DNA of 64,000 bases. Source: an uncultured Clostridia bacterium. Its GTDB lineage: Bacteria > Bacillota > Clostridia > TANB77 > CAG-508. The notes under the pieces were generated by a model that searched no databases, was not told the origin of the DNA, and saw only the letters and a program-made list of their open reading frames with translations. The translations under genes were made by a program, and so were the position numbers. How positions within the stretch are numbered: position 1 is the first letter of the stretch; every line of letters starts with the position of its first letter. The stretch covers positions 2,129 to 66,128 of the forward strand of contig CANQOW010000001.1 in assembly GCA_947625545.1 (NCBI GenBank), written 5' to 3'. Of this stretch, positions 1-64,000 are shown piece after piece.

Positions 1-464
1 AAAATAAATGAAACATTCATTAACAATTTATGATTTTTAAAAGCATAAAAAATAAATATAATTGTTATTCCAAATGCACCATAATCAAAATTTAATACTT
101 CTGAAATTGTAGCAAAAAGAAAAAATGAAATAACACCTAGAATTTTATTTTTATCGTATATCCAAATTGTAGCAAGACCTAATGATAAAGTAAAGAAAAT
201 ATTAAATGCAAAAATATTTTCTACCAAATTCATTTTAAATAATAAAAATGGAATTTGAGATATTAAAGCAAACAAAAATAATCTAAAAAAATATTTTTTT
301 AGATTTCGTGTATGTACATAGCCTTCTGTAATTTGAAAAGCAAAAATAGGAAAAGCAAGTCTTCCAATAAAATTAAAAAATGAAAATCCATTAAAAATTA
401 AATACCCAGAATGGTCAAATAACATTGATATTAATGCTATAATCTTTAAAGTAAATGAAGACAT
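1..464 (-). CDS. TraX-family membrane protein, N-terminal part (gene runs off window start)
   Basis: Minus-strand frame is open from ATG at 464-462 through position 1. The N-terminus MSSFTLKIIALISMLFDHSGY resembles the TraX-family start (LKIIAxxxMxxDHIG). It is hydrophobic throughout. AGGAGG lies 7 nt upstream. Confidence 0.5.
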   Translation of the reverse strand, partial: MSSFTLKIIALISMLFDHSGYLIFNGFSFFNFIGRLAFPIFAFQITEGYVHTRNLKKYFFRLFLFALISQIPFLLFKMNLVENIFAFNIFFTLSLGLATIWIYDKNKILGVISFFLFATISEVLNFDYGAFGITIIFIFYAFKNHKLLMNVSFI

Positions 465-482
465 ACTTTTCCTCCTTTGTTT

Positions 483-515
483 TTTTATTGTATAGGAAAA
501 ATCGAAGATTTTTCT
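483..515. repeat. 33-bp perfect repeat copy 1 (ttttattgtataggaaaaatcgaagatttttct) with internal hairpin gaaaaatc-gaa-gatttttc
   Basis: Identical to 2366-2398. Lies between the GT2 stop and the TraX start. Confidence 0.8.
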
Positions 516-1487
516 TTATTTATTCAAATTTGCGTTTGTTTCTTTTTCGCCGTTATATTGTTCAATAAAATATAATGGTCTTCCTTTAGACTCATAAAAT
601 GCTCGTCCAAGATATTCACCAATTACTCCTAAGAAAACAAGTTGTAATCCACCTAAAAATAAAATAACAACCATTGTTGAAGAATATCCAGGAACATCAA
701 TTCCATATATAAGTGCTTTTATAATTATAATCATCATATAAATAAAACCAGCTATTGAAACTCCTAAACCAATGAAAGCAGCCCATCTTAATGGGGCAGT
801 TGTAAAAGAAGTTAAACCATCAATAGATAAATTTATTAATTTTCCATAATTCCATTTAGTTTTACCTGCAGCACGAGAATCTCTATCAAATAAAATTTCT
901 TTTTTGTTATATCCAATCCAACTAAATAAACCTTTTGTATATCTTTGAGATTCTCTAATAGATTTTAATGCTTCAACACAACGTCTATCTAATAATCTAA
1001 AATCTCCTGTATCTTTTTGAATTTCAATATTTGTAACACTTTGTAAAGTTTTATAATACATTTTCGATGTAAATTTTTTAAGAAAACTTTCACCTTTTCT
1101 AGATTTCCTTTTAGCATAAACATCATCATAGCCTTCTTCCCAGTATTTCAACATTTCAGGAATAAGTTCAGGAGGGTCTTGTAAATCTGCATCAATTATT
1201 ATTACACAATCTCCTTTTGAATAATCAAGACCTGCTATCATTGCAGTTTCTTTTCCATAATTTCTAGATAAGTTTAAGTAACAAATTCTTTTATCTTTTT
1301 CACGTAATTCTTTCATTATATTTAGAGTGTTATCTTTGCTACCATCATTAACTAAAAGAACTTCAAAATTATAGTTAGCTTGTTCATCCATAATTGCTTT
1401 TAATCTTTCATATAACATATGAAGAACATCTTGTTCATTATATGCAGGAACTAATATTGTGACTAATTTTTTATTTTCGTTTTCCAT
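516..1487 (-). CDS. GT2 polyprenyl-phosphate glycosyltransferase (GtrB/ArnC/DPM1-like)
   Basis: N-terminal LVPAYNEQ...DGSKDNT...IIIDADLQDPPE GT2 motifs, C-terminal TM helices, GGAG RBS. Confidence 0.85.
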   Translation of the reverse strand: MENENKKLVTILVPAYNEQDVLHMLYERLKAIMDEQANYNFEVLLVNDGSKDNTLNIMKELREKDKRICYLNLSRNYGKETAMIAGLDYSKGDCVIIIDADLQDPPELIPEMLKYWEEGYDDVYAKRKSRKGESFLKKFTSKMYYKTLQSVTNIEIQKDTGDFRLLDRRCVEALKSIRESQRYTKGLFSWIGYNKKEILFDRDSRAAGKTKWNYGKLINLSIDGLTSFTTAPLRWAAFIGLGVSIAGFIYMMIIIIKALIYGIDVPGYSSTMVVILFLGGLQLVFLGVIGEYLGRAFYESKGRPLYFIEQYNGEKETNANLNK

Positions 1488-1503
1488 AAATTATTGTATC
1501 TCC

Positions 1504-1677
1504 TTATTTATTATTTTTCTCTTTACTTTCAGGAATAATTATATTATTTGGTATATTTTTTTTCTTTGGTTTAGCAGGGGTAATGTGTTCACTAACATCA
1601 GAAAGGTCTAAATCTTTAATATTACCTTGAACTATTTCATAATTTTTCTTTTTATTATCATTATTTTCATTACTCAT
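1504..1677 (-). CDS. small hypothetical protein (57 aa), possibly co-transcribed with the GT2 gene
   Basis: ATG-to-TAA ORF on the minus strand directly upstream of the GT2 gene. The GT2 RBS sits right after its stop. It is too short for the ORF track and has no recognisable family. Confidence 0.2.
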   Translation of the reverse strand: MSNENNDNKKKNYEIVQGNIKDLDLSDVSEHITPAKPKKKNIPNNIIIPESKEKNNK

Positions 1678-1774
1678 AATTAAAACTCCTATATAACATT
1701 AATATAGTATATAATAACATAAAAATATAAAAAATACAATATAAATTTAAAATACGCAAGATATCATAAAAAAC

Positions 1775-1803
1775 TTGCAAAAATTACATAAATATGATAC
1801 AAT
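1775..1803 (+). promoter_or_regulatory. sigma70-like promoter TTGCAA-N17-TACAAT
   Basis: TTGCAA at 1775-1780 and TACAAT at 1798-1803 with 17-nt spacing, upstream of the 1895 ORF. Confidence 0.45.
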
Positions 1804-1828
1804 AGTATACATAACAATCTTTTGAATT

Positions 1829-1847
1829 CTAGTGAGTAATTCACTAG
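1829..1847. promoter_or_regulatory. perfect palindrome ctagtga-gtaat-tcactag (operator-like)
   Basis: 7-5-7 inverted repeat between the predicted promoter and the start codon at 1895. Confidence 0.4.
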
Positions 1848-1894
1848 TTTAAATAAACCACGTAAAATTACTATTTTAAGAAAGGTTGAAAAAA

Positions 1895-2290
1895 ATGAAG
1901 AAGAACAAAGTGTTATTAAAGACAACTCGGAAATTTTTGTTTCTGAGTAACAAGCAAGTGAGTGATTTTTTAACTCAATGTGCAAAAATTGCGGGTTACA
2001 CTCCTGAAAATACAATTATAAAAAAGACATTTAAACAGGAATGTTACGACTTGCTCGTGCAAATACTTTTTTCCTTCGAAACAAAATTTTCAAGTGCTAC
2101 TGGAAAAGTCAAAGTAAGCAAATTGACAGCAAATCGGTGGAAGATTATTTGGAACAAAATCTATGAAGCTAACATAGAGTTTGATTTCAATAATAACCAG
2201 ATAAAAGCAAATTGCAGTTCGTATGATGACGAACTTAAAAAAGTCTTTGCTTACGATGCAGATTACGAAAATTTTTATCAAATTTTTTAA
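1895..2290 (+). CDS. hypothetical protein (132 aa)
   Basis: ATG-start ORF; the track's 1886 start is a TTG extension. It has its own promoter and a downstream intrinsic terminator. No family recognised. Confidence 0.45.
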   Translation: MKKNKVLLKTTRKFLFLSNKQVSDFLTQCAKIAGYTPENTIIKKTFKQECYDLLVQILFSFETKFSSATGKVKVSKLTANRWKIIWNKIYEANIEFDFNNNQIKANCSSYDDELKKVFAYDADYENFYQIF

Positions 2291-2318
2291 AAATTTACTA
2301 AGAAGTGCTTGAAAAAAA

Positions 2319-2354
2319 TGGTGTCCATTTTACAAAAGGACACCATTTTTTTTG
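2319..2354 (+). terminator. rho-independent terminator
   Basis: atggtgtcc...ggacaccat stem followed by T8. Confidence 0.7.
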
Positions 2355-2365
2355 GAGAAACACTA

Positions 2366-2398
2366 TTTTATTGTATAGGAAAAATCGAAGATTTTTCT
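2366..2398. repeat. 33-bp perfect repeat copy 2
   Basis: Identical 33-mer. Lies just after the terminator at 2319-2354 and upstream of ftsY. Confidence 0.8.
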
Positions 2399-2428
2399 GT
2401 ATACAAAAAGGTTAATTTACATTGGGCT

Positions 2429-2491
2429 GTGCATATTTGCGAAGCAAAATGCACATGTGTGCGTCGAAAGCTTTGCTTTCGCTAACGCACA
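2429..2491 (+). other. GC-richer island with two adjacent hairpins (candidate structured RNA/attenuator upstream of ftsY)
   Basis: Hairpin 1: gtgcatatttgc-gaa-gcaaaatgcac. Hairpin 2: nested tgtgcgt/cgaaagc...ctttcg/acgcaca stems followed by a U-rich tract. Confidence 0.35.
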
Positions 2492-2570
2492 ATTTTCTTA
2501 TTAAAAAATATACACATTTTATAAAAAATATGATATACTAATTATATTAAAAAAGAAAGGTAAAAAGAAA

Positions 2571-3476
2571 ATGGGATTTTTTGATAAATTAAAAACTGGA
2601 TTAAGCAAGACAAAAGACACATTTAACAATCAATTAAACAATGTATTTAGTACATTTAGAAAAGTAGATGAAGAATTATTAGACGAATTAGAAGAAATAT
2701 TAATAATGTCAGATATAGGATATGAAACATCAATAGAAATAATTAATAAATTAAGAGATAAAATAAAAAAACAAAACATAAAAGATGCAGAAGAAGTAAA
2801 ACAAGCACTAAGAGAAGAAATAAAAAATATATTAGATGAAACAAATAAAGAATTAAACTTAGAAACAAAACCATCTGTAATTTTAGTTGTAGGAGTAAAT
2901 GGAGTAGGAAAAACAACATCAATAGGAAAAATAGCAAATAAACTAAGAAAAGAAGGAAAAAAAGTAGTAATTGCAGCAGCAGATACATTTAGAGCAGCAG
3001 CAGTTGAACAACTAGAAATATGGGCAAATAGAGCAGGATGCGAAATAGTAAAAAGAGAAGAAGGAATAGACCCTGCATCAGTTGTATATGATGCAATAAA
3101 AATAACAAAAGAAACAAATGCAGATGTTCTAATATGTGATACAGCAGGAAGATTACACAACAAAAAATATTTAATGGACGAACTTGCAAAAATTCAAAAA
3201 GTAATAGATAAAGAACTAAGTGAAGCATCAAAAGAAGTATTATTAGTATTAGATGCAACAACAGGTCAAAATGCAATATCACAAGTAAAGGCATTTAAAG
3301 AAACAACAAATTTAACAGGTTTAGTATTAACAAAATTAGATGGAACTGCAAAAGGTGGAGTAGTAATAGGAATAGTTAATGAAAATAAAATTCCAGTAAA
3401 ATTTATAGGAATTGGAGAACAAATAGACGATATGGAAATTTTTAATAGTGATGACTTTGTAAATGCAATAATATAG
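2571..3476 (+). CDS. ftsY: signal recognition particle receptor FtsY
   Basis: GVNGVGKTTSIGK P-loop, DTAGR and TKLDG SRP-GTPase motifs, ~300 aa. Confidence 0.95.
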   Translation: MGFFDKLKTGLSKTKDTFNNQLNNVFSTFRKVDEELLDELEEILIMSDIGYETSIEIINKLRDKIKKQNIKDAEEVKQALREEIKNILDETNKELNLETKPSVILVVGVNGVGKTTSIGKIANKLRKEGKKVVIAAADTFRAAAVEQLEIWANRAGCEIVKREEGIDPASVVYDAIKITKETNADVLICDTAGRLHNKKYLMDELAKIQKVIDKELSEASKEVLLVLDATTGQNAISQVKAFKETTNLTGLVLTKLDGTAKGGVVIGIVNENKIPVKFIGIGEQIDDMEIFNSDDFVNAII

Positions 3477-3485
3477 GAGGTAAAA

Positions 3486-6281
3486 ATGGAAGAACAAAAA
3501 AATGAAGATACTATAAAATTTCAAAAGAAAAAAATAAATGTAAGATTTATTGTAGTATTAATATTTTTACTAATATATATTATATCAAGTTACATTTCAT
3601 ATAGAGGAGAATATTTAGAAATACTAGAAATGGGAGAAGAATATTTAACAGTATTCTATCAAAATCAAAAATATAAACTTATTTCTGGAATTTCAGTATT
3701 TTTAATTGTATTTGTTAGTGTGTATATAACAAACAAATTTATAAAAAAAGGCTTGAAAGAATTTTTTATAGAAGAAAATAAAACTATGCCGAAATTACCA
3801 AATAAATCAATAGCATTTATTTTAGCAATAATAGCAAGTATATTATTTTCTAATAGTATAACAGAAAAATTAATGTTATTTTCAAATGCTACATGGTTTG
3901 GAAAAACAGACTTATTATTTAATTTAGACATTGGTTTCTTTATGTTTCAAAAAACATTTGTAGAAACAATACTAAATAAATTAATACAATTAATTATAGG
4001 ATTAACTATTTATACTTCTGCTTATTATATAATAACATTTCATATATGCTTTGAAGCAGTTAGTAAAGAAACTTTAAAGAAAAATATGTTCATAAAGCAA
4101 TTGTTATTTTTTGCTAGATTATTAATAATATTTTATGGAATATTAATATTATTTAACACTATAGGAATTGGAAACAGTGAATTTTTAAATTTAAAAGATA
4201 CAAATTCAACAAGCATATTTGGAGCAGGGTTAACAGATGCATTAATTAAATTATGGGGATATAGAATACTTGCTATATTAATTATAGTATCTGTATTTTT
4301 AGCAATAAATTATTTTAAAAAGGGTAAATCTTCAAAAGTATTAATTTCATTAGCAACAGTTCCAGCATATTTAGTAGTATTATTTATAATAATGACAGGA
4401 TTTCAATTAATATATGTAAATTCGAATGAATTAGATAAACAAAGAAATTACATAAATGAAAATATTTCTGCAACTAAAAATGCGTACAATATAGAAATTG
4501 AAGAAATAGATGTAAACAGTACAGGAACAATAACTTCAGAACAAGCAGATTCAAATAAAGATGTATTAACAAATGTAGCAATGATAAATTCAGATATAAC
4601 ATTATCTACATTATCTTCATTACAAACAAGTACAGGATATTATTCATTTTTAAAAACAATACCTACAAAATATGAAATATCAAATGAAAATCAACTTGTA
4701 TATGTTTCAGCAAGAGAAATTTTAAGTAGAGATAGAACATATAGTAATAAAACTTATGAATATACTCACGGATATGGAGCAATTATAACATCTGCAACAT
4801 CAACAGATGAAAATGGAAATGTAAAATTTATACAAAAAGAATTTGATGGTAGCGATTCAGAAATTTCAATTAAACAACCAAGAATTTATTTTGGTTTACA
4901 AACAGATGATGTAATTGTTACAAATAGTTCAAATAAAAATGAATTTGATTATCCAATAAGTTCAACAAAAATTATAGAAAGTTCTTATGAAGGTAAAGCA
5001 GGTTTAAAATTAAACTTTTTAGATAGATTAGCATTAGCAATAAAAGAAAAAGATATAAAACTTGCATTTTCAACGAATATGACAAATGAAAGTAAAATTT
5101 TAATAAATAGAAATATAATTGAAAGAGCAAAAACAATAATGCCATATTTGTTATATGATGAAGAACCATATTTAGTAGTATCAGACTCAGGAGAACTAAT
5201 ATGGGTAATTGATGCATATACAATATCAAATGAATATCCATATTCACAACAAACTACAATAGAATATGAAAATTCTAAAAAGAAAATTAATTATATAAGA
5301 AATTCTGTAAAAGTATTAGTAGATGCTTATGATGGAACAATTAATTTTTATATAACAGATAAATCTGACCCTATAATTTTAGCATATGATAATATTTATG
5401 AAGATTTATTTAAAGAAGAAACAGAAATACCTGAAGATATATCAAAACATTTTGTTTACCCAAAATATTTATATAATGTACAAGCTCAAATGTTAGAAAT
5501 GTACCATAATGTTAGTGCAGATATTTTATATAGAGGAGACGATATTTGGAATATTGCAACAGATTCTTCTTTATCAAATACAAAAGTTGAACCATATTAT
5601 ACAATGGTAAAAACAATAGATTCAAACAATGCAGATTTAGGTTTAGTATTACCATATTCACCACAAGATAAGAAAAATATAAATTCATATCTTGTAGGAA
5701 CAACTAATGGCACAGAACAAAAATTAAAATTATATAAATTTTCATCAGATAGCAATATATTAGGAACAGCACAATTAAATAACCAAATAGAAGAAGACGA
5801 AACAATATCAAAAGAAATTTCTAGTATTACAGTTACAGGAACAAAACTTATAAAAGATATAATAATAGTTCCAATAGATGGCACACTATTATATATCGAG
5901 CCAATATATCAAGTATCTTTAAATGAAAAAAATAGTGTTCCAATATTAAAAAAGGTAGTAATTGCATCTGGAAATAAACTTGCAATAGGAGATAATTTAT
6001 TTGAGGCTTTAGAAAAATTACTTTCTGAAAAAGCAGTAAAAGTAGAAGTAGAAGATACAGACACTGTTGAAGGATTAATAGAAGCAATAATAAAAGCAAA
6101 TAATAATTTAACAGAATCAAATAAATCTAATAATTGGGAACAAATTGGTAAAGATTTAAGTAAACTTCAAGAATTAATTAGTGTTTTAGAAAAATTAAAT
6201 AATAATTCTAATAACGAAAATACTTTACAACCACCAGAAAATGAAATAATCAATAATGAAAATTTAATTTTTCAAGAATAA
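3486..6281 (+). CDS. UPF0182-family large membrane protein
   Basis: 931 aa with an N-terminal polytopic membrane region and a large extracytoplasmic domain. Size and architecture are typical of UPF0182. Confidence 0.6.
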   Translation: MEEQKNEDTIKFQKKKINVRFIVVLIFLLIYIISSYISYRGEYLEILEMGEEYLTVFYQNQKYKLISGISVFLIVFVSVYITNKFIKKGLKEFFIEENKTMPKLPNKSIAFILAIIASILFSNSITEKLMLFSNATWFGKTDLLFNLDIGFFMFQKTFVETILNKLIQLIIGLTIYTSAYYIITFHICFEAVSKETLKKNMFIKQLLFFARLLIIFYGILILFNTIGIGNSEFLNLKDTNSTSIFGAGLTDALIKLWGYRILAILIIVSVFLAINYFKKGKSSKVLISLATVPAYLVVLFIIMTGFQLIYVNSNELDKQRNYINENISATKNAYNIEIEEIDVNSTGTITSEQADSNKDVLTNVAMINSDITLSTLSSLQTSTGYYSFLKTIPTKYEISNENQLVYVSAREILSRDRTYSNKTYEYTHGYGAIITSATSTDENGNVKFIQKEFDGSDSEISIKQPRIYFGLQTDDVIVTNSSNKNEFDYPISSTKIIESSYEGKAGLKLNFLDRLALAIKEKDIKLAFSTNMTNESKILINRNIIERAKTIMPYLLYDEEPYLVVSDSGELIWVIDAYTISNEYPYSQQTTIEYENSKKKINYIRNSVKVLVDAYDGTINFYITDKSDPIILAYDNIYEDLFKEETEIPEDISKHFVYPKYLYNVQAQMLEMYHNVSADILYRGDDIWNIATDSSLSNTKVEPYYTMVKTIDSNNADLGLVLPYSPQDKKNINSYLVGTTNGTEQKLKLYKFSSDSNILGTAQLNNQIEEDETISKEISSITVTGTKLIKDIIIVPIDGTLLYIEPIYQVSLNEKNSVPILKKVVIASGNKLAIGDNLFEALEKLLSEKAVKVEVEDTDTVEGLIEAIIKANNNLTESNKSNNWEQIGKDLSKLQELISVLEKLNNNSNNENTLQPPENEIINNENLIFQE

Positions 6282-6293
6282 AAAATTAAATAT

Positions 6294-6383
6294 TACCACA
6301 AAATGTTGAAATAAAATGCCACAAATTATTGAAATAAAATACCACAAAATATTGAAATAAATTTAAAAATATATTGAAATAAT
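6294..6383. repeat. tandem direct repeats, ~23 bp x 3.5 (taccacaaaatgttgaaataaaa)
   Basis: Three near-identical contiguous units plus a partial fourth, followed by a -10-like tataat and the RBS of the 6422 ATPase. Confidence 0.75.
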
Positions 6384-6421
6384 TCTATAATATGTATATA
6401 ATATAATTTAAGGAGGAAGAT

Positions 6422-7690
6422 ATGAAGTACATTAATAGAATTGTAGATAAGGAAATAAAAGAAAAACTATCCATTATGGGAGCCATATATATAAAAGGTC
6501 CAAAATGGTGTGGTAAAACTACAAGTGCAAAACAAATTGCAAAAAGTATTTTAGAAATGCAAAATCCAGATTTACAAGAAAATTATATTCAACTTGCTAA
6601 TACAAAGCCTTCATTATTATTAGAAGGAGAAAAACCAAGATTAATTGATGAATGGCAATTAGCACCAAAATTATGGAATGCAGTAAGATATTCAGTAGAT
6701 AATATAGGACTTCCAAACCAATATATTCTTACAGGTTCTGCAACACCAACAGAAGATGATACATTACATAGTGGAGTTGGAAGATTTGCATTTATAACAA
6801 TGAAAACTATGACTTTATTTGAGAGTGGAGATTCAAATGGAAAAATATCATTAAAAGAAATACTTAAAGGAAATAAAAATATTGATGGAATTACAACAGA
6901 CTTAACTTATGAAAAAATTGCTTATGTACTTTGTCGAGGTGGTTGGCCTAATTCAATTAATTTAGAAAAAGAACAAGCATTAGAAATACCTAAAAATTAT
7001 ATTGATGTGCTATGTAGTTCAGATATTTCAAAAATTGATGGTGTAAAAAGAAATCCAGCATTAGCAAGAGCAATTTTAAAATCTTATGCAAGACAAATTT
7101 CAACTATTGATTCTAATCAATCTTTATTTGAAGATGTAAAAGCAAACTATACAGATATAAGTGAAAGAACAATTATAGATTATTTAGATGTATTAAAAAA
7201 ATTATATATAATTGAAGAAATAGAAGCATGGAATCCAAACATAAGAAGTAAAACTGCTATAAGAACATCACCTAAAAAAAGTATGATTGATCCTTCACTA
7301 GCAGTAGCAGTATTAGGATGTTCTCCAAAAGAAATTATGTTAGATATTAATACATTTGGATTATTATTTGAAAATTTAGTAAATAGAGATTTAAGTGTAT
7401 ATGTTAGTTCAATAGGTGGAACATTAAAACATTATAGAGATAGATATAACTTAGAATGCGACAATGTAATTCACTTTAATGATGGTAAATATGCTTTAAT
7501 AGAAACAAAATTAGGTACAACAAGAATAAAAGAAGCAGAAGAACATTTATTAACATTAAAAAAATTAATATTAGAAAATGAACCAAAAATAGGAGAACCA
7601 GAATTTTTAATGGTAATTACAGGTACAGATATGGCTTATACAACAGAAAATGGAGTAATGATAGTTCCAATAGGATGTTTGAAAGATTAA
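6422..7690 (+). CDS. AAA+ ATPase with C-terminal DUF4143 domain (paralog 1)
   Basis: Walker A GPKWCGKTT, ~420 aa. Architecture shared with ORFs 11133, 44414 and 45743. Confidence 0.75.
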   Translation: MKYINRIVDKEIKEKLSIMGAIYIKGPKWCGKTTSAKQIAKSILEMQNPDLQENYIQLANTKPSLLLEGEKPRLIDEWQLAPKLWNAVRYSVDNIGLPNQYILTGSATPTEDDTLHSGVGRFAFITMKTMTLFESGDSNGKISLKEILKGNKNIDGITTDLTYEKIAYVLCRGGWPNSINLEKEQALEIPKNYIDVLCSSDISKIDGVKRNPALARAILKSYARQISTIDSNQSLFEDVKANYTDISERTIIDYLDVLKKLYIIEEIEAWNPNIRSKTAIRTSPKKSMIDPSLAVAVLGCSPKEIMLDINTFGLLFENLVNRDLSVYVSSIGGTLKHYRDRYNLECDNVIHFNDGKYALIETKLGTTRIKEAEEHLLTLKKLILENEPKIGEPEFLMVITGTDMAYTTENGVMIVPIGCLKD

Positions 7691-7709
7691 AAAAGAAAAG
7701 AGGTATTAT

Positions 7710-8669
7710 ATGAAAAAAAAGGTAGTAATAATATTAATAGTTATATTAATAATAATATTAGCAATAGTAGCAAAATATATAAGTACCCAAAAACAAGTTA
7801 AAACTTTTGAACATATAGAAATACCAAAAGAAGATATAGAAATTTCAGAAGGAATAGAAGAACAACTACAACAATATAGAAATATAGTAATATTAGGAAA
7901 AGATTCAGAAGTTGCAGATTATGATTCAGGAAGAAGCGATTGTATAATAATTGCAAGTATAAATGAAACAACAAAAGAAATAAAATTTGTATCAGTATAT
8001 AGAGATACATATTTACAAATACCAGGACGTTCATTAGATAAAGTAAATCATGCTTATGCATATGGTGGACCAGCATTAACAATGAGTACATTAAATACAA
8101 ACTTAGATTTAAATATTACAGAATTTGTATCTATAAACTTTGCAGCAACAAAAGATGTAATAAATCAAATAGGTGGAGTAGAAATTACAGTAACAGATGC
8201 AGAAGCAAATTCAATTAATGGAATAAGTAAAGGTGGAACATATAATTTAAATGGTGACCAAGCACTTGCCTATTCTAGAATTAGAAAAATAGATACAGAT
8301 TATCAAAGGACAGAAAGAATGAGAACAGTATTATCTGCTGTATTTGAAAAAGCAAAAACAATGAGTTCTTACGAATTAATAAAATTAATAAATATAATAT
8401 TACCTGAAATATCAACAAATATTTCAGAAGAAGAAATATCATCATTATCTCAACAAGTATCACAATATAAAATAAGTGAAAGTATAGGATGGCCATATAA
8501 TACAAAAGGAAAAACCATAAATGGCATTTGGTATGGACCGCCAATTACTTTAAAAAGTAATGTAATTAGATTACACAAAGAATTATTTGGTGAAGAAGAT
8601 TATGAACCATCAGAATCAGTAGAAGAGATAAGTAAGAAAATTGTAAATGCAACTGGATATACAGAATAA
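7710..8669 (+). CDS. LytR-CpsA-Psr (LCP) family glycopolymer-peptidoglycan ligase
   Basis: N-terminal TM anchor; LCP core (SGRSDCIIIASIN...VSVYRDTY...GGPAL...AYSRIR). Confidence 0.85.
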   Translation: MKKKVVIILIVILIIILAIVAKYISTQKQVKTFEHIEIPKEDIEISEGIEEQLQQYRNIVILGKDSEVADYDSGRSDCIIIASINETTKEIKFVSVYRDTYLQIPGRSLDKVNHAYAYGGPALTMSTLNTNLDLNITEFVSINFAATKDVINQIGGVEITVTDAEANSINGISKGGTYNLNGDQALAYSRIRKIDTDYQRTERMRTVLSAVFEKAKTMSSYELIKLINIILPEISTNISEEEISSLSQQVSQYKISESIGWPYNTKGKTINGIWYGPPITLKSNVIRLHKELFGEEDYEPSESVEEISKKIVNATGYTE

Positions 8670-8694
8670 TGCTTTATAAAAATATAGTTAATTT

Positions 8695-8814
8695 GCAGGA
8701 GTTTAATATATATTTGTTCTCAAGAAAATTCGTCAGGTTATAGGGTAATCCGTGAGCAGCAGGCTTAACGAACTTTTCTTTCGAAAAATATATATTAAAC
8801 TCCTGCTTTTTTTT
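8695..8814 (+). other. long structured element: 21-bp perfect stem enclosing ~70 nt GC-richer interior, then T8 (giant terminator or small RNA)
   Basis: gcaggagtttaatatatattt at 8695-8715 pairs with aaatatatattaaactcctgc at 8786-8806. The interior has additional pairing (aagaaaattcg / cgaacttttctt). T-run at 8807-8814. Confidence 0.5.
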
Positions 8815-8960
8815 ATACTAATTAATTTAATTAGTTTTTTTTTGCTTTTAAAATGTAGAAAAATTTAGAAAAAATGCTTAAATAAAAAATTTTTGTATAA
8901 ATTATTTATTTAAGGTTACAATAAGTTATGTAAAAAATTTTATGAAAGGAAATAAATATT

Positions 8961-10076
8961 ATGAAAAAAACATTACAAACAATTTTATTTTTAATGGTAT
9001 TATTAGTAGCACTAATGATAGTACCAAGTATATGTAAAGCAACAACTTACACAGTAGCAACAGAAGATGATTTAAAAGAAAAAATATCAACAGCAGAAGC
9101 AGGAGATATAATAAAATTAAGTGCAGATATTAAATTAAAAGATCCAATAGAAATTAATGGTAAACAAATAACAATAGATGGAGATAATCATACAATAACA
9201 AGAGATACAGAAACATGGGTAACAGGTAGAGTAAGTGCATCATTAATAACATCAGGGGGAACAGGAACAAAAGTAACATTAACAAACTTAAAATTAACAA
9301 ACAGCGAAAAATATGGAGCACAAGCATATAATGGAGGTTATTTAGCATTAAATAATGTAACAATAGGTGGATGTGCTTATGGTGGTGTATTAGTTAATGG
9401 TGGTATATTAGAAGTAATAGACTTAACATTAAACAAAAATAATGACTTAGAAAACAATGGTATAGAAATAGGTAAATCATCAAGTATAGATAGTATTCCA
9501 AAGGTTATAATGAATGGTAAAATAACATCAACAGAAAGTGATAACGTAATATATCTTGCTACAAATGATGCAATGACAGAATTTGATGTAGAAAATACAG
9601 ACGAATCAGAATATAAAATATATGCTAGTGGAGATAAAGTAGTAATAGCAGATGAAAATAATAGAATATTATTCGAAAGTAATTCAAATCCAAATGTAGA
9701 AATAGAAGCAGAAACTTATGAAGAAAGAATGGTTACAATAACATTAAACTTAAATGATAAAACAATAGAATTACCAGTAGTAGCAGGAACAACACTTACA
9801 AAAGAAGACTTAGAACATGCTATTAATTTACAAACATTAAGTTTAAGCAATTACAAAATAGTAGGTTACTATGTAGATAGCAATTTTGAAACAGAATTTA
9901 ATTTTGATACAGAAATAACAGAAAATATGGATATATTTGTAAAATTAGAAACAACTGAAGAAAAAGATACAACACCAAAAACAGGTGTAGAAGATAAAAT
10001 AGAATTCGTAATACCAATGTTAATAGTTTCAATAATAGGTTTAAGTGCAGTTTTATTAAAGAAAAAAGAATTTTAG
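8961..10076 (+). CDS. cell-wall-anchored surface protein with right-handed beta-helix; SrtB-type sorting signal TPKTG
   Basis: Signal peptide, pectate-lyase-like beta-helix repeats, and a C-terminal TPKTG + hydrophobic segment + KKKEF tail. Confidence 0.7.
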   Translation: MKKTLQTILFLMVLLVALMIVPSICKATTYTVATEDDLKEKISTAEAGDIIKLSADIKLKDPIEINGKQITIDGDNHTITRDTETWVTGRVSASLITSGGTGTKVTLTNLKLTNSEKYGAQAYNGGYLALNNVTIGGCAYGGVLVNGGILEVIDLTLNKNNDLENNGIEIGKSSSIDSIPKVIMNGKITSTESDNVIYLATNDAMTEFDVENTDESEYKIYASGDKVVIADENNRILFESNSNPNVEIEAETYEERMVTITLNLNDKTIELPVVAGTTLTKEDLEHAINLQTLSLSNYKIVGYYVDSNFETEFNFDTEITENMDIFVKLETTEEKDTTPKTGVEDKIEFVIPMLIVSIIGLSAVLLKKKEF

Positions 10077-10086
10077 TAAAAAATAA

Positions 10087-10118
10087 GTCTACATTATATA
10101 GGAATATATAATGTAGAC
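10087..10118. terminator. perfect 14-bp hairpin gtctacattatata-ggaa-tatataatgtagac
   Basis: Inverted repeat between the surface-protein gene and the sortase B gene. There is no strong T-run, so it may be a terminator/attenuator or a processing site. Confidence 0.45.
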
Positions 10119-10147
10119 AAAATTATGTTTAAAAGGAAATGTTAAAA

Positions 10148-10948
10148 ATGAATAAAAACAAAAAAATATTATATGGAATTTTATACATAATACTTGTAAT
10201 ACTAGTTATTTATTTAGTAGTATATATAACTAATTATTATTTAGATATGTATTATGCTAAAAAACAAACTAATTTATTAAATGAAATTTCAATAGATACT
10301 AATGAAATTTATTTATCAGATAATGAGATAGAAGAAAATAATATTGAAGAAATAGAACCAATACAAACAGAAAGAATGTTAAAACTTATAGAACTACAAA
10401 AAGAAAATGAAGATATTGTAGCATGGATAGAAATTGAAGGAACTAATATAAATTACCCTGTATTACAAGCCGAAGATAATGATTATTATATGAACCGTAA
10501 TTATTTAAAAAAATATTCTTCAAGTGGATCAATTTTCTTAGATAAAGATTTTAAATGGGAGCCAATGAGTAGCAATTTATTAATATATGGACATAACATG
10601 AAAAATGGAACAATGTTTCAAAATCTTTTGAATTACAGAAATGTAGAATATTATAATGAACATCCTAATATAAGGTTTACAACTGCAAATGAAGATGCAT
10701 ATTATGAAATAATAGCAGTTTTTCAATCTAGAGTATATTATAAAAATGAAAAAAATGTATTTAGGTATTATTATTTTGTTAATGCAGAAAATGAAGAAGA
10801 ATATAATGAATATGTAGAAAATGCTAAAAAAGCATCTTTGTATGATACAGGTAAATCTGCAAGTTTTGGTGATCAATTATTAACACTTTCAACATGTGCT
10901 TATCATACAGAAGATGGAAGATTTGTAGTGGTTGCAAGAAAGATGTAA
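10148..10948 (+). CDS. srtB: class B sortase
   Basis: N-terminal TM, catalytic TLSTCAY motif, conserved His (YGHN) and Arg. It is adjacent to the TPKTG substrate. Confidence 0.8.
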   Translation: MNKNKKILYGILYIILVILVIYLVVYITNYYLDMYYAKKQTNLLNEISIDTNEIYLSDNEIEENNIEEIEPIQTERMLKLIELQKENEDIVAWIEIEGTNINYPVLQAEDNDYYMNRNYLKKYSSSGSIFLDKDFKWEPMSSNLLIYGHNMKNGTMFQNLLNYRNVEYYNEHPNIRFTTANEDAYYEIIAVFQSRVYYKNEKNVFRYYYFVNAENEEEYNEYVENAKKASLYDTGKSASFGDQLLTLSTCAYHTEDGRFVVVARKM

Positions 10949-10952
10949 TAAA

Positions 10953-11088
10953 TTATACCTGCAAAAAGTGGCATGTTTTTAAAATTTATACCTGCAAAAA
11001 GTGGCATGTTTTTAAAATTTATACCCGCAAAAAGTGGCAAATTTTTAAAAATTATACCTGCAAAAAGTGGCATGTTTTTATTGACTAT
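10953..11088. repeat. tandem direct repeats, 33-34 bp x 4 (tacctgcaaaaagtggcatgtttttaaaattta)
   Basis: Four contiguous copies. The last overlaps a TTGACT -35 and a TGtGATAAT extended -10 just upstream of the 11133 ATPase. Confidence 0.85.
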
Positions 11089-11132
11089 TCCTTTTTTATG
11101 TGATAATATTAGTTTATAAGGAGAGTAATTTT

Positions 11133-12437
11133 ATGAAAAGATTATTTGAAAATAAACTATTAGAATGGAAACAATCAGGGATGAAAAAGCCTTTAATGGT
11201 TGTTGGAGCAAGACAAATTGGAAAAACATATACAATTGAAAATTTTGCTAAGTCAAATTTTAAAGAATATCTATACTTTAACTTAGAAAAAAATTCAGAA
11301 ATAAAGGAAATCTTTGAAAAATCTATTGATGATGAAAAGATAATAAGTGAAATAGAACTATATCTAGGTAAAAAAATAGATATTGAGAATACAATATTAT
11401 TTTTTGATGAAGTTCAAGTAAGCGAAAACTTTATAGTTTCATTAAAATATTTTAATGAATCAGAAAAACCATACAAAATAATATGTGCAGGAAGTTTATT
11501 AGGTGTAAAAATAAATAGATTTAAGAGTTCATTTCCAGTAGGGAAAATTAGAATTGAATATATGTATCCTATGAATTTTGAAGAATTTTTAATAGCAACA
11601 GGAAATGAAATTTTACGAGAAAAAATAAAAGAATGTTATGAATCTATGTCTCCTATGCCTGAATATGCTCATAAACAAGCAATAGAATTATATAAAAAAT
11701 ATTTGTGCGTAGGTGGAATGCCAGAAGCGGTAAATAATTTAGTAGAAAATAAACTAGATATATTAAATTTCGATTCACATATTATTTCAGATATAAAAGA
11801 TATGTATATAGCAGATATGCAAAAATATGTAAAAAATAACTTTGAAAGTATTAAAATTGAAAAAATATATAAAAATATTCCAAGTCAATTAGCAAAAGAT
11901 AATAAAAATTTTAAATATAGTTTTATAGAAGAAACAGGTAGAAAAAGAAAATATGAAAGCTCTATTGATTGGTTAGTTGCTGCAAAAATGATTTTAATAA
12001 ACTACAATTCAAAAAGAATGGAAATACCATTAAAGGTATATATAAATGAAGATACATTTAAGTTATATTTAAGTGATGTTGGAATATTAACTAATATGAG
12101 TGAAGTTAAATTTCCAGATATAATGTTAGATAATACTTTTATATATAAAGGTGCTATAACAGAAAATTATGTTGCACAAGAATTAGTATCAAAACAAGAA
12201 TCATTATATTATTGGACATCAAATAGAAGTGCAGAAATAGACTTTGTTTTATATAGTGAAGAAGATGGAATAATTCCAATTGAAGTAAAAAGTGGAAGTA
12301 ATGTAAAGTCTGCAAGTTTAAATATGTATATTAATGAATTTCATCCAAAATATGCAATTAGATTTTCAACTAGAAATTTTGGATTCGAAAATAATATAAA
12401 ATCAATTCCTTTATATGCAGTATTTTGCATTAAGTAA
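11133..12437 (+). CDS. AAA+ ATPase with DUF4143 (paralog 2)
   Basis: Walker A GARQIGKTYT; same architecture as 6422. ATG at 11133 has an AGGAG RBS; the track start 11100 is an upstream extension. Confidence 0.75.
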   Translation: MKRLFENKLLEWKQSGMKKPLMVVGARQIGKTYTIENFAKSNFKEYLYFNLEKNSEIKEIFEKSIDDEKIISEIELYLGKKIDIENTILFFDEVQVSENFIVSLKYFNESEKPYKIICAGSLLGVKINRFKSSFPVGKIRIEYMYPMNFEEFLIATGNEILREKIKECYESMSPMPEYAHKQAIELYKKYLCVGGMPEAVNNLVENKLDILNFDSHIISDIKDMYIADMQKYVKNNFESIKIEKIYKNIPSQLAKDNKNFKYSFIEETGRKRKYESSIDWLVAAKMILINYNSKRMEIPLKVYINEDTFKLYLSDVGILTNMSEVKFPDIMLDNTFIYKGAITENYVAQELVSKQESLYYWTSNRSAEIDFVLYSEEDGIIPIEVKSGSNVKSASLNMYINEFHPKYAIRFSTRNFGFENNIKSIPLYAVFCIK

Positions 12438-12530
12438 AATTTAATTTAAAATAATGCAAAATATATTGAAAAATTTTGTAGAATTATATATAATTAAAAA
12501 ATCAAATAATATAAGAAAACAAGAGGTAAT

Positions 12531-13022
12531 ATGAATAAAATAATAATAAAAGTAATATTTGGAATAATGGTTTTAACGTGGATGATAACTGTATTTACTT
12601 TATCAAATGAACCAGCAAAAAAATCATCTAATACTAGTGGAAAAACAATAAGAATTATTATAAACATACTTCCAAATACTAGAAATATGGACGAAAATGA
12701 AAAAGAACAAATAGTATCAGATTTACAACCAATTACAAGAAAACTAGCACACTTTTCATTATATACATTAGGAGGAATATTAATATATAATTTTATTAAT
12801 GCTTTTAATATAGAGTTTAATAAAAAGTTTATATTTAGTTTTTTAATTGGTGGAATTTATGCTATTTCAGATGAATTCCATCAATTATTTATACCCGGAA
12901 GAAGCGGAGAAATAAGAGATGTATGTATAGATTCTAGTGGTGTTTTACTTGGAATTTTTATAATGATTGTGTTGATTAAATTAGGAGGAAAAATTGGAAG
13001 AAATAAGAGAGAAAATAGTTAA
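12531..13022 (+). CDS. VanZ-like family membrane protein
   Basis: 163 aa, 4 TM. The SDEFHQLFIPGRSGEIRDVCIDSSGV motif is typical of VanZ-like proteins. Confidence 0.7.
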   Translation: MNKIIIKVIFGIMVLTWMITVFTLSNEPAKKSSNTSGKTIRIIINILPNTRNMDENEKEQIVSDLQPITRKLAHFSLYTLGGILIYNFINAFNIEFNKKFIFSFLIGGIYAISDEFHQLFIPGRSGEIRDVCIDSSGVLLGIFIMIVLIKLGGKIGRNKRENS

Positions 13023-13389
13023 ATTTTTAACTAAAAAATATGAATTAGAAGCGATAATTATATTTGGAAGTTATGCAAGAAATACTCAAAATGAAGAAAG
13101 TGATATAGATATTGCAATTAAATTTGTAAAAAATGTAAATATTCAAGAATTAAAAATAGAGTTAGAAGATTTACTAAAAAAAGATATAGATTTAATAGAT
13201 TTAGATAAGATAGAAAATGAGGCATTTAGATATGAAATACTTATGACAGGTGAATTAATTTATGTAAAAGATCAATATAAATTTGATTTATATAAAATAG
13301 ATATGTTTAGAGAGTATTTTGAATTAAATGAAATGAGGCAAGATATTATAAACAACATAAAAAATGGAGGAGATATTTATGGAAAATGA
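12994..13389 (+). CDS. nucleotidyltransferase (MNT-type antitoxin)
   Basis: GSYARNTQNEESDIDIAI minimal nucleotidyltransferase motif. TTG start with a GGAGGA RBS. Overlaps the next gene. Confidence 0.75.
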   Translation: MEEIREKIVKFLTKKYELEAIIIFGSYARNTQNEESDIDIAIKFVKNVNIQELKIELEDLLKKDIDLIDLDKIENEAFRYEILMTGELIYVKDQYKFDLYKIDMFREYFELNEMRQDIINNIKNGGDIYGK

Positions 13390-13798
13390 AGGAGTATTAA
13401 TAAATAAGTATGAAATCATTGAAAGATGTATAAATAGAATAAATGAAGAATATGAAAATAATCCACAAAATTTAGATGATTATAGAAAAGTAGATGCAAT
13501 AGTATTAAATTTACAAAGAGCATGCGAAGCATGTTGTGATATAGCAAGTTATGTAGTTTCATCAAGAAAACTTGGAATACCTCAAATAAAAAGAGATGCT
13601 TTTATATTATTAGAAAAAAATAAATTAATAGATAGTAACACTTGTACAAAAATGAAAAATATGATAACTTTTAGAAATATTGCAGTACATGATTACAAAC
13701 AAATAGATGAAGATATTTTACAAGATGTAATAGAAAATGATTTAGAAGATTTAAAAGAGTTCGCAAGAATGATGATAAATTTAGATAGAAATTTGTAG
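13379..13798 (+). CDS. HepT-like (DUF86) toxin
   Basis: RNIAVHDY (Rx4HxY) DUF86 motif. 4-11 bp overlap with the upstream MNT gene. Confidence 0.8.
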   Translation: MENEGVLINKYEIIERCINRINEEYENNPQNLDDYRKVDAIVLNLQRACEACCDIASYVVSSRKLGIPQIKRDAFILLEKNKLIDSNTCTKMKNMITFRNIAVHDYKQIDEDILQDVIENDLEDLKEFARMMINLDRNL

Positions 13799-13844
13799 AA
13801 AAAAACAAAAAACTATTGATTAATGTAAATATAATTGATATAAT

Positions 13845-13913
13845 AAAATTGTGTAAAAGCTAATTATAGTCTTTGATTAATAATCATAGACTATAAAAAA
13901 TTGTGTATAAAAG
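13845..13913. promoter_or_regulatory. direct repeat aaaattgtgta(t)aaaag x2 flanking hairpin tatagtct-N14-agactata, upstream of the polysaccharide operon
   Basis: DR at 13845-13859 and 13897-13913; hairpin at 13865-13895. The second DR contains a TGtgTATAAA extended -10. Confidence 0.4.
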
Positions 13914-13925
13914 GGAGTAAACATA

Positions 13926-15818
13926 ATGAAATTAGCAGATAGATTAAGAAAATATAGAAGATATGCATTACTAATTATAGATATTATAATAATTGTATTA
14001 GCATATATAGGTTTACAAATATTTATAAGAGATACATTTAAATTAGATACAGCAATATTTAACAAAATAAGAAATACAATTATAATAGCAGTATTTGTAT
14101 ATTCAATAATATTTATTTTATTCAAATTATATAAAAATATAACTAGGTATGAAAGTGGAAAAGATTATTTAGTATACATTGCAGCATGCTTAATATCAAG
14201 TTTAGGGGTATCTTTAATTGGAACAGCATATAAAATTAATACATTAAATTTAAAACATAATATAGTAACAGCGCTAATAATAGCAATGGGGGTAGTTGGT
14301 TACAGAATAATTTTAAGAATAATATTAAACGAAGAGTTACCAATACCAAAAATTGAAGAAAAAGAAGAACAAAAAACAAAAAATTTATTAATAATAGGTG
14401 CAGGTTCAGCAACAAGAGATATAATAAAATCTATTAAAACAAAAATGAAAAATGAATATAATATAGTAGGAATAATAGATGATAATAAAGATAAATTAGG
14501 TCGTTGTATTGCAGGAATAGATGTAGTAGGCGATAGAAATGATATTATAAAAATATGTAAAAGAGAAAAAGTAGATGAAATATTTTTCTCAATATCAAAA
14601 ATAGATAAAAAAGATAGAAAAGATATAATAGAAAAATGTCAAAATACAGGTGCAAAAACTAGAATATTACCAAGTACAGAAGATTTAATAAAAAATAAAA
14701 CATTAATGGATAATTTAAGAGATATAGAAATAGAAGATATTTTAGGAAGAGAACCAATAAAATTAGATAATAATAATATAAGTGAATTAATAAATAATAG
14801 AATTGTATTGGTAACTGGTGGTGGAGGCTCAATAGGTTCAGAATTATGCAGACAAATAGCAAAATTTAATCCTAAACAACTTGTAATATTTGATATATAT
14901 GAAAACAATTTATATAATATAGAAATGGAACTAAGACAAAACTATTCAAATTTAGATTTAAAAGCAATAGTAGGAAGTGTTAGAGATAAAGCAAAACTAG
15001 AAAATTTATTTGAAACATATAAACCAGAATTAGTATTTCATGCTGCAGCACATAAACATGTTCCACTAATGGAAGTAAGTCCATTAGAAGCAATAAAAAA
15101 TAATGTATTTGGAACATATAATGTTGTAAATGCAAGCGATAAATATAAAGTAGAAAAATTTGTATTAATTTCAACAGATAAAGCAGTTAACCCTACAAAT
15201 ATAATGGGAGCAACTAAAAGAATTTGTGAAATGATAATACAAACAAAAAATAAAGTAAGTAACACAGAATTTGTTGCAGTTAGATTTGGAAATGTATTAG
15301 GAAGTAATGGTTCAGTAGTTCCACTATTTAAAAAACAAATTGAAAAAGGTGGACCAGTTACTGTAACACATAAAGATATTATAAGATATTTTATGACAAT
15401 ACCAGAAGCAGTACAATTAATATTACAAGCAATTACTTATGCAAACGGGGGAGAAATTTTTGTATTAGATATGGGTGAACCAGTTAAAATATATGATTTA
15501 GCAGTAAGTTTAATAAAATTATCTGGTTTAGAACCTAATGTAGATATTCCAATAGAAATAACAGGTTTAAGACCAGGCGAAAAATTATACGAAGAACTAT
15601 TAATGTCTGAAGAAGGATTACAAAAAACTGCACATAACAAAATATTTGTTGCAGAGCCAATAACATTAGAAATGAAAGAATTAGAAGAAAAATTAGCAAA
15701 ATTAAAAGAACTAATTAAAGACGAAAAAAATACAAAAGAAGATGTAAAAAAAGTTATTAAAGAAACAGTACCAACATTTATAGAACCAGAATATGCTAAT
15801 AAAATAAAAATAAAATAA
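13926..15818 (+). CDS. membrane-anchored UDP-GlcNAc 4,6-dehydratase (CapD/PglF/WbpM family)
   Basis: N-terminal 4 TM, Rossmann VLVTGGGGSIGSEL, Polysacc_synt_2-type SDR core. Confidence 0.85.
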   Translation: MKLADRLRKYRRYALLIIDIIIIVLAYIGLQIFIRDTFKLDTAIFNKIRNTIIIAVFVYSIIFILFKLYKNITRYESGKDYLVYIAACLISSLGVSLIGTAYKINTLNLKHNIVTALIIAMGVVGYRIILRIILNEELPIPKIEEKEEQKTKNLLIIGAGSATRDIIKSIKTKMKNEYNIVGIIDDNKDKLGRCIAGIDVVGDRNDIIKICKREKVDEIFFSISKIDKKDRKDIIEKCQNTGAKTRILPSTEDLIKNKTLMDNLRDIEIEDILGREPIKLDNNNISELINNRIVLVTGGGGSIGSELCRQIAKFNPKQLVIFDIYENNLYNIEMELRQNYSNLDLKAIVGSVRDKAKLENLFETYKPELVFHAAAHKHVPLMEVSPLEAIKNNVFGTYNVVNASDKYKVEKFVLISTDKAVNPTNIMGATKRICEMIIQTKNKVSNTEFVAVRFGNVLGSNGSVVPLFKKQIEKGGPVTVTHKDIIRYFMTIPEAVQLILQAITYANGGEIFVLDMGEPVKIYDLAVSLIKLSGLEPNVDIPIEITGLRPGEKLYEELLMSEEGLQKTAHNKIFVAEPITLEMKELEEKLAKLKELIKDEKNTKEDVKKVIKETVPTFIEPEYANKIKIK

Positions 15819-15844
15819 ATTTGAAAGGAAGTTTGATTTTAGTT

Positions 15845-16969
15845 ATGAGCGAAAAAATATTTTTGGCATCACCACATATGTCTGATGAAGGATATGAAAA
15901 AGAATATATTAAAGAAGCATTTGATACAAACTGGATAGCACCATTAGGAGAAAATGTAAATAAATTTGAAGAAGAAATTGCAAACTATGTTGGAGCACAA
16001 AATGCTGCTGCATTAACATCAGGAACAGCAGCAATACATATGGCTTTAAAAGCATTAGATGTAAAACAAGGAGATATTGTATTTTGTTCTTCATTAACAT
16101 TTTCAGCAACAGCAAACCCTATAATATACCAAAATGCAACACCAGTGTTTATAGATAGTGAAGAAGAAACATGGAATATGGATCCTGTTGCATTAGAAAA
16201 AGCATTCGAAAAATATCCAAATCCTAAAGCAGTTATTATTGTACATTTATATGGAATACCTGCAAAAATGGACGAAATAGTAAAAATATGTAAAGAACAT
16301 AATACACCACTTATAGAAGATGCAGCAGAAAGTTTAGGTGCTACATATAAAGGAAAACAAACAGGAACATTTGGAAAATACGGAGCATATTCTTTTAATG
16401 GAAATAAAATAATAACAACTAGTGGCGGAGGAATGTTAGTTTCTGATGATAAAGAAAAAATACAAAAAGTTAGATTTTGGATTACACAATCAAGAGAAAA
16501 AGAAAGATATTATGAACATAAAGAATTAGGATACAATTATAGAATGAGCAATATTGTAGCAGGAATTGGTAGAGGACAATTAAAAGTTTTAAATAAAAGA
16601 ATTGAACAAAAAACAGACATTTATAATAGATATAAAGAGGCATTTAAAGATATTGAAGAAATTGAAATGCAACCAACACTAGAAAATACAAAACCAAATT
16701 ATTGGTTATCTGTAATAACATTAAAGGAAACAAGTAAGGTTAAACCAATAGATATTATAGTAGCATTAGAAAAAGGAAATATAGAATCAAGACCAGTATG
16801 GAAACCAATGCATATGCAACCTGTTTTTGAAGATTGTGATTTTATAAAAGTTAAAGAAAAAGCAGTTTCAACAGATTTATTTGAAAGAGGAGTTTGCTTA
16901 CCTTCTGATACTAAAATGACTGTTGAACAACAAGAAAAAGTAATAAATGTAATTAAAAAATTATTCTAG
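15845..16969 (+). CDS. DegT/DnrJ/EryC1 sugar aminotransferase (PglE-like)
   Basis: PLP-dependent fold with a conserved Lys region (SFNGNKIITTSGGG). ATG at 15845 has an RBS; the track's 15821 start is TTG. Confidence 0.85.
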   Translation: MSEKIFLASPHMSDEGYEKEYIKEAFDTNWIAPLGENVNKFEEEIANYVGAQNAAALTSGTAAIHMALKALDVKQGDIVFCSSLTFSATANPIIYQNATPVFIDSEEETWNMDPVALEKAFEKYPNPKAVIIVHLYGIPAKMDEIVKICKEHNTPLIEDAAESLGATYKGKQTGTFGKYGAYSFNGNKIITTSGGGMLVSDDKEKIQKVRFWITQSREKERYYEHKELGYNYRMSNIVAGIGRGQLKVLNKRIEQKTDIYNRYKEAFKDIEEIEMQPTLENTKPNYWLSVITLKETSKVKPIDIIVALEKGNIESRPVWKPMHMQPVFEDCDFIKVKEKAVSTDLFERGVCLPSDTKMTVEQQEKVINVIKKLF

Positions 16970-16977
16970 GAGGAATT

Positions 16978-18282
16978 ATGTTAAATATAAAGACAGTTAG
17001 TATTATAGGTGCTAATGGAACAATGGGGTCGTTGATTTCTGCAATTATCGCAGGATTTGGAGATTGCAAAGTATATTTAATTAGTAGAAATAAGCAAAAT
17101 TCTATAGATGTAATAAATAAAGCAAAAAAATCTATAAGAAGTGATATTATTGAAAAAAATTTAATTCCAATAGATTATACTCAATTAAAAGATGCTGTTC
17201 AAGAATCTGATTGGATTTTTGAATCAATTATTGAAGATTATGATGCAAAATCTAAAATATATAAAGAAATTAATTTATATAATATAAATCATGCAATTAT
17301 AAGTACAGGAACTTCAGGATTGTCAATAAACAAATTGGCTGAAAATTTTTCAGAAGAAAATAAAAAAAGATTCTTAGGAATGCATTTTTTTAATCCACCA
17401 TATAGTTTAAATTTATGCGAAATTATTCCATCAAAATATACAGATAGTGCTTTAATTGAAAATTTAAGAAAATATTTAGAAAATATTTTAATAAGAAATA
17501 CAATTATTGTTAAAGATGAACCTGCATTTTTAGCAAATAGAATAGGTTTTGAATTTTTAAATGAAGTATTACAACTTGCTGAAAAATACAAAGATAAAGG
17601 TGGAATTGATTACATAGATAGTTTATTTTCAGGATATACTGGTAGAACAATGAAACCATTAGAAACAATTGATTTTGTTGGACTTGATGTTCATAAGGCT
17701 ATAGTAGATAATATATATAATAATACCAATGATGAATTTACTGAAAAATTTATTTGTCCAAATTTTTTAATTAAATTAATCGAATTAGGAAAATTAGGAA
17801 AAAAAACAAAAGAAGGATTATATCGTAAAGTAGTAAAAGATGGTATTGAAGAAAATCAAGTATACGATATAAACACTGGGGAATATAGAAAAATTAAAAA
17901 ATATGAGAACAATACTATAAATGAAATTATAAACTTAATAAAATTAGCAAAATATGAGCAAGCATATAAAATTTTAATAGAAAATACAGATGAAGATTTA
18001 CAATTAGTTGTGAAATTATTAACTACATATATAGTTTATTCATTAATTATGTCAAGCAAATATGCAGAAAGCTTAAATGACTGTGATAAAGCCATGGAGT
18101 TTGGATTTAATTGGTGTCCTCCTATTGCAATGAAAGAGTTAATAAAAGAAGTTGGTGCAATTAATAAAATAGTGAATAAATATATAGATAGTAAAATTAT
18201 TGAAAAATATAATGTTTATGATTTAATACAAAAATCTAATACAATTTATGATTATAGAAAATTCTTAAAGGCTACATATTAA
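16978..18282 (+). CDS. 3-hydroxyacyl-CoA dehydrogenase family protein
   Basis: N-terminal IIGANGTMGS NAD-binding motif and the HFFNPP 3HCDH signature. Confidence 0.75.
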   Translation: MLNIKTVSIIGANGTMGSLISAIIAGFGDCKVYLISRNKQNSIDVINKAKKSIRSDIIEKNLIPIDYTQLKDAVQESDWIFESIIEDYDAKSKIYKEINLYNINHAIISTGTSGLSINKLAENFSEENKKRFLGMHFFNPPYSLNLCEIIPSKYTDSALIENLRKYLENILIRNTIIVKDEPAFLANRIGFEFLNEVLQLAEKYKDKGGIDYIDSLFSGYTGRTMKPLETIDFVGLDVHKAIVDNIYNNTNDEFTEKFICPNFLIKLIELGKLGKKTKEGLYRKVVKDGIEENQVYDINTGEYRKIKKYENNTINEIINLIKLAKYEQAYKILIENTDEDLQLVVKLLTTYIVYSLIMSSKYAESLNDCDKAMEFGFNWCPPIAMKELIKEVGAINKIVNKYIDSKIIEKYNVYDLIQKSNTIYDYRKFLKATY

Positions 18283-18293
18283 GGAGTTGAACT

Positions 18294-19553
18294 ATGGAAA
18301 ATGTTTTAATATTAGGTGGAAGTCAAACTGATTTTGAAAGAAATTGGAAAAAAGAAGGAAAAGGATATGAAGCGCTTTTAAAAGAAGTTTTTGAAGATTC
18401 TATAAAAGAATGTAATATTAGCAAAGAAGAAATAGAAAGACTAAATAAAGAAAATAAGATAGAATGTTTTGTAGGAAATTTTATAGCAGAAAATTATATT
18501 GAACAAGGTCATTTAGGAGCATTACTAACTAATGTTGATAAATGTTTCTATGGAATTCCATCAGCAAGATATGAAGCAGCATGTGCATCAGGTTCAGTAG
18601 CAATTAGTTCAGCTATTTCGAAAATAAAAGCGAAAGAGATAGAAGTAGCAATTGTAATAGGTTTTGAATTAATGAAGACAGTTGATAGTAAAACATGTGG
18701 AGACTATTTAGGAAAAGCGGCTATTTATAATGAAGAAAGCAAAGGAATTGATTTACCTTTTCCAAAATTATTTGGAAGATTAGCAGATGAAACAATAAAA
18801 AAATATAATTTAGATAAGGAAAGATATTTAAATGCACTAGCAAAAATATCTGAAATTAATTATAACAATGCTAAAAGAAATCCAAATGCACAAACAAGAA
18901 AATGGTTTATGAACTTAAAAAATGCTCAAAATAGAAATACAGAAAATAATCCAAGTGTTGGTGGAATGTTGTCAGTCTCTGATTGCTCACAAGTAACAGA
19001 TGGAGCAGCAATGCTTATTCTTGTTTCAGAAGAATATGCTAAAAATAATTATGGTAGTATATACAAAACTTTACCAATAATAAAAGGAGAAGGACATAGA
19101 AATGCACCTATGAGATTTTCAGATAAAATTGAAGAAAGTAAAAATAATGAATATATTTTGCCATGGACAAGATTAGCAGTTGTAGAAGCATGTAACAAGT
19201 CTGGGGTAAGTGAAAACGAAATTGATTTTTTTGAAACTCATGATTGTTTCACATCAAGTGAATATGTGGCAATTTCATGTTTTGGAATAACAAAACCTGG
19301 TGAAGAATATATAGCAATAGAGAAAAATGAAATTTCATTTGAAGGGAAAAAACCAATTAATCCTAGTGGTGGTCTAATTGGCTGTGGGCATCCTGTTGGA
19401 GCAACTGGAGTAAGAATGATGTTAGATTTATATAAACAATTAACAGGAAAAGCAGGAGGTTATCAATTAAAAAATGTAAAAAATGGATTAATGCTAAATA
19501 TTGGTGGATCTGCTACAACAAATTATGTATTTATTGTAGGAAAGCGAGGATAG
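18294..19553 (+). CDS. thiolase-family condensing enzyme
   Basis: Active-site region EAACASGS and C-terminal thiolase signature [10 protein letters not shown]. Confidence 0.75.
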
Positions 19554-19555
19554 AA

Positions 19556-20185
19556 ATGAAAGAAAAAATTGTTATAGTTGGTGCGGGAGGTTTTGGTAGA
19601 GAAGTAGAATGGCTTCTTAATAGAGTAAACAGATTTAATATATTAGGCTATATTGATGACAATATAATAAAAGGAACACAAATAACAGATTTAAATGTAA
19701 TTGGTAACATTGATGATATATCAAAATTAGATGATGAAATAAATATTGTAATAGCTATAGGTAATAGTATAACAAGAAAAAAAATAGTAGAAAAAATAAA
19801 AAAAATAAAAAAAGTAAAATTTCCAAATATAATTGATCCTTCAGTTATAATTGATGAAAAATTTTTAAAAGGAGAGGGAAATATTATATGTGCAGGTACA
19901 ATTGCAACAGTTAATATAAAAATTAATAATTTTAATATTATTAATTTAGATTGTACAATAGGCCACGATGTTGAAGTTAAAGATTTTGTTACAATATATC
20001 CTAGCGTTAATATATCTGGTAACGTAATACTTAATAATTGTATTGAAATAGGTACAGGAACACAAATAATTCAAGGAAAAGTAATTAATGAAAATTCTAT
20101 TATTGGCGCTGGTAGTGTTGTAATAAGAGATATTGAATCAAATGTTACAGCAGTTGGTGTTCCTACAAGAATTTTACAGAAATAG
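19556..20185 (+). CDS. sugar N-acyltransferase, hexapeptide-repeat NeuD/PglD/WbpD family
   Basis: N-terminal IVGAGGFGREV Rossmann-like subdomain plus a left-handed beta-helix hexapeptide C-terminus. Confidence 0.85.
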   Translation: MKEKIVIVGAGGFGREVEWLLNRVNRFNILGYIDDNIIKGTQITDLNVIGNIDDISKLDDEINIVIAIGNSITRKKIVEKIKKIKKVKFPNIIDPSVIIDEKFLKGEGNIICAGTIATVNIKINNFNIINLDCTIGHDVEVKDFVTIYPSVNISGNVILNNCIEIGTGTQIIQGKVINENSIIGAGSVVIRDIESNVTAVGVPTRILQK

Positions 20186-20194
20186 GAGTGAAAA

Positions 20195-20839
20195 ATGTAT
20201 AGCAAATACATAAAAAGAATATTAGATTTTTTTATAAGTTTAATAGCATTTATAATATTATTGCCATTTATGTTTGTTCTATTTGTATTAGTTAGAGTTA
20301 AATTAGGAAAACCTGCTATTTATAGGCAAAATAGACCAGGAAAGAATGAAAAAATATTTACACTATATAAATTTAGAACTATGACAGAAGAAAAAGATGA
20401 AAATGGAAATTTATTACCAGATGAAAAAAGACTTACTAAATTTGGAAAAATGTTAAGAAGTACGAGTTTAGATGAATTACCAGAATTAATAAATATAATA
20501 AAAGGTGATATGGCTATAGTAGGACCTAGACCATTATTAGTAGAATATTTAGACTATTATAATGAAGAAGAAAAACATAGACATGATGTTAGACCAGGAC
20601 TTACAGGACTTGCACAAATAAGTGGAAGAAATGCAATCTCATGGGAAGAAAAATTTAATAAAGATATTGAATATATACATAATATTAGTTTTAAAATTGA
20701 TATAAAAATAATTTTAAAGACAATAATAAAAGTTTTTAAAAGAGAAGGAATAACTCAAAAAAATAATGCAACAATGGAAAATTTAAGAATTATAAGAGAA
20801 AAAAATAATGAAAAAAAAGAAGAGACTGTAAATGAATAA
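20195..20839 (+). CDS. undecaprenyl-phosphate sugar-1-phosphate transferase (PglC/WbaP C-terminal family)
   Basis: Single N-terminal TM and bacterial sugar transferase motifs (DELPQ-like DELPELINII, PGLTGLAQISGRN). Confidence 0.9.
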   Translation: MYSKYIKRILDFFISLIAFIILLPFMFVLFVLVRVKLGKPAIYRQNRPGKNEKIFTLYKFRTMTEEKDENGNLLPDEKRLTKFGKMLRSTSLDELPELINIIKGDMAIVGPRPLLVEYLDYYNEEEKHRHDVRPGLTGLAQISGRNAISWEEKFNKDIEYIHNISFKIDIKIILKTIIKVFKREGITQKNNATMENLRIIREKNNEKKEETVNE

Positions 20840-20917
20840 TATTTTGTTTTATAGTATAGAAATAGAAGTACTTAAACAAATTTAAATATATTTATAATTT
20901 TTGAAAAGAGGAAAATA

Positions 20918-22006
20918 ATGAAAAAAATTATTATACTTTCTAACAGTAACAGTGGATTAATTAGTTTTAGACAAGAATTAATTGAACAACTAATTAAAGA
21001 TAAATATAAAGTATACATATCAGTGCCAGATGAAGAAGGAATAGATTTCTTTGAAAAAATGGGATGTATTGTAATAAAAACTAGGTTGAATAGAAGAGGT
21101 ACGAATCCAATTAAAGACTTTAATTTATTAAGATTTTATATTAAAATTATAAAAAATATTAAACCAGATGTAATTTTAACATATACTATAAAACCTAATA
21201 TTTATGGAGGGTTAGCATGTAAAATAAAAAAAATACCATATATTGTTAATATTACCGGTTTAGGTACGGCTATTGAAAAGAATAATTTATTATCAAAAAT
21301 TTTAATACAGATGTACAGAATTGCTTTAAAAAATGCAAAGTGTGTTTTTTGTCAGAATTTAGAAAATATGGAATTTTTAAAAAAGAATAAAATAGCAGTT
21401 GACGAATTAAAGTTAATTCCTGGTTCTGGTGTGAATTTAAGTAAATTTGAACAAAAAAAATATCCACAAAATGATAAAACAGAATTTATATTTATTGGAA
21501 GAATTATGAAAGAAAAAGGAATAGAACAATATTTGGAGATAGCAAAATATATTACATCAAAGTATGATAACATTATATTTAATATTGTTGGAAGATGTGA
21601 AGAAGATTACAAGAATATATTAAGCAGTTTACAAGAAGAAAACATTATAAATTATTATGGTGAACAAATGGATGTCAGACCATTTATTGAAAAATCACAT
21701 TGTACAATACATCCAAGTTATTATCCAGAAGGAATGTCAAATGTTTTATTAGAAAGTGCTGCTACTGGTAGACCAGTAATAACTACTGATAGACCTGGTT
21801 GTAGAGAAATTGTTGAGAATGGAAAAACAGGTTTTATTGTTAAACCCAAAGATATAGAATCTTTAAAAGAAGCAGTTGAAAAATTTATAAATTTGTCGTA
21901 TAATGAAAAAGTACAAATGGGAGTAGAAGGAAGAAAAAAAGTAGAAAAAGAGTTTGATAGAAATATTGTAATAGATGCTTATTTAAAAGAAATAAAAAAT
22001 ATATAA
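20918..22006 (+). CDS. GT4 glycosyltransferase
   Basis: GT-B fold; C-terminal E(X7)E region (EGMSNVLLESAATGRPVI). Confidence 0.85.
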   Translation: MKKIIILSNSNSGLISFRQELIEQLIKDKYKVYISVPDEEGIDFFEKMGCIVIKTRLNRRGTNPIKDFNLLRFYIKIIKNIKPDVILTYTIKPNIYGGLACKIKKIPYIVNITGLGTAIEKNNLLSKILIQMYRIALKNAKCVFCQNLENMEFLKKNKIAVDELKLIPGSGVNLSKFEQKKYPQNDKTEFIFIGRIMKEKGIEQYLEIAKYITSKYDNIIFNIVGRCEEDYKNILSSLQEENIINYYGEQMDVRPFIEKSHCTIHPSYYPEGMSNVLLESAATGRPVITTDRPGCREIVENGKTGFIVKPKDIESLKEAVEKFINLSYNEKVQMGVEGRKKVEKEFDRNIVIDAYLKEIKNI

Positions 22007-22020
22007 GGGAGGATTTTAAA

Positions 22021-23316
22021 ATGATTAAAATAGCAGTAGCAGGAACAGGATATGTAGGATTAGTAGCAGGAGTATGTTTTGCAGAAAAAGGACATCAAGT
22101 AATGTGTGTTGATGTAGACGAAAAGAAAATTGAAATGATGAAAAGTGGTAAATCACCAATTTATGAACAAGGCTTAGAAGAATTAATGCAAAAAAACTAT
22201 AAAGAAGGAAGATTAGATTATACAACAGATTATAAATTAGCATATAAAGGTGCAGATGCAATATTTATAGGAGTAGGAACTCCAGAACAAGCAGATGGTT
22301 CAGCAAATTTAAGTTATGTTGCAACAGTTTCTAGACAAATTGCAGAAACAGTTGAAAAAGATTGTTTAGTAGTTGTTAAATCTACAGTTCCAGTTGGAAC
22401 TAATGATAAAGTTGAACAATTCATAAAAGATTCATTAGCACATAATGTAAAAATAGAAGTAGCAAGTAATCCAGAATTTCTATCACAAGGAAATGCTGTA
22501 AGAGATACTTTACATGCTAAAAGAATTGTAATAGGAACAGAAAGCAAGAAAGCAGAAGAATTATTAAGAAAAATATATGAGCCATTTGAATTACCAATAG
22601 TATCTGTAAATAGAAGAAGTGCAGAAATGATAAAATATGCATGTAATGATTTCTTAGCATTAAAAATATCATATATGAATGACATTGCAAATTTATGTGA
22701 ATTAGTTGGAGCAGATATTGAAGATATTGCTAAAGGAATGAGTTATGATAATAGAATTGGTTCAAGTTTCTTACATGCTGGTATTGGATATGGAGGAAGT
22801 TGTTTCCCAAAAGATACAAAAGCATTGAGTTATTTAGCAAAGCAATATGGTTATAATTTAAAAACTGTGCAAGCAGCAGTTGATGTAAACAAAGAACAAA
22901 AAACAAAGTTATATAAAAAAGCATGTGATAGACTAATAACATTTAATAATTTAAAAGTAGCAGTATTAGGGTTAGCATTTAAAGCAGGAACAGATGATTT
23001 AAGAGAAGCACCATCATTAGACAATGTTGAATTACTATTAAAACAAGGTGCAAAAATATATGCTTATGACCCAGTAGCAGTTGAAAATTTTAAAAAGAAA
23101 TACCCTACACAAATTAATTATGTTGAAAAGCCAGAAGAAGCATTAGAAAAAGCAAATGTATGCTTTATATTTACTGAATGGGAACAAATAAAAAATATAA
23201 AACCAGAAACATATAAAAAATTAATGAGAACGCCTTTAGTTTATGATGGAAGAAATATTTATGATGTAGAAGAAATGAAAAAGAACGGAATAGAATACTA
23301 TTCTATTGGAAGATAA
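22021..23316 (+). CDS. ugd: UDP-glucose (nucleotide-sugar) 6-dehydrogenase
   Basis: N-terminal AGTGYVGL NAD motif and catalytic GGSCFPKD. Confidence 0.85.
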   Translation: MIKIAVAGTGYVGLVAGVCFAEKGHQVMCVDVDEKKIEMMKSGKSPIYEQGLEELMQKNYKEGRLDYTTDYKLAYKGADAIFIGVGTPEQADGSANLSYVATVSRQIAETVEKDCLVVVKSTVPVGTNDKVEQFIKDSLAHNVKIEVASNPEFLSQGNAVRDTLHAKRIVIGTESKKAEELLRKIYEPFELPIVSVNRRSAEMIKYACNDFLALKISYMNDIANLCELVGADIEDIAKGMSYDNRIGSSFLHAGIGYGGSCFPKDTKALSYLAKQYGYNLKTVQAAVDVNKEQKTKLYKKACDRLITFNNLKVAVLGLAFKAGTDDLREAPSLDNVELLLKQGAKIYAYDPVAVENFKKKYPTQINYVEKPEEALEKANVCFIFTEWEQIKNIKPETYKKLMRTPLVYDGRNIYDVEEMKKNGIEYYSIGR

Positions 23317-23332
23317 AAAGGGAGTGTGTAAA

Positions 23333-24304
23333 ATGAATACATATTTAGTTACTGGTGGAGCAGGTTTTATAGGTTCATCATTATGTAGTAAATTACTTGA
23401 ACAAGGAAATAAAGTAATTGCAATTGATAATTTTTGTGATTTTTATAATCCAAAAATAAAAGAAAATAATGTAAAGGAATTGCAAAATAATAAAAATTTT
23501 ACATTATATAGAAAAGATATAAGAGATAAAGAAGCATTAAAAGAAATCTTTAATGAAAATAAAATTGATGTTATAGTACATTTAGCAGCAATGGCAGGGG
23601 TAAGACCATCTATAGAAAATCCAATACTATATCAAGATGTTAATTGTATGGGAACTCAAAACATATTAGAAGAAATGAAATCACATAATATAAAAAATTT
23701 AGTTATGGCATCTTCAAGTAGTGTATATGGAAATTGCAAAGAAGTCCCATTTAAAGAAGATATGATAGTAGATTTTGCAATAAGTCCTTATGCAGCAACA
23801 AAAAAGGCAAATGAGGTAATGACACATGTATATCATAAATTATTTAATATAAATGTAATAATGTTAAGATTTTTTACAGTATATGGTCCAAAACAAAGAC
23901 CAGATTTAGCAATAAATAAATTTACAAGGTTAATGTTAAATAATGAAGAAATACCAATGTTTGGAGATGGAACAACATCAAGAGATTATACATATATAGA
24001 TGATATTGTAGATGGAGTAATAAAATCTTGTAAATATACATTAGAAAATGAAAATATATATCAAATATTAAATTTAGGAAATTCATCACCAATATCTTTA
24101 AAAGAAATGATAAATATTATAGCAAAAACTTTAAATGTTGAACCAAAAATAAAACAATTACCAATGCAGCCAGGAGATGTAGAAAGAACATATGCAGACA
24201 TTTCAAAAGCAAAAGAACTAATAGGATATGAGCCTAAAACTTCTTTTGAAGAAGGTATTAAAAAATTTGTTGAATGGTATATTAATAGTTATAAGAATAG
24301 GTGA
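23333..24304 (+). CDS. NAD-dependent nucleotide-sugar epimerase (UDP-glucuronate 4-epimerase-like)
   Basis: TGGAGFIGS Rossmann motif and YxxxK (YAATKKA), ~325 aa. Confidence 0.8.
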   Translation: MNTYLVTGGAGFIGSSLCSKLLEQGNKVIAIDNFCDFYNPKIKENNVKELQNNKNFTLYRKDIRDKEALKEIFNENKIDVIVHLAAMAGVRPSIENPILYQDVNCMGTQNILEEMKSHNIKNLVMASSSSVYGNCKEVPFKEDMIVDFAISPYAATKKANEVMTHVYHKLFNINVIMLRFFTVYGPKQRPDLAINKFTRLMLNNEEIPMFGDGTTSRDYTYIDDIVDGVIKSCKYTLENENIYQILNLGNSSPISLKEMINIIAKTLNVEPKIKQLPMQPGDVERTYADISKAKELIGYEPKTSFEEGIKKFVEWYINSYKNR

Positions 24305-24311
24305 AATTGAA

Positions 24312-25205
24312 ATGGATTATAAAAAAATAATAAAAAACAGAGAATACAGAATAAAAATACTAAATTTGTTAAGTTTTATTCCAGATAAAATTATGATAAA
24401 AATTCAGTATAGATTAAAAACAGGAAGAAAACTTAATTTAAAAAATCCTCAAAGGTTTAGTGAAAAACTTCAATTATATAAATTAAATTATAAAAATAAT
24501 TTAATGTGTAAATGTGTTGATAAATTTGAAGTTAGAGATTATGTAATGTCAAAAGGCTTAGGAAATATCTTAAATGAGATATATGGTGTATATGATAAAC
24601 CAGAAGATATTGATTTTGATAAATTACCAAATCAATTTGTCTTAAAAGATACTTTGGGGGGTGGAGGAAATTCAGTAATAATAGTTAAAGATAAAAACAA
24701 TGAAAATATATCTAAAATTATAGAACAGACAAAGAAATGGATTTCAACATCAGTTAATATTAAAAGCCCTGGAAGGGAAAGGGTTTATGACGGTAAAAAA
24801 CATCGTATAATTATTGAAAAATATCTTGATTATGAAGATAATGATTTACCAGACTATAAATTTTTTTGTTTTAATGGTAAACCATTTTGTTTATATTATA
24901 TTAATGGGAGAACAAAAAAAAGTGGCATTAATTTAGGAATTTTTGACTGTAACTTTAATCAAATGCCATATTATATAGCAGACAAAAATATTTTAAATAT
25001 AAATCCAAGTAAACCTGAAAATTTTAATGATATGTTAGAAATTGCAAAAAAGTTATCAGAAGTTTTTCCACATGTAAGAGTTGACTTATATAATATACAT
25101 GGAAAAATAATATTTGGAGAAATGACCTTTTTTGACGCTAGTGGATACCAAAAATTTTCTCCAGATAATTTTGATTACATACTAGGAGAGCAATTCAAAA
25201 TATAA
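24312..25205 (+). CDS. TupA-like ATP-grasp enzyme (predicted uronate-amide ligase) paralog A
   Basis: Shares NPQRFSEKLQ...KCVDKFEVRDYV...YKFFCFNGKP...GE(M/I)TF..SGY blocks with ORF 27492. ATG at 24312; the track start 24228 overlaps the upstream gene. Confidence 0.65.
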   Translation: MDYKKIIKNREYRIKILNLLSFIPDKIMIKIQYRLKTGRKLNLKNPQRFSEKLQLYKLNYKNNLMCKCVDKFEVRDYVMSKGLGNILNEIYGVYDKPEDIDFDKLPNQFVLKDTLGGGGNSVIIVKDKNNENISKIIEQTKKWISTSVNIKSPGRERVYDGKKHRIIIEKYLDYEDNDLPDYKFFCFNGKPFCLYYINGRTKKSGINLGIFDCNFNQMPYYIADKNILNINPSKPENFNDMLEIAKKLSEVFPHVRVDLYNIHGKIIFGEMTFFDASGYQKFSPDNFDYILGEQFKI

Positions 25206-25239
25206 TTATATAAAAAATGATATAAAGGAAATGAAAATA

Positions 25240-26352
25240 ATGCAAAATGAATATATAGTGTATTATGGTACTATTTTATTGGCATCAACTTTTGCGTGGC
25301 TGTCACAAAAATTTGCAAGAGATAAAGAAAATAGTTTTAAATTAAATAAATTTTTTTGGATTTTATCAATTACAATATTGATTATTACAATGGGTTTTAG
25401 AGCATGTAATGTAGGAGTAGATGATGGTGCATATAAAAATATTTTTAATGATGTTGTAAATTATGGTCCAATTGAAAAATTTTTACAAACAACAATAGAA
25501 CCAGGATATTTAATATTAAATTATATAATAAGTTTTTTTACGAAAGATTTTCAAGTAGTTCTATTTATTACTTCTTGTATTCCAATTGTATTATATTATA
25601 AGGCAATTGAATATGAAAGAAAAAATGTAAATTTTTTTCTTACTGTGTTTTTATTTGGTACATTATTATATTTATATTTTTTTGGAATTATTAGGTTATT
25701 TATTGCGGCAAGTATAGTTACTTATGCTTTAAGATATGTATTTGAGAAAAAAAGCTTAAAATATATATTATTTATATTATTAGCTACATCAATACATTAT
25801 TCTGCTATTTTTATGTTATTTTTATTATATTTTTCAACAGAAAAAGAAGAAAAACCTAGAAAAATGAAAAATATAATCTTATTAATAACAATTGCAATGC
25901 CAGTTATTATTATTATGGTTTCACAGTTTATATTTCCATCAATGGGTGATAGATATACAAATTATACAAAAATAAATCAACTTAGTTTATCCATTAATCA
26001 ATTTGATAAAATTCCAATTACCATAATGGCGTTAATATTATATGATTATTTAAAAAAAATAAATAAAAATACAAAAATTTATATTGTATTAAGTGCTTTA
26101 ACAACAGTAATTTCTATATATTCTACAGTAATTAGCATAGGTAGAATTCAGTGGTATCTTAATTTTGCAAATTGTATTTTACTACCATTAGTAGTTCGAG
26201 CAATAAATAAAAATACATTATATAAATATTGGAATATTTTGCTTATTCCAATTATTATAATATATGGTTTATTTTACTCATACAAAATATTAAATCAACC
26301 TAGTTATGATGGAATGCTAAATTATTCAAATGTATTATTTGATAGAAAGTAG
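25240..26352 (+). CDS. EpsG-family / Wzy-type polysaccharide polymerase
   Basis: ~370 aa polytopic membrane protein with EpsG-like topology, located within a Wzx-dependent locus. Confidence 0.6.
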   Translation: MQNEYIVYYGTILLASTFAWLSQKFARDKENSFKLNKFFWILSITILIITMGFRACNVGVDDGAYKNIFNDVVNYGPIEKFLQTTIEPGYLILNYIISFFTKDFQVVLFITSCIPIVLYYKAIEYERKNVNFFLTVFLFGTLLYLYFFGIIRLFIAASIVTYALRYVFEKKSLKYILFILLATSIHYSAIFMLFLLYFSTEKEEKPRKMKNIILLITIAMPVIIIMVSQFIFPSMGDRYTNYTKINQLSLSINQFDKIPITIMALILYDYLKKINKNTKIYIVLSALTTVISIYSTVISIGRIQWYLNFANCILLPLVVRAINKNTLYKYWNILLIPIIIIYGLFYSYKILNQPSYDGMLNYSNVLFDRK

Positions 26353-26362
26353 GTAAAATTTT

Positions 26363-27457
26363 ATGAAAATAATGATTAATATTATAGGATTAGGAAAAGG
26401 AGGAGCAGAGAGAGTTGTATCTGTATTAGCAAATAAATTAATAAATAAATATGATATTGATATTTTAGTTAATACTGAAAATAATATTGCATATAAAATT
26501 AATCCAAAAGTTAAAATAATATCTTTAGATGAAAAAAGAATAAAATTAACTTTTATAAGAAATTTAAAACGAATTGTGAATAGTAGTAAAATAATAAAAG
26601 AGGAAAAACCAGATATAATCATATCATTTTTACCAGTACCTTCATATAGAGTATTATTTTTAAAAAGAAATATAGGTAATATACCAATTATAATTGCAGA
26701 TAGAAATGACCCTAAACGAGAGTATAAATCTTTTATTAATAAGATTGCAATGAAAATTCTATATAAAAAGGCTGATGGTTTTGTATTTCAAACTATGGAA
26801 CAAAAAGAATATTTTGAAAAAAGTATAAAAGAAAATTCACGAATTATATATAATCCAATAAAAGATGAATTTATTAGTGATGATAACGGAAAAATAAAAA
26901 AGGAAAAAACAATTATTTCTGTTGGAAGGCTTACTGAACAAAAAAATCATAAAATGTTAATTAATGCATTTTCAAATATAATTAAAAATTTTCCAGATTA
27001 TACATTAAAAATATATGGTGAAGGAAATTTAGAAGAAAGTTTAAAAAAACAGATAACAGATTTGAAATTACAAGATAAGGTCTTATTATGTGGAGTATCA
27101 AATAATATAAAAAATGAATTACAAAAATCTGAAATATTTGTTTTACCATCTAATTATGAAGGGATGCCAAATGTATTAATTGAGGCTATGGCAGTGGGAT
27201 TGCCTGTAATATCAACAGATTGCCCTTGTGGAGGACCAAGAGAATTAATACAAAATGGTGTAAATGGAATATTGATACCAGTTAATGATGAAAAAAGTAT
27301 GCAACAGAGTATAGAATTATTAATTAAAAATGAAGATGTAGCATCAAAAATAGGAAATGAGGCTAAAAAAATAAAAGAATTATTAAATTCCAATAAAATT
27401 GTAGAGCAATGGGAAGAATATATAGAATTTATAATAAATAGAAAAAATAAATGTTAA
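26363..27457 (+). CDS. GT4 glycosyltransferase
   Basis: GT-B fold; EGMPNVLIEAMAVGLPVIST motif. Confidence 0.85.
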   Translation: MKIMINIIGLGKGGAERVVSVLANKLINKYDIDILVNTENNIAYKINPKVKIISLDEKRIKLTFIRNLKRIVNSSKIIKEEKPDIIISFLPVPSYRVLFLKRNIGNIPIIIADRNDPKREYKSFINKIAMKILYKKADGFVFQTMEQKEYFEKSIKENSRIIYNPIKDEFISDDNGKIKKEKTIISVGRLTEQKNHKMLINAFSNIIKNFPDYTLKIYGEGNLEESLKKQITDLKLQDKVLLCGVSNNIKNELQKSEIFVLPSNYEGMPNVLIEAMAVGLPVISTDCPCGGPRELIQNGVNGILIPVNDEKSMQQSIELLIKNEDVASKIGNEAKKIKELLNSNKIVEQWEEYIEFIINRKNKC

Positions 27458-27491
27458 TTATAAATTGTTAATGAATTTATAGGAGAACTAT

Positions 27492-28382
27492 ATGAATAAA
27501 ATAAATATAATATTAAAAAAAATAATATTGCGTTTGGCTTCAAAAAATATAATAAAAATGCAAGATAAAAAATTTATAGAATTAAAATATGAGGTTCAGA
27601 TAAATAAAAAATTAGATTTAGAAAATCCAAAAACTTTTAATGAAAAATTACAATGGCTAAAATTATATGATAGAAATCCTGAATATACAAATATGGTGGA
27701 CAAGTATGAAGCAAAAAAATACGTTTCAAAAAAAATTGGAGAACAATATATCATTCCAACTATAGGAATATATAAAAAATTTGAAGATATTAATTTTAAT
27801 GAACTACCAAATAAGTTTGTTATTAAACCTACTCATACATCAGGAAATGTTTTTATATGTAAAGATAAAGATAAAATTAATTATAAAAAATTAAAAAAAG
27901 AAATTAATAAATGGCTTAAAAGAAAGTATTTTTATATACATAGAGAATGGCCTTATAAAGATGTAAAACCTAGAATAATTATAGAAAAATATATGATTGA
28001 TAGATCTGGAAGTGAGTTAAAAGATTATAAGTTTTTTTGCTTTAATGGAAAAGTAAAAATGATATTAGTATGTTCTAATAGATTTAGTAATTTAAATAAA
28101 ACATTTTTTGATGAACAATGGACAATGTATAATTTTACCGAAGGGGGACATCAAAAAGAAGAAAAAATAGAAAAACCAAATAATTTTGAAAAAATGAAAG
28201 AAATAGCAGAAAAATTGTCGAATGATATAAGCTTTGTAAGAATAGATTTTTATGAAATTGATAGTAAAATATATTTTGGTGAAATTACATTTTATCCATC
28301 TGCAGGATATGAAAAATTTGAACCACAAGAATATGATGAATTTTTTGGAAATATGATAAAATTGCCAGATAAAAATATATAA
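27492..28382 (+). CDS. TupA-like ATP-grasp enzyme paralog B
   Basis: Same conserved blocks as 24312 (NPKTFNEKLQ, YKFFCFNGK, GEITFYPSAGY). Confidence 0.65.
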   Translation: MNKINIILKKIILRLASKNIIKMQDKKFIELKYEVQINKKLDLENPKTFNEKLQWLKLYDRNPEYTNMVDKYEAKKYVSKKIGEQYIIPTIGIYKKFEDINFNELPNKFVIKPTHTSGNVFICKDKDKINYKKLKKEINKWLKRKYFYIHREWPYKDVKPRIIIEKYMIDRSGSELKDYKFFCFNGKVKMILVCSNRFSNLNKTFFDEQWTMYNFTEGGHQKEEKIEKPNNFEKMKEIAEKLSNDISFVRIDFYEIDSKIYFGEITFYPSAGYEKFEPQEYDEFFGNMIKLPDKNI

Positions 28383-28402
28383 ATAAGGAAGTGTAGGTAT
28401 TA

Positions 28403-29344
28403 ATGGATGAAAATATTTATTTAACAGTTTGTACACCAACATATAATAGAGAACAAACATTACATATACCATTTGAATCATTAATGAAACAAACAAATAA
28501 AAATTTTAAATGGTTAATAATTGATGATGGTTCAACAGATAATACAAAGCAACTAGTAGATGAATATAAGAAGAAAAGTGATTTTGAAATTGAATATCAT
28601 TATAAAAAAAATGAGGGAAGATGTATAGCGTTAAATTATTCATATCAATTTATAAAAACAGAATGGGTTATAAATTTAGATTCTGATGATGCATATTGTG
28701 AACAAACAATAGAAAAAATTATAAATATAATAAATAAATTAAAAAAAATGAAAAAAGAAGAATATAATGAAATTTGGCAAATATCTGGAAGATGTATAGA
28801 TTCTGAAACAAAAGAAATGATAGGGCCATTATATCCAGATAATATAAATGAATTAAGTAGAAAAAAACAAGATAAAGTAAGAGCAAAAGTAAGAGGAGAA
28901 AAATCATGTTGTAGGAAATTAGAAATATTAAAAAAATTTCCATTTCCTCAATTTGATGATACAAAATATGCTGGTGAAAATATGGTATGGTATAATATAG
29001 ATTTATATTATAAAACATATTGTACAAATGAAGTATTTAGAATATATTATAGAAATACAATAGATAGTGCAACAAGTGAAAAAAGTTTTGCTAAGACAAG
29101 ATTAGCATATCATTATAATATATTTCTTTTAAATAAATTATTTAATCAATTTACATATAAATTTGAAGTAAGAAGGTCTATTATTAATGTAGCAAGAAAT
29201 GCAATTTTGACAGATTTGAAATATAAAACAGTAATGAGTGAATTGGAAAAATGGTATATTAAATTACTAGTAAGTATAATTGGGTATCCAATGGCTCATC
29301 TATATATTATATTAAAAAAAGAAAAGAAATATAAAAATAATTAA
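28403..29344 (+). CDS. GT2 glycosyltransferase
   Basis: VCTPTYNRE...IIDDGSTDNT...DSDD GT-A motifs. Confidence 0.85.
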   Translation: MDENIYLTVCTPTYNREQTLHIPFESLMKQTNKNFKWLIIDDGSTDNTKQLVDEYKKKSDFEIEYHYKKNEGRCIALNYSYQFIKTEWVINLDSDDAYCEQTIEKIINIINKLKKMKKEEYNEIWQISGRCIDSETKEMIGPLYPDNINELSRKKQDKVRAKVRGEKSCCRKLEILKKFPFPQFDDTKYAGENMVWYNIDLYYKTYCTNEVFRIYYRNTIDSATSEKSFAKTRLAYHYNIFLLNKLFNQFTYKFEVRRSIINVARNAILTDLKYKTVMSELEKWYIKLLVSIIGYPMAHLYIILKKEKKYKNN

Positions 29345-29368
29345 TTATAAATAAAAAGGAATAAAAAT

Positions 29369-30505
29369 ATGGAAAATTTAAAACTTATTATTGGGGGAGA
29401 TTTTGCACCAAGAAAATCAAATGAAAATTTAATAAAAACAGGGAATTTTATTGAAAAGTTAGATAAGAAATTTAAAGAATATTGGAATAATGCTGATTAT
29501 AGAATTCTTAATTTAGAATGTGTATTGTGTGAAGAAGAAGATAAAAAGATAAAAAAAAGTGGTTCTTATGTTGGATGCAGTCAAGAAAATATTAATGGAA
29601 TAAAATCTTTAAATCCTGATTTAATATGCCTTGGAAATAATCACATTTTAGATTATGGAAAATATGGTTTAGAAAAAACAATGGAATTATTAGAAAAAAA
29701 TAATTTAAAGTATACAGGTATTATAAAGAATAATAGTGATAATCTTTCTAAGATTATATTTAAAAAAGATAATTTAAAAATTGGAATATATAATGTTTGC
29801 GAAAATGAATTTTCTGCTGCAACATATTCAAATATGGGAACAAATGGACTTAATGAAGTAAAAAATTGTAAAGAAATTATGGAACTAAGTAAAACAACCG
29901 ATTATGTGGTAGTAATATTTCATGGAGGAAAAGAACATTATAGGTATGTTACACCTAATTGTCAAAGAATTTGTAGAAACTTTATTGATTTTGGAGCCAA
30001 TATAGTAATTACACAGCATACACATTGCGTTGGTTGTAAAGAAGAATATAATAATGGTACTATAATATATGGACAAGGAGATTTTTTATTTGATTCACCA
30101 TTAGAAGAAGACAGAAATACAGGTTTATTGATAGAAATAGATTTTACAAAAAATAGTTATATAATTGATTATATACCAATTGATAAAGAAGGTAGTTTAT
30201 TTAAAATTTCTAGTAATAATGATATAATAAATGGTTTTTTATCTAGAAGCGAAGAAATAAAAAATGAAGAAACAATATTAGAAAAATATAATGAGCTATG
30301 TGATGAAAAAATAAATGGATATTTAAAAGCAATAAGTGGAAATAAGTTAATATATAAATTAATGGATAAAATATATAATAAATATTTTTTAAATTATTAT
30401 TATAATGAAAAAAATTTATTAAAAATACTTAATTTTATTGATTGTGAATCACATAGAGAATTATTAAGGCAAGGTATAATTAACAGAATATCAAAAAAAA
30501 TATGA
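29369..30505 (+). CDS. CapA/PGA_cap-family metallophosphatase-like protein
   Basis: CapA-like calcineurin-type blocks (LGNNHILDYG, HGGKEH, GDFLFD). Confidence 0.7.
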   Translation: MENLKLIIGGDFAPRKSNENLIKTGNFIEKLDKKFKEYWNNADYRILNLECVLCEEEDKKIKKSGSYVGCSQENINGIKSLNPDLICLGNNHILDYGKYGLEKTMELLEKNNLKYTGIIKNNSDNLSKIIFKKDNLKIGIYNVCENEFSAATYSNMGTNGLNEVKNCKEIMELSKTTDYVVVIFHGGKEHYRYVTPNCQRICRNFIDFGANIVITQHTHCVGCKEEYNNGTIIYGQGDFLFDSPLEEDRNTGLLIEIDFTKNSYIIDYIPIDKEGSLFKISSNNDIINGFLSRSEEIKNEETILEKYNELCDEKINGYLKAISGNKLIYKLMDKIYNKYFLNYYYNEKNLLKILNFIDCESHRELLRQGIINRISKKI

Positions 30506-30518
30506 AAGAGAGGTTCTT

Positions 30519-31682
30519 ATGAAAGTTTTGTTTTGCGTATCTACTTATTATCCTGACAAAAATGGAATACAAAATGTTACACAATATCAAGCAGAGGGAT
30601 TAGCAAAATTAGGACATGATGTTACAGTAATTACAAGTAATCATATTAATCATAAAGAAAAAAATGAAATATATAATAATGTAAAAATAATTAGAATAGA
30701 CGCATTTACATCAAAAATGATAGATTATGGTAACAAAAATGAATATAAAGAATTATTATTGAATCAAAGTAAAATTAATGATATTATAATATGTGTTGGA
30801 CCAGAAACATGGGCTACTAATTGGGCAATATTATTTCAAAAATACATAAATTGTAAAAAAGTTCTAATGTTGCACGGAATGTATGAATTTGATTTATCAA
30901 ATACAAGGTTAGGATTATATCCAATTGGAAAAAAAATATTAAGAAACATAAAATGGGGAATTTTTTATAAAAAGAACATCAAAAATATAAGAAAATTTGA
31001 TGCTTTTATACATTTACATGAAAAAGATTATTCATATAAATACTATACAAAGAAAAAAATGTACAATAATTATATATTATATAATGCAGTAGATGATCAT
31101 TTTTTAGAAGATAATATAAATAAAGAAAATATAATTATTAATGTTGGTACATATTCTAAAAACAAAAATCAATTAGAATGTTTAAAAGTGTTTTACAAAT
31201 CTAATTTAAGTAATTACAAATTAATTTTAATAGGTAAACCTAAAAATAAATATTATGAAAGTTTGTTAAAATGTAAATTAGAATTTGATAAAAAGTATGG
31301 TTTTAGAAATGTTGAGATATATTTAGATATAGATAGGGAAGAAACTATTAAATTAATAAAAAAATCAAAAATATATTTATTAACTAGTTTTTCAGAAAAA
31401 TTTCCAATAAGCTTATTAGAAGGTATGGCATCAAAGTGTGCTTTTGTTTCAACAAATGTTGGAATTGTAAAATACTTACCTGGTGGAATTATAGGAAATA
31501 ACACAAATGAATTAGTAAAGGCATTAAATTCATTAAATGATTCAAAAATAATAAAGCAATATGCAGAAAAAGGATATGAATTTGTAATTGAAAATTCCAA
31601 AATAGATATACAGGTACAAAAATTAGAAAGTATAATTAAAGAAACGTTACATAAAAAAGAGAAAAAAGAGGAGAAAAAATGA
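30519..31682 (+). CDS. GT4 glycosyltransferase
   Basis: GT-B fold with a C-terminal EKFPISLLEGMASKCAFVST motif. Confidence 0.8.
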   Translation: MKVLFCVSTYYPDKNGIQNVTQYQAEGLAKLGHDVTVITSNHINHKEKNEIYNNVKIIRIDAFTSKMIDYGNKNEYKELLLNQSKINDIIICVGPETWATNWAILFQKYINCKKVLMLHGMYEFDLSNTRLGLYPIGKKILRNIKWGIFYKKNIKNIRKFDAFIHLHEKDYSYKYYTKKKMYNNYILYNAVDDHFLEDNINKENIIINVGTYSKNKNQLECLKVFYKSNLSNYKLILIGKPKNKYYESLLKCKLEFDKKYGFRNVEIYLDIDREETIKLIKKSKIYLLTSFSEKFPISLLEGMASKCAFVSTNVGIVKYLPGGIIGNNTNELVKALNSLNDSKIIKQYAEKGYEFVIENSKIDIQVQKLESIIKETLHKKEKKEEKK

Positions 31683-33190
31683 GAAGTGAGAAAGCAATAA
31701 AAAATATAATTGCATATGCTATTTTACAAATAGTAACATTTATATGTGGCTTAATAGTTCCTAGATTAATATTAAAAAGTTTTGGATCAGATGTAAATGG
31801 ATTAATAAATTCGATTACACAATTTTTAGCCTATATTACTTTATTGGAATCAGGTTTTGGACCAGTAGTAAAATCAATATTATATAAACCAATAGCAAAT
31901 AAAGAAAAAAATAAAATTGAAGCAATACTTAAATCAACTGAAAAATTTTTTAGAAAAATTGCAATTATATTTATTATATATATAATTGTATTATGTTTAG
32001 TATATCCAAGTTTTGTAAATAATTCATTTGATGCTTTTTATACTATATCATTAATTTTAATAATAGGTATATCAACATTTGCAGAGTATTTTTTTGGAAT
32101 GACATATAAATTATACATACAAGCAGAACAAAAGGGGTATGTTACAGCAAGTATTCAAATAATAACAACTATTCTTAATACAATTTTAATTCTTATTTTA
32201 ATTAATTTTGGGGCAAGTATTCAAGTAGTAAAATTAGTTAGCGCAATTATTTTTATAATGCGACCAATTTTGCAAAATATATATGTAAGAAAGCAATATA
32301 ATATTAATTTAAAAGACGTAAAAGAAAATTATGAAATAAAGCAAAAATGGGATGGACTTGCTCAACATATTGCTGGTGTTGTTCACGGAAAAACAGATGT
32401 GTTAATATTAACTTTATTTTCAAAAATAAAAGAAATATCAGTATATTCAGTATATTTTTTAGTAATTAATGGTGTAAGAAATCTTATTACAATTTTATCC
32501 AATGGTATAGAAGCAGCATTTGGTAATATGATGGCAAATGGGGAAAAAGAAAATCTAAATAAAAAATTTAGTTTGTATGAATTTATATATTTTACAACAA
32601 TAACAATAGTATATGCGTGTACAATATTATTAATAGTACCATTTGTTAAAGTTTATACAAATGGAATTAATGATGTGGAATATGAAAGAAAGATTTTTGC
32701 ATATATTATAGTTATGGCATATTTTATCCATGCTATAAAAACTCCTTATAATAGTTTAGCACATACTGCTGGAAAATTTAAAGAAACTCAAAAAGGTGCA
32801 TGGATCGAGGCTGGTTCTAATTTAATTATTTCACTGTTATTAGTAGGTAAATTAGGACTTGTAGGAGTAGCAATTGGAACATTAGTATCTGTTTTTATAA
32901 GAGGTGTAGAGTTTTTAATTTATACTAGTAAAAATATATTAGATAGAAAAGTATCAAAAGCTATAATTAGAAGTTGTATATCAATTATACAATTAATCTT
33001 TATAACAATTATAGGAAATTATTTTTTTGATTTAGAAGTTTTATCATATTTTAATTGGTTTATATTAGCAATAAAAATTTTTATCATTGCTTGTATAGTA
33101 ATAATTCCATTTAATTTATTATTTTATAAAACAGAAAGAAAAGATTTTAGTGTAATTCTAAAAAATATAATAGGGAGGAAACAAAAATGA
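31679..33190 (+). CDS. Wzx-type oligosaccharide flippase (MOP superfamily)
   Basis: 503 aa with ~12-14 TM helices. Overlaps its neighbours, operon-style. Confidence 0.75.
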   Translation: MRSEKAIKNIIAYAILQIVTFICGLIVPRLILKSFGSDVNGLINSITQFLAYITLLESGFGPVVKSILYKPIANKEKNKIEAILKSTEKFFRKIAIIFIIYIIVLCLVYPSFVNNSFDAFYTISLILIIGISTFAEYFFGMTYKLYIQAEQKGYVTASIQIITTILNTILILILINFGASIQVVKLVSAIIFIMRPILQNIYVRKQYNINLKDVKENYEIKQKWDGLAQHIAGVVHGKTDVLILTLFSKIKEISVYSVYFLVINGVRNLITILSNGIEAAFGNMMANGEKENLNKKFSLYEFIYFTTITIVYACTILLIVPFVKVYTNGINDVEYERKIFAYIIVMAYFIHAIKTPYNSLAHTAGKFKETQKGAWIEAGSNLIISLLLVGKLGLVGVAIGTLVSVFIRGVEFLIYTSKNILDRKVSKAIIRSCISIIQLIFITIIGNYFFDLEVLSYFNWFILAIKIFIIACIVIIPFNLLFYKTERKDFSVILKNIIGRKQK

Positions 33191-34347
33191 AAATTTGTTT
33201 TTTATATTATTCAATATTTACATTAGGAGGTATTCAAAGTTGTTTAACAATTCTTTCAAATTATCTTGTAAGTAAAGGATATGACGTAACAATAATATGT
33301 TCAAATAGAAAACAACCAGTTGATAGAGATATTTATGGATTAGATGAAAGAGTAAATATTATTTTTATAAATGAAATTAATGTTATAAAAAAACTTGCTC
33401 ATAGATTATTAGAAAAGATAGTAAATTTTGTTGACAAATCAAATTATTTAAAAAACAATGAAAAAATATTAGAATTTTTATGTTATTCCTATTGTGGAAA
33501 AAATCTAGAAAAAATAATTAAAGAAAATAAATTTGATATTGTTATAAGCTGTGGTTCATATTTTAATATGTTATTATCTTTATTAAATATAGGAGATGTA
33601 AAAAAAATTGGTTGGCAACATCATTGTTATGAAAGATATTTTAGTAATAAATATTATAAACAAGAGAAATTGTTAAAAAAAATGTTTACTAATTTAAATA
33701 AATATATGGTACTAATAGATGATGATAAGAAAAAAATAAAAACAATTAATGGATATGAATCAACTAGAATATATAATCCAACAAGATTTATACAAGAGAA
33801 TAAAAGTAATTTGGAAAATAAAAAATTTTTATCAGTAGGTAGATTAGCAAAAGATAAAGGATTTGATATATTAATAAAAAACTTTAAGGAATTTAATAAT
33901 AAAAATAAAGAATGGACGTTAGATATATATGGTGAAGGTCCAGAGAAAGAAAATTTATTACAAATGATTAACAATTTAGAACTAACACAATACGTAAAAA
34001 TACATAATAAAACAAATGAAATAAAGAAGGTATATCGAGAAGCATCAATATATTGTCTAACATCGCGTTATGAAGGTCTTCCAATGGTAATCTTAGAAGC
34101 GATGGAAACTGGATTACCAGTTATTGCATATAATCTTCCATGTATATGCGAAGTAATTAGAGATAAAGAAGGAATAATTGTACCAATAGGAGATGATGAA
34201 ACATATATTAATTCAATGCTAGAATTAGCAAATAATAAACAAAAGAGACAAGAAATATCAGAAAATGCAATAAAAAGAGCAAAAGATTTTTATATAGAAC
34301 AAATAGGTCCGCAATGGGAAAAAATTTTTCAAGATTTAATGAAATAA
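33187..34347 (+). CDS. GT4 glycosyltransferase
   Basis: EGLPMVILEAMETGLPVIA motif, GT-B. Confidence 0.8.
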   Translation: MKICFLYYSIFTLGGIQSCLTILSNYLVSKGYDVTIICSNRKQPVDRDIYGLDERVNIIFINEINVIKKLAHRLLEKIVNFVDKSNYLKNNEKILEFLCYSYCGKNLEKIIKENKFDIVISCGSYFNMLLSLLNIGDVKKIGWQHHCYERYFSNKYYKQEKLLKKMFTNLNKYMVLIDDDKKKIKTINGYESTRIYNPTRFIQENKSNLENKKFLSVGRLAKDKGFDILIKNFKEFNNKNKEWTLDIYGEGPEKENLLQMINNLELTQYVKIHNKTNEIKKVYREASIYCLTSRYEGLPMVILEAMETGLPVIAYNLPCICEVIRDKEGIIVPIGDDETYINSMLELANNKQKRQEISENAIKRAKDFYIEQIGPQWEKIFQDLMK

Positions 34348-34370
34348 AAAATGAACAAAAGAGGTAAAAA

Positions 34371-36791
34371 ATGAATAAAATTAATAGAAATAGGTTTATA
34401 ATGTTAATTATATTTTTTATTAGTTGTAGTACAATATATTATTATATAAATAATATGGTATATGTACATATGAATAAAGTTAAGCTTAATAATATTGATA
34501 AAATGCTAAATGAGCCAATTGATTTAAATACTGGCTTAATAAATAATGATTATTGGAACATAAGTTCAAATGGTACAAATGCAACTGAAACCAGAAAAGG
34601 AATAAATGATGCTATAGAATATGCAAGCCAAAATAAAATTGAATATATAAAATTAGAAAAAGGTATATATTTGGTTGATAATATTCTTGTTGATAAATAT
34701 CAAAGAAGTATAATATTAAAGTCTAATTTAAATTTAGACTTAAATGGTTCTATAATACAAATACAACCTAATAGTGATACTAGATATGGAATAATTACTG
34801 CTTATGATATCAATAATGCTTCAATATATAATGGCATTTTAATTGGTGATAGATATGAACATACATATTCAGAAAATTCTACACATGAATGGGGAATGGG
34901 AGTTGATATAAGAGGATGTCGAAATATATTAGTTTCTAATTTAGAAATATACAATATGACGGGAGATGGAATATATTTAAGTCAATATGAAAACGAAAAA
35001 CAATTATCTGAAGATATAAATATAAGTAATTGTCATATATATAATACAAGAAGACAAGGAATTTCTATAATTACTGCTAATAATGTAAAAATATATAATA
35101 ATGAAATACATGATATAAATGGAACACTACCATTAGCATGTATTAATTTAGAAAGTAATTATAGCACTCAAATTATTAAAAATATATTTATATATAATAA
35201 TAAATTATATAATTCTAAAAGTAAAAAAGCAGTCTTTATTTTTTCTAAAGTAGAAAATGTATATATAAATAACAATGAAATATATGGTGACATTAATATA
35301 AATGAAAATAAAAACAGTAATAATGATAAAATTTTTATTAAAGATAATAACATTTTAAAAGAGAAAAAAAATTTGTTTAACGGAGAAGATATTAGCATAA
35401 CTGATAATTTTAAAGATACTAATTTAAAAAATGCAATATTAGAATTAGTAGGAAAAACAAGTGATGATTTGATATATGAATCTGATATAGCAAAAATAGC
35501 ATCAGATGGTGTACCAGGAGGAAAACAATTAAATTTATCTAATAAAGGAATAACTAAACTTGATGGAATAGAAATATTTGCTAAATACAATTTAGAATGG
35601 TTATATATAGATAACAATAATATAGAAGATTTATCTCCGATTTCTTCAATACAATCATTAACAAAATTAAATGCAAGTAATAATAATATAACTAATATAA
35701 CATCTTTACAAACTTTAATGAACTTAAAAACAATTAATTTAATCAATAATAGTATAGAAGATGTATCAATATTAAGTAATATGAACAATTTAGAATATTT
35801 ATATTTAAATAATAATAAAATAAAAAGTTTAGATAGTGTAAGTAATTTAAATACAATAAAAGAAATATATTGTGAAGAAAATGAAATTGAAAATATAGAT
35901 AATATATTAAATTTATTAAATATAGAAAAAATAAATGCTAGGAAAAATAAAATAAAAAATATAGTAGGTAATATTAATTCTGAAACTTTAAAATATTTAA
36001 ACATAAGTGAAAATAATTTAACAGATATATCTGGGTTAACTGAAAATAAAATAAGTTATTTAAACTTAAATAATCAATCTATAAAATTATATACCGGACA
36101 AATAGTAGATAGTGAGTACGTACAAATAAATTTACCTAAAATATTTAGTATGATTGACGATACATATAATATTGAAATAGAAAATTTAAGTTACTATGAA
36201 TTTAAAGATAATAATTCAATAATAATATTAACAAATGAATTTATAGCAAATGGGTTAAAAATTAAAGTTTTAAAGGATGATTATACTTATATTAATTATA
36301 CAATTATAATTGATAATGAAATATATAATGGATTAAAAGAAAAATATAATATTATAAGAACACCAAAGGAATTTATACTTACAGGAATAAACTTAGAAAA
36401 AAATAAAATACAAGATTTTATACAAGAATTAAATTTAAATGAAAAAAATACAATATCATTTAATAAAAATAATGATATTGTTAATATAGAAGATATTATA
36501 ACAACAGGAACAAGAATGCAAGTATTTAATACAGAAAAAAATTACTATCAAGATTATACTATAGTTGTATATGGAGATACAACTGGAGATGGAGATATAA
36601 ATTCATTAGATGCATTAAATGTAATATATAATAAATTAAATTTTGATAATTTACAACTTGATATAAATGATGCTTATGTGGAAGCGGGAAGAGTAACTGA
36701 AGAGACAAGAAATGAAATAGCAATACCCAGTTCAGTAGATGCTTTGGCAATAATAAAACATAAATTAGAATTGAATGAAATAAAACAATAA
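34371..36791 (+). CDS. surface protein: N-terminal anchor, pectate-lyase-like beta-helix, internalin-type LRRs, C-terminal dockerin-like Ca-binding segment
   Basis: Beta-helix repeats (NISNCHIYNTRRQGISIITANNVKIYNNEIHD). About 10 LRRs of 22 aa (LxxLxxLxLxNNxIxDIS). GDTTGDGDINSLDALNVIYNKL resembles a dockerin/EF-hand repeat. Confidence 0.6.
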   Translation: MNKINRNRFIMLIIFFISCSTIYYYINNMVYVHMNKVKLNNIDKMLNEPIDLNTGLINNDYWNISSNGTNATETRKGINDAIEYASQNKIEYIKLEKGIYLVDNILVDKYQRSIILKSNLNLDLNGSIIQIQPNSDTRYGIITAYDINNASIYNGILIGDRYEHTYSENSTHEWGMGVDIRGCRNILVSNLEIYNMTGDGIYLSQYENEKQLSEDINISNCHIYNTRRQGISIITANNVKIYNNEIHDINGTLPLACINLESNYSTQIIKNIFIYNNKLYNSKSKKAVFIFSKVENVYINNNEIYGDININENKNSNNDKIFIKDNNILKEKKNLFNGEDISITDNFKDTNLKNAILELVGKTSDDLIYESDIAKIASDGVPGGKQLNLSNKGITKLDGIEIFAKYNLEWLYIDNNNIEDLSPISSIQSLTKLNASNNNITNITSLQTLMNLKTINLINNSIEDVSILSNMNNLEYLYLNNNKIKSLDSVSNLNTIKEIYCEENEIENIDNILNLLNIEKINARKNKIKNIVGNINSETLKYLNISENNLTDISGLTENKISYLNLNNQSIKLYTGQIVDSEYVQINLPKIFSMIDDTYNIEIENLSYYEFKDNNSIIILTNEFIANGLKIKVLKDDYTYINYTIIIDNEIYNGLKEKYNIIRTPKEFILTGINLEKNKIQDFIQELNLNEKNTISFNKNNDIVNIEDIITTGTRMQVFNTEKNYYQDYTIVVYGDTTGDGDINSLDALNVIYNKLNFDNLQLDINDAYVEAGRVTEETRNEIAIPSSVDALAIIKHKLELNEIKQ

Positions 36792-36812
36792 AAATAAATT
36801 AAAGAAAGAAGA

Positions 36813-38042
<1,230 letters not shown>

Positions 38043-38056
38043 TAATTCAAAATATC

Positions 38057-38085
38057 TTGACAAACTGTTAAAAATTTTGTAAAAT
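38057..38085 (+). promoter_or_regulatory. near-consensus sigma70 promoter TTGACA-N17-TAAAAT
   Basis: TTGACA at 38057-38062 and TAAAAT at 38080-38085, followed by a GAGGAAAGAG RBS and the ATG at 38119. Confidence 0.55.
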
Positions 38086-38118
38086 ATATAAAAAAAATGA
38101 GGAAAGAGATAGAAAAAT

Positions 38119-38202
<84 letters not shown>

Positions 38203-38226
38203 AAATAAAAAATAAGTAAATAATAT

Positions 38227-38270
38227 GAAAAACAGAACTAATTTTTTATAAATTGAGTTCTGTTTTTGTT
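38227..38270 (+). terminator. rho-independent terminator-like hairpin
   Basis: aaaaacagaact...agttctgttttt stem followed by tttttgttgttt. Confidence 0.5.
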
Positions 38271-38293
38271 GTTTATAAAGAAAGAGTGATAAT

Positions 38294-40078
38294 ATGAAAG
38301 AACTAGAATATCCATTTGACGTTAATTACATAATGAAGAACAAGAAAAAAATGAAAAAAGAACTTCTATTAAAACCGGGACTAATAGAAAAAAATATAGC
38401 AATATTAGGAGGCTCAACAACAAGTGAAATAAAAAATATGTTAGAATTATTTTTATTAAACTATGGAATAAAATCAAATTTCTATGAATCAGAATATAAT
38501 AAATTCTATGAAGATGCAATGTTTGGTAACGAAGAATTAGATAACTTTAAACCAGATATTATCTATATACATACAACAAATAGAAATATTATAGAATATC
38601 CTAATATGTATGACGACGAGAAAATTATTGAAGACAAACTAAACTATGAATATAATAAATTTTCAAAAATATGGGAAAAACTATTTGAAAAATTTAATGC
38701 AACAATAATACAAAATAACTTTGAATACCCATATTATCGTCTATTAGGAAATAAAGATGCAAGTGATATTCACGGAAGAACAAACTTTATAACAAGATTA
38801 AATCAAAAATTTTATGAATATGCACAAAATCATAAAAACTTTTTCATAAATGATATAAACTACGTATCTTCATGCTATGGCTTAGATAAATGGGCAAATC
38901 AATTCTATTGGCATATGTATAAATATGCTATGGAAGTACCTGCAATACCATATTTATCATTTAATATAGCAAACATAATAAAATCTATATATGGAAAAAA
39001 TAAAAAAGCATTTGTATTAGACTTAGATAATACTTTATGGGGAGGAATAGTTGGAGATGATGGCGTAGAAAATTTAGCGATAGGACCAGAAGTACCAAGT
39101 GGACAAGTTTATACAGAATTCCAAAATTATTTAAAAGAATATAAAGATTTAGGAATTATATTAAATGTAAATTCTAAAAATGAATATGAAAATGCAATAG
39201 CAGGTTTAAACCACCCAGCAGGAACATTAAAACCAGATGATTTTATCATAATAAAGGCAAATTGGAATCCTAAAAATCTTAATATAAAAGATATAGCAGA
39301 AGAATTAAATTTAGGAGCAGATAGTTTTGTTTTTGTTGATGATAATCCAGCAGAAAGAAAAATATGTAGAGAATATATAGATGGACTTTCAACACCTGAG
39401 ATAGATGTACCAGAAAATTATATAAAAATAATAGATAAAAATGCTTACTTTGAAATGACGAACTTTTCAAATGAAGATTTAAAGAAAAATGAATTATATA
39501 AAGATAATGCAAAAAGAAGTCAAATGATGGCAACATTTGATAATTATGATGATTATTTAAAATCATTGAATATGAAAGCAGAAATTTCTACTTTTAAACC
39601 AATTTACTTAGAAAGAATATCACAATTAAGTAATAAAAGTAATCAATTTAATTTAACAACAAAAAGATATTCATTAGCAGATATAGAAGCGGTTAACAAT
39701 GATGAAAACTATATAAAATTATATGGAAAATTAGAAGATATATTTGGAGATAATGGTGTTATAACAGTTGTAATAGGAAATATAAAAAATAATGATGAAT
39801 TACATATAGATTTATGGATAATGAGTTGTAGAGTATTAAAAAGAAATATGGAATTTGCAATGATGGACAAGTTAGTAGAAAAAGCAAAAGAAAAAGGGAT
39901 TAAAACAATATATGGTTATTATTATCCAACACTAAAAAACAAGATGGTAAAAGACTTTTATAGTACAACACAAGGATTTGAAGAAATATCTTGTGATAGT
40001 GAAGGAAATAAAATATATAAATTAGATATATCAAATGGATATACTAATAAAAATAATGTAATAGAGGTGTATGAATAA
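38294..40078 (+). CDS. FkbH-like domain / HAD-IIIC family protein with C-terminal acyltransferase-like domain (predicted ACP-loading enzyme)
   Basis: HAD motif I VLDLDNTLWGG and a HAD-IIIC-type core. C-terminal ~150 aa is GNAT-like. The stop overlaps the ACP start (ATGA). Confidence 0.65.
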   Translation: MKELEYPFDVNYIMKNKKKMKKELLLKPGLIEKNIAILGGSTTSEIKNMLELFLLNYGIKSNFYESEYNKFYEDAMFGNEELDNFKPDIIYIHTTNRNIIEYPNMYDDEKIIEDKLNYEYNKFSKIWEKLFEKFNATIIQNNFEYPYYRLLGNKDASDIHGRTNFITRLNQKFYEYAQNHKNFFINDINYVSSCYGLDKWANQFYWHMYKYAMEVPAIPYLSFNIANIIKSIYGKNKKAFVLDLDNTLWGGIVGDDGVENLAIGPEVPSGQVYTEFQNYLKEYKDLGIILNVNSKNEYENAIAGLNHPAGTLKPDDFIIIKANWNPKNLNIKDIAEELNLGADSFVFVDDNPAERKICREYIDGLSTPEIDVPENYIKIIDKNAYFEMTNFSNEDLKKNELYKDNAKRSQMMATFDNYDDYLKSLNMKAEISTFKPIYLERISQLSNKSNQFNLTTKRYSLADIEAVNNDENYIKLYGKLEDIFGDNGVITVVIGNIKNNDELHIDLWIMSCRVLKRNMEFAMMDKLVEKAKEKGIKTIYGYYYPTLKNKMVKDFYSTTQGFEEISCDSEGNKIYKLDISNGYTNKNNVIEVYE

Positions 40079-40320
40079 TGGAAAGAGAAGAAATTTTTGA
40101 AAGATTAAACGGTGTATTTAGAGATGTTTTTGATGACGATAGCATAGTTGTAACAGAAACAACAACTGCAAAAGATATTGAAGATTGGGACAGTTTAGAG
40201 CATATTAATTTAGTTGTTGCAGTAGAGCAAGAATTTGGAATTAAATTTAATATGGGTGAAGTAACAACAATGAAAAATGTTGGAGATATGGTAGATATAA
40301 TTATTTCGAGAATATCTTAA
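40078..40320 (+). CDS. acyl carrier protein
   Basis: 80 aa, acidic, DSL phosphopantetheine-attachment motif (EDWDSLEHINLV). Confidence 0.85.
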   Translation: MEREEIFERLNGVFRDVFDDDSIVVTETTTAKDIEDWDSLEHINLVVAVEQEFGIKFNMGEVTTMKNVGDMVDIIISRIS

Positions 40321-40397
40321 AATTATAATAATTTCACCAATTATAAAAATATTGTAATTGGTGATATTTATTTTTTTAATAAAATAGGGGGATAAAA

Positions 40398-41939
40398 ATG
40401 AACTTAACAACATTAACTTTTTTAGTATTTTGTTTTATAACAATACTTATATACTTCGTAATACCTAAAAAATTTCAATGGGTAGTTTTATTAATATCAA
40501 GTATCATATTTTTATTTTATGATAATTTACATATAAGTACAGTTATACAAGCATTATTAATATTAATTCCAAGTTATATAATTGGTATTCAAATAGAAAA
40601 AAATAGTAATACCAAAAAAGGAAAAATATTTTTAATAGCAGGAACATTAATTATTTTAGCACAATTATTTTACTTAAAATATACAAATTTATTTTTAGCA
40701 ACATTTAATCATATATTTAATTTATTTAAAATTGATTATCAATTTGACTTTGTATATAGAAATTCATTAATAGGAATAAGTTACTATTCTTTAATAATGA
40801 TAAGTTACTTAGTAGATATATACAGAGGAACGTGTAATGCACAAAAAAATATTTTTAAGTGTGCATTATTTATGTCATATTTTCCAATATTAACATCAGG
40901 ACCATTTATTAGATATGGAAGTGTCGGAAAAGAATTATATGAAGGACATAAATTTAACTATGATAGAATGGTTAGAGGATTAGTTAGAATATTATGGGGT
41001 GTGTTTAAAATACTAGTTATTTCACAAAGATTAGGTATGTTTGTAGATAGTGTTTATGGAAATTTAGAACTATTTAATTTTATATTTACATTTGCTGCTA
41101 TGATAGCATTTACACTACAATTATATACTAACTTTTCAGGTTCAATAGATGTAATAATGGGAATTTCAGAAATTATAGGAATAAAATTACCAGAAAACTT
41201 TACTTTACCATTCTTTTCAAAAACTGTTACAGAATTGTGGAGAAATTGGCATATAACATTAGGTGCATGGCTAAAAGATTATATTTTTTACCCATTACTA
41301 AAATCTGATTTTATGCAAAAATTGAATAAAAAATGTCAAAAAAGATTTGGTAAAAAAGTTGGTAAAAAAATACCTATGTATCTTTCAATGTTAATTATGT
41401 GGATTATAATTGGCGCATGGCACGGTGGAGCATATACATTTATTATAGGTTCTGGAATTTTACAATTTGTATATATGTTTTTAGAAGATACATTAGGACA
41501 AATTTCTGATAAAATTAATAAAAAATTGGGAATTAGAAAAGATGTATTTAGTTATAAATTGTATCAAGTAATAAGAACATTCTTATTATTCTCATTTGCA
41601 ATGATATTCTTTAGAGCATCAAGTTTAACAAATGCATTTGAAATTATAAAAAATATATTTATAATTAATTTAGGTACATTAATGAATAAAGATGCATTAT
41701 TGAATATGATAACTAATATGGGATTAGATATATACGATTTTGCTATTTTATTTGTTTCTTTAATAATTTTATTTATTATGCAATTATTGGCACGAAAAAG
41801 AGATGTACGTGAGAAACTTTTAGAACAAAATATTATATTTAGATGGGTAATACTATATATATTAATTTTTACAATAATAATTTTTGGATGTTATGGTGCT
41901 GGTTATGATGCAACAGCATTTATATATAGACAATTTTAA
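40398..41939 (+). CDS. MBOAT-family membrane O-acyltransferase (DltB/AlgI-like)
   Basis: WRNWHITLGAWLKDYIFYPL and the conserved His in IIGAWHGGAYT, ~11 TM. Confidence 0.85.
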   Translation: MNLTTLTFLVFCFITILIYFVIPKKFQWVVLLISSIIFLFYDNLHISTVIQALLILIPSYIIGIQIEKNSNTKKGKIFLIAGTLIILAQLFYLKYTNLFLATFNHIFNLFKIDYQFDFVYRNSLIGISYYSLIMISYLVDIYRGTCNAQKNIFKCALFMSYFPILTSGPFIRYGSVGKELYEGHKFNYDRMVRGLVRILWGVFKILVISQRLGMFVDSVYGNLELFNFIFTFAAMIAFTLQLYTNFSGSIDVIMGISEIIGIKLPENFTLPFFSKTVTELWRNWHITLGAWLKDYIFYPLLKSDFMQKLNKKCQKRFGKKVGKKIPMYLSMLIMWIIIGAWHGGAYTFIIGSGILQFVYMFLEDTLGQISDKINKKLGIRKDVFSYKLYQVIRTFLLFSFAMIFFRASSLTNAFEIIKNIFIINLGTLMNKDALLNMITNMGLDIYDFAILFVSLIILFIMQLLARKRDVREKLLEQNIIFRWVILYILIFTIIIFGCYGAGYDATAFIYRQF

Positions 41940-41951
41940 GGAGGAGAAAAA

Positions 41952-42995
41952 ATGAAAAAAAATATAGCAAAAGTAGTAGTATTTTTACTTATTTTTATTA
42001 TATTATTTTTATGTATTAATAAAATTCTTTGGATAGCACCAAGTCCTATATCATATTTTTACAATGAACCGAAGGAAACAATAGATGTTGTATATATAGG
42101 AAGTAGTAATGCTTATATGCATTTTAATTCAGTATTAGCATATGATCTATATGGCTATACAACATTTTTCTTATCTACTGAGGCACAGACTTTTGCTTTG
42201 GCTAAATATTTAATGATAGATGCAGAAAAATACCAAAATCCTTCTTTATATGTTATAGATCTAGGAAAAGTAGCAGATGATATGGATAGTTATCTAGGAG
42301 AGGAATTTAGAAAAACTACAGATTCAATGAAGTTTTCTAAAAATAGAATAAATGCAATTAATGAAGTATTAAGTTATAAAGAAGATATTGATAAAAAAGA
42401 TTATATAAATTATTATTTTAGTTTTTTAATGTATCATAATAAATGGAAGGACATTAGTAAATCAAATATTATTGGAAGTAAAAATTTATATAAAGGGTAT
42501 TACTTTTCAAAATTAACTGATAAAATAGAATCTCATGATACATACATATGGTCAAAAGATATAATTCAATTACCAGAAGAAAATAAAATGATATTATTAA
42601 ATTTAATCAAATATATAAAAGAAAATAATTTAAATGTGATTTTCGTAGTTCCAGAAAGATATTTTGATGAGACATTTCAAGCAAAAATAAATGATGCAGT
42701 TAACATTATAGAAAACAATAATTTAAAAGTAATTAATTGTAACACATTAGAAGAACTTAATAATATAGATTTTAATATAGATTTGCAAAATGCACATCAT
42801 CTAAATGTATATGGTTCAACAAAATATACATTATGGTTTTCAAAATATTTAAAAGAAAATTATAATTTACCGGACCATAGAAACGATGTAAGATATTCTT
42901 CATGGGATAGTGAATATAAAAGATTCAAAGATAATTTCAAAAAAATAACAGATAAAAATTTTGACGATTTATTATTAGAATATACAAATAATTAA
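41952..42995 (+). CDS. DltD/AlgJ-like membrane-anchored extracytoplasmic acyl-transfer partner
   Basis: Single N-terminal TM then a ~320 aa soluble domain. Its position immediately after the MBOAT gene matches DltB-DltD / AlgI-AlgJ pairs. Sequence-level assignment is weak. Confidence 0.45.
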   Translation: MKKNIAKVVVFLLIFIILFLCINKILWIAPSPISYFYNEPKETIDVVYIGSSNAYMHFNSVLAYDLYGYTTFFLSTEAQTFALAKYLMIDAEKYQNPSLYVIDLGKVADDMDSYLGEEFRKTTDSMKFSKNRINAINEVLSYKEDIDKKDYINYYFSFLMYHNKWKDISKSNIIGSKNLYKGYYFSKLTDKIESHDTYIWSKDIIQLPEENKMILLNLIKYIKENNLNVIFVVPERYFDETFQAKINDAVNIIENNNLKVINCNTLEELNNIDFNIDLQNAHHLNVYGSTKYTLWFSKYLKENYNLPDHRNDVRYSSWDSEYKRFKDNFKKITDKNFDDLLLEYTNN

Positions 42996-43011
42996 AAGGA
43001 GAAATTTTAAA

Positions 43012-43507
<496 letters not shown>

Positions 43508-43515
<8 letters not shown>

Positions 43516-44242
43516 TAAGGTATTATTAATGACAGGAGCATCTTCTGATATAGGATGTAAAATAATTAGCGAGGTAGCAGATGAATTCGACTATATAATT
43601 GCACATCATATAGGAGATGATGCAAAGTTAGCAAATTTAAAAGAACAATTAGGAGAAAAATTAATATTATTATATGGAAATTTTTTAGATGAAGAAGGAA
43701 CATATAAATTTGTAGAAGATGTTAAAAATACTGGAAAAATTCCAACACATATAGTACATTTACCAGCAGGAAAATACGAAAATATAAAATTTGGTAAAAT
43801 TACATGGAATAAATTTAATACAGATATTAATATAGCATTACGTTCTTTAGTTATTATATTAAATAATTTTTTACCAGAAATGGCAAAGAATAAATATGGT
43901 AAAATAATAGTTATGTTATCATCATGTACACTAAATATACCACCAAAATATGTATCTAGTTATGTAACTACAAAATATGCTTTATTAGGCTTAGTAAAAG
44001 CATTATCAAATGAATATGCAGATAAAGGTATTCAAATAAATGGTGTATCACCATCAATGATGGAAACAAAATTTTTAAAAGATATTCCAGAATTAATTAT
44101 TCAACAAAATGCAGCCAATAGTCCAACAGGAAAAAATCTTTCTGTTGATGACGTAGTACCAATGTTCAAATTCTTATTATCTGAAGATGCAAATTGTATA
44201 ACAGGGCAAAATATGGCAATAACAAATGGAAATATAATGTAA
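43508..44242 (+). CDS. short-chain dehydrogenase/reductase (3-oxoacyl-ACP reductase-like)
   Basis: TGASSDIGCKI cofactor motif and catalytic YVTTKYALLGLVK (YxxxK). Confidence 0.8.
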
Positions 44243-44356
44243 ATAATTATAAAATTGTAAATAAAAATGTTATATTGAATTATCAGTATAACATTTTTTA
44301 TTACATAAGGAAAAATGTAAAACAACTGCAAATAAATATAAAAATAAATAAAAATT

Positions 44357-44370
44357 TGCAATCTATTGCA
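44357..44370. promoter_or_regulatory. perfect palindrome tgcaat-ct-attgca upstream of ATPase paralog 3
   Basis: 6-2-6 inverted repeat 20 bp upstream of a -10-like tataat and the 44414 start. Confidence 0.4.
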
Positions 44371-44413
44371 TATTTTTTAAAAAAGTATATAATATACATA
44401 GGGAGGTAATATT

Positions 44414-45607
44414 ATGATAGAAAGAATTGAATATTTAGAAAAATTAAAAAAATGGAAAGATAAAGATATAATTAAAGTAATAACAGGAATAAGAAGATGC
44501 GGAAAATCAACATTATTTGAAATATATATAAATTATTTAAAAAGTATAGGAATAAAAGAAAATCATATTATATCAATAAACCTAGAAAATCCAGATAATG
44601 AATTTACAGACTATAAAGATTTATATAATTATATAAAAAATCAAATAAAAGATGAGAAGCAATACTATATATTATTAGATGAAATACAAAATGTAAAAGA
44701 ATTTCAAAAAGCAGTTGATGGTTTATATATAATAAAAAATGTAGATATATATATAACTGGTTCAAACGCATACCTTTTATCAGGAGAATTAGCAACGCTA
44801 TTATCAGGTCGATATATAGAAATAAAAATGTATCCATTGTCATTTAAAGAATATGCAGATTACTATCAAAAAGAAGGAGATGAGAAATTATATTTAAACT
44901 ATATTAATAGAAGTTCATTTCCTTACGCTTTAAAATTAGAAGAAGAATCTGAAATAGATAGTTATTTAGATTCATTATATAATACTATTATATTAAAAGA
45001 TGTTGGACAAAGAAAAAAGATTTTAGATACATCAATATTAAAAATACTTACTAAATTTATGTTTGATAATATTGGAAACTCTTTATCAGTAAAAAAAATA
45101 ACAGATACATTAAAATCTGATGGTAGACCAATTTCTGCTCATACAGTTGAAGATTATTTAGATTCGCTTGTAGAAAGCTTTATCTTTAATAAAGTAGAAA
45201 GATTTGATATAAAAGGAAAACAATATTTACAATCAGGTGAAAAATATTATGCAACTGATGTTACAATGAGATATGCTATTTTAGGAAGAAGAAATTTAGA
45301 GGTAGGGCATATATTAGAGAACATTGTATATCTCGAATTAATAAGAAGAGGATATAAAGTATATGTTGGAAAAACAGGTGAAAAAGAAATTGATTTTGTA
45401 GCAGAAAATAAAGATGGATTTACTTATTTTCAAGTAGCATATACAACAAGAGAAAAATCAACTCTTGAAAGAGAATTACTTCCTTTGAAAAATATAAATG
45501 ATAATTATTCAAAATATATACTTACAATGGACTTAGATCCTATAATGGATTTTGATGGAATAAAGAAAATAAATGTATTAGATTGGTTATTACAAAAACA
45601 AAACTAA
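44414..45607 (+). CDS. AAA+ ATPase with DUF4143 (paralog 3)
   Basis: Walker A GIRRCGKST; same architecture as 6422. Confidence 0.75.
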   Translation: MIERIEYLEKLKKWKDKDIIKVITGIRRCGKSTLFEIYINYLKSIGIKENHIISINLENPDNEFTDYKDLYNYIKNQIKDEKQYYILLDEIQNVKEFQKAVDGLYIIKNVDIYITGSNAYLLSGELATLLSGRYIEIKMYPLSFKEYADYYQKEGDEKLYLNYINRSSFPYALKLEEESEIDSYLDSLYNTIILKDVGQRKKILDTSILKILTKFMFDNIGNSLSVKKITDTLKSDGRPISAHTVEDYLDSLVESFIFNKVERFDIKGKQYLQSGEKYYATDVTMRYAILGRRNLEVGHILENIVYLELIRRGYKVYVGKTGEKEIDFVAENKDGFTYFQVAYTTREKSTLERELLPLKNINDNYSKYILTMDLDPIMDFDGIKKINVLDWLLQKQN

Positions 45608-45621
45608 TGATTGTTCATCAA

Positions 45622-45706
45622 AAAATACGGATATGTGTAAAATTTGTCATATAAAAATTGCGGATATGTGAAAAATATATATTGAATAAATTACGGATAT
45701 GTGATA
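45622..45706. repeat. three copies of t(a/g)cggatatgtg spaced 33-34 bp
   Basis: Copies at 45625-45636, 45659-45670 and 45692-45703. The last abuts a TGtGATACAAT extended -10 before the 45743 ATPase. Confidence 0.75.
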
Positions 45707-45742
45707 CAATATATATAAAGATATCTTAAAGGAGGTACACAT

Positions 45743-47095
45743 ATGAAAAGAAAAATTTATGATGAATTATTAAAATGGAAAAAAGAAAGTAATGGAGAAG
45801 TTGCTTTATTAATAGATGGAGCAAGGCGTATAGGAAAAAGTTATATTGTAGAACAATTTGCAAAAGAAAACTATAAATCTTATATTTTAATAGACTTTAA
45901 TAAAGTTGGAGAAGATATAAAAAAATTATTCGATAATTATTTGAATGAATTAGATACTCTTTTTATGTATTTATCAAACTATTATAAAGTTGATTTATAT
46001 GAAAGAGAAAGTTTAATAATTTTTGATGAAGTGCAATTATGTCCAAGAGCAAGAAGTGCTATAAAATATTTAGTTGAAGACGGAAGATATGATTATATTG
46101 AAACTGGTTCATTAATTTCAATTAAAAAGAATGTTGAAAATATATTAATTCCATCTGAGGAACGTCATTTATATATGTATCCAATGGATTTTGAAGAATT
46201 TTTATGGGCAATGGGAAATAATAATTTAATGAACTTAATAAAAAAATGTTTTGAGGAAAAGAAACCATTAGGGCAATTAATGCATCGTCAAGCAATGGAT
46301 TATTTCAAGCAATATTTAATTATAGGTGGAATGCCACAAGCAGTAGAAAAATACATTAATACTAAAAATTTTAAAGAAGTTGATATTATAAAAAGAGATA
46401 TACTTAATTTATATAAAGAAGATATTGTAAAATATGGAGGAGAAGAGGCAAATAAAATACAAAGCATATTTGAAGAAATTCCTTCACAATTACAAAAACA
46501 TGAAAAAAGATTTACATTTAATTCTTTAGATAAAAATGCAAGATATAGAGAATATAGTGGAGCATTTTTTTGGCTACAAGAATCAATGATAGTGAATATT
46601 GCCTATAATACAACTGAACCAAATATTGGATTAAGATTAAATAGAGAATCAAGTGCTTTAAAATGTTATATGGGAGATACAGGATTATTATTATCTCTTG
46701 CATTTGATGAAAAAGGTTTAATGGATGAAGATATTTATAAAAAAATATTATTTAATAAACTATCATTTAATGAAGGAATGATAATGGAAAATATAGTAGC
46801 ACAAATGCTTGTGGCTTCTGGAAAAAAACTTTATTTCTATTTTAATTATGATAAAGAAAACAGTGAAAATAATATAGAAATAGATTTTTTAATTGCTAAG
46901 AATAAGATAACATCAAAACACAATGTTTCACCAATTGAAGTAAAATCAGGTAAAAATTATACTTATTCATCATTAAATAAATTTAAAGTTAAATATAAAG
47001 ATTATCTATATACTAATTACATTTTGCATATAGATGATTTAAAAGAAGAAAATGGAATACTATTTTTACCTATATACATGACTTGTTTATTATAA
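45743..47095 (+). CDS. AAA+ ATPase with DUF4143 (paralog 4)
   Basis: Walker A GARRIGKSY, 450 aa; C-terminal region like paralogs 1-3. Confidence 0.75.
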   Translation: MKRKIYDELLKWKKESNGEVALLIDGARRIGKSYIVEQFAKENYKSYILIDFNKVGEDIKKLFDNYLNELDTLFMYLSNYYKVDLYERESLIIFDEVQLCPRARSAIKYLVEDGRYDYIETGSLISIKKNVENILIPSEERHLYMYPMDFEEFLWAMGNNNLMNLIKKCFEEKKPLGQLMHRQAMDYFKQYLIIGGMPQAVEKYINTKNFKEVDIIKRDILNLYKEDIVKYGGEEANKIQSIFEEIPSQLQKHEKRFTFNSLDKNARYREYSGAFFWLQESMIVNIAYNTTEPNIGLRLNRESSALKCYMGDTGLLLSLAFDEKGLMDEDIYKKILFNKLSFNEGMIMENIVAQMLVASGKKLYFYFNYDKENSENNIEIDFLIAKNKITSKHNVSPIEVKSGKNYTYSSLNKFKVKYKDYLYTNYILHIDDLKEENGILFLPIYMTCLL

Positions 47096-47148
47096 TAATT
47101 TAAGAAAAATAAAGAATTACAAAAAAATTAAAAAATTTTAAAAAAACT

Positions 47149-47178
47149 ATTGCAATATAAAAAAATATATATTATAAT
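47149..47178 (+). promoter_or_regulatory. sigma70-like promoter TTGCAA-N17/18-TATAAT
   Basis: TTGCAA at 47149-47154 and TATAAT at ~47173-47178, upstream of 47215. Confidence 0.45.
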
Positions 47179-47214
47179 CAATATATAAAAAATTAAGAAA
47201 GGAAGGAATGAAAC

Positions 47215-47736
47215 ATGAAAAAAGCATTATCAATCGCAATTTTATTTGTAATGTTAGTAGCATTAATTGGAACAGGAGTTAAAGCAGCAACAGAACAAAC
47301 TTTAGCAGATAAAGTTTATGCTAAATTAACACCATATGGAGCTACAGCTACTGAAAAAGCTAAATTAGATAAATATTTAAAAGACGTAGCTGAAGAAGAT
47401 GAAGCTTATATATTAGCTCAAGTTAATTATGCAGTAGAAATAATGGATTCAGAAGAGAAAACAAATGTAAAAGATTTATCTGATGAAGCTAAAAATGCAA
47501 TTTTCGGTTATGCACAAAATGTTGCTATAAAAGCTGGTTTAGAATTAAAACTAGAAAGCGGAAAAATAGCTTTATACAAAGATAATGAAAAAATTGATGA
47601 AGCTACAGTTACATCTAAAGGTACATTAGCATATACAGGAAATAACGGTGTTGTTTTATTTGTTTCTGCATTAGCAGTATTTGCCCTAGCTACAGTTGTT
47701 GTTGCTAAAACAAAATCTGCTAAAGTTGAAGCTTAA
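47215..47736 (+). CDS. small secreted protein with LAYTG sortase signal
   Basis: Signal peptide followed by LAYTG + hydrophobic segment + KTKSAK tail. Confidence 0.65.
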   Translation: MKKALSIAILFVMLVALIGTGVKAATEQTLADKVYAKLTPYGATATEKAKLDKYLKDVAEEDEAYILAQVNYAVEIMDSEEKTNVKDLSDEAKNAIFGYAQNVAIKAGLELKLESGKIALYKDNEKIDEATVTSKGTLAYTGNNGVVLFVSALAVFALATVVVAKTKSAKVEA

Positions 47737-47741
47737 TATTA

Positions 47742-48353
47742 ATGACAAAGATTTTTAAAGCAACTATTATAGATATAATAGTTGCTTTCTTAATTACTAT
47801 AATTACAATTGGAGGTATTTATCTATCTTTAGGGCAAGAGATAGAAAATGCAGTACAATTAATTAATTTAGTAGCAATAAAAAAAGAAAGTAAAGGTATT
47901 ATAGAACCTATAAAAATAGATACAGAAAAAAAATTATTAGATAAATATCCAGCATATGGTACAAAATATGCAACAATAGAAATTCCAAAAATAAATAAAA
48001 CTTTACCAGTATATGTTGGAGATTCATTAGATGTTTTAAAAAATGGCGTAGGACACTCAACTGGTAGTTATTTTCCAGGAGAAGGTGGCTCAATAGTATA
48101 TATGGGTCATAATACTAAAGACCAATTTCATGAATTTTCAGAACTTGAAATAGGAGATAAAATAAAAATTACAACAGATTATGGAGAATTTAACTATACT
48201 ATATATGATATGCAAGTTATTAAAGAAACAGAATTTGATAAAATACCTATACAACGTGAAGAAGAAAAATTAATGATATACACATGTTATCCTTTTACAG
48301 CATTAGGACATACCATTTATAGATATGTTGTATATGCAAATCTAGATATCTAA
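47742..48353 (+). CDS. sortase-family transpeptidase (class uncertain; partner of the LAYTG protein)
   Basis: N-terminal TM, conserved His (VGHSTG...MGHN), catalytic Cys in LMIYTCYP, and Arg (YRYVVYA). Confidence 0.7.
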   Translation: MTKIFKATIIDIIVAFLITIITIGGIYLSLGQEIENAVQLINLVAIKKESKGIIEPIKIDTEKKLLDKYPAYGTKYATIEIPKINKTLPVYVGDSLDVLKNGVGHSTGSYFPGEGGSIVYMGHNTKDQFHEFSELEIGDKIKITTDYGEFNYTIYDMQVIKETEFDKIPIQREEEKLMIYTCYPFTALGHTIYRYVVYANLDI

Positions 48354-48367
48354 AAGGAGGGATAACA

Positions 48368-49225
48368 ATGAAAATATTTTTAAATTTATTAAAATATATA
48401 GTAATTATTTTATTAACATTTTGTATAATAGGTTTATTAATAATAAATGTTGCTTCATCTACAATTCTAAAAAAGCAATATGTATTAAATAAATTAGAAG
48501 AAACTAACTATTATGAAGAAATTCAAAAATTGATCCAAAGTGGTTTCGAAAATTACATTGGTCCATCTGGTTTAGATGAAAGTGTAATAGTAGATATTGT
48601 ATCTTTAGAAAAAATAAAAGAAGATACGAATACAATTTTAAGTAACATATATGATGGAACTAATACTGAATTAAATACTGAAACATTAAGAACAAATTTA
48701 AGAAATAATATAGACGAATATTTAAACCATAGAAAATTAACAACATCAGAAAATGAATCAATAGAAAAATTTATTGACATGATAGAAGAAGAGTATATAG
48801 TAAATATACTACATACAAATTATGAAGGCGATATATATAAGGTAATAAATAGTGTAAATAGCATTGCAGAAAATATTAACTTAGTATTAATACTTGTTGC
48901 TGTTGCATCTGTTCTAATAATTATAATATTTAATGTAAAGCAATTAGCACAGGCTTTAGCAAATTTTGGAGTAGTATTTACTGCATCAGGATTATTTTAT
49001 ATAGTTATAAAAATATATATTGCTATGAAAATTAATGTACAAAACTTATCAGTTCTTAGTCCAGCATTTTCTCAAGTAATGATACGTGTTATAAGTAATG
49101 TGTTAAATAGTATATTAATTTATTCAGTTATTTTATTTGTTTTAGGAATTATATGTATATTTATAGGTAATAGTATAATAACTAAACAAGAAATGAAAAA
49201 GAAAAGCAAAAAGAAGGAATATTAA
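48368..49225 (+). CDS. hypothetical membrane protein
   Basis: 285 aa, N-terminal TM plus 3-4 C-terminal TMs, good RBS. Confidence 0.5.
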   Translation: MKIFLNLLKYIVIILLTFCIIGLLIINVASSTILKKQYVLNKLEETNYYEEIQKLIQSGFENYIGPSGLDESVIVDIVSLEKIKEDTNTILSNIYDGTNTELNTETLRTNLRNNIDEYLNHRKLTTSENESIEKFIDMIEEEYIVNILHTNYEGDIYKVINSVNSIAENINLVLILVAVASVLIIIIFNVKQLAQALANFGVVFTASGLFYIVIKIYIAMKINVQNLSVLSPAFSQVMIRVISNVLNSILIYSVILFVLGIICIFIGNSIITKQEMKKKSKKKEY

Positions 49226-50044
49226 ATGTTGAAAAAAATAATACAAATAATTGAAATTATAGTGATAATTTCAGTAATAGGTATTATAATATTTGGAATA
49301 TATGTATATTCAAAACCAAAAATACCTGTATTGTGTTACCATAATGTAATTCCAAAAAAAGAAATACATGATGAAAATAGTCAATGGATTATATCAGAAG
49401 AAAATTTTGAAGAACAGATGAAATATTTACACGATAACCATTATAAAACATTAACAATGGAAGAATTTATAAAATGGAAAAATAAAGAAATAAGTCTTCC
49501 ATTTAAAAGCGTTTTAATAACATTTGATGATGGGTTATTATCAAATTATCAATATGCATTTCCAATATTGAAAAAATATAATATAAATTCATCAGTATTT
49601 GTAATAGGTGAATATAGTGAAGAAATTGGAGAAGAAGAAAATATATGGAATGAAAAACCAGTTTCATATATTTCAAAGGAACAAATAAATAAAATGAAGC
49701 AAGACTATCCAAATGTAGAAATATATTCACATACTTATGGAATGCATCAAATTGGTGAAGATAATATTGCAAAAATAAATTTATCTACAGAAGAGCAAAT
49801 GGTAGAAGATATAAAAAAATATGAAAATTATATGGGCAAAACAGATATTATTGCATATCCATTTGGAGTAACAAATAAAACCTTTATAAAAGTTTTGAAA
49901 GAAAATGGATATAAATATGGTTTCCTTTTAGGAGATAATAAAAAAGCAACTAGAAAAGATGATAATTTTTTAATAAATCGTATAAATGTATCAACCGATA
50001 AAGATATTTTTCATTTTGCAGGTAGGTTATTATTACCATATTAA
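49226..50044 (+). CDS. polysaccharide deacetylase (CE4 / NodB homology)
   Basis: N-terminal TM and NodB motif 1 ITFDDG. Confidence 0.8.
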   Translation: MLKKIIQIIEIIVIISVIGIIIFGIYVYSKPKIPVLCYHNVIPKKEIHDENSQWIISEENFEEQMKYLHDNHYKTLTMEEFIKWKNKEISLPFKSVLITFDDGLLSNYQYAFPILKKYNINSSVFVIGEYSEEIGEEENIWNEKPVSYISKEQINKMKQDYPNVEIYSHTYGMHQIGEDNIAKINLSTEEQMVEDIKKYENYMGKTDIIAYPFGVTNKTFIKVLKENGYKYGFLLGDNKKATRKDDNFLINRINVSTDKDIFHFAGRLLLPY

Positions 50045-50048
50045 TTGT

Positions 50049-50092
50049 AAAAAATACTTTAAATTTAGAAATAAATTTAAAGTATTTTTTTA
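50049..50092. terminator. bidirectional intrinsic terminator (17-bp perfect stem + T-run)
   Basis: aaaaatactttaaattt-agaaat-aaatttaaagtattttt then ttttt. Confidence 0.7.
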
Positions 50093-50162
50093 TAATAAAT
50101 GAGTAGAAAATTTTCTTAAAATATGTTATATTAAGAGCATAAAATTGAAAGGAATGTAAGTT

Positions 50163-51540
50163 ATGATAGAAAACCAAAATGTTGAATTTAAGAAAATATG
50201 GAAAGATGAATATTTAAAATGGATTTGCGGTATGGCAAATAGTAATGGTGGTATAATATATATAGGAAAAGATGATAATGGAATTACAATTGGCATAAAT
50301 GATGCTTTAAAACTTATAAAGGAAATTCCAAATAAAATAAAAGATACTATGGGCATAATAGCAGATGTAAAATTAGAGCAGAAAGATAATTTATCATTTA
50401 TTGCAATAAAAGTAGATAAATATCCTATTCCTATAAGCTATCAAGGAAAATTTTATATGAGAAGTGGAAGCAATAATCATGAAGTAACAGGTGTAGAACT
50501 TGATAAGATTATGCTCAATAAATTAGGAAAAACTTGGGATTCTACGCCAGTACCGAATGTTACTATAGATGACTTAGATAAAAGTGCTATAGATATTTTT
50601 AAAAAATTGGCAGTAAAAAACAAAAGATTAAGCGAAAAAGATGTAGATGTAGATAATAAGACATTATTAGAAAATTTGCAATTATATGATGGAGAATATT
50701 TAACTATAGCTGCTATATTGTTATTTCATGATAATCCAGAAAAATGGGTTACGGGTTCATATATAAAAATTGGTTTTTTTGGAGATAATGATGCAGATTT
50801 AAGATATCAAGATGAAATTCATGGACCATTAATTTTACAAGCAGAAAAAATAGTTGATTTAATTTATCAAAAATACTTAAAAGCTTTAATAAGTTATCAA
50901 GATTTAAAAAGAATAGATGAATATATGTTTCCAAAAGAACGGATTTAGAGAAATTATATATAATGCAATACAACATAAAATTTTTTACACAGGTATACCA
51001 ATTCAAATAAGTGTATATAATGATAAGATATATGTATGGAATGACGGAGAATTACCAAAAAATATTACTAAAGAAAACTTATTTAAGAAACATGCATCAA
51101 AACCTTCAAATCCAAAAATTGCTCAAACATTTTTTAAAGCAGGATTTGTAGAAGCGTGGGGTAGAGGTTTTGAAAAAATAAAAGAAGAATGTGAAAGAAA
51201 TAATACTCCTATTCCAGAAGTAATGGAAAATACTGGAGGAGTAATGATAAAATGCTATCCTTCAAAAAAATATATGGAATTATTTAAAAAATTGAATGAA
51301 AATAATGTCCAAATAAATGTCCATAAAAATGTCCAGATAAATCAAAATAAAAAGTTAACAAAAGTTGAAAACAAAATATTACAAATTATAATAGAAAATC
51401 CAAATATAACACAAGTTAATATAGCTAAAGAAATAGATACAACTACAAAGACAGTTCAAAGAGCAATTGCAAAATTAAAGAACAATGAAATAATAAAAAG
51501 AGTAGGTTCGAATAAAAAAGGATATTGGGAAATTAAATAA
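50163..51540 (+). pseudogene. AlbA_2 (Schlafen-like) / HATPase_c_4 / wHTH putative regulator split by a frameshift near 50930-50945
   Basis: ORF 50163-50948 has the AlbA_2 N-domain (GMANSNGGIIYIG). ORF 50917-51540 continues with REIIYNAIQH...WGRGF and a C-terminal wHTH. The two frames overlap at an A4 run. Confidence 0.6.
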
Positions 51541-51637
51541 TTTTAATAAAAAAAAAGTCAAAACCCCTTTACGAAATTATACTTTTATTATAAAATAACA
51601 TATAATAAAAAACTAAAAATAAAGAGAGGAAAATAAA

Positions 51638-52745
51638 ATGTGGGGAGATATAGTAATAGCATTTTTACTAGCCTTTATAACAGCATTTGTAATAACACCA
51701 TATACAATAAGATTAGCAAAAAAATTAGGCGCAGAAGATGACCCAAAAGATGAAAGAAGAATAAATAAAACAGTAATGCCAAGACTACGGAGGAATAGCA
51801 GTAATATGTGGCTTTATTGTATCAATTATATATTTAATATCAGTAATGAGTATAGAGCATACAATAAATATATTTGATGAAGATAATTATTACATAAAAT
51901 TAATAGGCTTTTTTATAGGTATAATAATACTTGGAATAGTATGTTTTATAGATGATGTAAAAGGAGTAAAAGCAGTTGTAAAACTATTTGCACAAATTTT
52001 AGCAGCAGTAGTTGTAGTAATGAGTGGAATTGAAATAGAAATAATAAATATACCATGGTTAAATACCATAGGTTTAAATGAAGCATTTTCAGTAATACTT
52101 ACAATAGGATGGGTTGTCGGAATAACAAATGCAATAAATTTAATTGATGGTTTGGATGGTTTATCATCAGGTATTACATTAATATCATGTTTATCATTAT
52201 TAATAATATTTGTATTAAATGATTCACCATTAATTGCTGTAATATTAATTACAGCTTTAGCAGGAGCAATAGTAGGATTTTTACCATTTAACTTTAATCC
52301 TGCGAAAACATTTATAGGAGATACAGGCTCAAACTTTTTAGGATTTAGTTTAGCAGTAATATCTATATTAGGAGTAGCAAAAACATATACAGCAGTAGTA
52401 ATTATAGCCCCATTAATAATTTTAGCCTTACCAATATTTGATACATTATTTGCAATAGTAAGAAGAGTAATAAAAGGAAAGTCATTAAAAGCAATACTAG
52501 CACCAGATAGAGGCCATTTGCATCATAAATTAATGGATAGAGGTTATACGCAAAAACAAGCAGTTTTAATATTATATGGACTTAGTGCAACATTAGGAAT
52601 GTTTGCAATAATACTATTTGAAAGTGGAATATGGAAAGCAATATCATTTTTACTTATGATAGTAGCGATAATTGCCATTGGTTATAATGATATATTTAAA
52701 ATAAAAAAGAATTATATTAACGAGGAAAAAAATGAAAACAAATAA
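51638..52745 (+). pseudogene. tagO: TagO/WecA-family polyprenyl-phosphate GlcNAc-1-phosphate transferase, +1 frameshift near 51785-51790
   Basis: Frame 1 gives KTVMPRLRRNSS; the adjacent frame gives the canonical PRLGGIAVICGF. The downstream ORF 51846-52745 carries the MraY/WecA core. Confidence 0.6.
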
Positions 52746-53703
52746 TAATGATTTAGTAAGTATTGTAGTTCCAATATACAATGTGGAAAAATACTTAAGT
52801 AGATGTATTGATTCAATATTGTTACAAGAGTATAAAAATATAGAAATTATATTAGTAGATGATGGTTCAACAGATAACTCAGGAAAAATATGTGATGATT
52901 ATACAAAAAAAGATAATAGAATAAAAGTTATACATAAAGAAAATGGAGGATTAAGTGATGCAAGAAACGTTGGAATGGAAAAAGCAATCGGCGAATATAT
53001 AGCTTTTATAGATTCTGACGATTACATAGGAAAAGATTACATATCTACCTTATATAATTTATGTATAACAAATAAAGCAGAAATTGCACAATGTTCATTT
53101 GAAAGAGTAACAGATAACCAAACTACCAATGAAATAAATGTAGAAAAAAAGATAGAAAATATGACAGGAATTGAAGCAATAAAAAATATTTTTAAAGAAA
53201 AATATTTAGAATATACTGTAGCATGGAACAAATTATATAAAAAAAGTTTATTTGAAAATATAAAATACCCAAAGGGAAAATTACATGAAGATGAAGCAAC
53301 AACATATAAACTTTTTTATGAAGCAAAGAAAGTATCTGTTACAAATGAAAAATTATATTATTATTACATAAGACCAAATAGTATAACAAATACAAAATTT
53401 ACATTAAAAAGACTAGATTATATAGAAGAATTAGAAGAACAATTAAATTTTTTTAATGATAGAAATGAAAAAGAAATATATTTAGAAGTATATTATAGGT
53501 ATTCAAGAAGCCTTTTACTATTTTATTTAAAATGTAAAACAATAGAAAATTCAGAACAAATACAAAATGAATTATATAATAAATATAAAGAAAGTGTAAA
53601 ATATTTAAAAAGTAAGAAAGAAATTAACTTTAAAAGAAAATTAATATTACAATTTGGACTTACATTTCCAAAATTGTATAAAAGAATATTTATAAAAGAC
53701 TAA
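52732..53703 (+). CDS. GT2 glycosyltransferase
   Basis: VSIVVPIYNVEKYL...DDGSTDNS...DSDD motifs. Confidence 0.9.
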   Translation: MKTNNNDLVSIVVPIYNVEKYLSRCIDSILLQEYKNIEIILVDDGSTDNSGKICDDYTKKDNRIKVIHKENGGLSDARNVGMEKAIGEYIAFIDSDDYIGKDYISTLYNLCITNKAEIAQCSFERVTDNQTTNEINVEKKIENMTGIEAIKNIFKEKYLEYTVAWNKLYKKSLFENIKYPKGKLHEDEATTYKLFYEAKKVSVTNEKLYYYYIRPNSITNTKFTLKRLDYIEELEEQLNFFNDRNEKEIYLEVYYRYSRSLLLFYLKCKTIENSEQIQNELYNKYKESVKYLKSKKEINFKRKLILQFGLTFPKLYKRIFIKD

Positions 53704-53722
53704 ACTACAAACGGAGGAATGA

Positions 53723-55270
53723 ATGGAAGACAAAAAAAGATTTGCCATAAATATGGTAGCAACTATTGTAGCATTTGTTGTAAATTTAGGAATAAACTTT
53801 ATTTTATCTCCATATATAATTGAAAATGTTGGTGTAGATGCTTATGGTTTTGTATCACTTGCAAATAATTTTGTAACTTATGCATCACTAATAACTATAG
53901 CATTAAATTCAATGGCAGGAAGATTTATAACAATAGAAATACATAGAAATAACATAAAAGAAGCAAATAAATATTTTAATTCGGTTTTAGTAGGAAATTT
54001 AATAATTTCTTTAATATTGTTAATACCTACAATAATTATGGTATTCTTTTTAGATAAAATAATAAGTATACCAAACGAAATAATGTTAGATACAAAAATA
54101 TTATTTGGACTAGTATTTTTTAATTTTGCATTAAGTATTATAAATACAACATATTCAGTAGCAACATTTGTAAGAAATAGATTAGATTTATCTTCAAGAA
54201 GAAATATAGAATCATATATAATTAAAGCAGTAATATTATTAATTTTATTTACAGTATTTTCACCAAAAATATCTTATGTAGGTATTGCCTCATGTGTAGT
54301 AAGTATTTATTTAATATTATGCAATATAAAATATACAAAAAAACTTTTACCAGAAATAAAAGTAAGTATTAAAGAATTTGAAATAAAAAAAATATTAACA
54401 ATAGTAAAATCAGGAATATGGAATACAGTAACAAAATTAGGACAAATATTATCTGATGGATTAGATTTATTAATATGTAATATATGGATAGATTCAGAAG
54501 CAATGGGACAACTTTCAGTAGCAAAAACAATAAGTGCAGTAATTTCTAATTTATTAGCAACGGTATGTTCTATATTCCAACCAAATTTAACAATATATTA
54601 TGCTAAAAATAAAATAAATGAACTTGTAAAAGAATTAAAAATGTCTATGCAAGTAACAGGACTATTTGCAAATATACCATTAAGTTATTTAATTGTATTT
54701 GGCAGTATATTCTATACAGCATGGGTTCCAAGCCAAAACATAGAACTTATACAAATTTTAACAATATTAACAGTGCAAGGAGAAATAATTTCAGGTGTAA
54801 TAACGCCAATGTATAATATATATACAGTTACTAACAATGTAAAGGTGGATGCAATAATAAGACTAGTACTAGGTTTTGTAAATGTTGCAATAGTATTTTT
54901 ATTAATAAAATTTACAAATTTAGGAATATATGCAGTTGCAGCAACAAGTATAATTATAGGAACACTCATAAATGTAACATTTGTACCAATATATGTAGCA
55001 AAAAAATGTTTAAATGTAAAGTGGAATACATTTTATCCAATAATATTAAAATATATTGCAACATCAATAACAATTATAGCAATATTATACATGATTAAAA
55101 TATTTATAGATTCATACAATATGACATATAACTGGTATTTAGTAATAATAACTGCATTTATAACAGGAATAATAGGACTAGCCATAAATTATTTATTATT
55201 GTTTAATAAAGAAGAAAAAAGTCAACTTAAAAATGTAATTATAAAAGTAATAAAAAGAGAAAGGGCGTAG
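53723..55270 (+). CDS. Wzx-type flippase (MOP superfamily)
   Basis: 515 aa, ~14 TM, flippase-like topology. Confidence 0.7.
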   Translation: MEDKKRFAINMVATIVAFVVNLGINFILSPYIIENVGVDAYGFVSLANNFVTYASLITIALNSMAGRFITIEIHRNNIKEANKYFNSVLVGNLIISLILLIPTIIMVFFLDKIISIPNEIMLDTKILFGLVFFNFALSIINTTYSVATFVRNRLDLSSRRNIESYIIKAVILLILFTVFSPKISYVGIASCVVSIYLILCNIKYTKKLLPEIKVSIKEFEIKKILTIVKSGIWNTVTKLGQILSDGLDLLICNIWIDSEAMGQLSVAKTISAVISNLLATVCSIFQPNLTIYYAKNKINELVKELKMSMQVTGLFANIPLSYLIVFGSIFYTAWVPSQNIELIQILTILTVQGEIISGVITPMYNIYTVTNNVKVDAIIRLVLGFVNVAIVFLLIKFTNLGIYAVAATSIIIGTLINVTFVPIYVAKKCLNVKWNTFYPIILKYIATSITIIAILYMIKIFIDSYNMTYNWYLVIITAFITGIIGLAINYLLLFNKEEKSQLKNVIIKVIKRERA

Positions 55271-55275
55271 GAATA

Positions 55276-56475
55276 ATGAAAAAGATTTGTATCATACTAC
55301 CAGAAGAATTTCCTGTACCAGCAACAAAAGGCGGAGCAGTAGAAACTTTAGTAAACAGTATAATTGACGAAAATGAAAAAGAAAAGAAAATAGAAATTAC
55401 TTGTGTTACAAGATATGAAAAAAAAGCATACGAAAAAAGTAAAAAATATAAACATACAAAATTTGTATTTTTTAGAATGTATCCTAATAAAAAAATAATT
55501 AGATTTGGAATAAGAGTTATAAATAATTTTTTATTAAAAATAACAAAAATTAATATAAAAAATACTATACATAGTAAAAGATTATACAAAAAAATAAAAA
55601 ATGAAGAATTTGATTATATATTAATAGAAGGAGGAGATTTATTAAGTTATAATAAACTCTTAGAAAATTATGAAAAGAAAAAAAGAATAGTACATTTTCA
55701 TGGAGGCAATGCAGTAGGAACAGAAGAATATAATGAAATATTTCAAAATTTTATAGTATTAAATAATTTTATGTTAAATCAATTTATTGAAAATAAAATT
55801 ATAGCAAAAGAAAGAGTACATATATTAAAAAATGGAATTGATGTAAAAAGATTTTCAAAAGAATTAACAAATGAAGAAAAAGACAATTTAAGAAAGAGTT
55901 ATGGAATAAAAAAAGATGATATAGTAATAATTTATTGTGGAAGATTAATGAAAGAAAAAGGTGTTAAAGAGTTAATTTTAGCAATAAAACAACTAAAAAA
56001 CAAAGATAAAGTAAAATTATTAATTGTTGGAAGTTCAAATTTTGGAAACAAAAATAAAACAAAATATGAAGAGGAAATAGTAGAAATTTCAAAAGACATT
56101 AAGGAAAATATAATATTTACAGGCTTTATTCATAATGAAGATATGTATAAAATATATAAAATGGCAGATATAGCAGTAGTACCATCTTTATGGGAAGATG
56201 CTTCACCATTAGTTGTTGTAGAACAAATGGCAAGTGGATTACCTATTGTTTCAACAGTATCTGGTGGAATACCAGAATTAGTAGAAGACAATGCTCTTTT
56301 AGTTGAAAGAGATGAAAAAATAGTTAATAATCTAGCAAAAAATATTGATTACCTAATAGAAAACCCAGATAAAAGAAATGAAATGAGTGCAAAAGGGAAA
56401 ATTTTAAGTGAAAAATTATCAGTAGAAAATTTTTATAAAAATTTTGTAGAATTATTTGAAAAATTAGATAAATAA
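55276..56475 (+). CDS. GT4 glycosyltransferase
   Basis: GT-B; WEDASPLVVVEQMASGLPIVST motif. Confidence 0.85.
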   Translation: MKKICIILPEEFPVPATKGGAVETLVNSIIDENEKEKKIEITCVTRYEKKAYEKSKKYKHTKFVFFRMYPNKKIIRFGIRVINNFLLKITKINIKNTIHSKRLYKKIKNEEFDYILIEGGDLLSYNKLLENYEKKKRIVHFHGGNAVGTEEYNEIFQNFIVLNNFMLNQFIENKIIAKERVHILKNGIDVKRFSKELTNEEKDNLRKSYGIKKDDIVIIYCGRLMKEKGVKELILAIKQLKNKDKVKLLIVGSSNFGNKNKTKYEEEIVEISKDIKENIIFTGFIHNEDMYKIYKMADIAVVPSLWEDASPLVVVEQMASGLPIVSTVSGGIPELVEDNALLVERDEKIVNNLAKNIDYLIENPDKRNEMSAKGKILSEKLSVENFYKNFVELFEKLDK

Positions 56476-56485
56476 AGGTGAAAGT

Positions 56486-57619
56486 ATGAAAAAAATTACA
56501 CTATTACTACTACATATGCAACATGGTGGAATAGAAAAACAGACAATAACATTTGCAAATGAATTAATAAAAAGGTATAATGTAGAAATAATATCTGTTT
56601 ATAGTATGAAAAAAGATCCTGCATATAAGGTAAATGAAAAAGTAAAAATAACATATTTAATTGATGACGCTCCAAATAGAAATGAATTAAAAACTGCAAT
56701 AAAAAGCAAAAATGTAATAAACATAATAAAACAAGGAATTAAAGCAATTAAAATATTATACTTAAAAAAACATCTTATGATAAAGAAAATAAAAAATATA
56801 AATACAGATATAGTGTTTTCTACAAGAATTGAATTTGCTAAATTACTTTCAAAGTATTGTAGTAATAACATAATAAAAATAACTCAAGAACACGTAAACA
56901 ATGAAAGTGAAAAATATATAAAAAAAGTAAAAAAATCTTTTAAAAATATAGATTATCTAGCATTATTAGGACCAGGTTCAACAAAAAATTATAGTAAATG
57001 GTTAGAGGATAATAAAAAAATGAAACTAATAGAAATTCCAAATATATTAGAAAATATACCTGAAAAATCTTCTAAATTAGAAGGAAATAACTTAATAGCA
57101 GTAGGAAGATTACATCCTGAAAAAGATTTTTCTACATTAATTGATGTATTTAACTTAGTACATAAAAAAATACAAAATTCAACATTAACAATAGTCGGTG
57201 GTGGAGATGAATTTAATAATCTACAAGAAAAAATAACTAAACTAGATTTAAAAAACAGTATAAAAATAACAGGAATGGTTGATGCAAATGTAGTTCAAGA
57301 AAAAATGTTAGAATCTGATATTTATGTTATGACATCAGTTTCAGAATGTTTTCCAATGGTATTATTAGAAGCATCATCTTGTGGTTTACCTTTAATTTCT
57401 TTTGATGTTCCTGTTGGACCAAGAGCAATTATAGAAAACAACGAAAATGGCTATTTAATACAAAATAGAGATATTAATGAAATGTCAAATAAAATAATAG
57501 AATTATTAGAAAATAGGGATAAATTAAAAGAACTAGGAATTAAATCAAAAGAAATGTCAAAAAAATATTTAAGTACAAATATAATGAACAAATGGTATGA
57601 ATTTTTTGATAATTTATAA
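56486..57619 (+). CDS. GT4 glycosyltransferase
   Basis: GT-B; SECFPMVLLEASSCGLPLISFD motif. Confidence 0.85.
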   Translation: MKKITLLLLHMQHGGIEKQTITFANELIKRYNVEIISVYSMKKDPAYKVNEKVKITYLIDDAPNRNELKTAIKSKNVINIIKQGIKAIKILYLKKHLMIKKIKNINTDIVFSTRIEFAKLLSKYCSNNIIKITQEHVNNESEKYIKKVKKSFKNIDYLALLGPGSTKNYSKWLEDNKKMKLIEIPNILENIPEKSSKLEGNNLIAVGRLHPEKDFSTLIDVFNLVHKKIQNSTLTIVGGGDEFNNLQEKITKLDLKNSIKITGMVDANVVQEKMLESDIYVMTSVSECFPMVLLEASSCGLPLISFDVPVGPRAIIENNENGYLIQNRDINEMSNKIIELLENRDKLKELGIKSKEMSKKYLSTNIMNKWYEFFDNL

Positions 57620-57632
57620 TGGAGGATTATAT

Positions 57633-58496
57633 ATGATAACTGTTTTTACACCAACATACAATAGAGAAAAAGAATTAAATAGACTATATAATTCATTATT
57701 GAACCAAAATTATGATGATTTTGAATGGCTTGTAGTTGATGATGGTTCAACAGATAATACAGAAGAATTAATAAAAAAATTTAAAGAAGAAAACAAAATA
57801 CAAATTAATTATTATAAAGTAGAAAATGGTGGTAAATCAAAAGCATTTAATTATGCGGTGGAAAAAGCAAAAGGAGAATGTTTTTTTTGTATAGATTCAG
57901 ATGATTATTTAATAGACAATATTTTATTAAAAGTAAATGAATTATTTAATACAATAAAAAATAATGAAAGCATTGCAGGTCTAGGTTTTTTAGTAAAAAA
58001 ACATGGAACAGATGAAATTGTTGGAACGAACTTTCCAAAAGAGAAAATGATAGATACATATACAAATATTTATCATAAATATAAAGTTCAAGGAGATAAG
58101 CAGTTAATATTTAAAACAAATATACTAAAAGAATTTCCATTTCCAATAATAAATAAAGAAAAATTTGTTCCAGAAGCACTTGTTTTTAATAGAATATCTA
58201 AAAAATATGACATGTTGTTTATTAATATACCATCAACATATAAAGAATATATGGATAATGGATATTCAGCAAATTATTTTAATTTAGTTAAGAAAAACCC
58301 AAATGGAAATATGTTGTATTTAAAAGAACTCTATGAAATAGAACCAACATTATATAATGTAGCAGCATACGATTTATTTGGAATATATTCAAAAACAAAA
58401 TTTAAAGATATTGTAAAAAATCATCCATCAAAAATAAAAGCATTTTTAATGTATATACCAGCATGTATAAAATACATACAAAAGGAGAGAAAATAA
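57633..58496 (+). CDS. GT2 glycosyltransferase
   Basis: VFTPTYNRE...VVDDGSTDNT...DSDD. ATG at 57633 has an RBS; the track's 57597 start overlaps the upstream gene. Confidence 0.85.
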   Translation: MITVFTPTYNREKELNRLYNSLLNQNYDDFEWLVVDDGSTDNTEELIKKFKEENKIQINYYKVENGGKSKAFNYAVEKAKGECFFCIDSDDYLIDNILLKVNELFNTIKNNESIAGLGFLVKKHGTDEIVGTNFPKEKMIDTYTNIYHKYKVQGDKQLIFKTNILKEFPFPIINKEKFVPEALVFNRISKKYDMLFINIPSTYKEYMDNGYSANYFNLVKKNPNGNMLYLKELYEIEPTLYNVAAYDLFGIYSKTKFKDIVKNHPSKIKAFLMYIPACIKYIQKERK

Positions 58497-59572
58497 TGAA
58501 AAAAATAATTATTTTTGGGTATACTTTAGAAGTTGGTGGAGCAGAAAAAGTATTAGTAGATTATATAAAAACATTGAATGAAAAATATGAAATAGATTTA
58601 GTATTATTACAAAAAAAAGGTGAGTTTTTAAAAGATTTACCTAAAAGCATACAAGTAACCGAATTAAGAAAAAATATATTTAGTTATATACTATTTAGAT
58701 TTATTTCATTTTTTAGAAAAAGGAAAATTAATAAAATAGTAAATAAAAAAGATTATGATGTAGCAATAGGTTTTCTAGAAGGAAGAAGTGCTACATGGGT
58801 TGCAGATATAAAGAAATCTATTAGAAAATTAGCGTGGATACATAATGATGTAAATAAATTTGATATTGGTATATCTGAAAAAGAAATAAAAGATTCATAT
58901 TCAAAATTAGATAAAATTATTACAGTATCAGAAGTAGCAAAAGAATCATTTTGTGAAAAATATGGTTTTGATAAAGAAAAAGTAGAAGTATTATATAATT
59001 TAATAGATGAAAAAGATATAATAGAAAAATCAAAAGAAAAAGTACCTGCAAATGAAGTATTTACCTTTGTAAATGTAGGAAAAATGAGACCACAAAAAAG
59101 GCAAGATAGATTAGTAGAAATTGCTAAAAAATTAAAAGAAGAAAACTATAAATTTAAAATACAAATAATAGGAAATGGACCAGAAGAAGAAAAAATAAAA
59201 GAATTAATAAAAAAATATAATGTTGATGATGTAGTTGAATTGCTAGGTTTAAGAACGAATCCATATCCATACATAAAACAAGCAAATTGTGTTGTAGTAT
59301 CTAGTGATTTTGAAGGGTATAGTGTAGCAATAAAAGAGGCATTATTATTAAAAAAAGTTATTATATCAACAAATGTATGTGGAGTATCTGAACTATTTGA
59401 AAATGGAAAATATGGAATTGTAACTAAAATTTCAACAGAAGATTTATTAGATAAAATGAAAAATGTATTAGATGGAAAAATTGATACAAAAACAATAGAA
59501 GATAACTTAAATACTTTTGAAAGTGGCAATAATGAAATTATAGAAAAACTTATAAAATTAATTGAAGGGTAG
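58497..59572 (+). CDS. GT4 glycosyltransferase
   Basis: GT-B fold. ATG at 58497 has an AAGGAG RBS. Confidence 0.8.
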
Positions 59573-59578
59573 ATTAAA

Positions 59579-61777
59579 ATGAAAAATATTATAAAAAAAT
59601 TTCAAGAAAAATTTAATGTAGAAATTATAACAAAAATAGTATTAATATATATATTATTACAACCAGTATTTGATATACTATCATTTTTATATGTAAGAAA
59701 TTATATACCAATAGGAATATCAACAGTTTTAAAACCATTATTTGTATTTGGGATAGGAATATATATTTTTTTAACAAACAAAAAGCAAAGAAAAAAATAT
59801 ATGGCAATTTATGTTATATATGGTATATTAATGATTGTACATAGTTTAATATTAAAAGATATATTTGTTGCAAATTCTGTTATATTACATGAAATTAGAT
59901 TTATGATAAACATTGCGTATATGCTAGTTTTATTTATGATTTTAGAATATATGTATCAAAATAATACAAATAAACAAGAATTTATAAAAAAATTGAAGAA
60001 AACTGTAGTTATAACATTTTTAATATATTGTATAACAATAATAATTGCAATACTTACAGGAACATCAGGAAAAACTTACGAATATGCAGATGCTTCAAAA
60101 GCAGGATTTAAAGGTTGGTTAGATTCAGGCCAAATATTTGGACACGCATTATCAATTACATTACCATTTTTAATATATTACTTATTAAATATAAAAACCA
60201 AACATAAAGTAATTAATATATTAAGTAAAATAAGTATTGTTATACCAATAATAATTTTATTATTAATTGGAACAAAAGTAACATACTTTATTGCATTAAT
60301 AGTTTTAGCATCACACTTTGTTATAGATTTAATATATTTTATAAAAGATAAAGAAAAGAATAACTTAATTTCGAGTTTAATTTGTTTAGTAGTATTAATT
60401 GCATCTTTATTAAGTTATAATTATTTACCTGTAAAGAAAAATATAGATATAAATAATAATGTGTTATCAGTAGATATGTCTGCTAGTGCTAATGGAAGTG
60501 AAACAAATAGAGAAGACTTATTAAAATTACAACAAGAAATTAATTTATCTGAACAAAATTCAAATAAATCACAATGGGAACAAGCAAGACTAAAAAGAGT
60601 AAAGAACTATTATAATTGGGACTTAGAATCTTCAAAATTATTAGAACAACAATATGCAACTGGTAAAGTACATCCAGCAGATACAAGAACAAGACAATTA
60701 GTATATAATTTTAATAAATATAAATTATCAAGTATACAATATAAATTATTTGGATTAGGTTATTTAAATCAACCAACTTCATTATCAATAGAAAGAGATA
60801 TATTAATGATAATATTTAATTTTGGTATTATAGGATTTTTAGTAATTTTATTAAAACCAATATTAATATGGATAAAATCTGCTTTTATAATATTAAAAAA
60901 TCATTTTCATACTGAATTAGATACTTTATATTTATTTGAAGGATTTTCAATATTTTTCTGTATTAGTGTATATGCAGGATACACATTTATATATACAAAC
61001 TTTTCAATATTTTTAGTTATAATTATCTTATTGCTAAGAGATAGTTTAAATAAATATAGTGATAAGAATCTAGATAAATATTTTAAAAAAATATATACAA
61101 AAAATAAAGATAGTTTTTATGAAGAAATAGAACAAGATTTAACAAATAATAAAAAGAATTTTATAATAACAGCAAACCCTGAAACTATTATGCAAGCAGA
61201 AAAAAATGAAGAATTAGAAAAAGCATATTTAGATAAAGAAACTACTGTAGTAGCAGATGGTATAGGAATAGTAAAAGGAGCGAAAAAACTAAAATATAAT
61301 ATAAATGAAACAATACCAGGAGTTGAAATTGCAGTTAAACTTTTAGAATTAGGAGATAAATATAAGAAAAAAGTATTCTTGTTTGGAGCAAAAAAAGAAG
61401 TTATTGAAGCAATGAAAAATATTATAAAAGAAAAATATTCAAATTGTGAAATAGTAGGAGCAGTAGATGGATATGTAGAAGATAAAGATTTAGTTTTTGA
61501 AGAAATGCAAAAAGTAGGTCCAGATATTGTGCTAGTTGCATTAGGCATACCAAAACAAGAAACATTAATATATAAAAATCTAAATAAGTTTGAAAAAGGA
61601 ATATTTGTTGGTATAGGTGGAAGTTTTGATGTAATTTCTGGTATGAAAAAAAGAGCACCTAAAATATTTATAAAATTAAAATTAGAATGGTTATATAGAA
61701 TTTTAAAAGAGCCAAAAAGATTAAAAAGATTTTATCAAAGTCATATAAAATATTTATTTAAAATTTATGAAATTTGA
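59579..61777 (+). CDS. fusion protein: N-terminal polytopic O-antigen-ligase/Wzy-like membrane domain + C-terminal WecG/TagA (GT26) glycosyltransferase
   Basis: ~500 aa with >10 TM helices, then a GT26-type domain (ITANPETIM...LFGAKKEV...PDIVLVALGIPKQE...GIGGSFDVISG). Confidence 0.7.
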   Translation: MKNIIKKFQEKFNVEIITKIVLIYILLQPVFDILSFLYVRNYIPIGISTVLKPLFVFGIGIYIFLTNKKQRKKYMAIYVIYGILMIVHSLILKDIFVANSVILHEIRFMINIAYMLVLFMILEYMYQNNTNKQEFIKKLKKTVVITFLIYCITIIIAILTGTSGKTYEYADASKAGFKGWLDSGQIFGHALSITLPFLIYYLLNIKTKHKVINILSKISIVIPIIILLLIGTKVTYFIALIVLASHFVIDLIYFIKDKEKNNLISSLICLVVLIASLLSYNYLPVKKNIDINNNVLSVDMSASANGSETNREDLLKLQQEINLSEQNSNKSQWEQARLKRVKNYYNWDLESSKLLEQQYATGKVHPADTRTRQLVYNFNKYKLSSIQYKLFGLGYLNQPTSLSIERDILMIIFNFGIIGFLVILLKPILIWIKSAFIILKNHFHTELDTLYLFEGFSIFFCISVYAGYTFIYTNFSIFLVIIILLLRDSLNKYSDKNLDKYFKKIYTKNKDSFYEEIEQDLTNNKKNFIITANPETIMQAEKNEELEKAYLDKETTVVADGIGIVKGAKKLKYNINETIPGVEIAVKLLELGDKYKKKVFLFGAKKEVIEAMKNIIKEKYSNCEIVGAVDGYVEDKDLVFEEMQKVGPDIVLVALGIPKQETLIYKNLNKFEKGIFVGIGGSFDVISGMKKRAPKIFIKLKLEWLYRILKEPKRLKRFYQSHIKYLFKIYEI

Positions 61778-61795
61778 AAAATGGAGGAAAAATAA

Positions 61796-62899
61796 ATGAT
61801 AAAAGTAATGACAATATTTGGAACAAGACCTGAAGCAATAAAAATGGCACCATTAGTAAAAGAATTAAAATCAAGGAGTGAAATTGAATGTTGTGTATGT
61901 GTAACAGCACAACACAGAGAAATGTTAGACCAAGTGTTAAAAGCATTTGATATAACACCAAATTATGACTTAAATATAATGCAACAAAATCAAACATTAA
62001 GTGATATAACATCTAAAGCATTGCAAGGTTTAGAAAAAATTATACAAGAATATAAACCAAATATAGTATTAGTACACGGAGATACAACTTCAACATTTGC
62101 AGGAGCCTTAGCAGCATATTATTGTCATACAGATATAGGACATGTTGAAGCAGGTTTAAGAACATGGAATAAATATTCTCCATTTCCAGAAGAAATGAAT
62201 AGACAAATGGTTGGAGTATTAGCAGATATGCATTTTGCACCTACTGAAAACAGTAAAAAATCATTACTTTTAGAAGGAAAAAAGGAAGAAAATATATTTG
62301 TTACAGGAAATACAGCAATAGATGCATTAAAAACAACTGTAAATCTAAATTATAAACATGAGATATTAGATTGGGTAGGTAATAATAAATTAATCTTAAT
62401 TACAGCACATAGGAGAGAAAATTTAGGAGAACCTATGAGAAATATGTTTAAAGCAATTAAAAGAATTATAGATGAATTTCCAAATGTAAAAGCAGTATAT
62501 CCTGTTCACTTAAATCCAAAAGTTAGAGAAATTGCAAATGAAATACTAGGAAATGATGATAAAATAAAATTAATAGAGCCATTAGAGGTAATAGATTTTC
62601 ATAATTTTATAAATAAATCATATTTAATATTAACAGATAGTGGTGGAATACAAGAAGAAGCACCTTCATTAGGAAAACCTGTATTAGTATTAAGAGACAC
62701 CACAGAAAGACCAGAAGGAATAGAAGCGGGAACTTTAAAATTAGCGGGAACTGATGAAGAAACAATTTATAAATTAACAAAAGAATTACTTGAAAATGAA
62801 GAAGAATATCAAAAAATGAGTAAAGCATCAAATCCATATGGAGATGGAAATGCAAGTAAAAGAATTGCAGATGCAATATTAAAAAAATATTTAAAATAA
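61796..62899 (+). CDS. wecB: UDP-N-acetylglucosamine 2-epimerase (non-hydrolysing)
   Basis: MTIFGTRPEAIKMAPL and HVEAGLRT motifs, 367 aa. Confidence 0.9.
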   Translation: MIKVMTIFGTRPEAIKMAPLVKELKSRSEIECCVCVTAQHREMLDQVLKAFDITPNYDLNIMQQNQTLSDITSKALQGLEKIIQEYKPNIVLVHGDTTSTFAGALAAYYCHTDIGHVEAGLRTWNKYSPFPEEMNRQMVGVLADMHFAPTENSKKSLLLEGKKEENIFVTGNTAIDALKTTVNLNYKHEILDWVGNNKLILITAHRRENLGEPMRNMFKAIKRIIDEFPNVKAVYPVHLNPKVREIANEILGNDDKIKLIEPLEVIDFHNFINKSYLILTDSGGIQEEAPSLGKPVLVLRDTTERPEGIEAGTLKLAGTDEETIYKLTKELLENEEEYQKMSKASNPYGDGNASKRIADAILKKYLK

Positions 62900-62984
62900 A
62901 AATTATAAAAAACACTTGAAAATTAATTAATTTTGATATAGAATTATATCTGCTAGAAATGGCAATAATAATTAAAGATACTAA

Positions 62985-64000
<1,016 letters not shown>

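Follow-up and report, generated by a model that had tools for sequence, protein, structure and literature searches.

Organisation of the cassette

Within the window (the whole 64,000-nucleotide stretch of DNA analysed here), six + strand ORFs at positions 13926-20839 belong to an operon for a cell-surface sugar in a low-GC, Gram-positive bacterium. The ORF list and profile searches confirmed the genes, order and coordinates given in an initial annotation made from the sequence. Intergenic gaps span 2-11 nt, and the + strand shows no terminator-like site from 12.4 to 25.4 kb.

The first gene (13926..15818) encodes a PglF-like membrane-anchored UDP-GlcNAc 4,6-dehydratase of 630 aa (Polysacc_synt_2, E 5e-129, residues 294-577), the N-terminal part of which matches CoA_binding_3/PglD_N and is hydrophobic from residue 1 to ~130. 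It is followed by a PglE-like PLP-dependent sugar 4-aminotransferase (15821..16969, 382 aa from TTG; DegT_DnrJ_EryC1, E 2e-103). This protein reaches 396 bits against the LegC-family model, slightly below the cut-off of 420, and among solved structures it matches C. jejuni PglE best (1o61/4ztc; E 1.7e-100 for 1o61). The alignment with PglE starts at residue 12, and the true start is probably the ATG at 15845 rather than the TTG at 15821.

Wedged between the aminotransferase and a PglD-like acyltransferase gene (19556..20185), with gaps of 8, 11 and 2 nt, are genes for a 3-hydroxyacyl-CoA dehydrogenase (HCDH; 16978..18282) and an SCP2-type thiolase (18294..19553). The last member (20195..20839) is a PglC-like small monotopic phosphoglycosyl transferase of 214 aa (Bac_transf, E 2e-64), with the N,N'-diacetylbacillosaminyl-1-phosphate transferase PglC as its top match among solved structures (8e37/8g1n, E 9e-75, residues 1-196). 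Outside the sugar-nucleotide cassette, a GT4 glycosyltransferase on the + strand (20918..22006; Glycos_transf_1, Glyco_trans_4_2) probably acts next on the lipid-linked sugar; at a second locus, L018, a GT4 protein 48% identical to it sits directly after the same cassette.

The embedded dehydrogenase and thiolase

The 434-aa HCDH (3HCDH_N, E 8e-34; 3HCDH, E 5e-14) belongs to a distinct subfamily of 425-445 aa proteins found in glycan loci, and matches Staphylococcus FadB over positions 2-375 of the latter. S113/S116, H136, E148 and N187, all invariant across the family, fall at the catalytic positions of HAD, and the catalytic set is intact. Foldseek searches with the AF2 model (pLDDT 93) retrieved PaaH (3mog) and trifunctional enzymes, the latter through their HAD portion, with ~400 residues matched, and the protein carries a second C-terminal domain, as do PaaH and FadB. 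It is predicted to be an acetoacetyl-CoA reductase forming (S)-3-hydroxybutyryl-CoA. The GANGTMG loop, together with S36-R37 at the site where Asp is usual, suggests NADPH as the cofactor.

The thiolase (419 aa) scores 538.8 bits on the NCBIfam model NF004936 'acetyl-CoA acetyltransferase' (cut-off 375) and also matches Pfam Thiolase_C_1. The initial annotation was right in calling it a thiolase, but its class is SCP2/Thiolase_C_1 with an HDCF loop and not that of the classical biosynthetic enzymes ThlA/PhaA. The best solved relatives are the trypanosomatid SCP2-thiolases 4bi9/3zbg (E 1e-50), with which the HDCF loop aligns. The catalytic set is intact, comprising Cys97 (in ACASG), H316-D-C318-F and G365-H366-P; no Cys is present at the last-loop CxG position. 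Both motifs quoted in the annotation were found: HFFNPP begins at residue 136 of the HCDH, GHPVGATG at residue 365 of the thiolase. We predict the thiolase to be an acetyl-CoA C-acetyltransferase producing acetoacetyl-CoA; SCP2-type thiolases are more often associated with thiolysis than with synthesis. As a separate observation, the thiolase of three related lineages can be read only by way of two +1 frameshifts, both conserved and both at CGG codons, and nevertheless evolves under purifying selection.

The N-acyltransferase

The 209-aa product of the fifth gene (PglD_N, E 1e-16) belongs to a left-handed beta-helix family and scores 193 bits on TIGR03570 (NeuD/PglB/VioB; cut-off 160.8). Solved relatives are VioB (7txp, E 1e-41), WeeI (4m9c, 1e-28), PglB-ATD (4m98, 9e-21) and C. 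jejuni PglD (2e-8). The catalytic His is H137, within the invariant NLxCTIGHD motif, and the predicted acceptor of the enzyme is the amino group at C4. Relatives at 45-57% identity were collected from 45 metagenome loci, in 20 of which the HCDH-thiolase pair is present and in 25 absent. The two sets intermix at ~55% identity, and no alignment column across these loci separates them as an acyl-specificity signature would. The transferred acyl group hence cannot be deduced from the acyltransferase sequence.

The pair recurs beside acyltransferases

We retrieved 18 distinct loci, the window included, via HCDH or thiolase, so that they were not chosen for an acyltransferase. An acyltransferase gene adjoins the pair in 17 of them; the acyltransferases fall into five classes, and amino-sugar pathways of at least two kinds are represented. 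The partner is a PglD-like enzyme in the window and in L001, L005, L011, L012, L016, L018, L091 (Enterococcus cecorum) and L092, and a 299-aa WbpD-like hexapeptide protein, within a WbpB/WbpE-like 3-amino-sugar set, in L002, L006, L088 and L090. GNAT (L008), Acyl_transf_3 (L009) and small hexapeptide transferases (L013, L015) account for the others; in L090 the pair additionally adjoins an Acyl_transf_3 gene. Only L010 has no neighbouring acyltransferase. The thiolase gene lies directly 3' of the HCDH gene in every locus long enough to judge. The pair occurs in glycan loci of Enterococcus, Bacillus, Lachnospiraceae, Clostridia, Coprobacillaceae/Thomasclavelia and one Prevotellaceae-labelled MAG.

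Comparison of L002 with the window shows 72% identity for PglF, 78% for PglE and 70% for PglC, whereas the PglD of L002, which is not paired, is only 33% identical; in L001, where the pair is present, the acyltransferase is 67% identical to that of the window. This indicates that acyltransferase and pair have been exchanged as a unit. The presence of the pair thus co-varies with the acyltransferase and not with the remaining Pgl cassette, and the pair is a portable module. Its linkage to acyltransferases supports a role in providing (S)-3-hydroxybutyryl-CoA with which glycans are acylated, and since numerous glycan loci of Firmicutes have the two genes next to an acyltransferase, the sugar probably carries hydroxybutyryl and not acetyl. 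The annotation had proposed that the pair feeds the PglD-like enzyme, for which the constant HCDH-thiolase order, the 17/18 linkage and the L002 exchange are strong backing; the 3-hydroxybutyryl group, its stereochemistry and the N-4 acceptor are predictions.

Proposed pathway and alternatives

With moderate confidence, we propose that the cassette generates a lipid-linked 2-acetamido-4-acylamino-2,4,6-trideoxyhexose of the bacillosamine type, with (S)-3-hydroxybutyryl as the most likely acyl group on N-4. In the steps that follow, what the pair acts on, which cofactor it uses, which acyl group is transferred and to which position are inferred. The PglF-like dehydratase would convert UDP-GlcNAc to the 4-keto-6-deoxy sugar, which the PglE-like enzyme would aminate at C4. 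In parallel, the SCP2-type thiolase would condense two acetyl-CoA to acetoacetyl-CoA, to be reduced by the HAD-family dehydrogenase, probably with NADPH, to (S)-3-hydroxybutyryl-CoA; this reduction would draw the unfavourable condensation forward. The PglD/VioB-family transferase would then use (S)-3-hydroxybutyryl-CoA as donor and the 4-amino group as acceptor. Finally, the PglC-like enzyme would transfer the sugar-1-phosphate to undecaprenyl phosphate, opening a Wzy-type polysaccharide repeat unit that downstream GTs, an EpsG-like polymerase and an LCP ligase would finish.

The donor could conceivably be a different one: acetoacetyl-CoA used directly, a product of mixed condensation in which propionyl-CoA takes part (3-hydroxyvaleryl- or 2-methyl-3-hydroxybutyryl-CoA), or a longer 3-hydroxyacyl-CoA from a fatty-acid-derived ketoacyl-CoA. 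SCP2-type thiolases accept branched and longer 3-ketoacyl-CoAs, and this one is only ~40% identical to its solved relatives; product chain length and branching cannot be deduced from its sequence. We nevertheless regard such donors as unlikely. The thiolase exceeds the cut-off of the acetyl-CoA acetyltransferase equivalog, the pair is not accompanied by an acyl-CoA ligase or any other gene that would supply a chain, and the keto form is an improbable end product because HCDH is always present. Furthermore, 3-hydroxybutyryl is what PMC9676051, PMC4869667 and PMC7685785 name as the hydroxyacyl substituent of N-acylated amino sugars.

Alternatively, the pair might make a short 3-hydroxyacyl-CoA whose acyl group another acyltransferase of the region, such as an Acyl_transf_3 protein (36813-38042), places elsewhere on the polymer while the PglD-like enzyme merely acetylates. 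VioB, its closest solved relative, is deposited as an acetyltransferase, and close relatives occur without the pair. Further acyl-modification genes lie downstream in the window, and Acyl_transf_3 genes adjoin the pair in L009 and L090. However, the Acyl_transf_3 gene of the window is ~17 kb from the pair, which is packed tightly against the PglD-like gene; it is the acyltransferase, and not the other Pgl genes, that co-varies with the pair; and most loci have an N-acyltransferase of an amino-sugar pathway immediately beside the pair. This arrangement therefore seems quite improbable.

That the pair represents ordinary central-metabolism genes (butyrate/ketone-body type) present by chance is very hard to sustain: both genes do come from large fatty-acid metabolism families, but they recur in glycan loci from Enterococcus to the Prevotellaceae-labelled MAG, form distinct subfamilies (the thiolase homologues of other loci share 56-87% identity and the HDCF loop), have FadB-like HCDH outgroup matches (~30% identity) in Bacteroidota and other phyla, and in no locus examined have crotonase, acyl-CoA dehydrogenase (Bcd) or Etf genes beside them, so that the pathway would end at 3-hydroxyacyl-CoA.

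Relation to known systems

N-3-hydroxybutyryl bacillosamine and its transferases, such as Acinetobacter QhbC, are already known; an embedded dedicated donor-supply module appears not to have been described or assigned previously. 4-N-(S)-3-hydroxybutanoyl-QuiNAc4N is a known natural sugar, the product of A. baumannii qhbC/qhbB/gdr (PMC9676051). That module (UDP-D-QuiNAc4NHb; PMC9676051, PMC3628348) combines a Gdr/PglF-type dehydratase, a 4-aminotransferase, a PglD/WeeI-family (S)-3-hydroxybutanoyl N-4 transferase and a small initiating transferase, the same chemistry up to the product as proposed for the window. It contains no supply genes, hence its acyl-CoA must come from general metabolism, whereas the window adds thiolase and HCDH in a Gram-positive host. 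The likeness of the window transferase to QhbC is one of description, the sequence comparison being with WeeI (4m9c, E 1e-28). FdhC (E. coli O103, Hafnia alvei) and QdhC (Acinetobacter) likewise N-3-hydroxybutanoylate amino sugars (Fuc3N/Qui3N(R3Hb)) of surface polysaccharide loci, but act on the 3-amino group of dTDP sugars with the R enantiomer, and no in-cluster supply genes are reported (PMC4869667). With QhbC, FdhC and QdhC assigned (PMC9676051, PMC4869667), the annotation's remark that the genetic basis is rarely assigned was overstated.

All four enzyme types of the C. jejuni PglF/PglE/PglD/PglC route to Und-PP-diNAcBac are present in the window, PglE (E 1e-100) and PglC (9e-75) closely matched and the acyltransferase distant from PglD (E 2e-8) and nearer VioB. 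The window has two extra genes, and would serve a Wzy-type polysaccharide instead of N-linked protein glycosylation.

An acyl-CoA-metabolism enzyme inside an amino-sugar operon has a precedent in the anthrose operon antABCD of B. anthracis, in which the enoyl-CoA hydratase AntA provides the hexapeptide N-acyltransferase AntD with an unusual hydroxyacyl donor. That system differs from the window in its donor (3-hydroxy-3-methylbutyryl-CoA, from leucine catabolism), in using a hydratase, and in its dTDP-linked sugar nucleotide.

The two-step logic of thiolase followed by NAD(P)H-dependent reductase is that of the clostridial Thl-Hbd and PhaA-PhaB routes, although the window has no downstream crotonase/Bcd or PHA synthase genes. 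Its thiolase is SCP2-type with an HDCF loop where those routes use a classical Cys-His-Cys thiolase. The HCDH matches Hbd structures in fold and catalytic residues, and departs from the reductases of both routes in its second C-terminal domain and altered dinucleotide-binding loop.

A dehydrogenase-thiolase pair within a Pgl-type cassette

Profile searches confirmed both the position and the family of all six open reading frames named in the initial annotation, each of which lies on the + strand. The first (13926-15818) encodes a PglF-like Polysacc_synt_2 dehydratase (PF02719, E 5e-129) with a full-length domain and an N-terminal hydrophobic region, and belongs with the membrane-anchored UDP-GlcNAc 4,6-dehydratases of the PglF/Gdr/WbpM type. 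It is followed by a DegT aminotransferase (15821-16969; E 1.7e-100 to the C. jejuni PglE structure 1o61), a DegT-family 4-aminotransferase of PglE/LegC type that scores 396 bits with the LegC-family HMM, just short of the curated cut-off (420); the C4 configuration of its product could be gluco or galacto. The 3-hydroxyacyl-CoA dehydrogenase gene (HCDH; 16978-18282), with both the 3HCDH_N and 3HCDH Pfam domains above cut-off, and the thiolase gene (18294-19553) come next. The fifth gene (19556-20185) encodes a PglD_N acyltransferase of the NeuD-PglB-VioB family (TIGR03570, 193 bits; cut-off 160.8), a left-handed beta-helix N-acyltransferase with an invariant catalytic His (H137 in NLxCTIGHD). 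Among solved structures its best matches are A. baumannii VioB (E 1e-41) and WeeI (4m9c; 1e-28), with C. jejuni PglD a distant relative only (2e-8). The last gene (20195-20839) encodes a Bac_transf phosphoglycosyl transferase of the small monotopic PglC type, matching PglC (8e37/8g1n) over its whole length (E 9e-75).

The six genes are separated by only 2-11 nt, and no terminator-like sites were found on the + strand between 12.4 and 25.4 kb. A promoter scan was uninformative in the AT-rich DNA of the window, returning 111 sites where 108 were expected.

Features of the dehydrogenase and thiolase

HCDH belongs to a populous subfamily with members of 425-445 aa. It has the HAD-family Rossmann fold, C-domain and catalytic Ser/His/Glu/Asn set; S116 (or S113), H136, E148 and N187 are invariant in a 20-sequence alignment and aligned with the HAD residues. 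The AF2 model (pLDDT 93) was matched by Foldseek to Hbd/HAD over the first ~290 residues. Its match to PaaH and to the dehydrogenase portion of trifunctional enzymes extends over ~400 residues, so the additional C-terminal region is a second C-domain. The NAD-binding GxGxxG loop and the acidic residue after beta-2 are both missing from HCDH: its dinucleotide loop reads GANGTMG, with one residue extra, and the usual Asp is replaced by S36, followed by a near-invariant R37. The GANGTMG loop and Ser36-Arg37 hint at a possible NADPH preference, which, if true, would suit HCDH as a biosynthetic reductase.

The thiolase matches Thiolase_N and Thiolase_C only weakly, with Thiolase_C_1 the best Pfam match. 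The solved structures closest to it are SCP2-type thiolases from trypanosomatids, with which the HDCF loop aligns, and the SCP2-type residues C97 (CxS), H316-D-C318-F and Gly-His366-Pro are all in place. It lacks the cysteine that classical thiolases carry in a C-terminal CxG, its last loop reading NIGGS. HDCF and GHP are kept in 17 of the 17 related-locus thiolases checked. By these motifs, the enzyme is classed as an SCP2-type thiolase, not a classical ThlA/PhaA enzyme. Acetoacetyl-CoA-forming activity is predicted from its score above cut-off in NCBIfam NF004936, named 'acetyl-CoA acetyltransferase'. The thiolase family is large, with at least 4988 clusters at E <= 1e-100; a plasmid collection held only Cupriavidus thiolases (39% identical) and gave no useful context.

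The pair is linked to acyltransferases of different classes

We traced HCDH and thiolase homologues to their contigs and annotated the neighbouring genes, a retrieval blind to any acyltransferase. In all loci of sufficient length to judge, this thiolase comes straight after the HCDH gene, the thiolase being more strongly conserved across loci (56-87% identity) than HCDH (36-69%). An acyltransferase gene adjoins the pair in 17 of 18 distinct loci, and its class differs between them. The neighbour is PglD-like and part of a Pgl-type cassette in loci including those of Enterococcus cecorum (L091, with the gene order PglF-DegT-PglD-HCDH-thiolase-PglC), Lachnoclostridium phocaeense (L092), Bacillus sp. 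1P10SD (L005; CP154847, around 799.6-816.9 kb) and Thomasclavelia (L018). It is a 299-aa WbpD-like hexapeptide protein within a WbpB/WbpE-like 3-amino-sugar set in L002, L006, L088 and L090, a GNAT protein in L008, Acyl_transf_3 in L009 and L090, and a small hexapeptide transferase in L013 and L015. Genes for crotonase, Bcd or Etf were seen beside the pair in none of the loci examined.

Comparison of individual cassettes points to exchange of these genes. The L002 locus encodes PglF, PglE and PglC proteins 72%, 78% and 70% identical to those of the window, while its PglD, which is not accompanied by the pair, is only 33% identical. In contrast, the acyltransferase of L001, where the pair is present, is 67% identical to that of the window. 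Hence, acyltransferase and pair have been exchanged as one unit. The comparative evidence taken together leaves next to no room for the pair being a chance metabolic passenger. Linkage, missing butyrate genes and unit exchange jointly indicate donor supply for the adjoining acyltransferase, and much the best reading of these sequence comparisons is that the pair would supply the acyl donor to its neighbour.

Individual loci show further variation. In the L. phocaeense cassette (4306-7986 of L092, from LT635479.1), otherwise equivalent to that of the window, an ISL3-family transposase splits HCDH into pieces of 91 aa and 314 aa, and the thiolase is unbroken. In L013 (labelled Erysipelotrichaceae bacterium, ~62% G+C) and L015 (labelled unclassified 'bacterium'), the pair sits outside any obvious glycan locus. 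Its neighbours there are small hexapeptide transferases of Maa/LacA type (one or two), a gene of the PNP_UDP_1 phosphorylase family and a thiamin pyrophosphokinase, which suggests the pair may serve non-glycan acylation in these contigs.

Which acyl group is transferred

The initial annotation had proposed that the pair feeds 3-hydroxybutyryl-CoA to the PglD-like enzyme, leading to a 4-N-(3-hydroxybutyryl) sugar. The supply role is strongly supported by the locus comparison, while the exact acyl group is unproven. Acetyl-CoA as the N-4 donor would yield diNAcBac; the genomic context argues for another donor. We infer the acyl group, as we do its acceptor position and the cofactor, and it would most simply be (S)-3-hydroxybutyryl, because HAD-family enzymes yield the S enantiomer.

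We scanned metagenomes with an alignment of pair-associated acyltransferases, which returned 80 loci. Enough flank to judge was available for 45, with the pair present in 20 and absent from 25. Pair-associated and pair-free acyltransferases cluster by status at fine scale only, and are mixed at ~55% identity. The nearest neighbour has like pair status for 42 of 55 acyltransferases, compared to 27±4 under permutation; this clustering can be explained by relatedness. No alignment column was found that separates the two groups, and the comparison is therefore not counted as evidence either way on acyl specificity. The pair-free enzymes may be acetyltransferases, with specificity switching easily, or the acyltransferases may be promiscuous; alternatively, pair-free hosts may take 3-hydroxybutyryl-CoA from butyrate metabolism.

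Related thiolase genes contain two conserved, probable +1 frameshift sites

In the lineages L002/L003/L004, L006/L007 and L088/L089 (three lineages, six assemblies), the thiolase can be read only by skipping two single C nucleotides. These are located at 9317 and 10395 in L002 (gene start 9293), at 9323 and 10401 in L006 (start 9299), and at 8329 and 9407 in L088 (start 8305). The first skip site follows codon 8 ('TTA GGR C GGA AGY'), with a good RBS and ATG ahead in the upstream frame and a conserved 8-residue leader, MEKVYVLG. The second ('CCN GTT C GGA GCN') falls within the catalytic GHPVGATG motif, between GHPV and GATG. Both sites present CGG in the zero frame and GGA in the +1 frame, at identical positions in the three lineages. 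In-frame CGG is not used once in the neighbouring genes (~4,800 codons in L002, ~5,000 in L006 and ~11,500 in the window), which would fit a very rare codon, these codon samples being small.

Removal of both Cs restores all three thiolase genes to full length (417-420 aa). Pairwise comparison of the corrected genes gives a near-saturated pS of 0.58-0.65, a pN of ~0.097 and a pN/pS of ~0.15, with pN equally low downstream of the second skip site. The thiolase genes of L090 and the window are intact. A split gene could reflect a pseudogene or assembly error, a reading we reject given the same two C insertions in three lineages and six assemblies together with the low pN/pS. The pattern probably reflects not decay but programmed +1 frameshifting, twice per gene, at a hungry codon. 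We know of no description of translational control of glycan chemistry by frameshifting.

Relation to known 3-hydroxybutanoyl transferase systems

The sugar predicted for the window is not new, as A. baumannii makes QuiNAc4N(S)3Hb with qhbC/qhbB/gdr (PMC9676051, PMC3628348); FdhC and QdhC are further assigned 3-hydroxybutanoyl transferases (PMC4869667). The qhbC/qhbB/gdr, FdhC and QdhC modules are without supply genes, in contrast to the window cassette with its thiolase and HCDH. The window acyltransferase was compared to the A. baumannii QhbC group through the related WeeI structure 4m9c alone (E 1e-28). No description of a thiolase and HCDH in a glycan locus was found in the full-text papers searched, where absence is not proof, and the E. 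cecorum capsule paper is silent on both. The anthrose operon, which reportedly contains an enoyl-CoA hydratase, is a conceptual precedent for a donor enzyme in a sugar operon.

We tentatively propose, as a possibility short of an even chance, that the pair is a widespread and horizontally mobile Firmicute acyl-donor cartridge. It would be plugged beside N- or O-acyltransferases of at least two amino-sugar pathways, diversifying surface-glycan acylation independently of central metabolism, with some lineages throttling output by the two programmed +1 frameshifts at very rare CGG codons in the thiolase. Non-acetyl N-acyl groups on surface sugars alter vaccine epitopes, antigenicity and recognition by phages and lectins, and glycan-locus typing schemes now infer such groups from the transferase alone. 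If true, the two-gene supply module would allow hydroxyacylated glycans to be recognised simply from the genomes of gut Firmicutes and the poultry pathogen E. cecorum, explain the donor source in non-butyrogenic bacteria, and offer a compact glyco-engineering cassette for 3-hydroxybutyrylated bacillosamine. The presence of the pair in a culturable pathogen, E. cecorum, makes the claim easily and directly testable.

The surrounding glycan region

The cassette belongs to a very large region of Gram-positive cell-surface glycan genes, in a window of ~23% G+C with almost all genes on the + strand and neither tRNA genes nor Rfam matches. Upstream are an LCP ligase, sortases, VanZ and a toxin-antitoxin type pair of a nucleotidyltransferase (Polbeta/MNT) and a HepT-like RNase (12994-13798), the latter pair immediately preceding the PglF-like gene. 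Downstream are a GT4, UDP-glucose dehydrogenase, an epimerase, two TupA-like ATP-grasp genes, an EpsG-like polymerase, more GTs, PGA_cap and Acyl_transf_3. The TupA-like genes (24228-25205 and 27492-28382) adjoin the UDP-glucose dehydrogenase and epimerase, a neighbourhood that suggests amino-acid amides on uronic acids of the same polymer.

Another acyl-decoration cassette, unlike the first, occupies 38294-44242 and comprises an FkbH-domain protein, an 80-aa carrier-protein-like ORF (40078-40320), a DltB-like MBOAT, a 347-aa membrane-anchored protein without family, a MaoC dehydratase and an SDR reductase. Despite its 23% GC, the window has (AC)n tracts at three places, all of them perfect. 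Two lie at the 5' coding ends of the Acyl_transf_3 gene (36813-38042; tract 36854-36881, 14 copies) and the MaoC-dehydratase gene (43012-43515; tract 43044-43072, 14.5 copies), where they encode HTHTHTH runs; the third (38148-38189, 21 copies) lies between genes, upstream of the FkbH-domain gene (38294). The tracts resemble switches by which acyl-modification genes would undergo slipped-strand phase variation. The glycan region also contains four scattered paralogues of an AAA_14/DUF4143 ATPase gene (6422-7690, 11100-12437, 44414-45607 and 45743-47095), two of them preceded by 33-bp tandem repeats (10953-11080, 3.9 copies; 45620-45717, 3.0 copies).
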